Source: an uncultured Dehalococcoidales bacterium (lineage in GTDB: Bacteria; Chloroflexota; Dehalococcoidia; Dehalococcoidales; UBA5627). Taken from it: a stretch of DNA of 64,000 nucleotides. The stretch lies in NCBI GenBank assembly GCA_964399425.1, contig CAYNQR010000002.1:97084-161083 (forward strand). The letters run 5' to 3'. The translations under genes were made by a program, and so were the position numbers. This document shows, in pieces, positions 1-64,000 of this stretch (positions are counted from its first letter, which is position 1; each line of letters opens with the position of its first letter). The notes under the pieces were generated by a model, which saw only the letters and a list, made by a program, of their open reading frames with translations, did not search any database and was not told the DNA's origin.

Positions 1-1
1 G

Positions 2-2470
2 TCCGGAGCGACAGGTAAAGAGCTGATTAAAACAGTAATCAGGATTAACGGCATGTCGTGCGCCAATTGCGCCGCCAATATAGAAAAGACTTTATCGAAA
101 CTGCCCGGAGTATATCGGGCATCGGTAAATTTTGCCTCCGAAAAGGCGATAGCGGAATATGCTCCCGCAGAGATAAAGCTGCACGCAATAATAGAAGCAA
201 TTACGGAACTGGGATTTAAGCCGGTTACCTTAAAATCATCCTTTACCGTCAGCGGTATGTCATGCGCTTCCTGCGTCAGCCGCGTCGAAAAGGCTATCAT
301 GAATATCCCCGGCGTGGTCTCGGCGAATGTAAATCTGGCAAACGGTCAGGCTGTGGTAGCATACTTGGAAGACGTTCGGCTGTCATCGATAAAACAGGCG
401 GTAAGGGATGCCGGTTTTGAAGTTACAACGGATGCAGCCGCTCCGGAAGATGTTACCGAATCGGCCAACCGTCATATTAAAAAATTAAGAAATACACTGA
501 TTGCGGCGGCGATACTGGGTATAGCCATACTGGTTCTGGGTTTCCTTCCGTCATTTACCGGCAAAGCCTATCTCTTATGGGCGCTGGCGACGCCGGTGCA
601 GTTCTGGGCGGGATTAAGGTTTTATCAGGGGGCGTGGAGCGCACTCAAGCACAAAACAGCCGATATGAATACCCTGGTTGCCGTCGGCACTTCAGCAGCC
701 TATTTTTACAGCGTGGCGGCTGTGCTCATCCCTTCCGCATTTATCAGCGGGGTCATAGAACCTAACCTCTATTTCGATACATCTGCCATGATTATTTTAC
801 TAATTCTGCTGGGAAGATATTTAGAAGCCGGAGCGAAAGGAAGAACATCGGCGGCGATTAAAAAACTGATCGGTTTAAAACCTAAAGTCGCTTCTGTCAT
901 CCGTGACGAACAGGAACAGCAGATTCCTGTCGACGACGTCATTGTCGGCGATATCATTGTCGTTCGCCCCGGTGAGAGCATTCCGGTCGACGGCATCATC
1001 CGCGAGGGTTTTTCTACGATAGACGAGTCCATTATTACCGGCGAGAGCATTCCCGTCGATAAAAAAGCCGGTGACGAGGTTATCGGAGCATCCATCAACC
1101 GCACCGGAAGCTTTCGCTTTGAAGCGACGCGCGTGGGAGCTAATACAACACTCTCCCGCATCGTCAGGCTGGTAGAGCAGGCGCAGGGTTCCAAGGCGCC
1201 CATTCAGAGGCTGGCGGATATAATTGCCGGCTATTTCGTGCCCATAGTAATTTCGATTGCGGTGATTACTTTTATAATCTGGTATTTTACAGGTCCCTCT
1301 CCTTCTCTTACCTATGCCATTCTCAATTTCGTGGCGGTGCTGATTATCGCCTGCCCTTGTGCTCTGGGGCTGGCAACGCCGACTGCCATCATCGTGGGGA
1401 CGGGAAAGGGGGCAGAGAACGGTATTTTAATCCGCGATGCCGAAACGCTGGAAAAAGCGCATAAAGTCGACACCGTGCTGCTGGATAAAACCGGTACGCT
1501 GACAATGGGTGAACCGAAGGTGACAGATATCATCGTTACAAATAATATGACTAAAGATGAAATACTTCAGCTTGCGGCTGCTGTCGAGAATCAATCCGAA
1601 CACCCGCTGGGACAGGCAATCGTCTACGAGTCGAAACAAAAAGGATTGGAAATGTCGGCGATTACCGGATTCAATGCCATACCCGGCCGGGGAGTAGAAG
1701 CCATGGCAGGTAAAAGGCAAATTCTTATCGGCAATCTCAGGCTGATGAAAGACAGAAATATCTCGCTTGATGAGTCCGAAGAAAGAGCGCGCATCCTCTG
1801 GGAAAAAGGAAAAACAGTAATGTTCGTATCTATCGACGGTAATGCGGCGGGGATGATTGCATTGGCGGATACCATTAAAACGGAGGCTGCGGATGCAGTT
1901 AAAAAATTGCAGGACAGCGGGATTGACCTGATTATGCTAACCGGCGATAACCGTCGCGCTGCCGAAGCCATCGCGCGGCAGGTCGGCATCGAAGATGTGC
2001 TGTACGAAATTCTTCCGGAGCATAAGGCTGACGAAGTTCGCAAATTGCAGCAGGCGGGTAAAACCGTGGCAATGGTAGGGGACGGTATCAACGATGCGCC
2101 GGCGCTGGCGCAGGCGGATATCGGCATTGCCATCGGCACGGGTACCGATATAGCTATGGAAACGGGAGATATTACCCTGGTAAGCGGTGAATTGAAGGGA
2201 ATCGCCCAAGCCATCGATTTGAGTAAAAAGACCATGAGAACCATAAAACAGAATCTATTCTGGGCTTTTGCCTACAACGTGCTTCTCATACCGGTTGCTG
2301 CCGGAATTTTATATCTGTTCTTCGGCAATGGGACGGTACCTTCCGGTTTGCATTTTGCCCTCGGAGAGTACGGTTTTTTGAATCCGATTCTGGCGGCGGC
2401 TGCCATGGCGCTAAGTTCTCTGACGGTGGTTTCCAATTCGCTGAGGTTGAAAAATTACCGGCTTAAATAG
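2..2470 (+). CDS. copA: Cu(I)-translocating P1B-type ATPase, 5' end truncated by the window edge
   Basis: Two HMA motifs (GMSCANC, GMSCASC), TGES, transmembrane CPC, DKTGT, GDGINDAP and YN. The frame is open upstream of the ATG at 53 to the window edge, and that Met lies inside the first GMxCxxC motif, so the true start is before position 1. Confidence 0.95.
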   Translation, partial: SGATGKELIKTVIRINGMSCANCAANIEKTLSKLPGVYRASVNFASEKAIAEYAPAEIKLHAIIEAITELGFKPVTLKSSFTVSGMSCASCVSRVEKAIMNIPGVVSANVNLANGQAVVAYLEDVRLSSIKQAVRDAGFEVTTDAAAPEDVTESANRHIKKLRNTLIAAAILGIAILVLGFLPSFTGKAYLLWALATPVQFWAGLRFYQGAWSALKHKTADMNTLVAVGTSAAYFYSVAAVLIPSAFISGVIEPNLYFDTSAMIILLILLGRYLEAGAKGRTSAAIKKLIGLKPKVASVIRDEQEQQIPVDDVIVGDIIVVRPGESIPVDGIIREGFSTIDESIITGESIPVDKKAGDEVIGASINRTGSFRFEATRVGANTTLSRIVRLVEQAQGSKAPIQRLADIIAGYFVPIVISIAVITFIIWYFTGPSPSLTYAILNFVAVLIIACPCALGLATPTAIIVGTGKGAENGILIRDAETLEKAHKVDTVLLDKTGTLTMGEPKVTDIIVTNNMTKDEILQLAAAVENQSEHPLGQAIVYESKQKGLEMSAITGFNAIPGRGVEAMAGKRQILIGNLRLMKDRNISLDESEERARILWEKGKTVMFVSIDGNAAGMIALADTIKTEAADAVKKLQDSGIDLIMLTGDNRRAAEAIARQVGIEDVLYEILPEHKADEVRKLQQAGKTVAMVGDGINDAPALAQADIGIAIGTGTDIAMETGDITLVSGELKGIAQAIDLSKKTMRTIKQNLFWAFAYNVLLIPVAAGILYLFFGNGTVPSGLHFALGEYGFLNPILAAAAMALSSLTVVSNSLRLKNYRLK

Positions 2471-2494
2471 TTACGGTTCTAATAGGAGGATGGT

Positions 2495-3088
2495 ATGAAC
2501 AGTGATGTCATTATCAGCCCCGATACCGAAAGGCAACAACGCATTCCGCCCGGTCAGAGAGAAACCGGCAGGTTCCCCGTCCTGCATCACGGTGAAGTTC
2601 CGCAAGTAGACCTCCCAAAGTGGAAATTCGACATCAGCGGACTGGTTGATAAACCTGTATCGCTGGATTACAAATCATTCATGGCGATGCCGATAGTGCA
2701 GGTGTTTTCAGATATTCACTGTGTTACCGGATGGTCTAAATTGAACTGCCTCTGGGAAGGAATAAGTTCGCGGGAATTGGCAGCACTGGTCGGCGTATTG
2801 CCCGAAGCAAGATTTGTAATCGTTCATGCCGAAAACGGCTTTACCACTAATCTGACCCTGGCGGATTTTATGGAACCGGATGTGCTTTTTGCCACAAGAT
2901 ATAATAACGAACCGCTCACTGTGGAGCACGGCGCGCCGGTCAGGCTGGTGGTGCCGCGGCTGTATTTCTGGAAGAGCGCCAAGTGGGTTGCCGGTATCGA
3001 ATTTACGGATAGCGACAGGCCGGGATTCTGGGAGACGCGCGGTTATCATAATCACGGCGACCCGTGGACGGAAGAGCGATACGGATAA
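2495..3088 (+). CDS. Sulfite-oxidase-like molybdopterin-binding oxidoreductase (cytoplasmic MsrP/YuiH-like)
   Basis: HCVTGWS Mo-ligand Cys motif, HGAPVRLVVPRLYFWKSAKW, GFWE-x-RGYH; AGGAGG RBS upstream; no signal peptide. Confidence 0.85.
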   Translation: MNSDVIISPDTERQQRIPPGQRETGRFPVLHHGEVPQVDLPKWKFDISGLVDKPVSLDYKSFMAMPIVQVFSDIHCVTGWSKLNCLWEGISSRELAALVGVLPEARFVIVHAENGFTTNLTLADFMEPDVLFATRYNNEPLTVEHGAPVRLVVPRLYFWKSAKWVAGIEFTDSDRPGFWETRGYHNHGDPWTEERYG

Positions 3089-3127
3089 GCGGCTGCCTTA
3101 GTATCCATTTGATGGTAGTAGAGATTA

Positions 3128-3184
3128 AAGAAGCCGTTCGTGGATGAGTTCCGACATATCGGGATCGAACCAGAGCGGCTTCTT
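3128..3184. repeat. Palindromic repeat between convergent genes, possible bidirectional terminator
   Basis: Inverted repeat aagaagccg (3128-3136) / cggcttctt (3176-3184). It belongs to the gccgttcgtggtgagcttgtcgaacca family also seen near 47714. Confidence 0.6.
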
Positions 3185-3216
3185 CGATTTGTTTATTTAC
3201 GTCGAGATATAAATGT

Positions 3217-4449
3217 TTAGAACATATCTTCTTCGCTATCTTCTATAGCTTTCTTAAGTTCGGCGTTAAGAAGCGGAGGCAGACCCTCGATATCGACATT
3301 CAAGAATCCGCGTACGATAGTCGAAGTGGCATCGTCCCTGGTGAGACCCCTTGCCATCAGGTATTCCACTTCCTCCTCGGCGATTTTGCCGACTGCCGCT
3401 TCGTGTGAAAGGTCGATACCGGCCAGGTTGCCTTTGAGTTCGGGGATGGCGTGGATGGAACCGGTATCACCCAGTATCAGCCCGCGGCATTCGAGATGTC
3501 CTTTGACATCCGGTTCGTTACCCTCGATATAACCGCGTGCGATGATGTTGCCTCCGGTGGTAATCGTCCTTGAAATCAGTTCTGTCCTGGCGCCTTTACC
3601 GTTTAGCAGCACCCGCGAACCGATGTCCATATTGGACCCGGGAGGGGCAATCAAAATGCTGTTGAAACGGGCGGTGGCATTCTCCCCTATACAATTGGCG
3701 GTCGGATTCTGCTGCAGCGATTCGACCGGTTTCATAATCACATAATTATTCAAAAGCAAGCCGTTGTCCTCAATGATAATACCCGTCCTGGGACGCACGC
3801 CCATGGCAGGAGTCCAGTTGTGTATCATGGTAAAGGTTACCTTGGCGCCTTTTTTGATATAGAATTCGGAAACGCCGAGGTGCAAACCCGGTTCATTGTG
3901 CAGCGATGTGGTGCAGCCGGTGATAATGTGCAATTCCGAACCCTCTTCTGCGATGATGATATTATGTACGTCCTGTACGGCGCCAATCTTGTTTAAATAC
4001 AGGCAGGCCTGTACCGGGAACACTGTTTTGGCGCCGGGTAATGCCCTGATGAAATAGCCGTCTGCATTGTTTAGTTCGACATGCGCGGTATATTTATCGG
4101 TATCGACGGAGACAGCATGCCACCAGTAATCTCCGAACCAGTCGTACTTTTCCTTTGCTCTGCTTACGGCCATGACCTCGATGCCGTCCTGTTTTTGCGA
4201 ATAGTGAACCGGTGTATTCCCCATCTGGATAAATGTTCCCGAACGTTGTGCGGGGTCATCCAGCATGACACCCGTCGAAAGCATTCTTTCCTTGTCTTCC
4301 ACCGGTAACGCCGAGGGGTCGATATTTTGGGGTTTTTCAACAGAATCAATTATATACTTCGATAATTCGATGTCTTTCCCGATTGAAGCATTTTTATTGG
4401 CGGCAGCCCTGGCTTTTTCGAGATTGGTCTTATTTAATTTCTCAGGCAT
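3217..4449 (-). CDS. sufB: SufB/SufD-family Fe-S assembly scaffold (SmsB-like)
   Basis: QACL, HNIIIAEEGSELHIITGCT, GHLECRGLIL, SHEAAVGKIAEEEVEYLMARGL; directly downstream of sufC. Confidence 0.9.
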   Translation of the reverse strand: MPEKLNKTNLEKARAAANKNASIGKDIELSKYIIDSVEKPQNIDPSALPVEDKERMLSTGVMLDDPAQRSGTFIQMGNTPVHYSQKQDGIEVMAVSRAKEKYDWFGDYWWHAVSVDTDKYTAHVELNNADGYFIRALPGAKTVFPVQACLYLNKIGAVQDVHNIIIAEEGSELHIITGCTTSLHNEPGLHLGVSEFYIKKGAKVTFTMIHNWTPAMGVRPRTGIIIEDNGLLLNNYVIMKPVESLQQNPTANCIGENATARFNSILIAPPGSNMDIGSRVLLNGKGARTELISRTITTGGNIIARGYIEGNEPDVKGHLECRGLILGDTGSIHAIPELKGNLAGIDLSHEAAVGKIAEEEVEYLMARGLTRDDATSTIVRGFLNVDIEGLPPLLNAELKKAIEDSEEDMF

Positions 4450-5201
4450 TTATAACACTCCCGATACCCTTTTTCTTTAATGGTATTTAACATGTCCAGG
4501 GGTTCGCCCTCGCAAATAATATTTCCCTCAAACATAACATATCCCGTTCTGGCATTGACGTAATTCAGGATATGCCCCGTATGCGTGATAATTAGTCCGC
4601 TGTTTATTCTTTCACGGATAGGGTGTACTTTTCCAAGCAGTTCATTTATAAGCGACCCGATAAGGGAAATATTCTCAAGATCGACTCCCGATTCCGGTTC
4701 ATCCAATAGCACCAGGTTGGGCGATTGCGCCGATAACTGTAATAACTCGGAACGCTTGATTTCACCGCCGGAAAAACCGTGATTGATATCGCGGGAGAGA
4801 AAATCGGTCATATTGGCTTTATCCGCAAGTTTCGAAATCAATTCTTCCGCGGTATCTTTTTTGAGGCAGGCGGCTACCATATCGCGCGTCTTGACACCGC
4901 GCACAACCGGCGGGCGCTGGAACATAATGCCCATCCCCAGCCTGGCGCGTTCATCGACCGGCATACCGGTTACGTCAATTCCCTTAAAATGAATCTTGCC
5001 GCTGACAACCTTGTACCTCGGAAAACCCATAATGGTCATCAGGAGAGTAGTCTTGCCGCCGCCGTTCGGCCCGAATATTATCTGCGTTTCACCCGAAGGA
5101 ATTCTTAGACTTACACCATGCAGTATCTCTTTATCGTCGACGGTAACGACAAGGTCTTTTATATCCAGCAGGATTTCTCTATCCGCTCTTTCTGAATCCA
5201 T
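4434..5201 (-). CDS. sufC: SufC-type ABC ATPase (SmsC-like)
   Basis: GPNGGGKTT, FSGGEIKRSE, LLDEPESGVD, IITHTG; C-terminal C-x18-C-x2-C. Confidence 0.9.
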   Translation of the reverse strand: MDSERADREILLDIKDLVVTVDDKEILHGVSLRIPSGETQIIFGPNGGGKTTLLMTIMGFPRYKVVSGKIHFKGIDVTGMPVDERARLGMGIMFQRPPVVRGVKTRDMVAACLKKDTAEELISKLADKANMTDFLSRDINHGFSGGEIKRSELLQLSAQSPNLVLLDEPESGVDLENISLIGSLINELLGKVHPIRERINSGLIITHTGHILNYVNARTGYVMFEGNIICEGEPLDMLNTIKEKGYRECYKCLRN

Positions 5202-5306
5202 AGCAGAAACCTCCTCTTTTGGATGTTTACTTTTACAACGCTTGTTTCAATTATCAATAACAGGGTTGTCCCTGATTAAACAGGTATTCGGGTTTTGTAT
5301 TTTAAC

Positions 5307-5334
5307 ATTATATCATCTATAAGCCGTATGGCAA
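5307..5334 (-). promoter_or_regulatory. Putative sigma70 promoter of sufCB
   Basis: Minus strand TTGCCA-16 bp-TATAAT with TG extended -10. Confidence 0.5.
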
Positions 5335-5381
5335 AAAGAGAGGATAGCGGTTTTGTTAACAATCTGTAACGGACAAAGATC

Positions 5382-5427
5382 GACCGGTCTGCCAGCGGGC
5401 ATCGTTGCGTCCATGGCAGTCCCGGTC
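5382..5427 (-). terminator. Possible terminator hairpin after the ABC permease
   Basis: gaccggtctgcca ... tggcagtcccggtc inverted repeat 24 nt past the stop codon; U-tract weak. Confidence 0.35.
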
Positions 5428-5450
5428 AATCCCAAATATGTTATTTAAGT

Positions 5451-6179
5451 TCAGGCTCGTTTTCGCAGCGTTAACGAGGCAAGAATCGATGTCAATATGG
5501 CAAACCCCAGCAGAACCGATAATTCAACCCATACATCTGCCAGGCTGAAGCCGTAAAGCATGATATCCCTGAGACCGTCTACGGCGTATGTTAACGGCAG
5601 TATTACCGATAACCATTGCAGGTATTCGGGCATTTGCTCTACCGGCCATATAACACCGCAGAGGAATATTTGCGGTACTATTATCAATGGTATGAATTGA
5701 ACCATCTGGAATTCGTTATGCGCAAATGTGGATGTAAAAATTCCCAGAGTAACAGCTCCGGTGATAACCACCACCTGGAAGACCAGTATCTGCCACAGTT
5801 CGCCATAGAAATTGATTCCGAGTACGTAGATAGTAAACAGAACGATGATTAGAGTCTGAATCAAGGCAAAGATAAAGAAACCGAGCAGATAACCCAGCAC
5901 GATATCGAGGCGGGTAACCGGAGCTACCATCAGTCTTTCCATAGTGCCCTGGGAGCGTTCCCTGAGGAAACTGATGCCTGTCAGCAGGAAGCTGAAGAAA
6001 AGCGCCAGCGTTGCCAGCATAGCGGGGGCGATGTAATCCAGCACGCTTTCATCGGGGAAGCTTAAACCGATTAATGTCATAACCACCAGCGGTACAATCA
6101 GAATCAGCGCCATTGTCCTGCGGTCATGGATGACCTGGCTGGCGACACGCCCGGCTATATGAATCGCATTACCTGCCAT
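5451..6179 (-). CDS. ABC-2 type exporter permease
   Basis: Six hydrophobic segments, RERSQGTMERLMVAP and PLTYAVDGLR motifs. Start set at ATG 6179 (MAGNAI), overlapping the ATPase stop. Confidence 0.9.
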   Translation of the reverse strand: MAGNAIHIAGRVASQVIHDRRTMALILIVPLVVMTLIGLSFPDESVLDYIAPAMLATLALFFSFLLTGISFLRERSQGTMERLMVAPVTRLDIVLGYLLGFFIFALIQTLIIVLFTIYVLGINFYGELWQILVFQVVVITGAVTLGIFTSTFAHNEFQMVQFIPLIIVPQIFLCGVIWPVEQMPEYLQWLSVILPLTYAVDGLRDIMLYGFSLADVWVELSVLLGFAILTSILASLTLRKRA

Positions 6180-6915
6180 CTTCTTTAACCTCCCTGCGAA
6201 TAAAATAGAGGAAGGAATCTTCGAGTGTGGCATCAGCCTTACCTGTCGCCTGTTTTAACTCCGCCGGGCTTCCTTCCGCTACGATTTTTCCCAGCCTCAT
6301 AAATGCCAGCTTGTTGCAGTGGGCGGCGTCATCGAAGGTGTGGCTGGAGATAATCAGAGTCGAGCCGCTTTTGGTCAGTTCCTCGAAATAATTCCAGAAA
6401 TGCACCCTTAACTCGGGGTCCAGCCCGACGGTCGGTTCGTCAAGAAAAATCAGCGGCGGACGATGCACGATGGCGCAAGCCAAGCTGACGCGCTGCTTCA
6501 TACCGCCTGAAAGCTGATTCACATAAGCGTTTCTTTTCTGGCACAGGTCGACCAGTTCGATAACTTCGTCGACTCTCTGCGACCTTTCCTTTTTATTCTT
6601 CATACCGTAGATACGGGCGAAAAAATCGATATTCTGCCTGACTGATAGTTCGCTGTAGAGCGCCGGCAGCTGCGGCATATAACCGATTTGGCGCGCCAGC
6701 TCGCGCGAAGCCGTTTTACCGAGGCACTTAATGCTGCCTGAAGAAGGTTTAAGCAAACCCACCATCAGCCGGATGAGGGTTGTTTTACCGGCGCCGTTGG
6801 GGCCGAGCAGTCCGTAGCTCATTCCCTGTTCGATGGCTACAGAAATATCATCGATAACTTTCAGTTTGCCGTAGTTGAATGTGACACTGCCGATATCGAT
6901 TGCCGCATTCGTCAT
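6169..6915 (-). CDS. ABC exporter ATP-binding protein
   Basis: GPNGAGKTT, LSGGMKQR, LDEPTVGLDP, H-loop SSH. Confidence 0.95.
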   Translation of the reverse strand: MTNAAIDIGSVTFNYGKLKVIDDISVAIEQGMSYGLLGPNGAGKTTLIRLMVGLLKPSSGSIKCLGKTASRELARQIGYMPQLPALYSELSVRQNIDFFARIYGMKNKKERSQRVDEVIELVDLCQKRNAYVNQLSGGMKQRVSLACAIVHRPPLIFLDEPTVGLDPELRVHFWNYFEELTKSGSTLIISSHTFDDAAHCNKLAFMRLGKIVAEGSPAELKQATGKADATLEDSFLYFIRREVKEDGR

Positions 6916-7565
6916 GCACTACCTTCCTTTTTACCGAAATTTGCTGGGGCTATACCTGTAAATATAAAGCTCATTATTTCATTTACCAGCTGCTCGCGCG
7001 GGATGTTATTAAGCGGGCTTTTTTCACCTTCGATAGTTTTTAGCAACAGGAAGCCGATAATCATGCCGCCGATTACCCTGGTAGCAATGGCAGGCGTCAT
7101 TTTACGAATCTTGCCGGATGCCATCATCTTGTTATAGGATGCTTCCATCCGGTTAAAAAACGGAGCTAAAAACTGCTCGGCATATAATTTTTTCAGTTCA
7201 GGGTCGCGCTGTATTTCGCTCATCAGACCCATGATATGGGAAACATTATCGTTTTCGGCAAAATCGAGCCTGTCCTGCAGGATGTCATGAAAGACAAAGG
7301 GGGTTCCGTCTTCCGGCAGCTTTTCGATCAGTTCCATCAGGTGCATGGTGATGATAAGGTTTTTAATTACGGCGATAAAAAGTTCTCTTTTAGTGGGGAA
7401 ATAGTTGTAAATCGTGCCTTCGGCGACTCCGGCTGCTTTGGCTATTTCCGAGGTGGTGGTTGCAGCGAATCCCTTGCGAGAGAAGACGGGCAGGGCGGCA
7501 TCCAGTATTTGCCGCTTTCTCATTTCAGCGATTGTCTTTTTTCTTTCGTGTCTGGTAGCTGCCAT
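6912..7565 (-). CDS. TetR/AcrR family transcriptional regulator
   Basis: ILDAALPVFSRKGFAATTTSEIAKAAGVAEGTIYNYFPTKRELF helix-turn-helix. Confidence 0.95.
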   Translation of the reverse strand: MAATRHERKKTIAEMRKRQILDAALPVFSRKGFAATTTSEIAKAAGVAEGTIYNYFPTKRELFIAVIKNLIITMHLMELIEKLPEDGTPFVFHDILQDRLDFAENDNVSHIMGLMSEIQRDPELKKLYAEQFLAPFFNRMEASYNKMMASGKIRKMTPAIATRVIGGMIIGFLLLKTIEGEKSPLNNIPREQLVNEIMSFIFTGIAPANFGKKEGSA

Positions 7566-7585
7566 TATCAGTCTCCTGTATCAAA

Positions 7586-7603
7586 TGAATGAGCACTCAC
7601 TCA
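7586..7603. promoter_or_regulatory. Putative TetR operator
   Basis: Imperfect palindrome TGAATGAG-CA-CTCACTCA (14/18 self-complementary) between the -10 box and the RBS of tetR. Confidence 0.6.
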
Positions 7604-7610
7604 ATAATTA

Positions 7611-7640
7611 ATTATAGTTGCTATCGAATACAATTGTCAA
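7611..7640 (-). promoter_or_regulatory. sigma70 promoter of the tetR-ABC operon
   Basis: Minus strand TTGACA-18 bp-TATAAT, both boxes consensus. Confidence 0.65.
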
Positions 7641-7719
7641 TACTTTTATAGTCATTAAAGGAAAATATTAAATAAACATCTTGGCGACTGACTATCTTAT
7701 TGATTCCAATTGATTGCAC

Positions 7720-8040
7720 TCATCCGGCAATCTAGGCGAATCGGGACTGCCACCCCGACAAGTCGGGACAAATTCAGGCTTCCCTTGGGGGAAGCTGTCG
7801 AATGAAATGAGACTGATGAGGGATCATGAAATGTATTAGCCCACCCCTCCTCGGATCCTTCTCCCGATAAATCGGGATCAGGATGACAGTTAGCGTATTG
7901 TCATACCCGTGTAGCGGCGACAGTGAATTGTCATGCTGAATTTGTGGTGGTCGAATGAAGAATTCGGGGTGGGGTATAACAAAACCCTCATCCGTCATTC
8001 ATTCTATATGAATGACACCTTCCCCCGGGGGAAGGCAAAA
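7720..8040. repeat. Intergenic mosaic of palindromic repeats (copy 1)
   Basis: Contains ggcttcccttgggggaagctgtcg..gagactgatgaggg and aaccctcatccgtc..gacaccttccccc (both recur at 52309-52415), gtcatgctgaat..gtggtggtcgaatgaag (recurs near 10550, 14735 and, inverted, 52440) and cccgataaatcggga mini-hairpins. Confidence 0.85.
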
Positions 8041-8062
8041 TAAGTCAAGCCTAATCTTAACA

Positions 8063-8091
8063 TTGTCAATACTTTCGTTTAGTGTTAGAAT
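8063..8091 (+). promoter_or_regulatory. Putative sigma70 promoter of the SDR/5-alpha-reductase operon, near-leaderless
   Basis: TTGTCA-17 bp-TAGAAT with TG extended -10. The ATG is 9 nt after the -10 box and there is no SD sequence. Confidence 0.55.
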
Positions 8092-8100
8092 TCTGGCAAC

Positions 8101-9099
8101 ATGCTAGCAGTTGTAACCGGCGCTTCGGGGCATCTGGGGATGAACCTGGTCAATGCCTTGCTTGCCAAAAAATGGCAGGTACGCAGCGTTATACATATCA
8201 ATAGTAAACACCTCAAGAACCTCGATGTGGAAATGGTTCACGGAGATACCTTAAACCCGCTTCTGCTCGAAAAGGCCTTCTGCGGGGCGGATGTAGTTTT
8301 CAACCTCGCCGCCAAGGTTTCAGTGGTCAACTGGAACAGGCCGGAGGTCGAAGCTCTTAACATCAATGGAGTAGAAAACGTTATCGCAGCCTGCAAAAAA
8401 TGCAACGTCGGGCGCTTAATCCACGTCAGTTCTTTTCATGCCTGCAACCAGGAACCCCGCACCCAACCCCTCGACGAAAAACGTTCACTGGTAGAGGACA
8501 GAAATGCCATCCCCTACGATTATTCCAAGGCTTGCGGCGAAAGGCTGGTGCGTATGGCAAGAGCGGAAGGAATGGATGCGGTGGTGGTCTCTCCTACCGG
8601 GATTATCGGGCCGTACGATTATCAGCCTTCGCATTTCGGGTCCATACTGGTCTCTCTCGGCAAAGGCAGATTGCCTGCCATCGTCGATGCCGGTCTCGAC
8701 TGGGTGGATGCGCGCGATGTTGCCGAAGGAATGATAAGGGCGGCGGTAATCGAAAAACCATCCGAAAAATACATGCTTTCCGGTCACTGGGTCAGCCTGA
8801 AGGATATTTCCAGGCAAATAGCGCAGATTACCGGCAATCCGGCTCCGTTTTTCATCTCGCCGATGTGGCTGGCAAAAGCCGGAGCCCCTTTTTCTGAAGT
8901 CTACTGCCGTGTTACCGGCGGGCGCGCTCTGTTTACCGGAATATCATTAAAGGCGCTGGGCAGCAATTATAATGTCTGTCATGACAGGGCGGCTGCCGAA
9001 CTGGGATACAGTCCGCGTCCTTTGAGCGAAACTATCAAAGATACCGTAGAATGGTTTCATGATAACGGTTACATAAGTTATAATCATAAGCGGAAGTAG
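8101..9099 (+). CDS. Extended SDR, NAD-dependent epimerase/dehydratase family (3-beta-HSD / dihydroflavonol reductase / HpnA-like)
   Basis: TGASGHLG, VFNLAA, HVSS, catalytic YDYSK (YxxxK), PTGIIGP, WVDARDVAEG. Confidence 0.85.
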   Translation: MLAVVTGASGHLGMNLVNALLAKKWQVRSVIHINSKHLKNLDVEMVHGDTLNPLLLEKAFCGADVVFNLAAKVSVVNWNRPEVEALNINGVENVIAACKKCNVGRLIHVSSFHACNQEPRTQPLDEKRSLVEDRNAIPYDYSKACGERLVRMARAEGMDAVVVSPTGIIGPYDYQPSHFGSILVSLGKGRLPAIVDAGLDWVDARDVAEGMIRAAVIEKPSEKYMLSGHWVSLKDISRQIAQITGNPAPFFISPMWLAKAGAPFSEVYCRVTGGRALFTGISLKALGSNYNVCHDRAAAELGYSPRPLSETIKDTVEWFHDNGYISYNHKRK

Positions 9100-9101
9100 C
9101 T

Positions 9102-9860
9102 ATGGCAGAATTTATTTTCGAACACATGGTCGTCCTGTGGGTGATGCTGGCGGTAATCGTCTTCGTCTGCCTCTTTTTCTATACCGCTCCCTACGGCAGA
9201 CATTCGGCAAAATCCTTATCGTTATCTGTAAAGGGTCCTGCCGGCTGGGTGCTGATGGAGATGCCGGCTTCGCTGGTATTTGCCGCCTGCTTTTTTACAA
9301 TTTCCGGCGTCTTTACCGTTACGCAAATCGTCCTTTTAATAGTATGGCAAATCCACTATGCCCACCGCGCTTTTATCTATCCCTTTACCCTGCGCAGTTC
9401 CGAAAAACCGCTGGCTATCTGGATACTTTTAAGCGGTTTCGTTTTCAACCTGATAAACGCCTATCTCAACGGATGCTATATTACTATGAATCCGCAGCAT
9501 TATCCCGCCGGTTGGCTGCTCGACCCGCGCTTTATGTTTGGATTATTAATCTTTATTGCCGGATTCGTCATCAACCGCCATTCAGACTATGTCCTCTACA
9601 AAATCCGCAAGAAGGACAAGAACGTCTACGAGATACCGCAGGGAGGCCTGTACAAGTGGGTTTCCTGTCCTAATTACCTTGGGGAGATGATGATATGGTT
9701 CGGCTGGGCGATTGCCGCCTGGTCTCCGGTGGGGTTGGCGTTCGCCCTGTGGACGGTAGCCAATCTAGCCCCCCGCGCCCGCTCCCATCACCGCTGGTAC
9801 CGTGAAAAATTCGAGGATTATCCCGAGGAAAGACGGGCGCTGGTGCCCGGCCTCTGGTAA
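9102..9860 (+). CDS. Steroid 5-alpha-reductase (SRD5A)-family membrane enoyl reductase
   Basis: GWVLMEMPA, HYAHRAFIYP, YEIPQGGLYKWVSCPNYLGE, NLAPRARSHHRWY, RRALVP; about six transmembrane segments. Confidence 0.9.
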   Translation: MAEFIFEHMVVLWVMLAVIVFVCLFFYTAPYGRHSAKSLSLSVKGPAGWVLMEMPASLVFAACFFTISGVFTVTQIVLLIVWQIHYAHRAFIYPFTLRSSEKPLAIWILLSGFVFNLINAYLNGCYITMNPQHYPAGWLLDPRFMFGLLIFIAGFVINRHSDYVLYKIRKKDKNVYEIPQGGLYKWVSCPNYLGEMMIWFGWAIAAWSPVGLAFALWTVANLAPRARSHHRWYREKFEDYPEERRALVPGLW

Positions 9861-9889
9861 GATAGGCGACGTTTCGAGGATTAGTGAAA

Positions 9890-10354
9890 ATGAGATATTT
9901 TATAGATGCCGACCGCAAAAAGAAGACGGCCAGAATAGCTGTCGCTTTCAATCCTGATAATCTTTCACCGGAAAAACTCTCCAGACTGGAAGAAAGGGTA
10001 AAAGCGTCTCTTGCGAGCGGATATTTACCCTGTCCCGTTGCCTGGCAGATAGCAGGGGATTCGGGAGTCTCCAGAATTGCCATAGGGGAGGTTGCCGACA
10101 GGTTGGGGGTTCGCATTACCGATTGCCGCGTCGGCTGTTTCAGCGTGGACAAGATCCCCTTTGAAAACCGGACGCAGTCGAATATCCCCGCCGGTCTTAT
10201 CGATATACTGGAAACGTACCGGGAAAAGAAGCGCATCGATTGTCCCGAGGTATTTGCGCTGGCGGATAAGTATGGTCTCAGCCCATTGAGCGTATCGAAG
10301 GAAGCCGCCGCGCGCGGGCTGAAGGTTCTCGGCTGCCAGTTGGGGTGTTTTTAA
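9890..10354 (+). CDS. Hypothetical protein made of two tandem Cys-containing domains
   Basis: Internal duplication: CPVAWQIA...ITDCRVGCF and CPEVFALA...VLGCQLGCF. GAGGA 9 nt before ATG 9890. Confidence 0.7.
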   Translation: MRYFIDADRKKKTARIAVAFNPDNLSPEKLSRLEERVKASLASGYLPCPVAWQIAGDSGVSRIAIGEVADRLGVRITDCRVGCFSVDKIPFENRTQSNIPAGLIDILETYREKKRIDCPEVFALADKYGLSPLSVSKEAAARGLKVLGCQLGCF

Positions 10355-10366
10355 AATAAAAGAACT

Positions 10367-10694
10367 GTCTTTGCGAGGAGCGAAGCGACGCGGCAATCTT
10401 TCTCGAATAGCCTGATTGTTAATGTTAGAGATTGCCGGAACTCAACATCCGGGGTGGGGGTAGTTGTCATCCTGAGCGCAGCAAAGGATCTAAGACAATT
10501 CGATAAACCTTATAATGGTAATTCGGGAATTAGAATGACAGATATTGTAGTTGTCATGCTGAATTCGTGAGGGACGAATGAAGCATCTGGGGTGGGGTAT
10601 CAAGGTGTTTTCGCCTGTTGCCGAGGCAGCCTTTTAGCCTGCTTCTCCCAGCCCCCCAGATCCTTCAGCCATCCCTTATGGCTTCAGGATGACA
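10367..10694. repeat. Intergenic mosaic of palindromic repeats (copy 2)
   Basis: gtctttgcgaggagcgaagcgacgcggcaatct, gtcatcctgagcgcagcaaaggatct, and a long hairpin element gtcatgctgaat..ggggtgggg...ccccccagatccttcagcc..ggcttcaggatgac with homology to 14730-14920. Confidence 0.85.
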
Positions 10695-10726
10695 ATATGA
10701 ATTAAAAAAGCGGGAGGTTTAATGAA

Positions 10727-11266
10727 ATGGCTATTGAACAAATCATCCTTCTCGTCATCAACATCATCGGCGGGGCTGCCGTCCTCGGCAGCTATGTGCT
10801 GGGAGTGCGCGGCAAATCCGGCTCGGCAGACAGGTTATGGGGTGGGATGCCCCGAAAAATCCGCCCCGTCTACTACGCTTCGATGCTACTCTCGGCTATC
10901 GGTTACTTCTTTTTCATCTATTTCCTGCTTTTTCAGGTCGAACCGGACAGCGTCTTAATCGCAGACTCGCTCGGCTACTGGATATTTTACATAATCTTTA
11001 TCGGTATGCTGGGGTTCTCGGCTCTCTGGATGCCCCTTACCAACAAGATGGCAAACGAACCCAAGAAATCGACATGGATATGGGTGCGGACGGTGCTGGT
11101 GATGGTGGGGCTTTTCTCCTGCGCGCTCTACTGGGCGATTCTCAGCATACAGGAAGGGAATCAGGGGGTGGCTTTCTGCCTGGCGGCGATTGGCAGCGGC
11201 TACTTCGCCTTTCATACGACGGTGCTGGATATGATTTTCTGGCCGGTGCTGTGGGGGAGGGGATGA
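10727..11266 (+). CDS. Hypothetical integral membrane protein (about 5 TM)
   Basis: GGAGG RBS 9 nt upstream; five hydrophobic segments; no family recognised with confidence. Confidence 0.7.
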   Translation: MAIEQIILLVINIIGGAAVLGSYVLGVRGKSGSADRLWGGMPRKIRPVYYASMLLSAIGYFFFIYFLLFQVEPDSVLIADSLGYWIFYIIFIGMLGFSALWMPLTNKMANEPKKSTWIWVRTVLVMVGLFSCALYWAILSIQEGNQGVAFCLAAIGSGYFAFHTTVLDMIFWPVLWGRG

Positions 11267-11282
11267 GGGGGGATAGCATATA

Positions 11283-11309
11283 TTGACAAAAAGAGTATAA
11301 TAGTATAAT
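11283..11309 (+). promoter_or_regulatory. Putative promoter of the PIN-GNAT-ASCH cassette
   Basis: TTGACA (11283-11288) and tandem TATAAT boxes (11296, 11304). The spacer to the second box is only 15 bp. Confidence 0.4.
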
Positions 11310-11338
11310 TTAATACCTAAAAAGAGACAGAAGGCTAT

Positions 11339-12850
11339 ATGAGGGTTCTATTAGATACTAATATAGTAATACATAGAGAAGCAACAACTGCTGTTAATGA
11401 AGATATTGGTATTTTGTTTAAATGGTTAGATAATTTACATTACACGAAATGTGTACATCCTATTACTATTACAGAGATAGAAAACCATAAAGATGAAAAA
11501 ATTAAGAAAACCTTTAAGGTTAAACTAAGTAACTATAATGTTCTAAAAACAACAGCCCCATTAGCGGATTTATTACTCACTGTAATTCAACCCCAAGATA
11601 GGACGATAAACGATATTAATGATACCTTGATCATTAATGAGCTTTACTGTGGTAGAGTAGATATATTAATAACCGAAGATAAGATGCTCATTCAAAAAGC
11701 ATCATTATTAGGAATTCCAGAAAAAGTATTTACAATTGATGCCTTTTTAGAAAAAGTAAATACAGAAAACCCAGAACTCGCGGACTATAAAGTTTTATCT
11801 GTACATAAAGCATCATTTGGTGAACTTGATTTAAAAGATGAATTTTTTACTTCTTTTAAAGAGGATTACTTGGGTTACGAAAAATGGTTTAATAAGAAAG
11901 CTGACGAAACCGCTTATGTATGTTTGGCTGAGGATAAATTAATTGCACTTCTATATTTAAAGATAGAAAATAAAGGAGAAGATTATTCAGATATAAATCC
12001 ACAACTCTCACCTAAAAAAAGACTTAAAATAGGCACTTTTAAAGTAACTTTAAATGGTTATCGTTTGGGAGAACGGTTTATTAAAATTATATTTGATAAT
12101 GCTCTACTTTACAAAGTAGAAGAAATTTATGTGACAATATTTAATAAAAGAATTGAACAGCAAAGACTCATTTCATTACTTGAAGAGTATGGTTTTTATT
12201 ATCATGGTTTAAAGCATAGTATAGGTGGCGAAGAATTAGTTTATGTTCGTTCTTGTGAGAGATTAGCAAATCGTTCAAATCCGAAATTAACATATCCATT
12301 CTTTTCCAAAGCTGGAAATATATTTCTCGTTCCCATTTATCCGGAGTATCATACTGAGTTATTTCCAGATTCTATATTAAGAACAGAGTCACCTCTTGAA
12401 TATGTAGAGAATGAACCTCATAGAAATGCTATAAGTAAGGTATATATTTCTAGGTCTATTGAGAAAAATATTAATGCTGGAGATATCCTTTTATTTTATC
12501 GAACTGGTGGTCTATATAAAAGTGTTATAACTACTATAGGCATTGCCGAAAAAATTTATGATAATATTCCTACTGTTAAAGACTTTATTGAATTATGCCG
12601 TCAAAGAAGTGTATTTACAGATAAACAACTGATTGAACAATGGCAATACAATAAGAAAATTAAGCCATTTATTGTAAATTTTTTGTATGTTTACTCTTTG
12701 CCTAAGCGAATAAATTTACATAGGTTGATTGAATTGGGTATTATTAAGGATATAGAAGATGCACCAAGAGGTTTTAAGCCAGTTAGTTTGGATCATTTAA
12801 AGTTGATTTTGAGGGAGTGTCAGGTTAATGAAGGTATTATTGTCGATTAA
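11339..12850 (+). CDS. PIN nuclease - GNAT acetyltransferase-like - PUA/ASCH-like multidomain protein
   Basis: N-terminal PIN (VLLDTNIVI, TEIE, NDINDTLI, LITED acidic tetrad); central GNAT-like LKIGTFKV..NGYRLGERFIK..IYVTIF..LLEEYGF; C-terminal AISKVYIS..GDILLFYRT..VITTIG resembling PUA/ASCH/EVE folds. Confidence 0.7.
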   Translation: MRVLLDTNIVIHREATTAVNEDIGILFKWLDNLHYTKCVHPITITEIENHKDEKIKKTFKVKLSNYNVLKTTAPLADLLLTVIQPQDRTINDINDTLIINELYCGRVDILITEDKMLIQKASLLGIPEKVFTIDAFLEKVNTENPELADYKVLSVHKASFGELDLKDEFFTSFKEDYLGYEKWFNKKADETAYVCLAEDKLIALLYLKIENKGEDYSDINPQLSPKKRLKIGTFKVTLNGYRLGERFIKIIFDNALLYKVEEIYVTIFNKRIEQQRLISLLEEYGFYYHGLKHSIGGEELVYVRSCERLANRSNPKLTYPFFSKAGNIFLVPIYPEYHTELFPDSILRTESPLEYVENEPHRNAISKVYISRSIEKNINAGDILLFYRTGGLYKSVITTIGIAEKIYDNIPTVKDFIELCRQRSVFTDKQLIEQWQYNKKIKPFIVNFLYVYSLPKRINLHRLIELGIIKDIEDAPRGFKPVSLDHLKLILRECQVNEGIIVD

Positions 12851-13196
12851 ACCAGAATATGCTTTAAAGATATTTGAGGGATCAAAGAAGTACGAATATC
12901 GTCGTAATATTTTTAAGCGGAATGATGTAACAACTATAGTGGTATATGCCTCGGACCCTATTAAAAAAGTAATCGGAGAGTTTGAAATTGATGGGATAAT
13001 CCATGAAAATCCATTAATATTATGGGAACGGACAAGTGAACATGCTGGAATATCAAAAGAATTATTTATGAATTATTTTAAAGATAAAAACAGAGGTTAC
13101 GCAATAAAAGTAAAAAATACAAAATCTTACGATGCCCCATTGTTATTAGATAGGTTAATGATATCCTATCCTCCTCAATCATTTGTATATCTCTAG
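12828..13196 (+). CDS. ASCH domain protein
   Basis: LLSIKPEYALKIFEGSKKYEYRR (GxKxxExR ASCH signature), VYAS.PIKKVIGEF; overlaps the upstream gene by 23 nt. Confidence 0.85.
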   Translation: MKVLLSIKPEYALKIFEGSKKYEYRRNIFKRNDVTTIVVYASDPIKKVIGEFEIDGIIHENPLILWERTSEHAGISKELFMNYFKDKNRGYAIKVKNTKSYDAPLLLDRLMISYPPQSFVYL

Positions 13197-13240
13197 TTGA
13201 TAGTTACAAAGTGTATTTTTGTAAAATAAATCCCCCCGCG

Positions 13241-13249
13241 TGCTATAAT
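13241..13249 (+). promoter_or_regulatory. Extended -10 promoter of the cysteine desulfurase gene
   Basis: TGCTATAAT 30 nt before the ATG; AGGAG RBS follows. Confidence 0.45.
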
Positions 13250-13278
13250 AACCGAAATGTTGGTTAGGAGCGACCGGT

Positions 13279-14457
13279 ATGTTTGAAATATACCTTGATA
13301 ATTGCGCTACCACACAGCCTTATCCCGAAGCAGCGGATAAGATGTCTGAAATGCTGCTTACCAATTACGGCAATCCTTCATCTTTACATAAAAAAGGGCA
13401 GATGGCGAAAGCCGTGCTGGATGAAGCGCGGGGGCGGGTGGCACAGGCTCTCGGTGTTAATGCTGACGAAATCTGTTTCACATCCGGCGGTACGGAATCC
13501 GATAACCTGGCGATAGTCGGGGCGTGCCTTGCCGCCAAGGATAAAGGCAATCATATTATCACGACGGTTGCCGAGCATCCTGCCGTTACCAAGACCGTCC
13601 GCGATATGAAACGGCGCGGATGGAAAGCGGATTATATTGCTGCTCCAAAGGGCGTTCTCGATTTGCAGGCTCTGGAAGATGCGGTTTGCCAAAAGACGGC
13701 GCTGGTGAGCGTGATGCTGGTAAATAACGAGATTGGCAGCCTCTTTCCGGTCAGCGAGGTGCGCAAGATCCTCGATAAAAAGGGCAGCCGCGCGCTTTTG
13801 CACTGCGATGCTGTCCAGGGGTTCGGCAAGATTCCCTTTACCGCGGAGTCGCTGGGCGCAGACCTGATAACAATAAGCTCCCACAAGGTACACGGGCCGA
13901 AAGGGGCAGGGGCGCTCTATATAAAAAAGGGGACGGACGTATTCGCGCAGATTTTCGGCGGGGGGCAGGAGAGGGGGCTGCGTTCCGGCACGGAAGCCAT
14001 GCCGGCCATTGCCGGCTTCGGCGAGGCAGTCCGAATTATGTTCAGGAACAGGGAAGTCGATATGCAGTATTTATTGGAACTGCGTAAATACTGTCTGGAT
14101 AGCTTAAAAAATTTATTCCCCGATATTCAGGTAAATTCGCCGCAAAACGGCGCGCCGCATATTTTAAACGTCTCTTTCCCGATGGTGCGCAATAAAGACC
14201 TTCAGAAATACTTGAGCGATAATGAGATTTACGTATCCACAGCCGCTGCCTGCAAGTCCAACCATACGCGCGGGCCTTCGGTGCTGGAATCGATGGGCAT
14301 CAGCCGCGAGATGGCTTACAGCGCCATACGAATCAGCTTCTGCGCTGGAAACAAGATGAGTGAAATCAATGAACTGGTCGGCAAAATCGCCGAATACCGG
14401 CGTACGGTTCCACCCGTGCAGTCGTATGTGCCATCTTCGACTCTGACGCCGAAGTAA
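13279..14457 (+). CDS. iscS: Cysteine desulfurase, IscS/NifS (group I) family
   Basis: YLDNCATT, GNPSSLH, FTSGGTESDN, HCDAVQ, SSHKVHGPKGAGALY (PLP Lys), RSGTE, catalytic Cys in STAAACKS. Confidence 0.9.
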   Translation: MFEIYLDNCATTQPYPEAADKMSEMLLTNYGNPSSLHKKGQMAKAVLDEARGRVAQALGVNADEICFTSGGTESDNLAIVGACLAAKDKGNHIITTVAEHPAVTKTVRDMKRRGWKADYIAAPKGVLDLQALEDAVCQKTALVSVMLVNNEIGSLFPVSEVRKILDKKGSRALLHCDAVQGFGKIPFTAESLGADLITISSHKVHGPKGAGALYIKKGTDVFAQIFGGGQERGLRSGTEAMPAIAGFGEAVRIMFRNREVDMQYLLELRKYCLDSLKNLFPDIQVNSPQNGAPHILNVSFPMVRNKDLQKYLSDNEIYVSTAAACKSNHTRGPSVLESMGISREMAYSAIRISFCAGNKMSEINELVGKIAEYRRTVPPVQSYVPSSTLTPK

Positions 14458-14479
14458 GACGATATAAAAAGAAGATTCC

Positions 14480-15100
14480 TCTGCAATCTAGAGTATGCTC
14501 TCCAATGATTGCAACAGATAGTTTTTCGACGCCGCTATGGTTCGACAGGCTCACCACGAACGGCTTTAGAGAATTTCACCACGAGCAGCTTTTTAACTTT
14601 ATATATCCGGGATGGGGTAATTAAGTGGCATTGTAGAGATTGCTTCGTCGTCCCTCTCTGATTTATATTAGATTCATTCGTCTTCGCTCAGAAAGACAAT
14701 GTGAAGGGACTCCTTGCAATGGCGTTATTTATTGTCATGCTGAATTCGTGGTGGTCGAATGAAGTCCCGATAAATCGGGATTTCGTTCCAGCTTGCCGGA
14801 ACTCAACATCCGGGGAGGGGTTATTAATAAGGCGATACTGCTTGTTGCCGTAGCTACCTTTGTTATGCTTCTCCCCACCCCCCGGATTCTTCAGTCACCC
14901 CTTGTGACTTCTGAATGACAGTTTAATCGTTAACCCCGTAGGGGCGGGCATTGCCCGTCCGCCAGATGCGGAAACATAAATGCGGACGACCATTGGTCGT
15001 CCCTACGTTTTTATCTTACCGAACTTAATACCCCGACCGTAAGGTCGTGGGAAGTTTATTTCACAAGCTCTGAGCGCAGCGAAGTATCTCAATACAATTC
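14480..15100. repeat. Intergenic mosaic of palindromic repeats (copy 3, largest)
   Basis: atggttcgacaggctcaccacgaacgg (recurs 48180); 14601-14724 is an inverted copy of 52485-52608; 14824-15012 is an inverted copy of 47978-48167; REP doublet at 14938-15006. Confidence 0.9.
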
Positions 15101-15188
15101 GTCATTTGTCAACGTTTCCTCAAACAAGCTACTCTCAGCCTGTTATAGGGGGGAACTCATAAACCAATCCGATAAGTCCAACCTGGAT

Positions 15189-16019
15189 TTATTTCTTTTT
15201 AACAGCCTCCACCGCCAGTTGATAAAATCCCTTCACCATCCCCAAACTTTGTGCAAATCCGTCGATTATAAAGTAGGGTATGTAGTGCGGCTTGCCCTTT
15301 ACGATGCAAAGGCATATCCAGTAGGCATCGACCAGCGGAGGCCAAAAGCGGGCATGAAACGCCCCGTATTTACGAATGTAACGGGCTGCCACCCAGCCGT
15401 AGCGGAATCTCTGTCGTACGAAAGCAGAGAAGGTAGCGCGATGATGATGATAAACATAAGCGGCAGATATTCCCTGTTTTAACCCCGCCTCTTTCATCCT
15501 GATAGCAAAATCGAGGTCGCTGGCTCCTTTTAAGGAAGCATCGAGTTTATGCTGCATAACGATATCTCTCAGGACGATGGTTGCCTGAAGCCCGCCGACC
15601 CCGCGGCGTTCCCGCAGCAGTCTGCCGTTCCAATCGGTAGCGCGCTCCCAGTAGGTAACCGAACTGATGGGCAATACCGCAGCAGACATACTTGCATAAT
15701 CCTGTGCTCTTAATTCGTCCAGTAGTTTAGCCAGTGTTCCTTCCGGCAGGACGATATCTGAATCCACCAGTGCAATATAGTCGGAGTTTGCCTTTTCGGC
15801 GCCCAGCTGCTGGGCGTAATTGTACTCCCTTCCTTGGTCGGAAAATATCAGCGATGTATATCTACGGGCAATTGCCAGTGTATCGTCACTTGAATTGCCG
15901 TCGACCAGGATTATCTCGGCCGGATTGTTTTTTTTGACGGATTCAAGACACTGTCCGATTGTCTTTTCCGAATTCCTGGTGGTCACAACGACCGAAACAG
16001 GCAGTTTATCCATAAACAT
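15189..16019 (-). CDS. Glycosyltransferase family 2
   Basis: SVVVTTRNSEKTIGQCLES, VDGNSSDDT, YIALVDSD (DxD), SDLDFAIR. Confidence 0.9.
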   Translation of the reverse strand: MFMDKLPVSVVVTTRNSEKTIGQCLESVKKNNPAEIILVDGNSSDDTLAIARRYTSLIFSDQGREYNYAQQLGAEKANSDYIALVDSDIVLPEGTLAKLLDELRAQDYASMSAAVLPISSVTYWERATDWNGRLLRERRGVGGLQATIVLRDIVMQHKLDASLKGASDLDFAIRMKEAGLKQGISAAYVYHHHRATFSAFVRQRFRYGWVAARYIRKYGAFHARFWPPLVDAYWICLCIVKGKPHYIPYFIIDGFAQSLGMVKGFYQLAVEAVKKK

Positions 16020-16027
16020 CTCCCTAT

Positions 16028-17836
16028 TTAAGGCTGATTAATGTAAATCTGCGTATGACCGTTGTTGTAAATCATATTGTGCAGTGACAGTTGTCCGAGA
16101 TACTCAATCCATTGCGAATCGGTGGCTTCTATCGGAAAGGTCGAACTGTAAGGCTGCGCAAATCTTTCTGCAACGGCAAAAAGGGCTGTTTTCGAAGATG
16201 ATTCGAACCTTCCGATTTGTTTTTGGACGGAAAGCCATAAATCCTCTTCACTTGCCAAATCCCAAGATTGCGCCGGATGGGATAGTTCGGCATCTGGTAT
16301 AAAATAAACGAACGAATAAACGGTTATGATATCGGATATAAAAAGCAATTCCTTTTCATCATAATATCCGCTTACAAATTCTCCGGCGAAAAGTTCATAT
16401 TCGTAAACGGATTGCGTATCGATATCCGAATGGTTAACCAGAAAGGTCGGGAATGACAGAATCAATAACAACAGGGGAACTGCAACCAGTGAATACTTAT
16501 TGGCTTTCCTCTCGTTTTGAATAAGAGGTGTATTCATCAGTTGCATATATATTTTTTCCTGCCTGGTAACGGATATGAATTTTATAATAATCGGCGCCGC
16601 TAAAAACGGGATATACATCAGCGCTCTGCCCCACTGGGTTCCTTCTTCGAAGGCAAAAATTGCGACGGCGGAAGCAAGTAATATCCCCCAAAGTCCGCCC
16701 GTTTCGATAGTCTCGATTGAATCGAGTTTCTTAATCCTGAACAGATTTCTCATCGCCAGAATAACACCGGAAAGATAGAGCGTCAGCAGCCAGAAGTACC
16801 TCGTCAGGCTTGCCCACAATGGAGTAGCTTCCCCAAGCGATTGGGAAGCAGTGCCCAGCATAGGGAGCAACCTTTCCAGCGGATTGGAAAATGCGGCAAG
16901 GAAATCCTCGATATGTCCTGTTAACCCTTCGAACATGCGCGTTGCCCAGAACATTTCCCAGATAATAAATATTACACCGCAAAGCAGTAGAAGAATCAGG
17001 TTGACCGTTTTTTGTTTGGTTATCCTGCCGGTTATATAAATTCCACCGAGAGCGAAGATAAAAAATACCGGTATCGGAACATAAGTTATCGTAAGCGCGG
17101 CAAAACAGATGATAAACAGGCTGATGACAGCCGGTTTGGACATGACGCCGCCTTTTATTAAAAAATACAGCAGTATTACAAAGAAAATTATCGCCGTGAT
17201 GCCTGCGTGAAACATGGTTCTTGTGATAAGCATGGCGCCGAATACCAGAAACAGCACAGCCAGCGATGCCATCTGCGGATTTTTTATGGAGCGGGCAAAC
17301 AGCAGGTACAGCAGAACTGCCAGCAGCACACGACAGGATATAAGGAAAAAGGGGCGCAGCTCCGTTATTTCCAACCCCGATATCTCGGAAAGAGCGAATC
17401 CCGTCAGGTGAAGTCCCGGATACTGGAAATAAGCCAGATTGACGTGGTCGAACGCTATGCTGCCGGTTTGAGACAGATATTGAACATGACCCATATTTAC
17501 CAATCCGTCGGCATAACCTCCGTATGGAGCAACAATCACCCAGAATCCGAAGACGACAACGGCAAAGATGCCCACCAGCGTAACCCTCTGCCATTCGCCG
17601 GTGCTGTCCAGCAGCAACAGCAACAGCAACAGTACCGCCATCCATGAAACAAAAATAATCCCGAAGAGCCACAGGTTGTCGCCGAAAATGTAGAGGGATT
17701 CTACGGCATGATATTCGAATTCAAGCTGTACCGGAAAAAGCAGGATTGCCGAAGTAAGCGACAGCAAAAATATCCACAACAGCAGGCGGACAACCCCCGG
17801 CAGGGAGAACGATTTCGCTATTGCATTTTCATACAT
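16028..17836 (-). CDS. Polytopic membrane protein, possible GT-C-fold glycan transferase or polymerase
   Basis: About 12-14 hydrophobic segments, loop motif YADGLVNMGHV..YFQYPGLH, soluble C-terminal tail, position inside the glycosylation operon. GT-C assignment is inference. Confidence 0.6.
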   Translation of the reverse strand: MYENAIAKSFSLPGVVRLLLWIFLLSLTSAILLFPVQLEFEYHAVESLYIFGDNLWLFGIIFVSWMAVLLLLLLLLDSTGEWQRVTLVGIFAVVVFGFWVIVAPYGGYADGLVNMGHVQYLSQTGSIAFDHVNLAYFQYPGLHLTGFALSEISGLEITELRPFFLISCRVLLAVLLYLLFARSIKNPQMASLAVLFLVFGAMLITRTMFHAGITAIIFFVILLYFLIKGGVMSKPAVISLFIICFAALTITYVPIPVFFIFALGGIYITGRITKQKTVNLILLLLCGVIFIIWEMFWATRMFEGLTGHIEDFLAAFSNPLERLLPMLGTASQSLGEATPLWASLTRYFWLLTLYLSGVILAMRNLFRIKKLDSIETIETGGLWGILLASAVAIFAFEEGTQWGRALMYIPFLAAPIIIKFISVTRQEKIYMQLMNTPLIQNERKANKYSLVAVPLLLLILSFPTFLVNHSDIDTQSVYEYELFAGEFVSGYYDEKELLFISDIITVYSFVYFIPDAELSHPAQSWDLASEEDLWLSVQKQIGRFESSSKTALFAVAERFAQPYSSTFPIEATDSQWIEYLGQLSLHNMIYNNGHTQIYINQP

Positions 17837-17848
17837 CTTATGCCAGAC

Positions 17849-18817
17849 TCATCCTTCTTCCGTGTTTTGCAGCGAAGCTGTGAAATAAACGGTGCGTCCC
17901 TGCTTTATTACAATCGCTTTTAACGGCAAAGTAATTAGCGATAATAAGGGAAAGAATACTTTCAGGTATAACCTGCCTGCCAGCCCAAGCGCTTTTTTAC
18001 GCAGGCTTTTACTCTTTCCCTCCGTGTGGACGGCGTTCTGTTTGGCGACAGACTTGCCGGCAAACATTTCGGCCGCTTTATTGATGCCCAGTTTTCGGCT
18101 GATGAAGTTGCTCCAGGCGCGTTCGTATAGTCTGGGCGGCTCGACTTCTGCCGTTATTACGGTGAAGCCGCAACCGCTAAAGACCTTTTCCAGCGACGAA
18201 ACATTCCAGCGGGTGAGATGGCAGGGTGGCAGGTCCCAGTTCTCTCTGAAAAAACGCTCCGATTTTACCCTCCAGCGGTCGCGGTTGGGAACACTGATAA
18301 CTACAATCCCCCCGGGTTTCAAGAGCTTTTTTATACAATCGATGAAATCGGGAATATCTTCGATATGCTCCAGCACCTGGAAAAAGGCGATTAGGTTGTA
18401 CTTTTCGTTCCGCTTATGTGCCGTCAGCTCCTGAATTGTAAACGGGAAAACGTCCTTCAATCCGTAATGAGTTCGCGCAAAATTTACAGTTTCCGCAGAA
18501 GAATCGATTCCGGTTACCGAATATCCCGCCCGGCGCGCTTTTTCTAAAAACTCGCCGCTGCTGCATCCGATTTCAAGCAGTTTGCCTTCCTTATGCGGCA
18601 TATCCTCAAAAAAGCGTTTGTGCGCCCATGGCACTGACCGCAGGTTAAGATAGGTCAATGCCCCGGCTACATTATAGGAGTCATAAATTTCACCCGGGAC
18701 ACCTTTCATCGGCAGCCAGAACATCGCATCACAGGTTTCGCAGTGATACAGGCTGTATTCCCTGTGGATGCTTATTTTCCATGCGCTAGTTGCCTGTCGG
18801 CATATCTGGCATTTCAT
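17849..18817 (-). CDS. Class I SAM-dependent methyltransferase with N-terminal Cys4 motif
   Basis: CQIC..CETC, LLEIGCSSGEFL, GIDSS, FQVLEHI, LKPGGIVVISVPN, PCHLTRW. Confidence 0.9.
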   Translation of the reverse strand: MKCQICRQATSAWKISIHREYSLYHCETCDAMFWLPMKGVPGEIYDSYNVAGALTYLNLRSVPWAHKRFFEDMPHKEGKLLEIGCSSGEFLEKARRAGYSVTGIDSSAETVNFARTHYGLKDVFPFTIQELTAHKRNEKYNLIAFFQVLEHIEDIPDFIDCIKKLLKPGGIVVISVPNRDRWRVKSERFFRENWDLPPCHLTRWNVSSLEKVFSGCGFTVITAEVEPPRLYERAWSNFISRKLGINKAAEMFAGKSVAKQNAVHTEGKSKSLRKKALGLAGRLYLKVFFPLLSLITLPLKAIVIKQGRTVYFTASLQNTEEG

Positions 18818-18838
18818 TTCGATTCGTAATCCTTATCC

Positions 18839-20041
18839 TTATAATTTATAGACTTCTATCATCCCGGCAGCCATTTTCTCGGCGGAATAATTTTCTTCGA
18901 CTGTTTTTCTGGCAAAAGCGCCCATTTTTATTCGCTCCTGCGGATTATCCAGCAGGTAATTAATTTTTTCTGCAAGCTGTTTTTCATCGGCGGGGTCGAT
19001 GATAAATCCGCTCTTTCCGTCTGCGATGCGGCGCGGCATGGTGCCGACACGCGTGCCGATTACCGGTTTGCCGCTTGCCATTGCCTCGATTTGCACCTGC
19101 GGGTCGAGGTCGACTATGGAAGGAATCACCACCATATCGCAGGCGGCATACAATTTTATCTTGTCGTCGATCGGTACAGAGCCGGTAAATGTAACTTTTT
19201 TGCGCAATGCATAATCACCGACCAGCCGGTTTACTCTTTCAGCGTAACCGCCGGATGCATTGTTATGCGCATCGAATTGTTCCGGGGGTCCGACAATCAA
19301 AAGGCGCACGTTATCCTTGACGCAGCGGTTTATCACGATATCGGCGGCTTTTATCAGGTATTCCACGCCCTTATCGGCGCATATCCTGCCCACGAAAAGC
19401 ACCATATTATCGTTTCCCATGTAATATTTTTTACGGATTTCTTCGATTTCATGTTTCGGGTTGTACTGAACCGTATCGACGCCGATGGGAACTATCAAAA
19501 CCCTGCCGGCTTCCACCTTTGCCTGCCTTACCAGTTTTCCCGCTATGACCTCATTGGCGATAGTCGTTTTATTTACTCTCTTAACGAGTTGATTTTCCAA
19601 CCACAAGGCAATCTTGTCGGCAATCCCGGGTGATTTTTTGTCTCTACGCAGCCCGACACTGGTATAGAACAGCTTTTTCCTTATGCGTCTGTTTAAAAAT
19701 GCCAGTACAAGACCGAGCATTACGGTGTATAAATGAACAACCTCGATGTCAGAGGTCTTTTTCAGGTATTTATTTACACTCAGCCCGAAACAGATTTGCG
19801 TCAGCACAAAATTTACCGTAAATCCCAGTCTTTTAAAACGCGGCGATTCCAGCCTGACGATTTTTAATCCGTCGATATACTCCACTTCGGCATCAGCGGC
19901 ATTATATTTGCGGTCGATAAGCGTGACAATATGACCCATATCGGAAAACTGTCTGGACAGATTCAGAATAAAAGCTTCCGCTCCGCCGCCCTCTTGCGGG
20001 GGAATGCGCACCCAGCCGCCGCTGACCAGTATTATATTCAT
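18839..20041 (-). CDS. Glycosyltransferase family 4 (GT-B)
   Basis: GGAEAF, LFVGRICADKGVEYLI, IEAMASGKPVI, GFIIDP..LAEKI. Confidence 0.9.
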   Translation of the reverse strand: MNIILVSGGWVRIPPQEGGGAEAFILNLSRQFSDMGHIVTLIDRKYNAADAEVEYIDGLKIVRLESPRFKRLGFTVNFVLTQICFGLSVNKYLKKTSDIEVVHLYTVMLGLVLAFLNRRIRKKLFYTSVGLRRDKKSPGIADKIALWLENQLVKRVNKTTIANEVIAGKLVRQAKVEAGRVLIVPIGVDTVQYNPKHEIEEIRKKYYMGNDNMVLFVGRICADKGVEYLIKAADIVINRCVKDNVRLLIVGPPEQFDAHNNASGGYAERVNRLVGDYALRKKVTFTGSVPIDDKIKLYAACDMVVIPSIVDLDPQVQIEAMASGKPVIGTRVGTMPRRIADGKSGFIIDPADEKQLAEKINYLLDNPQERIKMGAFARKTVEENYSAEKMAAGMIEVYKL

Positions 20042-20841
20042 TATTTCTCTTTTATTCCCGTAATCAGTAAATCCGAACCGTTGAAAGGCTTTTTAAGCAC
20101 TTTGTTGCCGATTGAGAATACCCAACAGCGGATTTTAACCAGAATTTTTATAGCAATCAGGCTCAGGAATGCCTTAACGCCGTTTTGGGATTTGGGGGGC
20201 AGGGGCGGCATACCGCCCGTGTAACAGGATGATAAATAAATTTCGGTTATCCCGTATTTTATTAATGCGCTCAGGTAAACATGGTGTTTATTGATGGTGC
20301 GGTTGGGGGTATCCCAGCCTTCTTTCAAGACCCAGCTGCGCATCAGCGGCAAATCCTCCACCCGGCGGCTGAAGCGTACCGCCGCACAGGATTCGTTGGG
20401 TTCTGCCAGAGCGATTATGCCAGCCGGTTTTAAAACGCGCACCAGTTCGGAAACAGCTTTATTTACATCGGGAAAGTGATGCAGTACCCATCCGCAGTAA
20501 CAGATATCGAAGGTATTATCGGCAAAAGGCAGGTTCTCCAAATCTCCCTGCTGCGCCTTGAAATTGACGCCTTTGAGTCCGGCTCTTTTATTAGCCATAT
20601 CGACTGCGGCAGGCGAAATCTCGATTCCGTGTACTTCATTTCCCTGCTTTGCCAGCATTATGCCGTAGGTGCCGGGACCGCAGCCGGCATCGAGGATTTT
20701 CTTGCCGCTGACGGATACCAGTCCCAGCAGTTCCAGGTGCGAAAGCCGCACGCGGTATCCGCGCGTATCTTCCAGCCAGTCGTCTTCCGGCGTGCCGCTG
20801 CCGACCAGCATTTCGGTTGCTTTATCCTGTACTTCTGCCAT
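20041..20841 (-). CDS. Class I SAM-dependent methyltransferase (Methyltransf_11-like)
   Basis: ILDAGCGPG, GIEIS, GDLENLPFADNTFD, VLHHFPD, RVLKPAG. Confidence 0.9.
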   Translation of the reverse strand: MAEVQDKATEMLVGSGTPEDDWLEDTRGYRVRLSHLELLGLVSVSGKKILDAGCGPGTYGIMLAKQGNEVHGIEISPAAVDMANKRAGLKGVNFKAQQGDLENLPFADNTFDICYCGWVLHHFPDVNKAVSELVRVLKPAGIIALAEPNESCAAVRFSRRVEDLPLMRSWVLKEGWDTPNRTINKHHVYLSALIKYGITEIYLSSCYTGGMPPLPPKSQNGVKAFLSLIAIKILVKIRCWVFSIGNKVLKKPFNGSDLLITGIKEK

Positions 20842-20870
20842 TACTTATCCCTTTCTAAATCTTAGCGATG

Positions 20871-21884
20871 TCATTGTTTTCTTGCCCGTTCGGATTTATA
20901 GAGTTGATAGGCGATTTTAACCGCTGCCAGTCCGTCCTCCCCGTTTGCCATCGGCTCACGGTTTTCTCTTATGGCATTTGCAAACTCGCTCCATTCCTCT
21001 TCCCAGGAAACATCTCTGCCGCGGTATTCGATAACTTCTTCTTTAAACGGCTCCAGAAAAGCCCTTTTACCGAGGATGGCTTTCTCGGTTCCGTAGCTGC
21101 CGCCCAACCCCTCCACAATAATGTATCCGTCTTTGCCGAATATCTCGAAACGGAATAAATTTTTCCATTGAGTCCAACCGGCATAAAGTGATGCAATCTT
21201 GCCGCTATCTGTTCGTAAAAGGCAGAAGACATTGTCTTCGAGCGGTGCAATATTCCAGAACCCGGTTTGCAGAAAACCGCTGACTTCTGTAAAATCGCCC
21301 AGAAACCAGCGTGCCAGGTCTATAATATGCATCCCCTGGTCCATCAATTGTCCGCCTCCGCCGATGTCTTTGTTTGCCCTCCAGTCCTTGTCGTAATCCT
21401 GCCTGCCGCCGATACCGTATGCCGAACGGATAAACAGCAATTCGCCGATAACCCCGCTATCGACCCATTTTCTGGCCTGTTGAACGGCAGGATGATGGCG
21501 GTGGTTGAATCCGCATTTCAATTTCAGACATTTTTGGCGCGCCAGTTCAACTATTATTTCGGCTTCTCCGGGGTTGCGAGCCAGCGGTTTCTCACATAAA
21601 ACATGCTTGCCGTTTTCCAAAGCAGCGGCGCACATCGGCAAATGGCAATCCGGCGGAGTGCAAACTAAGATAACATCGATATCCTTCCGGCAGACCAGCT
21701 GCTGCCAGCTATCGGTCTGTTCGCAGTTCATATCGTTAGCCAGGCATTTTGCCTGCTCGCATAAATCAGAGGAGACAGCCACCAGTTCGACATCTTTAAA
21801 GCAGCGCAACGCTTCCGCTCTGCGCCTGCCCATCAGTCCGGTGCCGATAATACCAGCTCGAATCTTGCTCCCGTTATCTACCAT
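20871..21884 (-). CDS. Gfo/Idh/MocA family oxidoreductase
   Basis: GIIGTGLMG, HVLCEKPLA, GFNHRHHP, GGGQLMDQGMH. Confidence 0.9.
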   Translation of the reverse strand: MVDNGSKIRAGIIGTGLMGRRRAEALRCFKDVELVAVSSDLCEQAKCLANDMNCEQTDSWQQLVCRKDIDVILVCTPPDCHLPMCAAALENGKHVLCEKPLARNPGEAEIIVELARQKCLKLKCGFNHRHHPAVQQARKWVDSGVIGELLFIRSAYGIGGRQDYDKDWRANKDIGGGGQLMDQGMHIIDLARWFLGDFTEVSGFLQTGFWNIAPLEDNVFCLLRTDSGKIASLYAGWTQWKNLFRFEIFGKDGYIIVEGLGGSYGTEKAILGKRAFLEPFKEEVIEYRGRDVSWEEEWSEFANAIRENREPMANGEDGLAAVKIAYQLYKSERARKQ

Positions 21885-22726
21885 TTAAAACCCCTGTCTT
21901 CGGGTATAATCCTGCGCATCGTATAAACGTCGGATTTTCTGATATCTTCCAGGTGATTTTTGCTGTCTCTCCAGTTGTCCCACAGCAGACTGACCAGCCT
22001 GCCCGATAAACCGTCCGCTTCGGCTGACGCCAGATAAACCGCCAGTTCGGCAACCTTTTCCGGCGGCACGCCGCCATCTTCTTTTTGTTTCAATATCTTA
22101 GTCTTGAAATCGACCCCGACGGCATCGCCGGCCGCCAGCGCTTCGTCCAGCAACCTGGTATTGACCGGCCCGGGAGCGATGGCGTTGACATCTATGTTAT
22201 AGTCCCTGACCTCGCTGGCGATGGTTTCCGTAAGCCTGATAACACCGGCCTTGGATGTGCCGTAGGCGCTGAAGCGCGGCAGAGGGGAAGCCCCTCCTCC
22301 TCCCGACATATTGACGATTTTACCCCGGTTGTTCTTCATCATTATTGGTAGTACCGCCCGCATGCACAAGAACGTTCCGCAAAGGTTGATATTGATGGTC
22401 GCCAGCCAGTGCCGGACGTCATTATCCGTTATCAAACCGATGGGGCCGTATATGCCGGCGCAGTTCACCAGAATATCCACCGTACCGAATTTTTCCAGCA
22501 CGAATTTAACCATCTCATCGACTTCTTCCGGCTTCGAGACGTCCGCCTGAAAGGTTTCGATGCGTACTCCCTTAATCTCTTTAACATTTTCGAACTGCGT
22601 TTTATCGTTTGAAACCACTACGAGGTCGGCGCCTTCGGCGGCAAAGGCTTTCGACATTGCCAGCCCGATACCCAGGCTGCCGCCTGTGATAATCGCCACT
22701 TTGCCTTTAAATTGCATATTATTCAC
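21878..22726 (-). CDS. Classical SDR oxidoreductase
   Basis: TGGSLGIG, VNCAG, NMSGGG, catalytic YGTSK, IAPGPVNT. Confidence 0.9.
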   Translation of the reverse strand: MNNMQFKGKVAIITGGSLGIGLAMSKAFAAEGADLVVVSNDKTQFENVKEIKGVRIETFQADVSKPEEVDEMVKFVLEKFGTVDILVNCAGIYGPIGLITDNDVRHWLATININLCGTFLCMRAVLPIMMKNNRGKIVNMSGGGGASPLPRFSAYGTSKAGVIRLTETIASEVRDYNIDVNAIAPGPVNTRLLDEALAAGDAVGVDFKTKILKQKEDGGVPPEKVAELAVYLASAEADGLSGRLVSLLWDNWRDSKNHLEDIRKSDVYTMRRIIPEDRGFKW

Positions 22727-24017
22727 CCCTTCCGATACCCAGATAAGAAAATCCCAGCTTTTTCATCTGCTCCATATCGAGCATATTCCTGGCGTCGATT
22801 AAAACGGGTTTCTTCATTAAATTCTTTATCCTGTCATAATCCAGCAGCCTGAATTCCGGCCATTCGGTAATTAATATCAGCGCGTCGCTGTTTTCGGCAA
22901 CGGTGTAGGCATTATCGAGAAAATCGAACTCGATGTGCTGTTTTACTTCGTGCATATCCGCCTTCGGGTCGAAAGCTTTCACCCTGGCTCCCTTTTTAAC
23001 CAGTTCTGCGATTATTTCCAGTGAAGACGAGCGGCGCAGCGTGCTGGTACCCGGTTTATAGGTAATACCCAAAACACCGATATTCAAACCTTTTACAAAG
23101 CCGAAGACTTTCTCCAGTTTGCGGATAACTATACCGTTTTGCCTTTTATTGACGGTTAGCACACTGTCAATCAGCAGGGTTTCATAGTTATGGTCTCTAC
23201 CTGCTTTTTTCAGGATTTTCAGGTCGCGCGCCAGTGTGCCGCCGGCAAATCCGAGCCCGGGCAGTAACGGGATGCCATTGCCGATGCGGCTTTCCGAGCG
23301 CAGTGCCTGCGCTACTTTCAGGGTGTCGGCGCCGACCTCGTCGCAGATATTGGCAATTTCACTGCCGAAGCTAATCGAGGTTGCCAGGAAGGCATTCAGG
23401 GCATGCTTGGTCATCTCGGCGCTTTTTGTGTCCATCCTGATTACAGGTGCAGGTATGACACTGAAAAACTTTTCTACTTTGTCCAGGACAACATCCGAAT
23501 CGGCTCCGATTACTATGCGGTCTGGCTTTTTAAAATAGACGATGGCTTTCCCCAGCCTGAGGTTTTCAGGGCAGCAGGCGACATCGAAATCGAGAACCGG
23601 ATTTTCTTTCTTTATCATAGTCCTGATAGTATGGCAGGTTCCCACCGGCACCTGGCTGCTGATAATCAGTATGCATTCGTTTTTCAGATAAGGGGCAATC
23701 CTTTTGCAGGCATCCGTTACCGGTGAAAGGTCTACTTCGTCGTTATCGTCGACCGGCGTATCGAAGGCAATAATAACATTCGGACAATTACTGACGGCAT
23801 TTTCTATACCTGTTGTATAGATGAGCCTTCCCGCCTTGATATTGGCAGCAATCAACTCTTCCAGCCCCGGTTCGAACAGGGGCGGAATCCCGTTATTCAG
23901 ATTTTGTACCCTTTCGGCGTCATAATCCGCTCCGCTGACCTGATATCCGAAGTCGGCTAAGCAGGCGGAATAGACGCAACCGAGATGCCAGAGACCGATT
24001 ACACAGACTTTTTCCAA
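22719..24017 (-). CDS. UDP-glucose/GDP-mannose dehydrogenase family protein, catalytic Cys replaced by Thr
   Basis: VIGLWHLG, PLFEPGL, FDTP, PENLRLG, EMTKHALNAFLA, GFAGGTLARD. Start set at TTG 24017 behind an AAGGAG RBS. Confidence 0.85.
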   Translation of the reverse strand: MEKVCVIGLWHLGCVYSACLADFGYQVSGADYDAERVQNLNNGIPPLFEPGLEELIAANIKAGRLIYTTGIENAVSNCPNVIIAFDTPVDDNDEVDLSPVTDACKRIAPYLKNECILIISSQVPVGTCHTIRTMIKKENPVLDFDVACCPENLRLGKAIVYFKKPDRIVIGADSDVVLDKVEKFFSVIPAPVIRMDTKSAEMTKHALNAFLATSISFGSEIANICDEVGADTLKVAQALRSESRIGNGIPLLPGLGFAGGTLARDLKILKKAGRDHNYETLLIDSVLTVNKRQNGIVIRKLEKVFGFVKGLNIGVLGITYKPGTSTLRRSSSLEIIAELVKKGARVKAFDPKADMHEVKQHIEFDFLDNAYTVAENSDALILITEWPEFRLLDYDRIKNLMKKPVLIDARNMLDMEQMKKLGFSYLGIGRGE

Positions 24018-24024
24018 GTTGTTT

Positions 24025-24966
24025 TTACTCCTTGCCAAGCAGTCTTCCGGCGGCGATGCGCACCGCTTCATCGGACGAATGTTTCGGCGACCACCCCAGT
24101 TGTTTTACCTTGTCGATATTGAAATGAACATAGGGAGCATCGCCGCGCCAGCCGCGGCTGCCGCCGCTGTATTTGTATTTAACATCCCTCAATCCCATTT
24201 CTTCACAAACGATATCGGCGACACCTGTTATAGAGCTGTAAGTATCGGTGCCCAGGTTGAATACATCGCAGTCTTTATTAGATTTTTCAAAAACGGTCAG
24301 CATTCCTTCGATACAATCCTCTACCATAAAAAAGTTCTTCTCCTGTTTGCCGTCGCCCAGTATTTCCAGTTCTTGCGGATTGTTTTTCAGCTTTTGAATG
24401 AAATCGTAAATAACCCCATGCCACATATGTCCGCCGACAACATTGCCGAAGCGATAGATGCAGGAATGCATATCGAACAGGTGGCAGTATGCGGAAATCA
24501 TTCCTTCGCAGGCCAGTTTAGCGGCGCCGTAGAGTGAGATGGTAAGCAGCGGGCCGTCCGTTTCCGCCAGCGGTTTGGGCGGCATATCGCCGTAAACGGT
24601 GGCGCTGGAGGCAAACATCAGGTTTTTTATTCCCGACTTCCGCATGCATTCCAGTACGTTATAGGTGCCGATGGTGCAGTTCTTGAGGTCGAAGTCGGTC
24701 ATATTATTGCCTTTAACGATATCCGTATTGGCAGCCAGGTGCCAGACGATATCATGCCCGGGCATAGATTCATTCAACGCCCCGACATCCAGAATATCCG
24801 CCTGGATAAATTGAAAATGCGGTTTGCCGATGTGATGTTCGATTAGTTTTTTATTTCCGGTAACCAGGTTATCATAGACGGTAACCGTATGACCGTCTTT
24901 TAACAGCCTTTCGACAATATGACTTCCGATAAAGCCGGAGCCGCCGGTAAGAAAGTATTTTGACAT
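24025..24966 (-). CDS. NAD-dependent nucleotide-sugar epimerase/dehydratase
   Basis: TGGSGFIGSH, DNLVTG, HLAA, FASSATVYG, YGAAK, RFGNVVG. Confidence 0.9.
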   Translation of the reverse strand: MSKYFLTGGSGFIGSHIVERLLKDGHTVTVYDNLVTGNKKLIEHHIGKPHFQFIQADILDVGALNESMPGHDIVWHLAANTDIVKGNNMTDFDLKNCTIGTYNVLECMRKSGIKNLMFASSATVYGDMPPKPLAETDGPLLTISLYGAAKLACEGMISAYCHLFDMHSCIYRFGNVVGGHMWHGVIYDFIQKLKNNPQELEILGDGKQEKNFFMVEDCIEGMLTVFEKSNKDCDVFNLGTDTYSSITGVADIVCEEMGLRDVKYKYSGGSRGWRGDAPYVHFNIDKVKQLGWSPKHSSDEAVRIAAGRLLGKE

Positions 24967-25004
24967 TTCTATCCTCCCCAGATATTTTTACTTAACGGAT
25001 GATA

Positions 25005-25979
25005 TTAATTATTTATTTCATTAAACTCTAATTTATATGATGGAAAGGGAACCAGATATCCGATTGCACTGGATGTTAAAATTACAGTAATAAGATATAA
25101 ATGCTTTACAGCAGTTGATGGATTGACAAACATTTTTTTAGGCAAGCTTACCAAACGCTTAAAAACGCCCTTCAATACCTGATTCTCTTGTTCAAAAGAC
25201 CCGAATTCGTCATTATAGTATTTTCTGATGATTCGTCTGGTAGAACCTATATGGTGTGACCTTTGTACAAGAAACCTGAAACTTAACCGTCTTGCTATTA
25301 CCCTGTGCCAAACACGGGGCATCGGATTAAATACTATCGATTTTCCTGTTTTCCTTCTTATTCTAAGTGAAAATTCAATATCTTCGGAAATGGGTTTGTC
25401 GCGGTGCCCGTCGGAAAAACCGGCATTGCAGGAAAATCTACAGCCGTCAGAAAACGCCTCTCTTCTGAACGCCATATTTGAACCGAAAGCCCCTCTTACT
25501 ATGCGGGGTACTTCCCAGCCTGTCCAGGCAGTACAACTTATCAACCAGTAGAATTCCTGCGGCAGCCATTTTAATGAATTGTTTTCCCACAAAGGGAAAG
25601 CAGTGCCGGTGACCCCTATAGTTGAATCGCTGTTAAAAGCCTTGACCGTTTCTTCAGCCCAGTCGGGGAACAACACAACATCATCATCTACAAATGCTAT
25701 GATATCTCCTTCGGCATTTTCTATGCCCAGATTCCGCGACATCGAAAGGCCGAGCTTTTCCGTGCTGAAAACAATACGCATCCTTTCGATTTGTCGTTCT
25801 TTAATAAAAGCATCGAGCTTGTCGCGTAACTCCTCAGAACGCTCGACCACAAAAATAGTTTCCATATTGCGGCAGGTCTGCTTTTTAACGGATTCCAGCA
25901 GTTCGTAGATATCGTTCAGCCTTTCCGTAGTGTAGGAAGTTATTACCAGCGAAAGCGATAAATCACGATTTTCGTTCAT
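25005..25979 (-). CDS. Glycosyltransferase family 2
   Basis: SLVITSY, GLSMSRNLG, IIAFVDDD, GSNMAFRRE, SEDIEFSLR. Confidence 0.9.
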   Translation of the reverse strand: MNENRDLSLSLVITSYTTERLNDIYELLESVKKQTCRNMETIFVVERSEELRDKLDAFIKERQIERMRIVFSTEKLGLSMSRNLGIENAEGDIIAFVDDDVVLFPDWAEETVKAFNSDSTIGVTGTAFPLWENNSLKWLPQEFYWLISCTAWTGWEVPRIVRGAFGSNMAFRREAFSDGCRFSCNAGFSDGHRDKPISEDIEFSLRIRRKTGKSIVFNPMPRVWHRVIARRLSFRFLVQRSHHIGSTRRIIRKYYNDEFGSFEQENQVLKGVFKRLVSLPKKMFVNPSTAVKHLYLITVILTSSAIGYLVPFPSYKLEFNEINN

Positions 25980-26875
25980 TTAATTACGCCGTCCAGCGCT
26001 TCCCTGAATATCTTGAAATCCGCGGCGTGCTTTTGGCGCGATATTCCGATGACAACGCCTTTTAATTGAGAAACTTCGTTGATATATCCGATAGCCTCTG
26101 CCGGCTGAATGTAACCGCCGGCAAGGATGCTCATAGCGATTACTTCCGTCTGCGGAATATATGCCAGCGCTTTTTCGCATTCGTCTTTGCAGGGATTCAT
26201 CTGGAAACCTGTTTTATTATAAGGAGCTACTATTACCACTCTTGTTACATCTATGCCCAGCTTTATCAAATTGTTTATTAGCAAAGGGGAATTACGCGTC
26301 TCGAATCCGGGTTTAATCTTCATACTTGTCATAAAATTAATAAAAGACTTGAATAACCAATCAAGATTCAATGCCAGCGCCATTTCGGTGATAATTTCAT
26401 GCAGCAAAAAACAATGGGGCGCTTGTTTGGAGTTGGCGTACCTGCGTATTCTGAATATCTCGTAATATAAATAGGCTTTCATCAAACTGGCAGGGTCTTG
26501 AAAAACGACACCTTTGAAGCCGCAAAACATCGCTTTGATATTGCCCGATGCTATTATTTGTTTTGCCAGATGAATAGCCATACCGGGAGTGCCCAATTGT
26601 GAAGCCAGCCTGACATAATCCGAGGCAGCCGGCGCAATGGCGTATAGTTTGACAGAAATACCTTTTTCAGCCAATGACCTGATAATTTTAAGTGTAACTT
26701 CGCTGACAGAAAACATGAAACCGTCGGCCCCGTTTTCCGTGGCGATTTTTACTAATTCCGCACAGTATTCTGGATTCGAGATTTGGTTATCCCTGCTGCG
26801 CGCCCTGTTTTGAGACAGGTGGCTTACACCATGAAACGGATTATCGCCCACCAGGAGTATTTTATGATTGTGCAT
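25976..26875 (-). CDS. Conserved hypothetical protein in the glycosylation operon
   Basis: 299-aa ORF overlapping both neighbours; GDNPFHGVSHLS and IAMSILAGG motifs; function not recognised. Confidence 0.75.
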   Translation of the reverse strand: MHNHKILLVGDNPFHGVSHLSQNRARSRDNQISNPEYCAELVKIATENGADGFMFSVSEVTLKIIRSLAEKGISVKLYAIAPAASDYVRLASQLGTPGMAIHLAKQIIASGNIKAMFCGFKGVVFQDPASLMKAYLYYEIFRIRRYANSKQAPHCFLLHEIITEMALALNLDWLFKSFINFMTSMKIKPGFETRNSPLLINNLIKLGIDVTRVVIVAPYNKTGFQMNPCKDECEKALAYIPQTEVIAMSILAGGYIQPAEAIGYINEVSQLKGVVIGISRQKHAADFKIFREALDGVIK

Positions 26876-27866
26876 AATCGAACTCCCGTTTTTCCTTCTC
26901 GACCTGTTCGATTAAGCAATCGACCCTTGCCGCCTCTGCAAAATCGGGTTCTGCTTTCCCGCCTTGCATGACCGCTTCTATGAAATGCGCATCCTCGCGA
27001 TAATATTCGGAGGCTGCCAGCAAAAACGGAACGTTGTCATCAATGTCCTGGCGATGCAGTTCCCTGCATCCTCCGGAATACTTTTCGATTTTAATCCGGT
27101 CGGAATTTACCGATATTATTCCTCTGGAACCGCTGATTACTAAACCGAATTCAGGCAGCCGGTAGCCGTCTTTAATCCAGGAAATATCGTAATCGCCTTG
27201 CATTCCTGCGGCGCTTTTTACGCAGAAACGTGAACCGTTATCGACGCCGTTTTTATAATCTTCATCGCGTTCTACGGACGTAAGTTCAAGGTCTCCGAAT
27301 AACCACAGGCTTAAATCGATGATATGGGCGCCGAGGTCGCGGGTGGCGCCGCCTTTTACAGTTGAAGCCTTGTCATTGCCGTGGGCAAAATCCGAAGCAT
27401 AGGCATAAGCCTTGAAAGAAAGCGCTTCACCGGCTTCTCCTTCCTGCAATAACAAACGAGCCGTTTGGTAGGTAGGAGCGAACCTGCTCATATAACCGAC
27501 CATAGTTGTTCCGCCGTTTTCTTTTGCCAGTTGACATAAATGTTGTGCCTGTTCATAATTCGAAGCCAGCGTTTTTTCCACGAAAATATTTTTAGTAATG
27601 CCTTTTGCATACAGGTCTTTTACAATGGAGTAGTGGCTGGGGATGGGGGTGGTTACATAAACGGCATCGTATTTGCAGGAGGCGAATTTATCGTATTTAT
27701 CCGTTACCATAACATGGTCGATAGCTTTGCCCAAAAATCTCTTCATTAATGAACTTTTATCATAAATAGCCACGAGCGAAGCGCCGGGAATACTGTTAAT
27801 CAGGCTGGCATGCAGCAAGCCCATTTTCCCCATTCCGACGACGGCAATTTTCAGAGGATTGCTCAC
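26862..27866 (-). CDS. Gfo/Idh/MocA family oxidoreductase
   Basis: VVGMGKMG, VTTPIPSH, FVEKTLA, GGATRDLGAH. Confidence 0.9.
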   Translation of the reverse strand: MSNPLKIAVVGMGKMGLLHASLINSIPGASLVAIYDKSSLMKRFLGKAIDHVMVTDKYDKFASCKYDAVYVTTPIPSHYSIVKDLYAKGITKNIFVEKTLASNYEQAQHLCQLAKENGGTTMVGYMSRFAPTYQTARLLLQEGEAGEALSFKAYAYASDFAHGNDKASTVKGGATRDLGAHIIDLSLWLFGDLELTSVERDEDYKNGVDNGSRFCVKSAAGMQGDYDISWIKDGYRLPEFGLVISGSRGIISVNSDRIKIEKYSGGCRELHRQDIDDNVPFLLAASEYYREDAHFIEAVMQGGKAEPDFAEAARVDCLIEQVEKEKREFDYAQS

Positions 27867-27938
27867 CTTATAAAATCCTTTTCGATCTAATCAATTCTTA
27901 TTACTATTGTTGAAGCCTCATCAAGCTTTCTCAATTAA

Positions 27939-28628
27939 TTAAAAGCGTTCTTTGATAATAATAAATAAATCCTTAAAACCCTGTTTAAAACCAGATACCT
28001 TGCTGACGCTGCCGATGCGTCCTTTATCTATTTGCCGTATTTCAACCACCTTTAAGCCGGCTTTTTGAGCCTTGACAACCATTTCCTGCTCCATTTCAAA
28101 TCCATCATAACGCAGGTTTAATCTAAGAAAATCTTCTTTCCGCAGGGCATTGTAACCGGAACATACATCGGTATACTTGGTGCCGAATAATATATTGGTT
28201 GTTTTTGTAAGAACCCAGTTGCCGAATTTATGATAAAGCGGCATTTTGGGGTTGGCGTTCAAGAACCTGGAACCTTTGGCAAAATCGTAGCCGTCCGTCA
28301 ATGCCTCAATATATTTGGACAAGTCAGCCGGGTCGGTGGAACCGTCGGCATCCATGGTGACTACTATTTCACCTGCGGCATTTTTAAACCCGTGTTTCAG
28401 GGCATCCCCCTTACCTTTTCCCTGTTGATAGATAACTTTTAAATCCGGACGGATGGTCCTGGCTATTTCGATAGTTTTATCGGTCGAATGCCCGTCGACA
28501 AGCAGAATTTCATCTATCCAATCCGGTATCTTCGGTAAGACGTGCGTCAGGTTCTGCGCTTCATTCAGTGTGCAGATGATTACCGATACGGGCGGACAGT
28601 TTGCCGGTCTTTGGATGTTCATAATCAA
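27939..28628 (-). CDS. GT2, dolichyl/polyprenyl-phosphate glycosyltransferase (DPM1-like); start may be 28622
   Basis: CTLNEA, VDGHSTDKT, GKGDAL, MDADGSTDP, GSRF, YTDVCSGY, GFEMEQEM. Confidence 0.85.
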   Translation of the reverse strand: MIMNIQRPANCPPVSVIICTLNEAQNLTHVLPKIPDWIDEILLVDGHSTDKTIEIARTIRPDLKVIYQQGKGKGDALKHGFKNAAGEIVVTMDADGSTDPADLSKYIEALTDGYDFAKGSRFLNANPKMPLYHKFGNWVLTKTTNILFGTKYTDVCSGYNALRKEDFLRLNLRYDGFEMEQEMVVKAQKAGLKVVEIRQIDKGRIGSVSKVSGFKQGFKDLFIIIKERF

Positions 28629-28635
28629 GCTATTA

Positions 28636-29310
28636 TCACTTAACTAACATATCGATAGCCTTGTTGGCATCATTTATAAACTGCCTGACAGTCTCGCGCG
28701 TATATTGATGGTCTGCCATCTTTGCCAGCAATGCCGGCGGAATGGTAACGATGTGGGCGCCGGCTAAAGCGGCGGAGATGGCATCTCCTACCGAGCGGAT
28801 GCTGCCGGCAATAATTTTGCTCCGGTAATCCCAGCGTTCCAGCCAATCGACTGCTTCGGTGATTACTGCGGCGGCATCTCCGCCTTCGTCGGAAATCCTG
28901 CCGGCAAAGATACTGATGTATGTAGCGCCTGCTTTTGCTGCCAGCATCACCTGCCCGATGGAAAGCGCGGCTGTGGCATTAACCCTGATGCCGTCTTCTT
29001 CCAGTTGTCTTATAACACCGTAGCAGGGAACGCCATCCTCATTGATTTGCGGTATCTTGATAACGATATTCTGCGCCCATGAGTTGAATTTTTTTGCCTG
29101 AGATATCATTTCGGAGAGGTCGTTGGTAGTTACCTCTACCGAGAGGGGGTAGGGGAATATCAGAGTGGCGATTTCACGCGCGCGCGTTTCGATATTGTAA
29201 GCGCCGTCCTTTAACATGATGGAAGGATTGGTGGTTACCCCGTCGATGACTCCCATGTCCGTCCATTTACGGATTTCGTTCAAGTTCGCCGAATCCAAAA
29301 AGATTTCCAT
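28636..29310 (-). CDS. tal: Transaldolase (TalC/FSA fold, transaldolase-type residues)
   Basis: IFLDSAN, GVTTNPS, SVEV (Glu), VIKIP (Schiff-base Lys), YISIFAGR (Phe, where FSA has Tyr), GSIR. Confidence 0.85.
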   Translation of the reverse strand: MEIFLDSANLNEIRKWTDMGVIDGVTTNPSIMLKDGAYNIETRAREIATLIFPYPLSVEVTTNDLSEMISQAKKFNSWAQNIVIKIPQINEDGVPCYGVIRQLEEDGIRVNATAALSIGQVMLAAKAGATYISIFAGRISDEGGDAAAVITEAVDWLERWDYRSKIIAGSIRSVGDAISAALAGAHIVTIPPALLAKMADHQYTRETVRQFINDANKAIDMLVK

Positions 29311-29334
29311 ATTCCCTCCTCCACTGAATCTATT

Positions 29335-29928
29335 TCATAGAGTTGTAGTATCTTTAATTAAAAATGCCGACTGCAAAAGGTTCCCACAAATGAAATCGGG
29401 TTTTACATTCTCCTGTTCCATGCGATGGCATAGCTCGCATTTTCCCTTCCCGATGAGTATCGTGCGGCACCCTGCGCTTTTACCTGACTGTATATCGGTA
29501 ATTCCATCGCCTACCATCCATGATGATTTAAGGTCGATATCCAGTTCGTTTGCAGCTTTTTTTATCAGACCTGGCTCGGGTTTACGGCAATCGCAGATTT
29601 CTTTCAAATCCGTTAATATTGCCTGCGGATGATGCAGACAATAAAACTCGGCGTCTATAAACGAATTTGCTTTATCCAGTTCATCGATAAGTCGACGGCG
29701 GATTGCCTCGAAAGTCTTCATAGACATATGTTTCTTGGCGATACCGGGTTGATTGGAAACTATAATTGCTTTATACCCGGCTTGGTGAATAATTTGTATG
29801 GCTTCAGGGACGCCATCGATAATCCGCAACTGGCTGACAGTAAACGGGGAATCGATGATTCCCTGCTCCCGGTGATAGATAAGTTCGTTTATCACTCCGT
29901 CGCGGTCGATGAATACGGCTTTTTCCAT
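29335..29928 (-). CDS. gmhB: D-glycero-D-manno-heptose 1,7-bisphosphate phosphatase
   Basis: VFIDRDGVIN, VSNQPG, YCLHHP..CDCRKPEPGL, WMVGD. Confidence 0.9.
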   Translation of the reverse strand: MEKAVFIDRDGVINELIYHREQGIIDSPFTVSQLRIIDGVPEAIQIIHQAGYKAIIVSNQPGIAKKHMSMKTFEAIRRRLIDELDKANSFIDAEFYCLHHPQAILTDLKEICDCRKPEPGLIKKAANELDIDLKSSWMVGDGITDIQSGKSAGCRTILIGKGKCELCHRMEQENVKPDFICGNLLQSAFLIKDTTTL

Positions 29929-29945
29929 AACTGCTTTGTCCCTTT

Positions 29946-30542
29946 TTATTTAACGGATTCCCATTTCATTTCCGCTGCCTTCAGCTTCGGGTGTGAAACA
30001 ATCAGATGCCAGACGACGGCCTGGAATGCTTCTGTATGGGGTGTTATCGAATTTGGATTAACGGTAGGGATTACTATACAGCTATCGGCTACACCGGCGG
30101 TATATCCGCCGTCACGCCCGACAATGCCGAGTATGGCGGCTCCTTTTTGTTTGGCATATTGGAGCGCGCGAACCAGATTGAAGCTGATTTTCTTCTCTTC
30201 GCTTCCTCCTCCGACCGAAAAAATAAAAATGCCGTCGCTGCCATTCAAACGGCTTATTTTCAGCCATTCCACAAAAGCCCCTTCCCAGCCGTCGTCATTG
30301 ATGCGGGCGGTCAGTTCGGAGACATTATCGAGCGGAGAATACGATTCGATAGCGGCTATTTTCCTGAAATCATTTACGGCGTGTGTCGCATTGCCGGCGC
30401 CGCCGCCGACCCCCAGGAAAAACAGGCGGCCGCCTTTTTTGCGGATAGCGCAAATAATATCCACCATTTTTTCGATATCGCGGCGGTTCAGTAATCCGGC
30501 TATCTCCGCCGCTTCTTTCAGGTATTCATCCGTATACATCAT
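29946..30542 (-). CDS. gmhA: Phosphoheptose isomerase (SIS domain)
   Basis: GVGGGAGNATHAVNDFRK, TARIND, FSVGGG, HTEAFQ. Start set at 30542 (ATGA overlap with the hddA stop). Confidence 0.85.
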   Translation of the reverse strand: MMYTDEYLKEAAEIAGLLNRRDIEKMVDIICAIRKKGGRLFFLGVGGGAGNATHAVNDFRKIAAIESYSPLDNVSELTARINDDGWEGAFVEWLKISRLNGSDGIFIFSVGGGSEEKKISFNLVRALQYAKQKGAAILGIVGRDGGYTAGVADSCIVIPTVNPNSITPHTEAFQAVVWHLIVSHPKLKAAEMKWESVK

Positions 30543-31540
30543 CTGTATCTCACCGACGTATTTGCCAGTATTTTTGTGCCGTCGAAATCGAAGTGGAATT
30601 TTTCCCATCTCAAACCGGCGCTTTCCATTTTCTGTATAATGCGTTTTTTACATCCGTATTCACAGTAGAAAAGCAGAAAACCGCCGCCGCCGGCGCCGAT
30701 TAGTTTGCCGCCTAAAGCCCCGTTCTTGCGGGCAAGCTCATAGCATTCATCGATATGAGGGTCGGATATTTTTCCTGAGCGTTTCTTTTTTAATTCCCAG
30801 TGAGCATTCATCGATTCTCCAAGCATATCCAGATTACCGTGCTCAAGGTATTTTCTGGTTTGAAGCCCGATATCTTTTATATGGTTCAAATTGTCGATAA
30901 TTGACGGGTCGCCATCTTTAGACTTTTTATCCTGTTCGAAAAGTATTTCGGAGGCGTTTCTTTCCCTGCCGGTAAAAAACATCAATAATTTATCTTCAAG
31001 CCCATCTATGTCATCGGGGGAAATGCTCAGCGGTTCAACGATTACCGTTCCGTCTTTTTCGTAAGTGAGACAGGTCAAACCCCCGAATGCCGCCATATAC
31101 TGGTCCTGCTTACCTATCGGCTCTCCCATTAGATCCAACTCGATATGGCAGGCTTCTTCGGCCAATCTCTTTTGAGTGGTATAATCCTTGTTGTAAACAT
31201 GAAGGGCATGCAGTAAAGCAACCGTAAAACTGGAGGAAGACCCCAGCCCGCAGCCGGAAGGCACATCTGCGGCAGAATGCAATTCAATGCCGTGGTGTAT
31301 GCCCACCGTTTCCAGAGCCGCGCGGAAGATGCGGTGCTTGATATTGCAAATATTATCTACTATTTCCGTTTCGGAATAGCTTAAGCGTATGCTGTCGTAG
31401 AATCTCTTGTGCGCTGTTATATTGCAGTATTTATCGATAGCTCCGGCAATCAGAAAGCCGCCATATCTGGAATAATAGGATGGCAGGTCTGTTCCGCCGC
31501 CGCCCAGAGTAATGCGCATCGGAGCCCTGGCTAAAATCAT
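30539..31540 (-). CDS. hddA: D-glycero-alpha-D-manno-heptose 7-phosphate kinase (GHMP family)
   Basis: ARAPMRITLGGGGTDLPSY, GLGSSS, GKQDQY, GGKLIGAGGGGF. Confidence 0.9.
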   Translation of the reverse strand: MILARAPMRITLGGGGTDLPSYYSRYGGFLIAGAIDKYCNITAHKRFYDSIRLSYSETEIVDNICNIKHRIFRAALETVGIHHGIELHSAADVPSGCGLGSSSSFTVALLHALHVYNKDYTTQKRLAEEACHIELDLMGEPIGKQDQYMAAFGGLTCLTYEKDGTVIVEPLSISPDDIDGLEDKLLMFFTGRERNASEILFEQDKKSKDGDPSIIDNLNHIKDIGLQTRKYLEHGNLDMLGESMNAHWELKKKRSGKISDPHIDECYELARKNGALGGKLIGAGGGGFLLFYCEYGCKKRIIQKMESAGLRWEKFHFDFDGTKILANTSVRYR

Positions 31541-32250
31541 TTTTTTGCTCCTGTAAGCGTTATAAAATCTTCCAAACCTGCCGGTGAACCGATTTCATAA
31601 AAACGTTCCTTTACTTCATATGCCAGCAGTTCCTTATCCGCTATCAGCGAGGTAAAAACATCTCCCAGTTCGTAAAAACAGTCTTCCGGTATTCTCGATA
31701 GCATATCCTTGCGGAAAAGGTTTACCCCGTATTCTATGTAAGCCATATCGGCAGTTTTTTTACGCTTGTTGTACTTGGCAACAATATCTCCGCTGATTAC
31801 AGTGTTGCTAAAATCATAGAGGTCGTTGTTTTTATAAACAGTCATGAGCGCCAGTTTGTTTTTAGCTTGGAAGAAATCCCAAATAGCGGCAAAATCCGGT
31901 GTAACGTAGGAGTCTCCGTATATGGTAAAGAACCTGTCTTCAAGCAGCATTTCAGCGTTCTTAAGCGCTCCCGCCGTACCCAAAGGCTTATCTTCATAAC
32001 TATATGTTATATCGGTTCCAAACCGGCTTCCGTCACCGAAACAGCTTTCAATCTGTTCACCAAGATGCCCCAGGCACATCAATACCTTGCTGAATCCATT
32101 TTGTTTGAATATCTCCAACTGGTATTCAAGAAAAGGTTTGCCACAGATATCGACCATTGATTTGGGACGATTATGCGTCAAGTCGCCCAGCCTGGTAGCC
32201 AAACCGCCTGCCAGTACTACTATCTGCACATTATCCGTTTTAAAAGACAT
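31537..32250 (-). CDS. hddC: Sugar-phosphate nucleotidyltransferase (HddC-like)
   Basis: VLAGGLATRL, PKSMVDICGKPFL, PLGTAGAL, YGDSY, FYEIGS; first gene of the heptose operon. Confidence 0.8.
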   Translation of the reverse strand: MSFKTDNVQIVVLAGGLATRLGDLTHNRPKSMVDICGKPFLEYQLEIFKQNGFSKVLMCLGHLGEQIESCFGDGSRFGTDITYSYEDKPLGTAGALKNAEMLLEDRFFTIYGDSYVTPDFAAIWDFFQAKNKLALMTVYKNNDLYDFSNTVISGDIVAKYNKRKKTADMAYIEYGVNLFRKDMLSRIPEDCFYELGDVFTSLIADKELLAYEVKERFYEIGSPAGLEDFITLTGAKK

Positions 32251-33056
32251 AGTGTTACTCGGACAATTATTGTGATAATAAAATCGTATCTATAATGACT
32301 TAAATATAATATAATATACTATAATGGACATATATGGACAATTATTCAGTAATTGCTTGTAAAAGTCAAGAAATTGTAAGAGTCCATCATACATTGAATG
32401 ATATGGTTTCTTAACTGAACGATATAGGAAAATAGTAATGATTTGTATAAAAAGGGTTGACGTGGCGATATTCGGGGTATATCATTATCTTGTAAACTAA
32501 ACATATGCGACAATTATTAGCAATATCGAAGCATAAGATTGCTGTCTATGATATAGAAATAAATTTAATATGGGTTTAGCAAGTGAAATATGCAGCATTA
32601 GCCGATTCTGTTGACTTCGAAAAACGGAATCGCAGGCTACAAGAAAACGCTAATATAAAGTATAAATTAATCATTCATTACTTTAATAATACATTTTACC
32701 CTGATGATTATTCCCACAGAGTTCACCGGCAGACGGCAAATAGCCGAATTTCAGCCATTCTTTACAAGTTTCAATCCGAAGACCGAAGACGAACTGCCAT
32801 TTCAGAGCTGAGATTTAATAATTCCGTAACATCCGCACTGCCGCAGGCTATTATATCTTGTTGATATTCGCACTATATTAAAAGTGTATTTATAACTTAA
32901 TTGACGAAAAAATGAACCGGCCAATGGAAGCTGACGGGGAATGTACATGTATACAGATAGCGGCAGTATTTGATGGACGGGTAGATGTCAAGGGAGTTGT
33001 CATGCAGGTTATAAGTGCAAAGTTAAATCGGGTGAAAACAAGGAGGATATAGCATA

Positions 33057-36000
33057 ATGATAAGAGGTATTAAAACTTCAGGACGCTGGTTGTTGTCTGT
33101 TGTCTTGATGATTGTGATTAGTGTAGCCTTGACGGCTGCGTTGAATGTATGGGCAGCAGATTCCCCCGAGATACACCATGGGGTTTTTGCAGAAGCACCG
33201 TATGCGCAGGAAGACCTAACTGCCGTGGTCAATTACAAATATCAAGCACCATTAATTGCAGGCGGCAGCTACGTTTCCACGACTGAATATGGCACGATGG
33301 AAGCTGTGCTAATATCATTTGATGGAGGTTCGACCTATGCAACCGATCGGGGCGGATGTATCTATATACAGACGGTAATCACCGGACTCTCTGCAGGCGA
33401 TATTGTCGAGGTAGATAACGATTATTTTTATAACGATGGTTCCGGTTATTCTTCCTACTGGGACCAGGCTGCTTACTGGATAGAAGTAGGGGATTATACG
33501 CATAATGCGTTGAATACAATCAATAACTGGTTGATATATATCGAACCTGATGGCAGTGGTACTTATACTGTTGTTATAGGTTCCGGACAGTACAACCTGG
33601 CAGAAAACGATGATGACCTGACAACAATCATCGGTCATTCTTTCCAGTTGACCCGCGATGTTAAAGTGTACAGCGGACAAACTCTTAGTAATCCGTCGGT
33701 CAGTTCACGCGGTTATACGTATTCAACTAATGAAGATACCAGTGGTTGGGGTACTCCGATCATCGATGAATCATATAGCACTCCAGACTTGACTTATGTG
33801 GCGCCGCAGTTTACATATGTGAATGATGATTGGGCGGGAGCTGACAACGGGGATATAGTCGGCGATAGCCACGTCTTTGGAATGGATGCTTTCGCCACTA
33901 TACAGCAAGCTATCGATGGAACTGCTGACGGCGGCACAGTTAATATAGCGGCGGGGACATATGTCAATGATCCGTATAATAGCTCTTTGAGTATTCCTGA
34001 AAGCTACCGTATCACAAAACAAATCACCTTGCTCGGAGCACAGGCGGGTGTTTCTCCGGAAGGAAGTGTTGACAGAGGCGAAGAAACTATTCTTGTACGG
34101 ACAAATGGAACTCCCTATTCGTTATATGCTTCAAATATAATTATTGATGGTTTTACCTTTACCAGCGGCGATGGTTCCGGCGGCGGTCGAATAATTGTTG
34201 TTGGTGATAATGTCGTAATCCAGAACTGCATAATCAGGGATATAAGCGGAACTGATCCTCATGGGTTGTGGATTGCTACCGATGCAGACAATGCTCTCAT
34301 TGATAATAACACATTCTCTAATACAGCATGGGAAGCTATCACATGCGATGGAAACGCCATCATATCAAACAATACCATTAAGAATATAGCAAGCAACAAG
34401 GGTATTAACCTGTCAGATACCAGTGATGTAACGGTAACTAACAATACAATATCTAACACATTCTATGAAGGGATTTTTTGTGCAGGAGAAGCAATCATTA
34501 CCTTTAACGATATCAGCAGCGTGTATATAGGAATCCAATTAAGACCATCGAGCAATGCTACAGTATCCAATAACGTCATCTACAACACACAATATGAAGG
34601 TATTGCAGCTCATGCGGCTGCGACTGTCCAGGACAACGAAATATACGGATGCTACCACGGAATCCAGATACGAAATGCTGCAAGCGGGTGGACAATCCAA
34701 GGAAACAACATACATGATAATACCTATCATGGAATAGAAATGCCCAATTATGAAGGTTCGGAACCGGTTGTTACCCAGGCTTTAATCGAGAATAATACAT
34801 TCGCCGGTAATGGAGGATGGGGCATTTACATCGGGGGTGCCGGTGAAGGTTCCGGCTTAAATATAACACAAAATTTATTTACTGGCGATAACGTTAATGG
34901 TGCTCTGGCAGCACATAATTTAGCTTCTCCGGTTAATGCCACTCTAAACTGGTGGGGCGATACCGGCGGTCCGACTCATGCAAGCAATACCTACAATATA
35001 GGTCAGCAGGGCGATGCGGTTTCCGATAATGTTATCTTCGCGCCATGGCTGGATGCCGCGCCGCCGGGTGGGGAAAGCTTTGCTCCAGTAACCAATGGAG
35101 ATAACAGCTATGCTTCCATTCAGGCGGCTATCGATGACGCTACAGCAGGAGACACCATCAACGTAGCGGCGGGGACGTATGACGAGAACATTACGGTTGA
35201 TAAGTCCCTCACTATTAACGGTGCCGGAGCCGGCGACACAACCATCGACGGTGATGGTAGCGGTGTGGTAGTGCTAATTACAGCCAGTAACGTCACGTTT
35301 CAAGGGTTCAATGTAACTGGTTCAGGTAATAATATACAAGCACACGCCGGTATCGTACTTCAGGGAGTGACCGGCTGTACAATTGAAAACAATACAGTCA
35401 GTAATAATGATGCTAACGGCATTGCATTGGCGATATCGAGTAACAATATTATACGAAACAATGCGACTAATAATAATGGTGCCTGGGGTATTGTTGTTGT
35501 AAATCCCGGAACAAATGATAGCGAAGCAACGGCAATGGCATCTACCGGAAATACTTTCGAAGGCAATACCAGTAACGATAACGGGGCAGAAGGTATTTAT
35601 CTCGATAAGCGCTGTAACAATAACAGTGTAATCGATAATACTCTGTCCGGAAATTCAGGAAACGGTATCCACCTTTACGAATCACATAATAATACAATTA
35701 CAGGCAATACAATTTCCGATAATGTCCTGTCAGGTATTTATATAAAGAGCCATGATAATGACGTATCCGAAAATACTATTACCGGTAACAATACAGGCAA
35801 TTCAAGTGAACATGCCGGTATTTATTTGAAGAGCGGGTGGATAGATCATAAAAGCCATGTTGAAGGCAACCAGCTTTTAGCCGAAAACAATAGCATAAAC
35901 CATAACAATATCTCGGGGAACAATAATGCCGGGGTGTTATACTTGGAAAACGAGTATACCTATGATGATGATCTCGTCATAGATGCCACTCTAAACTGGT

Positions 36001-37013
36001 GGGGCGATGTCAGCGGACCAACTCATGCAAGCAATCCCGATGGTAATGGAGATATAATTTCCGATAATGTCAACTACGAACCATGGTTGGGTGGCAGTAT
36101 TGAACAGGAAATACTTGGAGAAGATATAAACTACTATATAGATTCCGATGGTAAAATACTTGAAGAAATAATTGCTACTTCCGATGACGGTAGTTTTACC
36201 ATCACAATTCCTGAAGGAACAATTGCTCTTGATGAATCCGGTGAGCCACTGCCCGGTATCGATGTTAGCACGGGCAACGGTATAGATCCGCCGGAGAATG
36301 CTGCTATCGTAGGTTTGATTTATAACTGGGGGCCTGAAGGGGCTACATTCGACCCGTATATAATATTTGAATTTCACTATGATGATGAGGATATCCCGAG
36401 CGGTTTCGAAGAAAAGAATTTAGTTATTATGTATTATGATTCTGATGCAGAGGAGTGGGTCGCTCTCGAAACCTTTGTCGATACACTTAATAACGTTGCA
36501 ACAGCCTACGTAACACACTTCACATCGTTTTCATTGTTTTCAGTTGAGCCGGAAATTGTAACGACCACCATTGTTTCGACAACAACAGATACAACAACAG
36601 TTGTTTCGACGATAACAAATACAACATCCATTGTTTCGTCGACAACAAATACTACAACCATAATTATTCCGGACAATACGATAACTGTTACAGTAACACA
36701 GATGTTACCGCAGTCGACCGTAACGCAGACAATGCCGCAAGCGACCGTAACTCAACTTCTACCGGGCACGGAGGAAACAGTTACGCTGCCGGTTACTATA
36801 ACGCAAACCGGTGCCGGAGCTACTGTAACACAAACTGCATTTCAAACAACAGCGATAACTACTACACAACAAAGCACAACGACTGCGACATCGACAACCA
36901 CGCAAACTATAACTCAGGACGTTATCAATTGGACAATAACCATAGTAATAGCGGTAATCGCATTGCTAATCGGGGCGCTGTTAATTGCAATAATTGCCAG
37001 GCGCATTCAATAA
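33057..37013 (+). CDS. Large secreted, C-terminally anchored surface protein with two parallel beta-helix (NosD/CASH, pectin-lyase-like) modules and a Thr-rich stalk
   Basis: Signal peptide (..ALNVWA-AD); two modules starting IQxAID..GxTxNxAAGTY and ending xATLNWWGD..GPTHASN; many I.NNTI repeats; Thr-rich segment about 36555-36920; terminal TM followed by RR; AAGGAGG RBS. Confidence 0.85.
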   Translation: MIRGIKTSGRWLLSVVLMIVISVALTAALNVWAADSPEIHHGVFAEAPYAQEDLTAVVNYKYQAPLIAGGSYVSTTEYGTMEAVLISFDGGSTYATDRGGCIYIQTVITGLSAGDIVEVDNDYFYNDGSGYSSYWDQAAYWIEVGDYTHNALNTINNWLIYIEPDGSGTYTVVIGSGQYNLAENDDDLTTIIGHSFQLTRDVKVYSGQTLSNPSVSSRGYTYSTNEDTSGWGTPIIDESYSTPDLTYVAPQFTYVNDDWAGADNGDIVGDSHVFGMDAFATIQQAIDGTADGGTVNIAAGTYVNDPYNSSLSIPESYRITKQITLLGAQAGVSPEGSVDRGEETILVRTNGTPYSLYASNIIIDGFTFTSGDGSGGGRIIVVGDNVVIQNCIIRDISGTDPHGLWIATDADNALIDNNTFSNTAWEAITCDGNAIISNNTIKNIASNKGINLSDTSDVTVTNNTISNTFYEGIFCAGEAIITFNDISSVYIGIQLRPSSNATVSNNVIYNTQYEGIAAHAAATVQDNEIYGCYHGIQIRNAASGWTIQGNNIHDNTYHGIEMPNYEGSEPVVTQALIENNTFAGNGGWGIYIGGAGEGSGLNITQNLFTGDNVNGALAAHNLASPVNATLNWWGDTGGPTHASNTYNIGQQGDAVSDNVIFAPWLDAAPPGGESFAPVTNGDNSYASIQAAIDDATAGDTINVAAGTYDENITVDKSLTINGAGAGDTTIDGDGSGVVVLITASNVTFQGFNVTGSGNNIQAHAGIVLQGVTGCTIENNTVSNNDANGIALAISSNNIIRNNATNNNGAWGIVVVNPGTNDSEATAMASTGNTFEGNTSNDNGAEGIYLDKRCNNNSVIDNTLSGNSGNGIHLYESHNNTITGNTISDNVLSGIYIKSHDNDVSENTITGNNTGNSSEHAGIYLKSGWIDHKSHVEGNQLLAENNSINHNNISGNNNAGVLYLENEYTYDDDLVIDATLNWWGDVSGPTHASNPDGNGDIISDNVNYEPWLGGSIEQEILGEDINYYIDSDGKILEEIIATSDDGSFTITIPEGTIALDESGEPLPGIDVSTGNGIDPPENAAIVGLIYNWGPEGATFDPYIIFEFHYDDEDIPSGFEEKNLVIMYYDSDAEEWVALETFVDTLNNVATAYVTHFTSFSLFSVEPEIVTTTIVSTTTDTTTVVSTITNTTSIVSSTTNTTTIIIPDNTITVTVTQMLPQSTVTQTMPQATVTQLLPGTEETVTLPVTITQTGAGATVTQTAFQTTAITTTQQSTTTATSTTTQTITQDVINWTITIVIAVIALLIGALLIAIIARRIQ

Positions 37014-37026
37014 ATATTCGATAAAT

Positions 37027-37066
37027 AAACTATAAGGCTGGGCTTAACCTCTCAGCCTTATAGTTT
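37027..37066. terminator. Bidirectional intrinsic terminator
   Basis: Perfect 14-bp inverted repeat aaactataaggctg / cagccttatagttt between convergent genes. Confidence 0.8.
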
Positions 37067-37082
37067 GTAACTGAACGGCAGT

Positions 37083-37712
37083 CTATACCGGTTTCGGGAT
37101 TAAAACACCGACCGGGCAGTTTTTAACGCATTCCATGCAGAAATCGCAATGCGCTACCGTCTCGAAGCAGGCAATTTTCGTATTATATCCCCGGTTAACA
37201 AAGTAGATATGGCTTGCCCCGTATATTTTTTCACAGGTTTGAACGCATATTCCGCAGCGGACGCATTTGTTGGGGTCGTAGTAAAGAAAAGGGGTTAGAG
37301 TCTCAAGCGGCAGTTTATTTTTAGGAAGCCGTAAGTTATCTATCCTTCGCCTGTCGATATGTAGATGCGCCATAATTTTTTGAAGCTCGCATTTTCCGTT
37401 TGCCGGGCATTCACGACAGGTGAAGTGGTGATCAGCAATGATGAGTTCAATAACGGGGCGAATTGCCGCATCTATTTCAGGAGTCATGGTTTTAACAATC
37501 ATGCCGTCTTCTAGCGGTGTACGGCAAGCCAGCACAATTTTTTCGTTATTAACTTCAACCCTGCATAAGCGGCAAACACCGCCGGGAACCAGGTCGGCGT
37601 TGTAGCAGAGATGCGGAATATAGATATCATTTTCCAGGGCTGCCTCCATAACGGTCATTCCCTTATCGGCATCGAATTGCCTGCCATCGATAGAAAAGCG
37701 TATCTTATTCAT
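37083..37712 (-). CDS. HoxU/NuoG-N-terminal-like Fe-S subunit ([2Fe-2S], His-ligated [4Fe-4S], 2x[4Fe-4S])
   Basis: IPHLC..GVCRLC..LAC, HHFTCRECPANGKCELQ, CVRCGICVQTC, CDFCMECVKNCP. Only 209 aa, with no H-cluster or Mo domain. Confidence 0.85.
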   Translation of the reverse strand: MNKIRFSIDGRQFDADKGMTVMEAALENDIYIPHLCYNADLVPGGVCRLCRVEVNNEKIVLACRTPLEDGMIVKTMTPEIDAAIRPVIELIIADHHFTCRECPANGKCELQKIMAHLHIDRRRIDNLRLPKNKLPLETLTPFLYYDPNKCVRCGICVQTCEKIYGASHIYFVNRGYNTKIACFETVAHCDFCMECVKNCPVGVLIPKPV

Positions 37713-39402
37713 CTATATTTTCTCCGCCATTGAGGAATTGGCATACCTTTGCGGGGCATCTTTTATGATTTATGTGGGCTTCATATTCATCCCTGAAATA
37801 ACGCAGAGTAGTCAAAACCGGGTTGGGAGCAGTCCTTCCCAGTCCGCAAAGCGAGGTCTCGGCCACCGAATCGCTGATTTCGAGAAGCATATCGATATCC
37901 GTCTGTTTGCCTTTCCCTTTTGCAATATCATCAAGAATCTCGAACATCTGTTTTGTGCCCAGACGGCAGGGAATACATTGCCCGCAGGATTCCTGCCTGG
38001 CAAAATCGAGAAAAAAGCGCGCCACATCTACCATGCAGGTATCTTCATCTAAAACGACCATACCGCCGGAACCCATAATCGAGCCGGCAGCTGCCAGCGA
38101 ATCGAATGCAACCGGCAGGTCGAGCAGTTCGGCCGGCAAGCATCCACCCGAAGGGCCGCCTGTCTGAACCGCTTTAAATGTTTTACCGTTCGGGATGCCT
38201 CCTCCGATATCGTAAATTATCTTTCGAAGAGTGATTCCCATCGGCACCTCGATAAGTCCGCGGTTAGACACCTTGCCGGTAAGCGCAAATATTGCCGTGC
38301 CTTTGCTGCTATCAGTCCCGCGTTCGGCAAACCACTGTGCACCGTTTGTGATAATTGCCGGGATATTGGCGAATGTTTTGACGTTATTGATATCGGTGGG
38401 TTTTCCCCATAAACCGCTTTGAGCGGGAAAAGGAGGGCGGTGGCGCGGCATTCCCCTGTTTCCTTCGATAGATGCCAATAGCGCCGATTCTTCACCGCAG
38501 ACAAAGGCTCCGGCGCCTTCCCTGATTTCGATATCGAAACTAAAACCCGAATCCAGTATATTTTCACCCAGAAGCCGGTATTGGCGCATTTGTTCTATGG
38601 CGGTTCTCACTCTTTTTATGGCCAGTGGATATTCATCCCTGATATATATATAACCGCGACTGCATCCGATGGCATAGGCTGCAATCAGCATTCCTTCCAG
38701 TACCGAATGAGGGTCGCTTTCGAGAAGCGACCTGTCCATATAGGCTCCCGGGTCGCCTTCGTCGGCATTGCAAATCAGGTATTTCGGGAAGGATTCCGCC
38801 TTGCGGCATTCCTTCCATTTGAACCCGGTAGGGAAACCAGCCCCGCCGAGTCCCCGTAATCCCGATTTCTCCACTTCATCTATAATATCCCCCTTGGGAA
38901 TGCATAGAGCTTTTTCGAAACCCTTATAGCCTCCAAGCGCGATATATTGAGAAATATCCTCGGGGTTAATCATGCCGATATTTTTGAGAACCGTGCGCTG
39001 CTGGTGTTTCATGAAATCGATTTCGAAGAGGTCGGCAATGCCGTCTATTTCACTTCCCCAAACGGCGAGTGCCAGGTCGGGACGGCAATTATTATTCAGC
39101 AGGTAATCCTTTACAAGCTCCGCGGCTGTATCCGGAGCAAGATTTTTATAAGTGATGCGGGGTTGCCCCGGTTTAATGATATCTACCATCGGCTCGCAGT
39201 AGCACATACCCAGGCAGCCGGTCTTGTGAATACGGGCTTGAATGCGGTTTTTAATCAGGGCGGATTCTATGGATTTGTATACGGATAGGGCGCCGGCAGC
39301 TTCGCCGCAGGTAGCCATGCCGATAAATATCTGCGGTATGGAAGGGTCTGTTATCGACTGCCATTCATTTTCAGCTTTTGCCCTGGAATCTGCCAATCCC
39401 AT
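37705..39402 (-). CDS. NuoF/HoxF/HydB-like FMN/NAD(P)H-binding subunit
   Basis: N-terminal thioredoxin-like Cys motif (ATCG..GCLGMCYCEP), SGLRGLGGAGFPTG, NADEGDPGAYMDR, FVCGEESAL, ESCGQCIPCR..SLCGLG. Confidence 0.9.
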   Translation of the reverse strand: MGLADSRAKAENEWQSITDPSIPQIFIGMATCGEAAGALSVYKSIESALIKNRIQARIHKTGCLGMCYCEPMVDIIKPGQPRITYKNLAPDTAAELVKDYLLNNNCRPDLALAVWGSEIDGIADLFEIDFMKHQQRTVLKNIGMINPEDISQYIALGGYKGFEKALCIPKGDIIDEVEKSGLRGLGGAGFPTGFKWKECRKAESFPKYLICNADEGDPGAYMDRSLLESDPHSVLEGMLIAAYAIGCSRGYIYIRDEYPLAIKRVRTAIEQMRQYRLLGENILDSGFSFDIEIREGAGAFVCGEESALLASIEGNRGMPRHRPPFPAQSGLWGKPTDINNVKTFANIPAIITNGAQWFAERGTDSSKGTAIFALTGKVSNRGLIEVPMGITLRKIIYDIGGGIPNGKTFKAVQTGGPSGGCLPAELLDLPVAFDSLAAAGSIMGSGGMVVLDEDTCMVDVARFFLDFARQESCGQCIPCRLGTKQMFEILDDIAKGKGKQTDIDMLLEISDSVAETSLCGLGRTAPNPVLTTLRYFRDEYEAHINHKRCPAKVCQFLNGGENIDE

Positions 39403-39429
39403 CCTGTACCTCCGCTAATAAAATTGAAA

Positions 39430-40155
39430 TTATCCGTAGCTTTCGTCGTTTATCTCAGTGACTTTGAAGAGTTTTTTAATTTTATCCGAGTCCATTTTTC
39501 CGTATGTTTCACTGTTTACCGTTACAACCGGAGCCAGAGCGCAACAGCCGACACAGGCTACGGTGTCGAGAGTATACTCATTGTCTGCAGAAGTTTCGCC
39601 CTCTTTTATGCCCAGCAGTTTCTCGGTATCTCTTGTCAACTGAGGCGCGCCGCTGATATGGCAGGCGGTGCCTCGGCAGATACAGACATGCCGTCTTCCG
39701 GGAGGAGTAAGCCGCAGGGATTTATAAAAAGAAGCCACCGAATGAATATGTCCCTCTGGCAACTTAAGAAAGCGGGCGATATGGCTGACCATATCTTTCG
39801 GCAGGTAACCGAAATTGGACTGGAGTTCGAGCAGAATGGGGATTAAGCCGCTTTTATCGCCGTTGTAAAAGGAAAGAACCTTGCCTAATCTCAGGTATTT
39901 AAACAGGGGGATGCTCATCGGGCATTCCGTGGTACAATCACCGCAATCGTTACATTCGTCGATACCGTGTTTTTTGCTATCGGCAAAGCGGCCGTTTTTA
40001 ATATCTTCCAAAAGAATCGACGGCCAAAGACCTTTATCGCAGACTTCCAGGCATAAGCTGCAATCGATGCAGGGATTTTCCCTTATCAATTCTTTATCGG
40101 AAGGCTTATCATCCCGCTTTTTGAAAAAAGACAGAACCGGCGCAATCTTGTTCAT
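39430..40155 (-). CDS. NuoE/HoxE-like [2Fe-2S] subunit with N-terminal 2x[4Fe-4S] domain
   Basis: C-terminal ILLELQSNFGYLP..VASFY..ICRGTACH..ACVGCCALAP; N-terminal CIDCSLCLEVC and CNDCGDCTTECP. Confidence 0.85.
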   Translation of the reverse strand: MNKIAPVLSFFKKRDDKPSDKELIRENPCIDCSLCLEVCDKGLWPSILLEDIKNGRFADSKKHGIDECNDCGDCTTECPMSIPLFKYLRLGKVLSFYNGDKSGLIPILLELQSNFGYLPKDMVSHIARFLKLPEGHIHSVASFYKSLRLTPPGRRHVCICRGTACHISGAPQLTRDTEKLLGIKEGETSADNEYTLDTVACVGCCALAPVVTVNSETYGKMDSDKIKKLFKVTEINDESYG

Positions 40156-40352
40156 CTTCTACATTATCCTCAGCAATAACTTTAGCATGATACTAGCCAT
40201 AAAAACCTCTATTAGTATATCAACTAAATCGGATAAATATAGTCCAGTATATAGTAAAATAGCTGTTTTGTCACTATTTTATTGGATATAAGTATATGCC
40301 GGTTTATATACAAATTAAACAATAATTATTTCAGGCGGCAGAGAAAAATACC

Positions 40353-40380
40353 TTGACAAAAAAGCAGTAATTATTATATT
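40353..40380 (+). promoter_or_regulatory. Possible promoter upstream of mgsD
   Basis: TTGACA-16 bp-TATATT, about 270 nt before the start codon. Confidence 0.3.
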
Positions 40381-40649
40381 GTTAGTCGGCGCTGTCTGGC
40401 ATATCAGTTCACTTCAAATTTCCGACTGTAATCTTATCCGTATTATCAGTATCAAATAAATCAATGCGACCTTAAAAAATGCGTTTAAGACGGGTAAAAC
40501 GGAATACGTAAAATAGAGGTTATTGATTGCCGGATTTAATGCAATATTTAATATAACAGGTATTATAACGTATAAAAAACATGAAAATTTTAATATTATT
40601 TCTGGTAGAATTTCTGCCATAGTAAGAATTGTAAAAGGAGGAAAATGTT

Positions 40650-42713
40650 ATGCGTTTTGAAGCTATCAGACCTGCCGACCATATAGGTCCGGTTAAAATA
40701 CATGCTGTCTGCCGCGCTCTCGAACTGGATTCCGGTTCGGATGCGGGCGTTCTTGCAAAAGACAACGCCGGCACGCGCCGTATAACGCGTGAAGCCAGTT
40801 CGAATATCGAACAGAAGCTGGCAATTGTTTTACCTGTGAAGAACGAGGACTTGAAAGTATTCGAGGGAGTGCTGAGCGGTATTCCGCATGATTGCCTGAT
40901 GATAGTTATATCAAACAGCAATCCGGACTATTTTAAAAGCGAAAAAGACATTGTAAACCGCTTTTGCAATGTGAATAAGCGCCAGGCCCTGGTTGTCCAT
41001 CAAAAAGACCCCGATCTTGCCAACGCCTTTTCGTTTTCCGGTTATCCGGATATCATCGATGATGACGGGCTTATCCGCAACGGTAAAAGCGAGGGGATGA
41101 TAATCGGCATCATAATGTCGAAAATAATGGGCAGGGAATACGTAGGATTTATCGATACCGATAATTACATTCCGGGTGCCGTAATGGAGTATGTTAAACA
41201 TTATGCCTCCGGTTTCAGCATGATTGAATCGCCGTACGCCATGGTTCGTATTTTATGGAAATATAAACCGAAACTGATCGGAGAATTATATTTTAAGAAA
41301 TGGGGGCGCGTTTCAGAGATAAGCAACCGTTTTGTAAATGCGCTGCTTTCCACCAAGGGCAGATTTGAAACCGAGGTAATTAAGACTGCGAATGCCGGAG
41401 AGCATGCCATGAGTCTGGAACTGGCTATGAGGCTGACCTACGGTTCCGGTTATGCCGTAGAGACGCAGGAATTGATATCAATACTTGAGAATTTCAGCGG
41501 CATTTTGGAACCAACCGATGACCTGATTTTCGAAAAAGGCGTGGAAGTTATCCAGACGGAATCCATCAATCCCCATCTGCATGCCGAAAAAGGAGACGAC
41601 CACCTGCTGCAGGAGATGCTGCTTCCCAGTCTTTCCGTGATATATTACAGTCCCCTGTGTGAAGAAAAAACGAAAGAAATGATTAAAAAGCAACTGGTAG
41701 ATATGGAATGTATAAAGGAGGGAGATGAAGTTCCCAATATACAATTGATAGCGCCTCCGCAGAACATCTACCTTTCAATGTTTGCAGATAATATAGAAAG
41801 TATCATGCCGAGATTCGTTGTTCCGGATAAATCGATTTATAGAATAGCCGTCGACCGGAGAAAGAAACCGGATTCTGCCAAAAAAGTGGTTGTTACCGAC
41901 CTCGACGGAACGCTGCTCGATTCTCAAAATTATTCTTATATCCTGGCGCTCGATGCCATCAGGAAGCTGCAGGGAATGGATATCCCGATTGTTTTTTGCT
42001 CTTCGAAAACAAGATCGGAACAGGAAGTATATCGTGAGGAACTGGATATCAACGCGCCTTTCATTGTGGAAAACGGAGGCGCTCTATATATTCCCAAGGA
42101 TTATTTCAGGCTGCCGTTTTCTTATGACAAAGTTGTTTCCGACTATATGGTTGTCGAATTCGGTGTCGCTTATCATGAACTGCGTCATAAACTAAAGCAA
42201 GCATTGGATTCTGCCTATCATCAGATTGAGACTAACAGTCTGGGTGAAATACTTATTAACAGCTTCGGAGATATGACAATCGAAGAAGTTGCCAAAGAAA
42301 CCGGGCTGGGGTTAAAAATGGCTGCTCTGGCTAAACAAAGGGAATACAGCGAAACGATAACGATTAAAGGCAGCAAAAGAGCCGTAGAAGCGGCGTTCGA
42401 TGAAATAAAGAAGGCCGGTTTGTTATGCACGTTCGGCGGCCGGTTTTATGAAGTTACCGGAGGCAACGACAAGGGGAAGGCAGTAAAAATACTCCTTGAA
42501 CTCTACAAGATGAACTATGGAAATGTAGCGTCATTCGGAATAGGAAACAATGTAAACGACCTGCCTCTTCTTTCACAGACAGATTCCCGTATGCTGGTTC
42601 AGGGAGCGGATAGAAGATGGAGCCGTATGAATATCTCCGGTCTCTACAAGGTCAGGGGAATCGGCCCCGACGGATGGAGTAAAGCTATCGAAATGATGCT
42701 CTCCAAACCGTAA
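40650..42713 (+). CDS. mgsD: Bifunctional mannosyl-3-phosphoglycerate synthase/phosphatase (mannosylglycerate synthesis)
   Basis: MPGS domain (IVLPVKNE, GKSEGM, GFIDTDNYIPG, WGRVSE, NAGEHAMS) fused to a HAD MPGP domain (VVTDLDGTLLD, SSKT, VENG, GGRFY, DKGKAV). Confidence 0.9.
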   Translation: MRFEAIRPADHIGPVKIHAVCRALELDSGSDAGVLAKDNAGTRRITREASSNIEQKLAIVLPVKNEDLKVFEGVLSGIPHDCLMIVISNSNPDYFKSEKDIVNRFCNVNKRQALVVHQKDPDLANAFSFSGYPDIIDDDGLIRNGKSEGMIIGIIMSKIMGREYVGFIDTDNYIPGAVMEYVKHYASGFSMIESPYAMVRILWKYKPKLIGELYFKKWGRVSEISNRFVNALLSTKGRFETEVIKTANAGEHAMSLELAMRLTYGSGYAVETQELISILENFSGILEPTDDLIFEKGVEVIQTESINPHLHAEKGDDHLLQEMLLPSLSVIYYSPLCEEKTKEMIKKQLVDMECIKEGDEVPNIQLIAPPQNIYLSMFADNIESIMPRFVVPDKSIYRIAVDRRKKPDSAKKVVVTDLDGTLLDSQNYSYILALDAIRKLQGMDIPIVFCSSKTRSEQEVYREELDINAPFIVENGGALYIPKDYFRLPFSYDKVVSDYMVVEFGVAYHELRHKLKQALDSAYHQIETNSLGEILINSFGDMTIEEVAKETGLGLKMAALAKQREYSETITIKGSKRAVEAAFDEIKKAGLLCTFGGRFYEVTGGNDKGKAVKILLELYKMNYGNVASFGIGNNVNDLPLLSQTDSRMLVQGADRRWSRMNISGLYKVRGIGPDGWSKAIEMMLSKP

Positions 42714-42788
42714 TTTTAAGATAAACCATCTTAACATAAGAATCGAAGGGGAATCGGCAATAAGTACTTTCTGTAAGCAGGCCTTGGA

Positions 42789-42830
42789 TTTAGCTCCGCC
42801 CATCTTATTAAGGACAGGAGCGGAGCTAAA
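42789..42830. other. Stem-loop between convergent mgsD and gap
   Basis: 11-bp inverted repeat tttagctccgc / gcggagctaaa. No canonical downstream U-tract on either strand. Confidence 0.4.
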
Positions 42831-42857
42831 AAATTTCATATTCGCGAGAAAAGAAAT

Positions 42858-43880
<1,023 letters not shown>

Positions 43881-43897
43881 TTATTTAATGGAATATA

Positions 43898-44893
43898 CTA
43901 TCTGCCGGGATTGCGTTTCAGCATATCTATAAAAGCTTCGATGCGTGTCCTGATATGCTGGTCGAGGTAAAAATTATCGTTGCCCTCCAGTGTCAGCATG
44001 GGTAATTTAAAGACGTCCTTGAATATAATACCACCAATGCCCCTGTAACAGAAAGCCTGAACGTAGTGTATTATGCCGTCTATCTGTCTCTCTTCAAGCT
44101 CTTTTTGGATATCATTTATCCTGTAATCGATAGAGTACGGATATGTATAAATAGAGTATTGTTCGGCAAGGGAATTTGCCTCTTGCGTCATAGCGAACTG
44201 TCTCTGCACTTCGTTATAAACCACTCTGGCGCCGTTATTTTCTATGAAATAATACATTTCTTTCCCATACACCGACGGAACTCCGATGTAAGCGAGCCGC
44301 AGGGTATCTTCGGGATAGGTATGGCGTTTTCCGGCGCTGTCGATTACAGCTTGAAGTTGTTTTCGATAGCCTTTGTAATCCGTATTGAAATCCGAGGCGG
44401 ATACCAGCCACAGGTGGTTTTCGAAGCCGCTCGCTTTGTTGTCTTTCCACGTTAGGGAGTCCAGTTTATCTGCAAGATTGCGGCAAGCTGCCAATTCTAT
44501 CCTGATATTTTCTGCTGCCTCAATCGTCGTTCCCAGTTCCGCAGCCAGTTTATTCAAGGTCTTCTGCATTTCGGCGATATCGGGTTGTTCGGGATAGGCA
44601 AAGGGGATGGTTTTTAAACCTTTGTGTTTTAAAACCTCCATCAGCATTACGGTATTGGAGCAATCGCCGTTGGTGACGCACATCACGGTATCGATATCGT
44701 ATTCCATGCAGACGCCATAAATGCCCTTTATCCAGCCGCAGCAATTGATGGGGAAACCGTCTTTTTCGGCGATTTTTATCAGGCGTTCCGTGTCGGGGTC
44801 TCCGATAAAGATATTGTTGAGGTCGACCGGCTGAAAGCCTGCGGCCAGCAGTACCTCAATGGGGACATTGGTGGTGATGCCGATTTTATTCAT
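43898..44893 (-). CDS. 2-hydroxyacyl-CoA dehydratase (HgdB/FldB-like) family subunit
   Basis: PIEVLLAAG, CCGWIKGIYG, GDCSNT, IHYVQAFCYR, RTRIEAFIDML. Confidence 0.75.
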   Translation of the reverse strand: MNKIGITTNVPIEVLLAAGFQPVDLNNIFIGDPDTERLIKIAEKDGFPINCCGWIKGIYGVCMEYDIDTVMCVTNGDCSNTVMLMEVLKHKGLKTIPFAYPEQPDIAEMQKTLNKLAAELGTTIEAAENIRIELAACRNLADKLDSLTWKDNKASGFENHLWLVSASDFNTDYKGYRKQLQAVIDSAGKRHTYPEDTLRLAYIGVPSVYGKEMYYFIENNGARVVYNEVQRQFAMTQEANSLAEQYSIYTYPYSIDYRINDIQKELEERQIDGIIHYVQAFCYRGIGGIIFKDVFKLPMLTLEGNDNFYLDQHIRTRIEAFIDMLKRNPGR

Positions 44894-44898
44894 AAGGA

Positions 44899-45729
44899 TT
44901 ACTCTTCGGGGTTTTTGCCGAACAGTTCACAGGGCAGGAATCTCGGTTTATTCCAGATATCATTAAGCTCTTTTTTGCGGCTGGCGCTATCGCTTGCCCG
45001 GATTATATGATAGACGGGGGGATTGGAAAAGTGCGCCGGCTGCAGGTCATCTACGTATCTGTATTCCAGCGCCTTCAACCCCTTCTTAAAAAGATTAATT
45101 AATTCTTTACCTGCCTGATCGTGGTCAATTTTGTTATCGAATCTATCCTGCCTGATGTGCCGCCAATCGGTATTTCCGTAAAGCCGGTCGATAGATGTCT
45201 CACAATCCGCTCTGGTCAGATTTCTTAGAAGCGCCATTTCCAGCGGAAAGAAAATCAACAGGTCTGTTTTGTGCCCTTTCCAGTCCGTTCCGTGAAAAGC
45301 CAGTTTTTTAACGGTTGTCCAGCGCAGTTTTGTATAACCGACCGGGTCGACCAGCGCCAGAGAAGATTTGGAACGCGGTATCAAGTCGAAAGCCTGCTGC
45401 AGGATACTATCGTTAATACAATTACCGGTGATAATATAGCTCCTGTCTTTAAATTTTGCCGTCGATTCCCCAAGTAATTCCGCTTCTTCAGGGTTGTTTA
45501 CTATAAAAATACATTTACGGAACCTGCTTTTCAGCGCGGTTAATTCTGTGCCTTCTATAACACAGTTATCTGTTTTACAGGGGGAAAAAGAACTGCCGGC
45601 AAAGATATCCAGGTAATAATGGTCTCTGTTTCTGTCTGCGTATATTTTTATATACTCAGCGAAGCACTGCAGCTTGTGGCAGAGCCATTTGGGAGGTTGC
45701 CGGAAAGTCTGTTTCAGCTCTTCATTCAT
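44899..45729 (-). CDS. tcmP: Three-Cys-motif partner protein (TcmP)-like, degenerate Rossmann methyltransferase fold
   Basis: W..HKL..FAEY, YLDIFAGS, LVDPVG..LRWTTVKKLA, DLLIFFP, YGNTDW, VYHIIRAS. Confidence 0.6.
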   Translation of the reverse strand: MNEELKQTFRQPPKWLCHKLQCFAEYIKIYADRNRDHYYLDIFAGSSFSPCKTDNCVIEGTELTALKSRFRKCIFIVNNPEEAELLGESTAKFKDRSYIITGNCINDSILQQAFDLIPRSKSSLALVDPVGYTKLRWTTVKKLAFHGTDWKGHKTDLLIFFPLEMALLRNLTRADCETSIDRLYGNTDWRHIRQDRFDNKIDHDQAGKELINLFKKGLKALEYRYVDDLQPAHFSNPPVYHIIRASDSASRKKELNDIWNKPRFLPCELFGKNPEE

Positions 45730-45734
45730 TTAAC

Positions 45735-47048
<1,314 letters not shown>

Positions 47049-47531
47049 TTAATCCGAAATCATCTCCAGCGCTATAGCAACCGCATCCGCAGCATTATCA
47101 ACGCAGATTATGGCATCGTCGGTTTTCTCTTTACTTGACAGTTTCCATGTGCCGAGCCCGATTACCGGTATTCCGTTTTTCAAGGCGTATCCGATTTCCG
47201 TCAGCGTACCGTATCCGCCGCCGACGGCAATAACCGCCTGCGCCGATTTGACGACGATTATATTCCTGGCATAGCCGATGCCGGTGACGATAGGTATCTT
47301 AACGTATTGGTTGGCATCTTTTCTGTCGGTTCCCGGTAGTATGCCAACAGTCAATCCGTTTTCGGAAACAGCGCCGCGGCAGGCAGCCTCCATAACCCCG
47401 TCCAGACCGCCGCAAACCAGAATAGAGCCGCTTTTGGCTATTTCACGACCGAGTGTCTCGGCCAGTTTTATTTCCTGCGCCGAAGCTTTGGAGTTGCCGA
47501 TAACTGCTATGAATTTATTTTTAGCGGTCAT
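47049..47531 (-). CDS. LOG/DprA-superfamily Rossmann protein (TIGR00725-like)
   Basis: LVCGGLDGVMEAACRGA, TGIGYARN, GGGYGTLTEIGYAL. Confidence 0.85.
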   Translation of the reverse strand: MTAKNKFIAVIGNSKASAQEIKLAETLGREIAKSGSILVCGGLDGVMEAACRGAVSENGLTVGILPGTDRKDANQYVKIPIVTGIGYARNIIVVKSAQAVIAVGGGYGTLTEIGYALKNGIPVIGLGTWKLSSKEKTDDAIICVDNAADAVAIALEMISD

Positions 47532-47547
47532 TTTCTAAAACAATCGG

Positions 47548-47577
47548 ATTATAACATCAGCATTGAGCTATTGGCAA
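47548..47577 (-). promoter_or_regulatory. Putative promoter of the LOG-eno-tcmP-hgd-gap operon
   Basis: Minus strand TTGCCA-18 bp-TATAAT with TG extended -10. Confidence 0.5.
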
Positions 47578-47669
47578 AGTGGGGTTTTTATCGATTGAGT
47601 TTGTTTTCAGTTGTTTGACTATTTACCGATAAATCACAAGTCATTTTAAACAGGAATAAGCTAAATAAA

Positions 47670-48230
47670 CCGCTCGTGCCCTTCGTTATGCTTAGGATGC
47701 GCGAATACTAAAGCCGTTCGTGGTGAGCTTGTCGAACCATAACGGCCGTGAATATCGAATTGCATTTAGATGCTTCACTACGTTCAGCATGACAAAAAAT
47801 AGTCGTTGCGAGTCACGATAAAATCGGGACGAAGCAATCACTACAATGCAACATAATTACCCCACCCCGTATATAATATGAAATACCATTATTGTATTTT
47901 AAGGCGCAACTATTACAAAATCGTACGGCAGAGATTGCCGCGCCTTCCCTTCAGGAATGGACTCGCAATGGCAAATAAAAAACGTAGGGACGACCAATGG
48001 TCGTCCGCATTTATGTTTTCGTATCTGGCGGATGGGCAATGCCCGTTCCTGCGGGGTTAACGATTAAACTGTCATTCTGGAAGTCACAAGGGGTGACTGA
48101 AGAATCTTGGGTGTGGGGAGAATCAGCACAAAGGTATCTGCGGCAACAGTCGGAAACGCCTTATTAATTCGCCGCCGTTATGGTTCGACAGGCTCACCAC
48201 GAACGGATTTATTAGGACTTCTAGCAATGG
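47670..48230. repeat. Intergenic mosaic of palindromic repeats (copy 4)
   Basis: gccgttcgtggtgagcttgtcgaacca; gtcgttgcgag..cgaagcaatc ... gagattgccgcg..ctcgcaatggc pair; REP doublet 47984-48052; 47978-48167 is an inverted copy of 14824-15012. Confidence 0.9.
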
Positions 48231-48287
48231 CAGTTTCGGAAATTAAATTTTTAATAGCAATCAGGACTAATCCGAAACGGCAGAGGG

Positions 48288-48866
48288 TTAATTAAACTTG
48301 TTCATAGCCGTTTCTACTTCTTCGGTAAGCAGGCATAGAATGGCATCGCTGACTTTCTCTATGGACGGCTCGATTAGTTTCTTTTCATCCGGACTGAAGC
48401 TGTTCAGGACAAAATCTACAATGTCGTCATCGTAATAGTTATTATCGTTGTCTTTTTCCGGCCGTCCGATACCCACTTTAATCCTGATAAAGTCGCGCGT
48501 GCCGATATCACGGATAATCGAATCGATGCCTTTATGTCCCCCCGAACTGCCCCCGGCCCTGATGCGCACTTTTCCGAGCGGTAAGTCCATATCGTCGTGG
48601 ATGACGATGATATCGGATGGCTTCAATTTGAATTTATGCATCAGGCGGTTTACCGATCGTCCGCTGAGATTCATATATGTTTGCGGTTTAGCCAGGACGA
48701 CCTCGATTCCTTCCACCGTACCGCGTCCGGTTCTGGCATCGGCCTGTTTTTTATCGAATTCAATATTATGCTCTTTAGCAAAATGCTTTAAGCACATGAA
48801 ACCGATATTATGACGGGACTTCGAATAACCCTGCCCCGGATTTCCCAGGCCGATAATTAATTTCAT
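48288..48866 (-). CDS. pth: Peptidyl-tRNA hydrolase
   Basis: LIIGLGNPG, RHNIGF, KPQTYMNLSG, VIHDDMD, GGHKG, RIKVGIGRP. Confidence 0.97.
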   Translation of the reverse strand: MKLIIGLGNPGQGYSKSRHNIGFMCLKHFAKEHNIEFDKKQADARTGRGTVEGIEVVLAKPQTYMNLSGRSVNRLMHKFKLKPSDIIVIHDDMDLPLGKVRIRAGGSSGGHKGIDSIIRDIGTRDFIRIKVGIGRPEKDNDNNYYDDDIVDFVLNSFSPDEKKLIEPSIEKVSDAILCLLTEEVETAMNKFN

Positions 48867-48934
48867 CAGATAATAGGATAATACCTGCGCCTGATTTAAT
48901 CAACCCCGCGTAATCTGATATACTTTATACATAT

Positions 48935-50953
48935 ATGAAAACCGATGATGTTCAGTCTGAAATCGAGAATCTGAGGGCGGAAATCGACCGGCACAATTAC
49001 CTTTATTACGTGCTGGATGCTCCTGAAATCAGCGATGCCGAATATGACGAGCTGATGCAGAAACTGCGCCGCCTCGAAGATGAATTTCCGCAGTATTTAA
49101 CCCCCGAATCCCCGACGCAAAGAGTGGGGGCGGCTCCGCTTGAAGCTTTCGGGGTGGTGGAACATAAAGTGCCCCTTTTATCGTTGGCGAACGTTTTTTC
49201 CAACGAGGAACTGGAGGTCTGGTATAAACGCACGCTGAAATTGCTGGACGGGCAGAAACCGGCCTTTGTCTGCGAACACAAGATGGATGGATTGTCTGTA
49301 TCTTTGACTTACATAGATGGGAAGTTTATAACCGGAGCTACGCGCGGCGACGGGTACAAGGGTGAAAACATCACGCAGAACCTGAGAACTATTAAAAGCA
49401 TCCCCATAACTTTACCAAAAGGAGCGCCGTCTTTAATCGAGGTCAGGGGCGAGGTTTTCCTGCCGCATGCCGGTTTCAATAAATTGAATAAAGAAAGGGC
49501 TGCCGAAGGACAGCCTCTTTTTGCCAATCCGCGCAATGCCGCTGCCGGGTCTTTACGCCAGCTTGATTCCACGATAACATCCACACGTCCGCTGGATATT
49601 TATGTTTATACCCTTGCTCGTCTTGAAGGAGCGAAATTCCCTGAGACACATTGGGAAGCCCTGAATTATATGAAATCGCTGGGTTTTAAAATTAATCCGA
49701 ATAATCTTCCGGTCAAAACTATCGAACAGATAGAGGCATACCGCAACGAATGGAAAGATAAAAGGGAGAGCTTGCCGTACGATGCCGACGGCATCGTTGC
49801 CAAGATAGATAGTATAGAGTTGCAGGAGCAGTTGGGGGACGTCGGGCGCGAGCCGAGATGGGCAATTGCCTACAAGTTCCCGGCAATGCAGGCTAATACG
49901 CTTTTAAAAGAGATTCGTATCAGCGTTGGCAGGACGGGGACACTTAATCCCTATGCCGTGCTCGAACCGGTATCGGTAGGCGGCGTAACCATCAAACAGG
50001 CAACATTACATAACGAAGACGATATAAAGAGGAAGGATATCCGCGAAGGCGATATGGTAATCATTCAAAGGGCTGGTGATGTAATACCGCAGATAGTCGG
50101 GCCGGTTCTCTCCAAACGTCCCGCTCTGTCAGTTGCATTCAGTTTGCCTGCAAAGGTTAACGGTGTTTGTCCCCAATGCGGCAGCCGCATATACAAGCCC
50201 GAAGGGGAAGTGATGTATTATTGCCCGGATGCCGCCTGTCCGGCTCAGGCGATCTTGAAAATCGAGCACTTTGCATCGAGAGGCGCGATGGATATACGCG
50301 GTGTCGGCGAAAAAATGAGCGTTATCCTCTACAAAGAAGGATTGATAGGCGATTTTGCCGATTTATATAAGCTAAAGGATAAAAGAGAAGAATTATTAAA
50401 TATCGAGCGGATGGGCGAAAAGAGCATCGATAATATGCTGGAGGCCATCGAAAACAGCAAGAAGCGTCCGCTAGCCAGTCTCATTTTTGCGCTGGGAATC
50501 CGTCACGTCGGTGAGGAAATCGCCGGTATTCTGGCAAATGAATTCGGTAGCATCGATAATTTGGCAGCAGCTTCCAAAGATGAGATAGACGCCATTCCGG
50601 CCATAGGGGTAAAAATCTCTGACAGTATTATCGCTTATCTCGAAAATCCGAAGAACAAGGAGATAATCCGAAAACTGAAAGATGCGGGTGTAGCGATGAC
50701 CCTGGAAAATAGGGAAACAAGGAATAAGACGCTCTCCGGTGTGGAGTTCGTAATTACCGGCAAACTGGAAAGCATGTCCCGTCCCCAGGCTGAGGAAAAG
50801 ATAAAACAGCTTGGCGGAGCGGCAAAAAACGATGTGACGAAAAAGACCAATTATCTGGTTGCAGGCGCAGACCCGGGTTCCAAACTGGATAGAGCAAGGG
50901 AAATGGGGATTAAGATAATTTCTGAGAGCGAATTTTTAGAGCTTTTAAAATAA
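48935..50953 (+). CDS. ligA: NAD-dependent DNA ligase
   Basis: YY..DAPEISDAEYD, EHKMDG, TRGDG, EVRGE, PRWAIAYKF, VGRTG, zinc finger, BRCT domain. Confidence 0.98.
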   Translation: MKTDDVQSEIENLRAEIDRHNYLYYVLDAPEISDAEYDELMQKLRRLEDEFPQYLTPESPTQRVGAAPLEAFGVVEHKVPLLSLANVFSNEELEVWYKRTLKLLDGQKPAFVCEHKMDGLSVSLTYIDGKFITGATRGDGYKGENITQNLRTIKSIPITLPKGAPSLIEVRGEVFLPHAGFNKLNKERAAEGQPLFANPRNAAAGSLRQLDSTITSTRPLDIYVYTLARLEGAKFPETHWEALNYMKSLGFKINPNNLPVKTIEQIEAYRNEWKDKRESLPYDADGIVAKIDSIELQEQLGDVGREPRWAIAYKFPAMQANTLLKEIRISVGRTGTLNPYAVLEPVSVGGVTIKQATLHNEDDIKRKDIREGDMVIIQRAGDVIPQIVGPVLSKRPALSVAFSLPAKVNGVCPQCGSRIYKPEGEVMYYCPDAACPAQAILKIEHFASRGAMDIRGVGEKMSVILYKEGLIGDFADLYKLKDKREELLNIERMGEKSIDNMLEAIENSKKRPLASLIFALGIRHVGEEIAGILANEFGSIDNLAAASKDEIDAIPAIGVKISDSIIAYLENPKNKEIIRKLKDAGVAMTLENRETRNKTLSGVEFVITGKLESMSRPQAEEKIKQLGGAAKNDVTKKTNYLVAGADPGSKLDRAREMGIKIISESEFLELLK

Positions 50954-50983
50954 ATAGAATAGATATGGAGAAAAACGATTTAA

Positions 50984-52291
50984 ATGGCTGAAATCAGACC
51001 TTTTCGCGGCGTGCATTATAACAAAGAGATAGTCGGCGATATATCGGGGGTTATTTGCCCCCCTTACGATATAATTTCTCCCGAGATGGATGAGGAACTA
51101 CACAATCGAAACGCTTATAATTTTATTCGCATCGAGTATAATCGCCTGCAACCGGACGATTCGGATACTAACAACAGGTACACCCGTTCGGCAGCTAATT
51201 TTCAACAGTGGCTTGAACAAAAAGTACTGGTTACCGACGAAATGCCGGCGATTTACGTGCACGACCAGTTCTTTCATCTCGATGGCGACGAGTATAAAAG
51301 GCGTTCGCTGATTGCCAGGGTAAGGCTGGAGGAATGGGATAAGAACATCATCAGGCCGCACGAAAACACCTTCAAAGGCCCCAAGAAAGATAGAATCAGC
51401 CTGTTATGGGCATTGAACGCCAATACCAGTTCCGTGATGTCGATGTATGAAGATAAAGACCTTAAAATTTCGTCTTTTTTAAAAAGGATGGATAGTGGGA
51501 AATTACTGATAGCCACAGAGGAATTGGACGGAGAGCGCCACAACATCTGGACGATTACCGAACCCCAGGCGGTAAAAGAATTCTGCGATTATTTCAATGA
51601 TAAACCTCTCTATGTTGCAGACGGACACCACCGCTATGAAAGTGCTTTAACCTATAAAAGGGAACGCAGTTCCTGTGACAATAATACTAATCCCGATGCC
51701 GCTTATAATTTTGTTATGATGACGCTTTTGGATATGGACGACCCGAATCTGATTATCTTTCCGACTCACCGCTTGTTGTCCGGTCTGGAAACAGAAGTAA
51801 CAGGTAATCTCGAAGAAAAATTAAAGGATTACTTAGATATTGAAGATTTATCGCTTGATGCTCCTGACGTGTGGCAGCAGGTTGACCATATAACTGCGGA
51901 CGAAGCGAGTATCAAATTGACCGTGGTCGGTTTAAAACAGGGGATGGTATCCGTCCTGACATTGAAGGATTTAGCAACTGCCGTGGCTATGATGCCGGCG
52001 GAACGTTCCGATGTTTATAAGAAGATGGATGTCAGCATTGTCGACCACGTCATTCTGGAAAAGATACTGGGAATGCAGAGCGATGATGAAAAACGTATTG
52101 CTTACACTCATAACAGGGCTGAGGCAGTTAAAACGGCAGTAAACGGTGAATGCCAGCTGGCGATTATTACCAATATGGTAAAAGGGCAGACCATTAAGGA
52201 TATCGCCGATGCTAAAGACAGGATGCCGCGCAAATCTACTTATTTCTATCCCAAGCTGCCGAGCGGGTTGATTGTGAATCATTTGGTGTAA
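50984..52291 (+). CDS. DUF1015 family protein
   Basis: MAEIRPFRG, PPYDII, IRPHENT, YVADGHHRY, MPRKSTYFYPKLPSGL. Confidence 0.85.
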   Translation: MAEIRPFRGVHYNKEIVGDISGVICPPYDIISPEMDEELHNRNAYNFIRIEYNRLQPDDSDTNNRYTRSAANFQQWLEQKVLVTDEMPAIYVHDQFFHLDGDEYKRRSLIARVRLEEWDKNIIRPHENTFKGPKKDRISLLWALNANTSSVMSMYEDKDLKISSFLKRMDSGKLLIATEELDGERHNIWTITEPQAVKEFCDYFNDKPLYVADGHHRYESALTYKRERSSCDNNTNPDAAYNFVMMTLLDMDDPNLIIFPTHRLLSGLETEVTGNLEEKLKDYLDIEDLSLDAPDVWQQVDHITADEASIKLTVVGLKQGMVSVLTLKDLATAVAMMPAERSDVYKKMDVSIVDHVILEKILGMQSDDEKRIAYTHNRAEAVKTAVNGECQLAIITNMVKGQTIKDIADAKDRMPRKSTYFYPKLPSGLIVNHLV

Positions 52292-52304
52292 GAATCGGGA
52301 AAAT

Positions 52305-52870
52305 ATTAACCCTCATCCGTCATTTACTTCGTATATGCCACCTTCTCCAAGGGGAAGGCAAAAAAGCGGCTTCCCTTGGGGGAAGCTGTCGAGCGTAGCG
52401 AGACTGATGAGGGGATATGGAAAAACACCCTGCCCCGGATGCTTCGTTCGACCACCACGAACTCAGTATGACAATATACTACTAGTCGTTGCGAGGAGTT
52501 CCTCTACATTGTCATTCTGAGTCGCAGACGAATGAATCTAATACAAATCTGAGAGGGACGACGAAGCAATCCCTACAACGCCACTTAATTACCCCACCCC
52601 TGATATATAAAATAATAGCCGTTCGTTCTTAGTCTCGACCTGTCGGTAAAGGAAACGGCGACGAATATCGAATTGCATTTAGATGCTTCGCTGCGCCCAG
52701 TATGACAAAAAAACGTAGGGACAACCATTGGTCGTCCGCATTTATGTTTCCGTATTTGGCGGACTGGAAATGCCAGTCCCTACGATTAAATAGCAGCATT
52801 AAAAAAGAAAATTATCGCGGCAAATCCCCTTTGATTCCCCTTTTCCAAAGTGGAAGAATACGATCTCTTT
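52305..52870. repeat. Intergenic mosaic of palindromic repeats (copy 5)
   Basis: Shares modules with 7778-7830, 7983-8037, 14601-14724 (inverted) and 47714-47795; REP doublet 52715-52783. Confidence 0.9.
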
Positions 52871-52990
52871 TTAATGTAAAATAATATAGATAAATCGAGA
52901 ATCACTTTTCTTGGTGATATCTAAAACCACTTAACATAATAGTCGTTTCTCCGTTTGACAAAGGAAGATTGTGTGGGCTTTAAAAAGGGG

Positions 52991-53569
52991 TTAAATGTTT
53001 TTAGAAACAATTTTCAGAAAGTACTCGTGCATACGGCTGTCGTCTGTCAGTTCCGGGTGAAAGGACATCCCCAGCAGGTTGTTTTGTCTGACAGCAACGA
53101 TAGTTCCGTTGTCCAGTTTGCCGAGTATTTCAACATTGCCGGATGCTTCTTCGATTAAAGGAGCGCGGATGAATACCGAATGGAAGGGTTTATCCCCCAG
53201 TGCCTTGATATCGAGATCGGTTTCGAAACTGTCCGGTTGCCTGCCGAAGGCATTGCGCCGTACTTTAATATCCATCAATCCGAGCGTTTTGATGTCGGAA
53301 TTGGTAATAATTTTTGCAAGCAATATCATTCCGGCGCAGGTTCCCATCATGGGGAAGCCTTCAAGCCCCAGTTTGCGCAGCGGCTCGATAAGCTCATAAT
53401 TATTTGCCAGGTTGAGCATGGTGGTGCTTTCCCCGCCGGGAATAATAAGCCCGTCCAAACTTTTCAGTTCGCCGGGCTTACGTACCTGTTCGCTGCCGAT
53501 GCCCAATCCATTAAGGATATGAGCATGTTCTATGAAAGCCCCTTGCAGGGCCAATATGCCTATTTTCAT
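52991..53569 (-). CDS. pdxT: Pyridoxal 5'-phosphate synthase glutaminase subunit
   Basis: GILALQGAF, IPGGESTT, GTCAGMILLA, RNAFGRQ, FIRAP, FHPEL. Confidence 0.95.
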   Translation of the reverse strand: MKIGILALQGAFIEHAHILNGLGIGSEQVRKPGELKSLDGLIIPGGESTTMLNLANNYELIEPLRKLGLEGFPMMGTCAGMILLAKIITNSDIKTLGLMDIKVRRNAFGRQPDSFETDLDIKALGDKPFHSVFIRAPLIEEASGNVEILGKLDNGTIVAVRQNNLLGMSFHPELTDDSRMHEYFLKIVSKNI

Positions 53570-53572
53570 ATT

Positions 53573-55147
53573 TTATATCTTGACTACTTTGGCGCTGTAG
53601 ACATCGGGCAAGGCTAACAACTTGTCGATTTGCTCCTTTGAAAAGGGTGCGTCCAGCGCCAGTATCATCAAGGCCTGTCCCCTGGGTTTCAAGCGGCTTA
53701 AGTGCATATAGCTGATATTGACATCGCCGTCTCCGGCAATCTTGCCTACGGCTCCGATAAGCCCCGGCCGGTCGCGATGGTCGCTGAACAGGAAGTAGCC
53801 GCCGGTTGGAATAATGTCTATCCAGTAGTCGTTTACCCTGACGATATGGGTTTCTCCGCGCAGTACCGTGCCGGCAACCGTAATCGTTTCGGTGCTGGTG
53901 GTTACTTCAAGCGTTATCAGGTTGGCATAATTTTCACAGGTGGTTTCTTTTTGTTCGATTACTTTTATGCCGCGTCGTGATGCTATTATGTTGGCGTTTA
54001 CCACATTCACTCTTTCTTCGGTAATGCGATTTAATACTCCGCCTAAAATAGCCGCTTTAAGAGCGTTGGTATCATAACCGGAGATTTCTCCCTGGTATTT
54101 TATATGCAAGCCTGTCATTTGTCCTTCGCCGAGGTAGCTGGCTACGCTGCCTATTGTCGAGCATACTTCAAGGAACGGCGAAAGGAACGGCATAGCTTCC
54201 GCCTTGATGAAAGGCGCATTTACAGCGTACCTTGCCGGCTGCCCGTGGAAGACGTCTATAATCTGTTGAACCACCTCTGTAGTAGCCAGCGTCTGCGCTT
54301 CGGTAGTGGATGCCCCTAGATGCGGTGTAACTATAATTTTATCGTTTTCAAACAGCGGGCTTTCGGTACAGGGTTCGTTTTCGAAAACATCGATTGCCGC
54401 GCTAGCAACTCTCTTTTCTTTGACGGCTTTCACCAGCGCATCGTTATCGATAAGTCCGCCGCGGGCGGCATTGATAATCCTGACATTCGGCTTGACCGTA
54501 GCCAGTTCCTTTTCGCCGATGATGTTCCTGGTGGATTCAATCAGGGGAATATGCAGGGTGATAAAATCCGATTCCTTAATCAGTTGCGCCAGTGGAACCA
54601 GTTCCACCTGCAAATTGGCAGCTCTTTCGGCCGAGATAATCGGGTCGTACCCGATGAGTTTCATTTCCAGCCCGCGGGCGCGCCTGGCTACTTCCGAACC
54701 GACATTGCCCAGTCCGACGATACCCAGTGTTTTCCCTTTTACTTCTGTGCCCATAAAATCGGCTCTCAACCACTTGCCGGATTTTAACGAAGCGTTAGCC
54801 TGCGGTATGTTGCGCGCCATAGCAAGCATCAGGGCAATAGCGTGTTCAGCAGCCGATACCGTATTTCCGGTAGGCGCGTTGACAACGATAATGCCGTGCT
54901 GGCTGGCGGCGTTAGTATCGATATTGTCGACCCCGACACCGGCGCGTCCGATAATTTGCAGTTTTTTTCCGGCGGCAATAATATCTGCCGTAACCTGCGT
55001 CTGGCTGCGCACGATTAATGCATCATAATCTCCGATTATAGCGATTATGTCTTCAGGTTTTTGCTTTGTTTTTACATCTACCTGGGCATACCTGCTCAGT
55101 AAATCGATTCCTTCCTGGGCGATAGGGTCGGCAACTAATACTTTCAT
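53573..55147 (-). CDS. serA: D-3-phosphoglycerate dehydrogenase with ASB and ACT domains
   Basis: GRAGVGVDNID, NTVSAAEH, GLGNVG, NAARGG, TPHLGAST, DRPGLIG. Confidence 0.95.
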   Translation of the reverse strand: MKVLVADPIAQEGIDLLSRYAQVDVKTKQKPEDIIAIIGDYDALIVRSQTQVTADIIAAGKKLQIIGRAGVGVDNIDTNAASQHGIIVVNAPTGNTVSAAEHAIALMLAMARNIPQANASLKSGKWLRADFMGTEVKGKTLGIVGLGNVGSEVARRARGLEMKLIGYDPIISAERAANLQVELVPLAQLIKESDFITLHIPLIESTRNIIGEKELATVKPNVRIINAARGGLIDNDALVKAVKEKRVASAAIDVFENEPCTESPLFENDKIIVTPHLGASTTEAQTLATTEVVQQIIDVFHGQPARYAVNAPFIKAEAMPFLSPFLEVCSTIGSVASYLGEGQMTGLHIKYQGEISGYDTNALKAAILGGVLNRITEERVNVVNANIIASRRGIKVIEQKETTCENYANLITLEVTTSTETITVAGTVLRGETHIVRVNDYWIDIIPTGGYFLFSDHRDRPGLIGAVGKIAGDGDVNISYMHLSRLKPRGQALMILALDAPFSKEQIDKLLALPDVYSAKVVKI

Positions 55148-55148
55148 T

Positions 55149-56243
55149 TTATTTTTTCACCTCAAAACCTGCCTGCGGTAAAACTACTTTCAATTTGTTA
55201 AATACTTCTTTAATATCGTCTTCGGTAACGTAGCCGAGATGCCCGATGCGGAAGATTTTACCCGCCAGGTGCAACTGTCCGCCGCCGAGTACGATATCGT
55301 GCTGTTCACGCATGGTCTTTGTTAACAATTTAACGTCCAGTCCTTCGGGCGCCAGAATCGAAGTCACCGTATTGGAAGCATATTTCTCATCGGCAAACAG
55401 CGGCAATCCGAGTTCTTTGACGCCTTTTCTGGTCATATCGGCAATACGGATATGGCGGGCAAATATATTTTGAATGCCTTCTTCCAGCATCATTTGAAGG
55501 GCTTTTTCCATGGCAAAAACAACTGAAATAGCCGGAGTCCAGGGCGTCTGTCCCTTTTCCAGGTTGCTCTTTGCTTTGGCTATATCGAAATAAAAGCGGG
55601 GCATTTTAGCTTCGGCGTTGGCTTTCCACGCCCTCTCGCTAACCGAAATCATAGCCAGACCGGGCGGTACCATCCAACCTTTTTGCGAGCCGGAAACGAC
55701 TACGTCGCAGCCCCATTCGTCAACCGGAAAATCGATTGAACTCATGCTGCTGACGGCATCGACCAAAATCAGCTTATCGAATTCCTTGACCACCTTGCTG
55801 ATTGCCGCAAGGTCGTTGGTGACACCGGTAGATGTTTCGTTGTGGGTAACCAGCACCGCTTTTACAGCCGGGTTGTCATTCAGCGCTTTGCGAACGGCTT
55901 CCGGGTCGGCCGCTTTTCCCCACTCGAAATTCAAGGGAATAACATCGGCGCCGTATGTCTTGGCGATAGTAGCGAAACGGTCGCCGAAAACGCCGATGGA
56001 AACAGCCAGTACTTTATCTCCGGGAGAAAGCATATTTACCACTGCCGCTTCCAGTCCGCCGGTTCCCGATGCCGTAAGGGTAATTACATCATTGCTGGTT
56101 TGAAATACCGTTTTAAGATTACAGGTTATATCATTTAATATCTTGGCAAATTCAGGGCCCCTGTGATTTATCATTTGCCGGCTCATCTCTTTGAGAATAA
56201 CATCAGGGCAGGGTGTCGGTCCGGGGATACGCAGATTAGTCAT
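55149..56243 (-). CDS. Class V PLP aminotransferase (alanine-glyoxylate/serine-pyruvate type), probably the phosphoserine aminotransferase here
   Basis: RIPGPTP, HRGPEF, HNETSTGV, VDAVSS, GSQKGWM, FRIGHLG; adjacent to serA. Confidence 0.85.
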   Translation of the reverse strand: MTNLRIPGPTPCPDVILKEMSRQMINHRGPEFAKILNDITCNLKTVFQTSNDVITLTASGTGGLEAAVVNMLSPGDKVLAVSIGVFGDRFATIAKTYGADVIPLNFEWGKAADPEAVRKALNDNPAVKAVLVTHNETSTGVTNDLAAISKVVKEFDKLILVDAVSSMSSIDFPVDEWGCDVVVSGSQKGWMVPPGLAMISVSERAWKANAEAKMPRFYFDIAKAKSNLEKGQTPWTPAISVVFAMEKALQMMLEEGIQNIFARHIRIADMTRKGVKELGLPLFADEKYASNTVTSILAPEGLDVKLLTKTMREQHDIVLGGGQLHLAGKIFRIGHLGYVTEDDIKEVFNKLKVVLPQAGFEVKK

Positions 56244-56287
56244 ATTCTTAACTCCTTTGAAAACACTTCTTTATTTGGTATAAAAAG

Positions 56288-57499
56288 TTATTTAATTATA
56301 TCCGAATTATTTATTTTAGCAAAGCGTCTTTTCCCCACTTTAACGATAGAACCGCTTTCAATTTTTACGGTGCTGGCGGTAACCGTTTTCCCGTCGATAC
56401 TGACAGCGCCCTGGTCTATTAATCTGCCGGCATCGCTGCGGCTTTTAGCCATCTTAATAACGGTGAGCAGGTCTTTCAAGTCCACCTCTCCGTTAAGATT
56501 GTAGCAGTGTTCCTCTATTTCATCAGGCACTTCCTTGTTCTGGACGACCCTGGCAAAGTGTGCCTCCGCTTCGATTGCCGCATCTTTATCATGCAGCCGT
56601 GTGACAATCTCTCTTCCCAGCCTTTTCTTTAGCTCCATCGGATTTATTTGGTTATTTTTCAGCAGTCTCTTGAATTCTTCGAGCTCGTCATCCGGAACAT
56701 CGGTAATCAACTCGAAGTAGTTCATTATTATATTATCCGGTATGGACATTACCTTGCCGAACATGTTTTCAGGGGCTTCGGTAACTCCTATGTAATTGCC
56801 GAGGCTCTTGCTCATCTTGTGCGCTCCGTCTGTTCCCACCAGTAACGGGACCATCAGAACCTGCTGCGCTCTTTGCCCTAGCATCGTTTGCAGTTCACGC
56901 CCCACCAGGAGGTTGAACTTCTGGTCGGTGCCGCCGAACTCCACATCGGAATTGATGGCAACCGAATCGTATGCCTGCAACAGGGGATACAGAAATTCGG
57001 TGATTGTAATCGGCTGGTTGGCATTATATCGCTTGCTGAAATCGTCGCGCGCCAGAATCTGCGCGATGGTGAATTTGCTGGTCAGTTTAATAACATCGGA
57101 CAGGTCGAATTTGCCGAACCATTCGCTCTGCCAGCGCACCTCGGTCTTATCCTTGTCTACGATTTTAAAGAACTGTTCCATATATGTTTTGGCGTTTATT
57201 TTAACCTGTTCCGCCGTCAGCATCGGGCGGGTTACCGAAGCCCCGCTCGGGTCTCCGATCTGGGCGGTCCAGTCTCCGACAATCAGCACTACCTGGTGCC
57301 CCATCTCCTGGAATTCGCGCAGTTTCTTGAGTCCGACCATATGTCCCAGGTGAATATCCGGGAAACTCGGGTCGAATCCCTCCTTCAATCTCAAAGGCTT
57401 CCCCGCCTTTAAGGCAGTTACCAATTCGTCTTCGACTATTACCTCGGAAACGCCCCTTTTTAACAGTCTTTTAATGTCCGCTTCAGATAATTTTTGCAT
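56288..57499 (-). CDS. tyrS: Tyrosine-tRNA ligase
   Basis: GFDPS..HLGH, YPLLQAYDS, GGTDQKFN, KMSKS, C-terminal S4 domain. Confidence 0.97.
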   Translation of the reverse strand: MQKLSEADIKRLLKRGVSEVIVEDELVTALKAGKPLRLKEGFDPSFPDIHLGHMVGLKKLREFQEMGHQVVLIVGDWTAQIGDPSGASVTRPMLTAEQVKINAKTYMEQFFKIVDKDKTEVRWQSEWFGKFDLSDVIKLTSKFTIAQILARDDFSKRYNANQPITITEFLYPLLQAYDSVAINSDVEFGGTDQKFNLLVGRELQTMLGQRAQQVLMVPLLVGTDGAHKMSKSLGNYIGVTEAPENMFGKVMSIPDNIIMNYFELITDVPDDELEEFKRLLKNNQINPMELKKRLGREIVTRLHDKDAAIEAEAHFARVVQNKEVPDEIEEHCYNLNGEVDLKDLLTVIKMAKSRSDAGRLIDQGAVSIDGKTVTASTVKIESGSIVKVGKRRFAKINNSDIIK

Positions 57500-57503
57500 A
57501 TTA

Positions 57504-58436
57504 TTATTTCCTGTTCAGATTATTTAGATAGTCTCTTGCCGCTGTCGCGTCTTTTCTTATTTGTTCTGCCAGTTCGTCCGCACTGTCGAATTTTATTTCG
57601 TTGCGCAACCTGTAGATTATATCAATTTTAAGGTTTTTATGATACAGGTCTGCGTTATAATCGAGCAGATGGGTTTCTATGGTTCTCCGTGTATCTCCGA
57701 AAGTGGCGCGCTTTCCTATAAACGTAACGGAATCATAGCATTGCCCGTCAAGGATGGTTTGGGTGGCATATATGCCTTCCAGCGGCAGAGCCTGTTCGCT
57801 ATCGACATAAAGGTTGGCGGTAGGGAATCCGATTTTCTTTCCGGTACCGGTTCCCCGGATAACCTCTCCTTCTATGCTGAAGTAACGTCCCAGCAGATGG
57901 CAGGCTTTTTCCATATCGCCGGCAGCCAAAGCACTCCTGATAGCGGTACTGCTGATTATACCGGCGCTGTTTTTAAAAGGCGGAATTGCCGAAAATTCGA
58001 AGTTCATGGATTGCGCCAGATTTTGGAGAAACGAGACATCTCCTTTACGCTCATTGCCGAGCGCAAAATCGGGGCCTACGATTAAGCCCTGCATTTTGAG
58101 GTGTTTTTGCAATAGAGAAATAAAATCGGAAGCGTTGATGCCTGCCATTTCTTTTGTGAAACTCAGCGGTATTACAAAATCGACCCCTTCATCTTTAACC
58201 AGTTTTATTTTTAACTGCAGGTTGGTAAGAAACTGGATTTCATTTCCCGGATTTATCACCCTGCGCGGATGCTGTTTAAAAGTAATTACCCCGCTTTGCA
58301 GCCCTTTTTGTGTTGCACGTTCGATGAGTTTTGAGAGGAGATGCTTGTGTCCGAGATGTACACCATCGAATACACCGATTGTTAGATAGGTGCCCTTGGC
58401 AGGGGTAAAACCGGCTAAATCATTTTCCAATGACAT
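57504..58436 (-). CDS. ribF: Bifunctional riboflavin kinase/FAD synthetase
   Basis: IGVFDGVHLGH, VGPDFALG, ISSTAIR, GFPTAN, IETHLLDY, RNEIKF. Confidence 0.96.
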   Translation of the reverse strand: MSLENDLAGFTPAKGTYLTIGVFDGVHLGHKHLLSKLIERATQKGLQSGVITFKQHPRRVINPGNEIQFLTNLQLKIKLVKDEGVDFVIPLSFTKEMAGINASDFISLLQKHLKMQGLIVGPDFALGNERKGDVSFLQNLAQSMNFEFSAIPPFKNSAGIISSTAIRSALAAGDMEKACHLLGRYFSIEGEVIRGTGTGKKIGFPTANLYVDSEQALPLEGIYATQTILDGQCYDSVTFIGKRATFGDTRRTIETHLLDYNADLYHKNLKIDIIYRLRNEIKFDSADELAEQIRKDATAARDYLNNLNRK

Positions 58437-58585
58437 AATTCAATCCTGTCTTGTTTTATGTATTTACATTTAATAATACAGACTATTACTATAAAATATG
58501 GATTATAGCTGTCGGATTTACTTTACAGGTAAAAAGATTAAATAAATTATAGATATATTCGGCGATAGTGTAAAGCGCTGCGGAT

Positions 58586-58613
58586 TTGACATCTGTCAGA
58601 TATAGTGTATAAT
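58586..58613 (+). promoter_or_regulatory. rpoBC promoter P1
   Basis: TTGACA-16 bp-TATAAT, both boxes consensus. Confidence 0.65.
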
Positions 58614-58644
58614 TATATTTGGAAATAAAGATTAAGAAGAAGGA

Positions 58645-58673
58645 TTGACAAAAATTATTTTTTGTGCTATGCT
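58645..58673 (+). promoter_or_regulatory. rpoBC promoter P2
   Basis: TTGACA-17 bp-TATGCT with TG extended -10. Confidence 0.6.
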
Positions 58674-58793
58674 TCCCTTTTGCTATTATGCCTCAAAGAA
58701 TTCAACATATATTCCCTGCGCAAAATGTTTGTGCTGATTCACGTTAGCACTGGTTTATTTATTAATTCCGCATATAGATTTTAAGGAGTGATA

Positions 58794-64000
<5,207 letters not shown>

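Follow-up and report, generated by a model that had tools for sequence, protein, structure and literature searches.

A cysteine-less UDP-glucose-dehydrogenase-like protein in a candidate higher-carbon-sugar cassette of an uncultured Dehalococcoidales bacterium

The gene and its neighbours

The window, by which we mean the whole stretch of 64,000 nucleotides analysed here, carries a glycan operon on its minus strand. Embedded in this operon is a gene related to UDP-glucose dehydrogenase (UGDH), together with genes for further oxidoreductases and for the activation of a sugar. The features are as follows.

15189–28628, minus strand: other genes of the glycan operon, coding for four glycosyltransferases (three of GT2, one of GT4), two SAM methyltransferases, another Gfo/Idh/MocA enzyme, a TIM-barrel protein and a membrane protein of 602 aa
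20871–21884, minus strand: Gfo/Idh/MocA oxidoreductase, a candidate LmbZ/CcbZ-like partner, 337 aa, GxGxxG and EKP intact, overlapping the SDR gene by 7 nt
21878–22726, minus strand: classical SDR, candidate ketoreductase, 282 aa, TGxxxGxG and YxxxK intact, its start overlapping the dehydrogenase stop by 8 nt
22719–24017, minus strand: Thr-clade UDP-glucose-dehydrogenase-like gene, 432 aa, TTG start (open frame, Pfam, alignment)
24025–24966, minus strand: extended SDR of the GDP-sugar 4-epimerase subgroup, LmbM-like, 313 aa, Y146xxxK (3EHE, 1.5e-86; 8RDG, 4.9e-82)
28636–29310, minus strand: cassette-specific transaldolase (TAL) paralogue in an LmbR-like position, 224 aa
29335–29928, minus strand: HAD-IIIA sugar bisphosphate phosphatase, GmhB- or LmbK-like (profile matches)
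29946–30608, minus strand: SIS-domain sugar-phosphate isomerase, GmhA- or LmbN-like, far under the GmhA cut-off; the true start is probably an internal ATG near 30542
30539–31540, minus strand: GHMP anomeric kinase, HddA- or LmbP-like, below the HddA cut-off
31537–32250, minus strand: sugar-1-phosphate nucleotidyltransferase (NTP), HddC- or LmbO-like (profile matches)

Is the dehydrogenase-like gene intact? Translation of 22719–24017 yields an uninterrupted 432-aa frame, the length also given by the gene call in the database (P0002), and the Shine–Dalgarno sequence AAGGAG lies ahead of the TTG start at 24017, with a spacer of 10 nt. All three UDPG_MGDP_dh domains are recognized by Pfam: the N-terminal PF03721 (2e-43, 148 bits against a curated cut-off of 27), the central PF00984 (7e-23, 81 against 25) and the C-terminal PF03720 (8e-29, 100 against 30). 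At 352 bits against a cut-off of 190, TIGR03026 places the protein within the family. The gene product is a full three-domain homologue of the UDP-glucose/GDP-mannose dehydrogenases. The NCBIfam equivalogs for UDP-glucose 6-dehydrogenase itself were not reached (TuaD, 370 of 700 bits; AglM, 269 of 670; PRK15057, 63 of 757).

The activation genes behave likewise toward the models of the GDP-D-glycero-alpha-D-manno-heptose pathway, scoring 42 bits against a cut-off of 209 for GmhA, 177 against 600 for HddA, 88 against 250 for GmhB-alpha and 90 against 300 for HddC. Since kinase, isomerase, phosphatase and transferase fall so far below the heptose cut-offs while belonging to the same superfamilies, these scores favour neither an octose nor a heptose. 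The genome has two TAL genes, of which the one in the cassette is the second and more diverged, the other being the housekeeping gene. A predicted complex of the dehydrogenase-like protein with its Gfo/Idh/MocA neighbour scored 0.00, which we weigh neither way. A scan of the whole window against Rfam returned no RNA family. The sequencing runs containing this DNA are wastewater metagenomes, one of them perhaps its source, with no RNA run among those listed.

A threonine at the catalytic position

What has become of the active site? The initial annotation had read, from the letters alone, a Thr in place of the catalytic Cys, an Arg in place of the Lys three residues on, an altered dinucleotide loop and a retained EMTKHALN. 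Each of these is confirmed by HMMER alignment to the solved UGDHs 4A7P, 3GG2 and 2Y0E, which sets GFAGGTLARD opposite GYGGSCFPKD and GLWHLG opposite GTGYVG.

23979–23996, minus strand: GLWHLG loop (residues 8–13, including Trp10 and His11), replacing the GxGYVG dinucleotide loop
23394–23408, minus strand: Lys204...Asn208 catalytic pair, kept in EMTKHALN, with His205 replacing Tyr (alignment)
23235–23237, minus strand: Thr261 codon at the catalytic Cys position (alignment; all 96 clade representatives have Thr here, and all 51 canonical ones have Cys)
23226–23228, minus strand: Arg264 codon replacing the canonical Lys (Arg in 100% of the clade, Lys in 100% of canonical forms)

The Cys of GGxCxxKD is absent (Thr261, with Arg264 following) and the loop departs from GxGxxG, carrying Trp in 96% and His in 100% of the clade where canonical forms carry Gly in 100% and Tyr in 94%. 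The Lys...Asn pair, the Asp after the nucleophile position (Asp265) and the Glu of PEF/PEN are all present. Altogether 13 positions are switched in the clade: W10, H11, L12, D86, D93, Q122, N152, L155, H205, G260, T261, R264 and Y320. Two of them lie in the cofactor pocket, where Asp86 and Asp93 stand in for Gly; near the site of the thiol chemistry, Gln122 takes the place of Thr, Leu155 that of Glu and Arg264 that of Lys. E151, K204, N208, D265 and R328, which serve alcohol oxidation and cofactor contact in UGDH, are 99–100% conserved across the clade.

How widely is this pattern shared? The signature GGTL.RD occurs in 120 of the 120 nearest homologues (60–100% identity). Among the best 150 representatives at 50% identity, 96 have Thr at the Cys position together with the same 13 switched positions (W10 in 96%), and the motif is found in the genomes of at least 588 species, spread over more than 20 phyla, bacterial and archaeal. 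Such constancy is well beyond chance. A decaying pseudogene or a chance substitution is ruled out by the intact frame, the good Shine–Dalgarno sequence and the invariance of the signature over 120 near homologues and 96 representatives. The Cys and non-Cys forms separate on a single branch of the tree (support 99), and residue pattern and tree together point to a single origin and to purifying selection.

This Thr branch is very large and unstudied. Every member examined is annotated ‘UDP-glucose 6-dehydrogenase’ or ‘nucleotide sugar dehydrogenase’, and for at least 588 species that annotation is almost certainly wrong. The cluster names of clade members are generic only, and a search of the literature for cysteine-less nucleotide-sugar dehydrogenases or for the motif strings returned nothing relevant. 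Among the homologues of a GC-rich member of the clade, P0147, no named lincosamide protein was found, and the Streptomyces and Nonomuraea matches from tblastn of plasmids were all of the canonical Cys type. The source genome has no canonical UGDH. In some homologues the Thr-clade domains are fused to extended SDRs and in others to classical SDRs (P0185, P0216, P0237, P0402, P0411 and P0416). A fusion to Gfo/Idh/MocA, sought among the longer homologues, was not found, which is weak negative evidence.

The conserved cassette and the reaction it may serve

With which genes does the Thr clade travel? In the 40 loci having at least 7 kb on both sides of the Thr-clade gene, the partners are Gfo/Idh/MocA (38 loci), extended SDR (31), GHMP (28), NTP (28), SIS (24), HAD (24) and TAL (23). 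This set persists from phylum to phylum even where the gene order is rearranged, whereas glycosyltransferases and other genes differ from locus to locus, and its carriers include Polyangiaceae, Acidobacteriota, Kiritimatiellia and Nitrosopumilaceae; the second reductase, a classical SDR in the window, is a second extended SDR at other loci. The initial annotation had proposed a check for co-occurrence with heptose genes, and Thr-type homologues do accompany hddA-, gmhA-, gmhB- and hddC-like genes, as well as Gfo/Idh/MocA and SDR genes, across phyla. Among 83 loci no aminotransferase or dehydratase is conserved, the largest leftover family being GT2 (9 of 83). One locus, L004, also has GlmS- and GlmU-like genes.

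The mechanism of UGDH and GMD requires the Cys, by way of a thiohemiacetal or thioester. With the Cys absent and Lys, Asn, Asp and Glu kept, it is natural to suppose that the reaction halts at the carbonyl. Taken jointly, the explanation towards which we lean, with moderate confidence, is that the gene belongs to an ancient, monophyletic, Cys-less branch of the UDP-glucose/GDP-mannose dehydrogenase family, and that its product is a functional enzyme carrying out one two-electron oxidation of the C6 hydroxyl of a GDP-octose or GDP-heptose, in concert with partner reductases, to give a keto or deoxy sugar and no uronic acid.

How might such a pathway run? The transaldolase, SIS isomerase, GHMP kinase, HAD phosphatase and nucleotidyltransferase would make a GDP-activated higher-carbon sugar, presumably an octose and less probably a heptose. 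Its C6 would be placed where the C6 of a hexose sits in UGDH, and the Thr-clade enzyme would perform a single NAD-dependent two-electron oxidation of this secondary hydroxyl. A ketone can neither form a thiohemiacetal nor be oxidized further, so that the Cys would become dispensable and no uronic acid would arise. NAD is the presumed cofactor, though Trp10 at the middle Gly of GxGxxG, together with Asp86 and Asp93, leaves its turnover in doubt. The keto intermediate would then be handled by the co-translated Gfo/Idh/MocA enzyme and the ketoreductase, the likeliest outcome being that a 6,8-dehydration and then a reduction yield a deoxy-octose, with the GDP-sugar 4-epimerase-type SDR setting the stereochemistry. 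The product might finally be O-methylated and passed to the surface glycan.

Wang et al. are said to have described in 2020 a 6,8-dehydration in which the UGDH-like LmbL of lincomycin biosynthesis acts together with the Gfo/Idh/MocA enzyme LmbZ/CcbZ. If so, the enzyme here may act on an octose and not on a heptose, and the partners may complete a dehydration and a ketoreduction rather than a simple inversion of stereochemistry. The transaldolase could, however, merely supply sedoheptulose-7-phosphate, which would be consistent with a heptose. Whichever the chain length, the cassette probably makes a keto or deoxy cell-surface sugar of seven or eight carbons, and not a sugar acid.

Could the pathway simply invert a heptose? 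The initial annotation had suggested so for a heptose; spelled out further, the C6 hydroxyl of GDP-D-glycero-D-manno-heptose would be oxidized to the 6-ketone, which an SDR or Gfo/Idh/MocA enzyme would re-reduce from the other face to the L-glycero epimer or another diastereomer. The loss of the Cys with retention of the alcohol-oxidation residues fits this proposal, as do the reductases, both adjacent and fused, and the fact that HddA, GmhA, GmhB and HddC are the best named-family matches of the activation genes. Those matches, however, reach only about a third or less of the equivalog cut-offs, and inversion leaves no role for the transaldolase, for two or three extra oxidoreductases or for the 4-epimerase-type SDRs. 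Moreover, such an inversion is already accomplished by one SDR. HldD (RfaD), the ADP-L-glycero-D-manno-heptose 6-epimerase, oxidizes the secondary C6 hydroxyl of a nucleotide-heptose to the 6-ketone, holds its NADP tightly and re-reduces the ketone itself. Its chemistry is that which had been proposed, yet it is an extended SDR of unrelated fold that needs no partner enzymes. We regard heptose inversion as rather unlikely. The one-step oxidation envisaged by the initial annotation retains its support; the stereo-inversion route does not. Nor does the gene stand alone or clearly define a ‘new route’, since it belongs to a huge conserved clade, and its cassette matches the lincomycin GDP-octose genes.

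Has the protein instead abandoned redox chemistry? It might persist as a conserved non-catalytic or non-redox subunit (an NDP-sugar binder, a dehydratase or a scaffold), leaving hydride chemistry to the Gfo/Idh/MocA enzyme and the SDR, which keep canonical Gly-rich loops and catalytic motifs and, in the case of Gfo/Idh/MocA, accompany it in 38 of the 40 well-flanked loci. Trp for the central Gly of the loop and the two Asp for Gly in the cofactor pocket point the same way. Against this stands the near-complete conservation of E151, K204, N208, D265 and R328, and the invariance of the switched residues, which resembles that of a redesigned rather than a relaxed site. We judge such a loss improbable.

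It is more improbable still that the substrate is an ordinary UDP- or GDP-hexose of the same glycan, for example UDP-GlcNAc or GDP-Man, with the heptose-like genes merely co-resident: several glycosyltransferases in the operon do need several donor sugars, and L004 has its GlmS- and GlmU-like genes, but the link to the GHMP, SIS, HAD, TAL and NTP set holds in more than 20 phyla despite rearranged order. A thiol-free four-electron oxidation that still gave a uronic acid, perhaps via a hydrated aldehyde, is scarcely credible in spite of the retained Glu151, the hydrolysis base of UGDH, for the established mechanism needs the Cys, the changes to Gln122, Leu155 and Arg264 surround that very chemistry, and no conserved decarboxylase or uronate-using enzyme was found near Thr-clade genes.

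Comparison with known systems

The canonical UDP-glucose and GDP-mannose 6-dehydrogenases (4A7P, 3GG2, 2Y0E and 1MFZ) have the same three-domain fold at about 40% identity and the same Glu, Lys, Asn, Asp and Arg residues. The Thr clade differs from them in lacking the catalytic Cys, in its 13 switched positions, in its separate branch of the tree and in its gene context; the protein described here scores about half of the TuaD and AglM equivalog cut-offs.

The upstream gene at 24025–24966 has its relatives among the GDP-sugar 4-epimerases (PhGal4E_1, 8RDG/8RDH; Archaeoglobus fulgidus, 3EHE; Pyrobaculum calidifontis, 3AW9), at 1e-82 to 1e-86. This subgroup prefers GDP-sugars, with no physiological substrate established there (PMC12171764), a preference that supports a GDP-linked substrate for the cassette. 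Unlike its characterized relatives, the gene in the window is embedded in a higher-carbon-sugar cassette.

The closest parallel is with the lincosamide antibiotics. Family for family, the cassette matches the lincomycin GDP-octose genes (LmbR/N/P/K/O plus LmbM/L/Z), and the lmbRSOPZNML sub-cluster contains the same eight families with matching sizes; the lmb and ccb side being taken from published gene tables, the match is one at the level of families and sizes. LmbL (ABX00608) and CcbL (GQ844764), the ‘C8 dehydrogenase’, belong to the UGDH family and have 436 aa, against 432 aa here, a likeness again at the family level. Their substrate is a GDP-activated higher-carbon sugar, and their gene partners recur in the cassette: Gfo/Idh/MocA, an archaeal-type NDP-sugar epimerase, transaldolase, SIS, GHMP, HAD and guanylyltransferase. 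According to the gene tables, the best outside matches of the lincomycin sub-cluster proteins lie in Acidobacteria, Sorangium, Thermodesulfatator and Methanosarcina, and that of CcbL, Thermodesulfatator indicus AEH45078, is only 33% identical. A literature search for octose plus transaldolase in polysaccharides returned nothing relevant.

More tentatively, and with rather more doubt than belief, we suggest that the Thr-clade cassette may represent an unrecognized primary pathway, present in hundreds of bacterial and archaeal species, that makes GDP-octose or GDP-deoxy-octose for surface glycans, from which the lincosamide sugar pathway branched off as a specialized form; archaeal GDP-sugar 4-epimerases now regarded as ‘promiscuous’ would then gain a natural substrate. 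Were our reading true, it would account for the 13 fixed changes that redesign a textbook active site, imply an undescribed seven- or eight-carbon envelope sugar in many uncultured lineages, among them Dehalococcoidia, CPR bacteria, DPANN archaea, Verrucomicrobiota and Nitrososphaerota, show where the lincosamide sugar pathway came from in evolution and provide new enzymes with which to synthesize rare sugar nucleotides.

The two systems also part company. In the lincosamide producers LmbM, LmbL, CcbZ and CcbS convert GDP-octose to GDP-lincosamide (published review). Where those clusters have the aminotransferase LmbS/CcbS, a ketoreductase stands here; lacking an LmbS-type aminotransferase, the cassette is not a lincosamine pathway. 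It contains, in addition, methyltransferases and glycosyltransferases, and whereas LmbL and CcbL sit in an actinomycete antibiotic cluster, the Thr-clade gene of the window lies in a surface-glycan operon.

The dehydrogenase-like gene and its clade

The gene at 22719-24017 on the minus strand is a stop-free frame that translates to 432 aa. An alternative open reading frame with an ATG start reaches 24071 and would overlap the upstream gene. We take the coordinates of the initial annotation to be right, because AAGGAG stands 10 nt before the TTG start at 24017 and the public gene call (P0002) is likewise of 432 aa. All three UDPG_MGDP_dh domains (N-terminal, central and C-terminal) score well over the Pfam cut-offs, and the protein passes TIGR03026. 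It was aligned to three solved UDP-glucose dehydrogenases (UGDHs): 4A7P (2e-90), 3GG2 and 2Y0E. In all three, GYGGSCFPKD is matched by GFAGGTLARD, with the following residue at the nucleophile position:

23235-23237, minus strand: codon of Thr261, in place of the nucleophile Cys (alignment to 4A7P, 3GG2 and 2Y0E)

Arg264 stands at the canonical Lys and Asp265 is unchanged. From the solved enzymes to this protein GTGYVG becomes GLWHLG, STVP becomes SSQVP and PEFLREG becomes PENLRLG, while the Lys204...Asn208 pair is kept. The lost cysteine, the Lys-to-Arg change, the altered loop and the retained K..N motif that the initial annotation had read from the sequence are thus all borne out by these alignments. 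The gene is the sole member of its family in the genome (1.6 Mb, 95% complete); the closest relative of this organism, a Dehalococcoidales bacterium, is 82% identical (locus L005).

Is this a degenerate copy? The same motifs are common to all 120 nearest homologues (60-100% identity), and since they are fixed across homologues a degenerate copy is ruled out in favour of a clade. An exhaustive HMMER search over 1.84 billion representatives gave 3926 matches at E ≤ 1e-30; among the best 150 of these the cysteine position holds Thr in 96 and Cys in 51. We count a position as switched when one residue is shared by 90% or more of the Thr group and another by 80% or more of the canonical enzymes; 13 positions qualify (Thr group/canonical): W10/G, H11/Y, L12/V, D86/G, D93/G, Q122/T, N152/F, L155/E, H205/Y, G260/S, T261/C, R264/K and Y320/F. 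Common to both groups are G8, G13, E49, E151, K204, N208, R244, D265, N290, K321, R328, D350 and D408. A tree of 134 full-length representatives has a single Cys/non-Cys change, with branch support 99. In contigs of one genome per species the pattern [GAP]F[ASG]GGTL[AG]RD occurs in at least 599 stretches, of which at least 588 are upheld by tblastn; the best 80 of these matches represent over 20 phyla, among them Micrarchaeota, Hadarchaeota, Altiarchaeales and Nitrosopumilaceae. Genes of this Thr-clade are almost certainly mis-annotated, and systematically so, in public databases.

One Dehalococcoidaceae locus (L016:~5000-11300) carries two Thr-clade paralogues, of 583 and 612 bits, in one operon. 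An intein (PF14528, PF14890) directly after GYGGS, flanked on each side by Cys (...GGSC[intein]...CFPKD), is present in many canonical Cys-type UGDHs, as in the relatives P0259, P0261, P0267, P0404-P0408 and P0412-P0415; no such intein was present in any Thr-clade sequence seen.

The conserved neighbourhood

What genes accompany the dehydrogenase homologue? Three oxidoreductase genes and a transaldolase lie near it, and a second transaldolase lies elsewhere in the genome:

20871-21884, minus strand: Gfo/Idh/MocA oxidoreductase, overlapping the classical SDR gene
21878-22726, minus strand: classical SDR, its start overlapping the stop of the dehydrogenase-like gene
24025-24966, minus strand: extended SDR, upstream, matching the characterised GDP-sugar 4-epimerase subgroup
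28636-29310, minus strand: operon transaldolase, short type, 165 bits to PF00923
G000:C37:9922-10515 (same genome): second transaldolase, short type, 200 bits to PF00923

Cofactor loops and catalytic motifs are intact in both the classical SDR and the Gfo/Idh/MocA protein. The extended SDR matches 3EHE at 1.5e-86 and 8RDG (PhGal4E_1) at 4.9e-82, and its subgroup favours GDP-sugars (PMC12171764). This 'promiscuous GDP-sugar 4-epimerase' subgroup comprises 3EHE, 8RDG and 3AW9; a close relative adjoins Thr-clade genes in many phyla, and the GDP-heptose or GDP-octose of the cassette may be the physiological substrate of the subgroup.

Further upstream stand the transaldolase, an HAD phosphatase, an SIS isomerase, a GHMP kinase and a nucleotidyltransferase. 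These activation genes match the GmhB, GmhA, HddA and HddC models best, yet at no more than one third of the equivalog cut-offs. The operon transaldolase is the more diverged of the genome's two; we regard it as a dedicated paralogue because the better-scoring copy lies elsewhere. Cassette transaldolases of other phyla form distinct score tiers, which suggests, on sequence scores, repeated recruitment.

We searched the operon proteins against every ORF of 83 loci with Thr-clade genes, and counted neighbours in those 40 genome_contigs loci that are flanked by 7 kb or more in both directions. An orthologue of the Gfo/Idh/MocA protein is present in 38 of the 40, the extended SDR in 31, the GHMP kinase and the NTP-transferase in 28 each, the SIS and HAD proteins in 24 each and the transaldolase in 23. 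Since 25 of these loci hold three or more of the five activation genes, and given the neighbour counts, the association with heptose-type genes on which the initial annotation depended is clearly present. Two gene orders recur: the dehydrogenase-like gene is followed by the classical SDR and Gfo/Idh/MocA, or by Gfo/Idh/MocA and a second extended SDR (a GDP_Man_Dehyd/Epimerase protein). The Gfo/Idh/MocA partners form an orthologous family (42-87% identity). Thr-clade domains are fused to classical SDRs (N- or C-terminally), extended SDRs, GT2 and GT4; among the fusions searched, none was to Gfo/Idh/MocA. The leftover ORFs include glycosyltransferases, methyltransferases, a flippase and an initiating transferase, and among those examined no further family, aminotransferases included, is conserved across loci.

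Several other neighbours deserve mention. In the window a second Gfo/Idh/MocA gene (26862-27866, minus strand) overlaps that of a 299-aa protein without a Pfam family (pair 25976-27866). The AlphaFold2 model of the latter is a TIM barrel (pLDDT 82) that weakly matches sugar isomerase/epimerase-like barrels and DgpB-C (TM about 0.5); a role as keto-sugar isomerase or lyase, paired with its own oxidoreductase, is conceivable. The pair recurs in loci L002, L003, L005, L011, L020 and L029. At 16028-17836 (minus strand) lies the gene of a 602-aa polytopic membrane protein without a Pfam family, whose L003 orthologue weakly matches DUF6311; it is probably a glycan polymerase or GT-C-type transferase, and in Dehalococcoidia it is conserved alongside the operon. 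B12-binding radical-SAM enzymes, likely C-methyltransferases, adjoin the cassette in some Dehalococcoidia, at L009:13148-14698 and in four further loci, where they replace or supplement SAM O-methyltransferases.

Possible chemistry and the lincosamide parallel

With the cysteine lost, what might the enzyme still do? The retention of Lys204, Asn208, Asp265 and Glu151 fits a dehydrogenase that would halt at the carbonyl. A heptose or octose bears a secondary alcohol on the carbon attached to C5, at the place of UGDH's C6, and the ketone formed from it needs no thiol. On balance we lean towards a keto-forming enzyme acting, with its partners, on a GDP-bound C7 or C8 sugar.

The initial annotation went further, proposing that the C6 ketone of a heptose is re-reduced to invert stereochemistry. 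Its carbonyl-stage stop on a secondary C6 alcohol agrees with the kept residues and the lost Cys. The inversion fares less well: it gives no task to the transaldolase or to most of the oxidoreductases and repeats what HldD does alone. NAD turnover is only putative, because a Trp occupies the dinucleotide loop and the cofactor pocket holds Asp86 and Asp93; the same residues speak for a non-redox role, which we nevertheless judge improbable.

A fuller parallel is found in the lincomycin (lmb) and celesticetin (ccb) genes. The lmbRSOPZNML set encodes a transaldolase (R), aminotransferase (S), guanylyltransferase (O), kinase (P), Gfo/Idh/MocA oxidoreductase (Z), isomerase (N) and epimerase (M), together with L, a 'C8 dehydrogenase' resembling UGDH; the gene of phosphatase K is close by. 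The sizes of the Ccb proteins match those of the window almost one to one.

Table. Sizes (aa) of Ccb proteins and of their window counterparts.
Ccb protein; window protein
CcbL, 436; 432
CcbM, 325; 313
CcbZ N-terminal domain, ~330; 337
CcbP, 323; 333
CcbO, 232; 237
CcbR, 222; 224
CcbN, 202; ~198
CcbK, 185; 197

The Ccb proteins have their best non-lincosamide matches in Acidobacteria, Sorangium, Thermodesulfatator and Methanosarcina, and several of these taxa fall in phyla that carry the present cassette; CcbL is only 33% identical to its best outside match. GDP-octose is converted to GDP-lincosamide by LmbM, LmbL, CcbZ and CcbS. The steps are reported (Wang et al., PNAS 2020) to be 6-epimerisation, 6,8-dehydration by LmbL and CcbZ, 4-epimerisation and 6-transamination. 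The pathways differ in that lincomycin has an aminotransferase where the window cassette has an SDR.

By this analogy the transaldolase would build an octulose-8-phosphate, from which the SIS, GHMP, HAD and NTP enzymes would make GDP-octose. An epimerase-type SDR would adjust C4 and C6; the Thr-clade enzyme would oxidise C6 and, acting jointly with the Gfo/Idh/MocA enzyme, remove the 8-OH; the SDR in the aminotransferase's place would reduce the 6-ketone, and methyltransferases and glycosyltransferases would complete the glycan. An octose substrate with 6,8-dehydration remains a tentative proposal. We prefer the lincomycin logic to heptose inversion because every conserved cassette gene is given a role, so that it would better explain the whole; the likeness is one of gene content, protein sizes and literature tables rather than of an LmbL/CcbL alignment. 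The gene at 22719-24017 encodes a UGDH-fold, probably LmbL-like protein in a putative primary-metabolic, surface-glycan setting.

Follow-up and report, generated by a model that had tools for sequence, protein, structure and literature searches.

An EFU-type gene trio with an RnfC-type 2x[4Fe-4S] domain fused to the NuoE-like subunit in an uncultured Dehalococcoidales bacterium

The window, by which we mean the whole 64-kb stretch of DNA that was analysed, carries on its minus strand three co-oriented genes for subunits designated E, F and U. The genes, the domains of E and the flanking signals are arranged as follows.

37018 to 37066, minus strand: intrinsic-terminator-like hairpin (37027-37066) and U-rich tail; the U gene and a beta-helix protein gene converge on it
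37083 to 37712, minus strand: U subunit gene, 209 aa, minimal BfuA/HoxU/NuoG N-terminus
37705 to 39402, minus strand: F subunit gene, 565 aa, NuoF/BfuB-like
39430 to 40155, minus strand: E subunit gene, 241 aa, RnfC-type 2x[4Fe-4S] domain N-terminal to a NuoE/HoxE/BfuC-type [2Fe-2S] protein
39463 to 39879, minus strand: NuoE-type core of E, residues 93-231 (PF01257, E 4e-43)
39880 to 40071, minus strand: dicluster domain of E, residues 29-92 (CxxCxxCxxxC, 28 residues, CxxCxxCxxxCP)
40246 to 40274, minus strand: promoter-like site (GTGACA, 17 nt, TATACT), a consensus match only, in the 494-nt divergent region upstream of E

The E and F genes are separated by 27 nt, and F and U overlap by 8 nt. 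On the 3′ side of U lies a 16-bp interrupted hairpin with UUUAUUUAU after it. Its folding energy is -20.7 kcal/mol (z -5.3), a stability reached by none of 200 shuffled sequences; the hairpin came from direct folding, a consensus terminator scan of the minus strand having returned nothing. No Rfam families were found in 36900-40700. The open reading frames and the hairpin thus bear out the preliminary description of a co-oriented trio with a terminator after the last gene. Its remark that no catalytic gene is adjacent also holds, since no hydrogenase, formate dehydrogenase or other redox enzyme adjoins the trio or occurs among 20 larger ORFs scanned, which comprise the neighbours of the trio and other large ORFs across the window.

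Residues 1-92 of E make up an RnfC-type 2x[4Fe-4S] domain. The segment in which an RnfC pattern had been noticed earlier, nt 39880-40071, corresponds exactly to residues 29-92, and the profile matches are specific for RnfC rather than for a generic ferredoxin. Residues 25-92 align with positions 361-428 of TIGR01945 (rnfC) at E 1.7e-14, that is, with the C-terminal dicluster domain of RnfC; the RsxC model matches the same residues (E 3.2e-13), and residues 368-433 of the solved RnfC chain 8ahx_C match the N-terminal domain at E 3e-6. Within the organism's own genome, the best paralogue of this domain is the C-terminus of RnfC (37% identity, E 4e-11), while the next ferredoxin domain reaches just E 0.016. 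An exhaustive HMMER search with the dicluster domain gave, after the fused family itself, mostly proteins of about 400-500 aa that align near residues 330-450, as RnfC would. The 68-residue match to RnfC (TIGR01945; 8ahx_C, 7zc6_C) covers its C-terminal 2x[4Fe-4S] domain including the long spacer between the Cys motifs, whereas the FMN/SLBB part is absent from E, the full-model score being 53 bits against a cut-off of 246. RnfC proper is encoded with rnfDGEAB.

In an alignment of 19 fused E orthologues (A1; identity down to 53%), the eight dicluster cysteines (C29, 32, 35, 39, 68, 71, 74 and 78) are invariant in all 19 sequences. Among the [2Fe-2S] ligands of the core, C165, C201 and C205 are likewise invariant and C160 is nearly so. 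The best solved relatives of the E core are NfnC, HydC and NiFe-HydC. In the AF2 monomer of E the NuoE core is modelled well and residues 1-42 and 73-80 fall below pLDDT 50; this prediction gives no placement of the N-terminal domain near the [2Fe-2S] of E.

The F subunit consists of an N-terminal thioredoxin-like [2Fe-2S] domain, an FMN/NAD(H) domain, an SLBB domain and an N3-type [4Fe-4S] domain (PF01512, E 1e-48; PF10531, SLBB; PF10589, E 3e-34), and ends in CPAKVC-QFLNGGENIDE. As had been noted from the sequence, it stops there without the C-terminal dicluster domain of HydB: no Fer4 family matches F (P0002), and its alignment with solved BfuB-type chains of 584-630 aa stops at their residue ~526-541, so that about 60 last residues are missing. 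The same domain is missing from all 8 F orthologues. In phmmer comparisons with solved B subunits F gave E values of 1e-170 to 1e-207 (about 1e-200 for Nfn-Bfu, NiFe-HydB and HydB), and its similarity to bifurcating B subunits (E 1e-206) far exceeds that to complex I NuoF (1e-111). Its N-terminal domain, residues 25-105, can be aligned with those of NfnB, HydB and StnB; C32, C63 and C67 are conserved there, the fused clade adds C69, and NF041613 matches weakly. The [4Fe-4S] ligands C473, C476, C479 and C519 are conserved. F passes the NCBIfam NuoF model NF010120 (397.5, cut-off 389) but not TIGR01959 (488 vs 559).

The flavin motif GGPSG is present in F, and the AFM motif reads AYM. AYM is also the reading in most of the fused clade; G006 has AFM, and the F subunits of the GltB-linked clusters described below have AFQ. 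The GLRGLGG sequence reported earlier is indeed found at residues 181-187. As a mark of the architecture it was rejected, since two members of the fused clade (G018 and G006) retain GLRGRGG, and GLRGLGG occurs in all GltB-linked F and in one D. mccartyi F; it is a convergent, subclade-level change and no hallmark of the architecture.

The U subunit carries motifs for a [2Fe-2S], a His-ligated [4Fe-4S] and a 2x[4Fe-4S] site, with all ligands invariant in 8 sequences. Its 209 aa cover only residues ~1-210 of NuoG, the molybdopterin-like part being absent, and its closest relative among solved chains is the N-terminus of HydA1.

Eight of the 11 other species of the genus have the trio as one conserved unit, as does one other family of the same order. 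The trio is kept together while its neighbours change, the flanks in G003, G018 and G006 being unrelated, and no catalytic partner lies beside it in any of 8 genomes representing three different contexts. Fused E is paired with a truncated F in 8/8 triads read, and about 14 database clusters of 555-567 aa are likewise truncated F proteins accompanying fused E. A survey of databases showed the fusion to be rare and lineage-restricted: it was found in ~16 clusters among 5.8 billion proteins and in one of the best 150 matches among 1.84 billion representatives.

The three subunits are homologous to BfuC, BfuB and the N-terminus of BfuA of the Bfu enzymes (HydABC, NfnABC/StnABC, NiFe-HydABCSL; 9bov, 9n5u, 7t2r, 7q4v, 8a6t, 7p5h). 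By the family definition, BfuB carries a C-terminal dicluster domain (IPR017896; B3/B4) (PMC9304861, Schut et al. 2022). This domain is missing from F, which has the BfuB core (Nuo51 FMN, SLBB and NADH_4Fe-4S domains) and the N-terminal thioredoxin-like [2Fe-2S] domain. The NuoE-type [2Fe-2S] domain of BfuC (IPR002023) is present in E, but the RnfC-type dicluster domain of E is absent from every BfuC-type chain that the search of solved structures matched. BfuA has at least a [2Fe-2S] and 4Fe-4S ferredoxin-type domains and feeds in electrons from a third substrate; U shows these domains but no catalytic one, and in none of the genomes examined did a catalytic domain or subunit for a third substrate turn up beside the trio. 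Among the motifs described for Bfu and bifurcating hydrogenases (AFM, a single Phe, GGPSG; preprint 10.64898/2026.06.25.734504), the trio keeps GGPSG and has AYM in place of AFM.

Cyanobacterial HoxEFU (group 3d; PMC7363133, PMC11647496) offers the same E/F/U set, with an F that has the N-terminal [2Fe-2S] and no C-terminal diclusters and a U of ~210-240 aa, so that it shares the architecture of the trio without being closest in sequence; the trio scores below the curated cut-offs for HoxE (NF005747, 126.6 vs 224) and HoxU (NF005745, 133.3 vs 333). HoxE is reported with the [2Fe-2S] E1 only, to which the E of the trio adds two [4Fe-4S] motifs, and HoxEFU is encoded with hoxY and hoxH, whereas neither lies beside the trio or among the 20 window ORFs scanned. 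HoxEFU reacts with both NAD(H) and ferredoxin (PMC7363133, PMC11647496; preprint 10.64898/2026.06.25.734504). The earlier premise, that the HydB C-terminal clusters are required for bifurcation, no longer holds in general, because HoxEFUYH, which has no dicluster domain, is now reported to bifurcate, ferredoxin being proposed to exchange at the surface [2Fe-2S] clusters E1 and F2 (2026 preprint 10.64898/2026.06.25.734504). The HydABC of S. wolfei, which has no HydB C-terminal clusters (B3/B4), is non-bifurcating. The presence or absence of the diclusters is therefore no reliable predictor of function. Compared with the complex I N-module (NuoEFG), which has a full-length NuoG with its molybdopterin-like domain, U is minimal; E scores 133.4 on the NuoE model NF005722 (cut-off 141), and no nuo genes, whether for the membrane or the Q module, lie near the trio.

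The nearest relatives of the E core and of U (56-65% and 54-60% identity) belong to EFU clusters with a conserved gene order, NrpR, HisF-like, GltB-like, small ferredoxin, E, F and U (L040-L045, L049, L051 and L092), which occur in Dehalococcoidia, in Thermodesulfovibrionales and in one deltaproteobacterial MAG. Their F also lacks the C-terminal dicluster domain and has the same end point, CPAGVC. As in the window trio, a dicluster module is found on the E side, but as a separate gene: a ferredoxin of about 74 aa is encoded immediately upstream of E in 9 of 12 truncated-F loci of this type. The clusters also differ in their linkage to GltB-like, HisF-like and NrpR genes, which the window trio does not share. 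The small upstream ferredoxin would fit an E-side dicluster that compensates for the one lost from F. However, these ferredoxins have a first motif of Cx3Cx4Cx3CP and show no detectable homology to the RnfC-type domain, with no RnfC match, and three truncated-F clusters (L050, L061 and L084) have no extra ferredoxin at all, so that an E-side dicluster module is not obligatory.

In phylogenetic trees the window E core falls inside the GltB-linked clade of E proteins and the window U inside that of U proteins, while window F belongs to another clade than GltB-linked F (AU test, p 8.5e-48) and descends from full-length Nfn/Fdh-type Bfu B subunits. The N-terminal [2Fe-2S] signature also differs between the two kinds of F. 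The triad is thus a mosaic, with an E core and U from the GltB-linked lineage, an F from the Nfn/Fdh-Bfu lineage and an N-terminal domain of RnfC type. The suggestion that a ferredoxin domain was re-acquired on E is right in placing an RnfC-type domain there and none at the end of F; re-acquisition itself oversimplifies a history that the trees show to be mosaic. This make-up and the convergent, subclade-level nature of GLRGLGG are what is new here. Four 560-aa proteins (P0136, P0140, P0179 and P0200) were considered as a third independent truncated-F lineage and rejected: the metagenomic proteins nearest to them include F-GltD fusions of ~1026 aa and full-length F of ~640 aa, and they therefore provide no independent test.

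From its ligand motifs and domains, F is clearly predicted to bind FMN and NAD(H) and to hold the N-terminal [2Fe-2S] and one [4Fe-4S], U to hold one [2Fe-2S] and three [4Fe-4S], and E to hold the NuoE-type [2Fe-2S] and two extra [4Fe-4S] in its N-terminal domain. We tentatively propose that the trio forms one soluble heterotrimer of the HydABC or Bfu-HoxEFU kind in which the E diclusters replace B3/B4 as the ferredoxin exchange site, a reading that we hold to be possible though somewhat short of probable. FMN would take electrons from NADH. One wire would lead from FMN through the F [4Fe-4S] and the U cluster chain to a partner or acceptor encoded outside the neighbourhood of the trio, and a second, low-potential wire from FMN through the E [2Fe-2S] to the N-terminal diclusters, which would stand in for the missing B3/B4 and exchange electrons with ferredoxin. 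The module would then be a reversible hub joining NADH and ferredoxin that might bifurcate or confurcate. The low-potential path of solved Nfn-Bfu runs from C1 to B3/B4 to ferredoxin, which binds between the C-terminal domain of the C subunit and the Fd-like domain of the B subunit (PMC12018979); for this reason a C subunit with a tethered dicluster domain is geometrically conceivable.

A relocated ferredoxin exit is plausible on the sequence evidence. The closeness of F to bifurcating B subunits, its GGPSG and N-terminal [2Fe-2S], the strict pairing of fused E with truncated F and the cohesion of the three genes amid changing neighbours argue for it, as do the small ferredoxin gene upstream of E in most sister clusters and the analogy with RnfC, where the dicluster domain works beside a NuoF-like FMN domain. 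Against it speak the sister clusters in so far as their small ferredoxins are not detectably RnfC-type and some have none, and the reports on HoxEFUYH and S. wolfei HydABC. A bolder version, in which the trio is a working bifurcating Bfu-type core, its exit diclusters moved from the B to the C subunit in a domain descended from RnfC, and serves as a free-standing plug docking via the bare U onto one or more enzymes elsewhere, seems rather unlikely.

Somewhat doubtful, though to be weighed seriously, is the alternative that the trio is a plain non-bifurcating NADH dehydrogenase (diaphorase), like the complex I N-module, FdsBG or the S. wolfei HydABC, in which electrons would pass solely from NADH via FMN and the Fe-S chain to a partner, with the E dicluster as a relay or docking piece for that partner and not a ferredoxin exit. 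The B3/B4 domain by which Bfu B subunits are defined (PMC9304861) is absent from F, as it is from the non-bifurcating S. wolfei HydB; F passes a NuoF model, and the AYM and GLRGLGG of most members suggest a changed flavin/NAD site. However, F is far nearer to bifurcating B subunits than to NuoF, it has retained the N-terminal [2Fe-2S] domain and GGPSG, and no gene for a partner adjoins the trio in the 8 genomes. The invariance of the eight extra cysteines of E also speaks against a plain diaphorase, though it is compatible with either reading.

The genome holds other ferredoxin-linked systems, namely Rnf, Hdr/Mvh and Nfn-like clusters. A separate complete rnfC, whose product has a PF01512 match, lies on contig C3 and is followed by four co-oriented genes sized like rnfDGEA. 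The reliance of the genome on such systems, and the fact that the trio is always alone with a terminator at its end, would suit a self-sufficient reversible NADH:ferredoxin oxidoreductase that needs no third partner, like isolated HoxEFU in vitro, and provides a soluble route beside Rnf. We consider this improbable, because uncoupled electron transfer from NADH to ferredoxin is endergonic and the reverse reaction dissipates energy that could be conserved by Rnf; a U with four clusters and no acceptor would also be left unexplained.

The [NiFe] hydrogenases found elsewhere in the genome include one linked to Hdr/Mvh, one with its own NAD-binding subunit and one adjoining the Rnf genes. As a partner of the trio, an [FeFe] hydrogenase was rejected, the sole Fe_hyd_lg_C gene encoding a sensory hydrogenase-histidine kinase, and so was a WOR/AOR enzyme, no AOR family gene having been found in the genome; the WOR/AOR idea came from G028, in which an AOR gene adjoins a related NuoEF pair.

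Another candidate is the GltB-like iron-sulfur flavoprotein (530 aa) encoded on contig C27, for which the trio would serve as a detached electron-input module. The position of the E core and U within GltB-linked clades and the conserved clusters seen elsewhere suggest this, but we regard it as highly improbable. G008 (98% complete) has the trio with no GltB-like gene found, G004 (95% complete) and G010 have a GltB-like gene with no fused E found, and in this genus the GltB-like gene always stands beside a different NuoE/NuoF/NuoG-GltD cluster. The canonical NrpR operator motif, GGAA-N6-TTCC, has no match across the window, including the region upstream of E. Least probable of all is that the trio acts as the N module, for NADH input, which a complex I-like or group 4 hydrogenase-like membrane complex encoded elsewhere would otherwise lack. 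Contig C3 does encode a six-gene complex with a NuoCD-like subunit, and for marine Chloroflexi it has been proposed that 11-subunit Nuo complexes are served by separate nuoEFG operons (PMC5736913). However, U lacks the NuoG molybdopterin-like part through which the N module is anchored, all three subunits are nearer to Bfu than to Nuo proteins, and in no genome examined is the trio linked to such a complex.

The mechanism of Bfu (HydABC-type) enzymes is disputed, among other points as to the clusters that make up the low-potential branch and the binding site of ferredoxin. A natural variant without B3/B4 on the B subunit and with another dicluster on the C subunit offers a ready test: a trimer that still couples NADH to ferredoxin would mean that the dicluster station may be placed differently, and one that does not would point to some other role for the domain. 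Should the bifurcating plug prove true, what matters would be a dicluster within reach of the mobile C1 and not its covalent attachment to BfuB, and the fused form, together with the split form that has a small ferredoxin, would constitute a previously unclassified Bfu branch outside current domain-based definitions. Surveys that require the ferredoxin domain on BfuB miss whole clades, both the fused clade and the widespread EFU clusters linked to NrpR and GltB-like genes. For the organism itself, which also has Rnf, Hdr/Mvh and Nfn-like systems, the trio would be one more link between its NADH and ferredoxin pools.

Three genes of a NuoEF-type electron module, separated by 27 nt between E and F and overlapping by 8 nt between F and U, span positions 37083-40155 of the window, all on the minus strand:

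39430-40155, minus strand: E, NuoE-like with an N-terminal RnfC-type domain, ORF of 241 aa
37705-39402, minus strand: F, NuoF/BfuB-like, ORF of 565 aa
37083-37712, minus strand: U, HoxU/NuoG-N-terminal, ORF of 209 aa
37027-37066, 3' of U: terminator-like hairpin with a U-rich tail (folding: -20.7 kcal/mol, z -5.3)

The hairpin, which was missed by a consensus terminator scan because its loop is long, sits between U and a convergent gene for a 1318-aa beta-helix protein. On the 5' side, E shares a 494-nt divergent region with a fused mannosyl-3-phosphoglycerate synthase/phosphatase gene. Our scan of the adjacent ORFs and of further large ORFs in the window turned up housekeeping or sugar metabolism genes; no redox enzyme, such as a hydrogenase or formate dehydrogenase, was found among them. 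ORF calls and domain searches bear out every element of what the preliminary description had observed here, including the coordinates given for the dicluster motif.

Residues 93-231 of E correspond to PF01257 (NuoE/HoxE/BfuC). The N-terminus had been described as following the RnfC 2x[4Fe-4S] pattern, and indeed residues 25-92 match the RnfC/RsxC C-terminal dicluster domain (TIGR01945 positions 361-428, E 1.7e-14) as well as the solved RnfC chains 8ahx_C and 7zc6_C. The best paralogue of this domain in the organism's own genome is the C-terminus of RnfC (37% identity, E 4e-11), other ferredoxin domains of the genome giving E 0.016 or worse. A NuoE homologue from a Planctomycetota MAG (L057: 6929-7498), adjoining a full-length 627-aa F, is likewise extended at its N-terminus by a Cys-rich stretch (CSPCLCGDSGECP...CWRC), which may be a further metal site of an E subunit, unrelated to this one.

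F comprises a thioredoxin-like [2Fe-2S] domain followed by the Nuo51 FMN domain, an SLBB domain and an N3-type [4Fe-4S] domain, and a domain search of F found no Fer4 domain. Among solved chains, F comes closest to the B subunits of Nfn-Bfu/Stn, NiFe-HydABCSL and HydABC (E 1e-170 to 1e-207), which have 584-630 aa; since the alignment of F ends at their residue ~526-541, the missing piece is exactly the C-terminal dicluster (B3/B4) domain, as the preliminary description had it for HydB. U corresponds to HydA1, NuoG or FdhA over their first ~207 residues and has complete ligand sets for a [2Fe-2S] cluster, a His-ligated [4Fe-4S] cluster and two further [4Fe-4S] clusters. Most F of the fused clade carry an extra Cys in the N-terminal [2Fe-2S] domain (GCLGMCYCEP; C69 in the window, 39196-39198) at a position taken by Ala, Val, Gly or Met in long Bfu B subunits; with it, a cluster that in other Bfu enzymes has some non-Cys ligands could gain a full set of four Cys.

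When full-length E was searched from this genome (1.62 Mb, 62 contigs, 95% complete), the fused form, covered from residue 1-4 to ~235, was recovered in 8 of the 11 other species of the genus and, outside it, in a single species from a different family of the order; in 48 further genomes of the order no fused form was found, only unfused NuoE. A homologue at 94% identity carries the label Dehalococcoidales. Across 19 sequences, with identities as low as 53%, none of the eight Cys in the N-terminal domain varies, and all eight F orthologues (565-572 aa) share the same end point. E, F and U occur together and in the same order in all seven genomes whose flanks were read, and the flanks vary, for example:

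G003: histidine kinase/response regulator, U32/DUF4405 genes
G018: radical SAM gene; molybdopterin oxidoreductase on the other strand
G006: holA/alaS

In G003 (L027: 10518-12326) the trio closes a long co-oriented gene run, with a U32-peptidase-family gene and a DUF4405 gene directly 5' on the same strand; of the trio's contexts, this one alone gives a hint of linked function. An exhaustive HMMER search of 1.84 billion representatives, with the N-terminal domain of E alone as query, gave a single confirmed NuoE fusion among the best 150 matches, namely a 236-aa representative of the fused-E family. Most others of these 150 were ~400-500-aa proteins aligned near residues 330-450 with the RnfC pattern, and the shorter matches scanned proved to be fragments resembling RnfC or proteins with a plain ferredoxin domain. 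Only about 16 fused clusters occur in a collection of 5.8 billion proteins. Given this conservation and these surveys, the fusion is no assembly artefact and is neither generic nor common; the objection, raised beforehand, that it might be a common architecture gave way to a rare, lineage-restricted one.

A profile search placed PF01512 at four sites in the organism's own genome, and hydrogenases were found on contigs C5 and C3:

Window: the trio
C3: RnfC, first of a co-oriented gene run sized like rnfDGEA
C27: NuoE, NuoF (625 aa, with Fer4) and NuoG-N-terminus-GltD, adjoining NrpR and a 530-aa GltB-like gene
C28: NuoE, NuoF-GltD fusion and FdhA
C5/C3: HdrA-MvhDGA set
C5/C3: NiFe hydrogenase, adjacent subunit with its own NAD-binding domain
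C5/C3: NiFe hydrogenase adjoining Rnf genes
C5/C3: sensory FeFe-hydrogenase-histidine kinase
C5/C3: complex with a NuoCD-like subunit

The trio is unlinked to any of these systems, and no AOR gene was found in the genome. The C27 cluster (L010, 4679-12659; GltB-like gene with weak PF01645, NrpR, Fic, NuoE of 153 aa, NuoF, and a terminal 704-aa NuoG-GltD fusion) resembles a glutamate-synthase-like enzyme under nitrogen regulation, equipped with an electron module of Bfu type; in the six other species of the genus checked, the distance between the GltB-like gene and a ~633-aa NuoF is 3-5 kb. In the C28 cluster (L011, 3064-9961) and in L128, L130 and L132, NuoF-GltD-like fusions of 1006-1027 aa adjoin NuoE and an FdhA with a NuoG-type N-terminus, and the GltD Fer4_20 domain starts at the expected site of the Bfu dicluster domain. 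On C5 (L033, 15-15671) a single strand encodes a 998-aa HdrA-like protein, MvhD, MvhG, MvhA, a sigma-54-like protein, the sensory [FeFe]-hydrogenase-histidine kinase fusion (649 aa), a sigma-54 activator and lastly a second [NiFe] hydrogenase, whose 793-aa subunit starts with a response-regulator receiver domain.

Both the E core (56-65% identity) and U (54-60%) have their closest unfused relatives in GltB-linked clusters, composed of NrpR, a HisF-like gene (PF00977), a GltB-like gene (520-530 aa, weak PF01645), a ~74-aa dicluster ferredoxin whose first motif is Cx3Cx4Cx3CP, E (160 aa), F (545-561 aa, no Fer4) and U (209 aa). They are hosted by several Dehalococcoidia MAGs and one deltaproteobacterial MAG (L040-L045, L049), and a variant with an FdhA-like A subunit occurs in Thermodesulfovibrionales MAGs (L051, L092). 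A small ferredoxin gene lies directly 5' of E in 9 of 12 loci of this other truncated-F lineage.

In maximum-likelihood trees the fused-clade E core and U fall inside the GltB-linked E and U clades (SH-aLRT 91-95), while fused-clade F is sister (97) to ~640-aa full-length B subunits of Nfn-type (NuoG-GltD) and Fdh-type clusters. Grouping fused-clade F with GltB-linked F was rejected (AU p 8.5e-48), as was grouping fused E with the E subunits of long-F clusters (AU p 1e-4), these p values being descriptive because the groups were defined once the trees were known. Fused-clade and long F also share the N-terminal [2Fe-2S] signature ATCG...GC(L/I)G.CY.EP; that of GltB-linked F is GTGC...GCHGFC. 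By trees, AU tests and signature, the trio is a mosaic of three sources: GltB-linked for the E core and U, Nfn/Fdh-Bfu for F, which has lost its dicluster domain, and RnfC-type for the N-terminal domain of E. The C27 system is incongruent too, its E grouping with long-F Nfn/Fdh E and its F with G028 and C28, and exchange of subunits between paralogous NuoEF systems may be frequent in the order.

The GLRGLGG motif that had been pointed out in F is present (residues 181-187, 38842-38862) but does not mark the fusion, and we rejected it as a definer: F of G018 and G006 retain GLRGRGG, and GLRGLGG with AFQ instead of AFM occurs in every GltB-linked F and in a D. mccartyi F, which at 605 aa is longer than the others. 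By this distribution, the R-to-L change arose more than once in F lacking the dicluster domain, in the fused clade and in the GltB-linked/D. mccartyi clade, each time paired with a change of AFM (to AYM in most fused-clade F). It may mark a shifted flavin/NAD site.

In current Nfn-Bfu structures the low-potential path runs from FMN through C1, carried on the C subunit's mobile C-terminal domain, to B3/B4 and ferredoxin, which binds between that domain and the Fd-like domain of the B subunit (PMC12018979). The Bfu family definition requires a ferredoxin-type domain on BfuB (PMC9304861), and window F departs from it in this respect only. E would supply two [4Fe-4S] clusters on the same side of the complex as the missing B3/B4. 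Per trimer, 1 FMN, 3 [2Fe-2S] and 6 [4Fe-4S] would be expected. We tentatively propose a NADH-plus-ferredoxin hub whose exit clusters have moved from F to E. Such a relocation is the best single explanation, because fused E is strictly paired with truncated F, the eight N-terminal Cys do not vary and a small ferredoxin gene recurs 5' of E in the other truncated-F lineage. It is limited by three related clusters without an extra ferredoxin (L050, L061, L084), by the different type of the GltB-linked small ferredoxins, and by HoxEFUYH, reported to bifurcate with ferredoxin exchange proposed at the surface [2Fe-2S] clusters E1 and F2 (preprint 10.64898/2026.06.25.734504). A further limit is the S. 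wolfei HydABC, which is without B3/B4 and non-bifurcating; a plain diaphorase, with the E domain serving for docking or relay, is a somewhat unlikely alternative. A self-sufficient NADH:ferredoxin oxidoreductase is less probable still. Service to a GltB-like protein, an idea prompted by the ancestral linkage of E and U to such a gene, is very doubtful, as the two do not consistently co-occur in the genus: G008 has the trio and no GltB-like gene was found there, G004 and G010 have the gene and no fused E was found, and in the genus that gene always adjoins the C27-type NuoEF-GltD cluster. A complex I-type N module is the most improbable reading.

NuoEF-based Bfu/HoxEFU modules are of a known kind, and no description of the fused-E/truncated-F architecture was found in the literature searched. 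What is new is the RnfC-type domain on E tied to loss of the BfuB dicluster domain, the retention of this pairing as a unit across the genus and beyond, the mosaic origin of the trio, and the existence of a parallel split form in which a small ferredoxin gene is separate from E. The trio is thus a natural experiment on the low-potential branch of Bfu enzymes.
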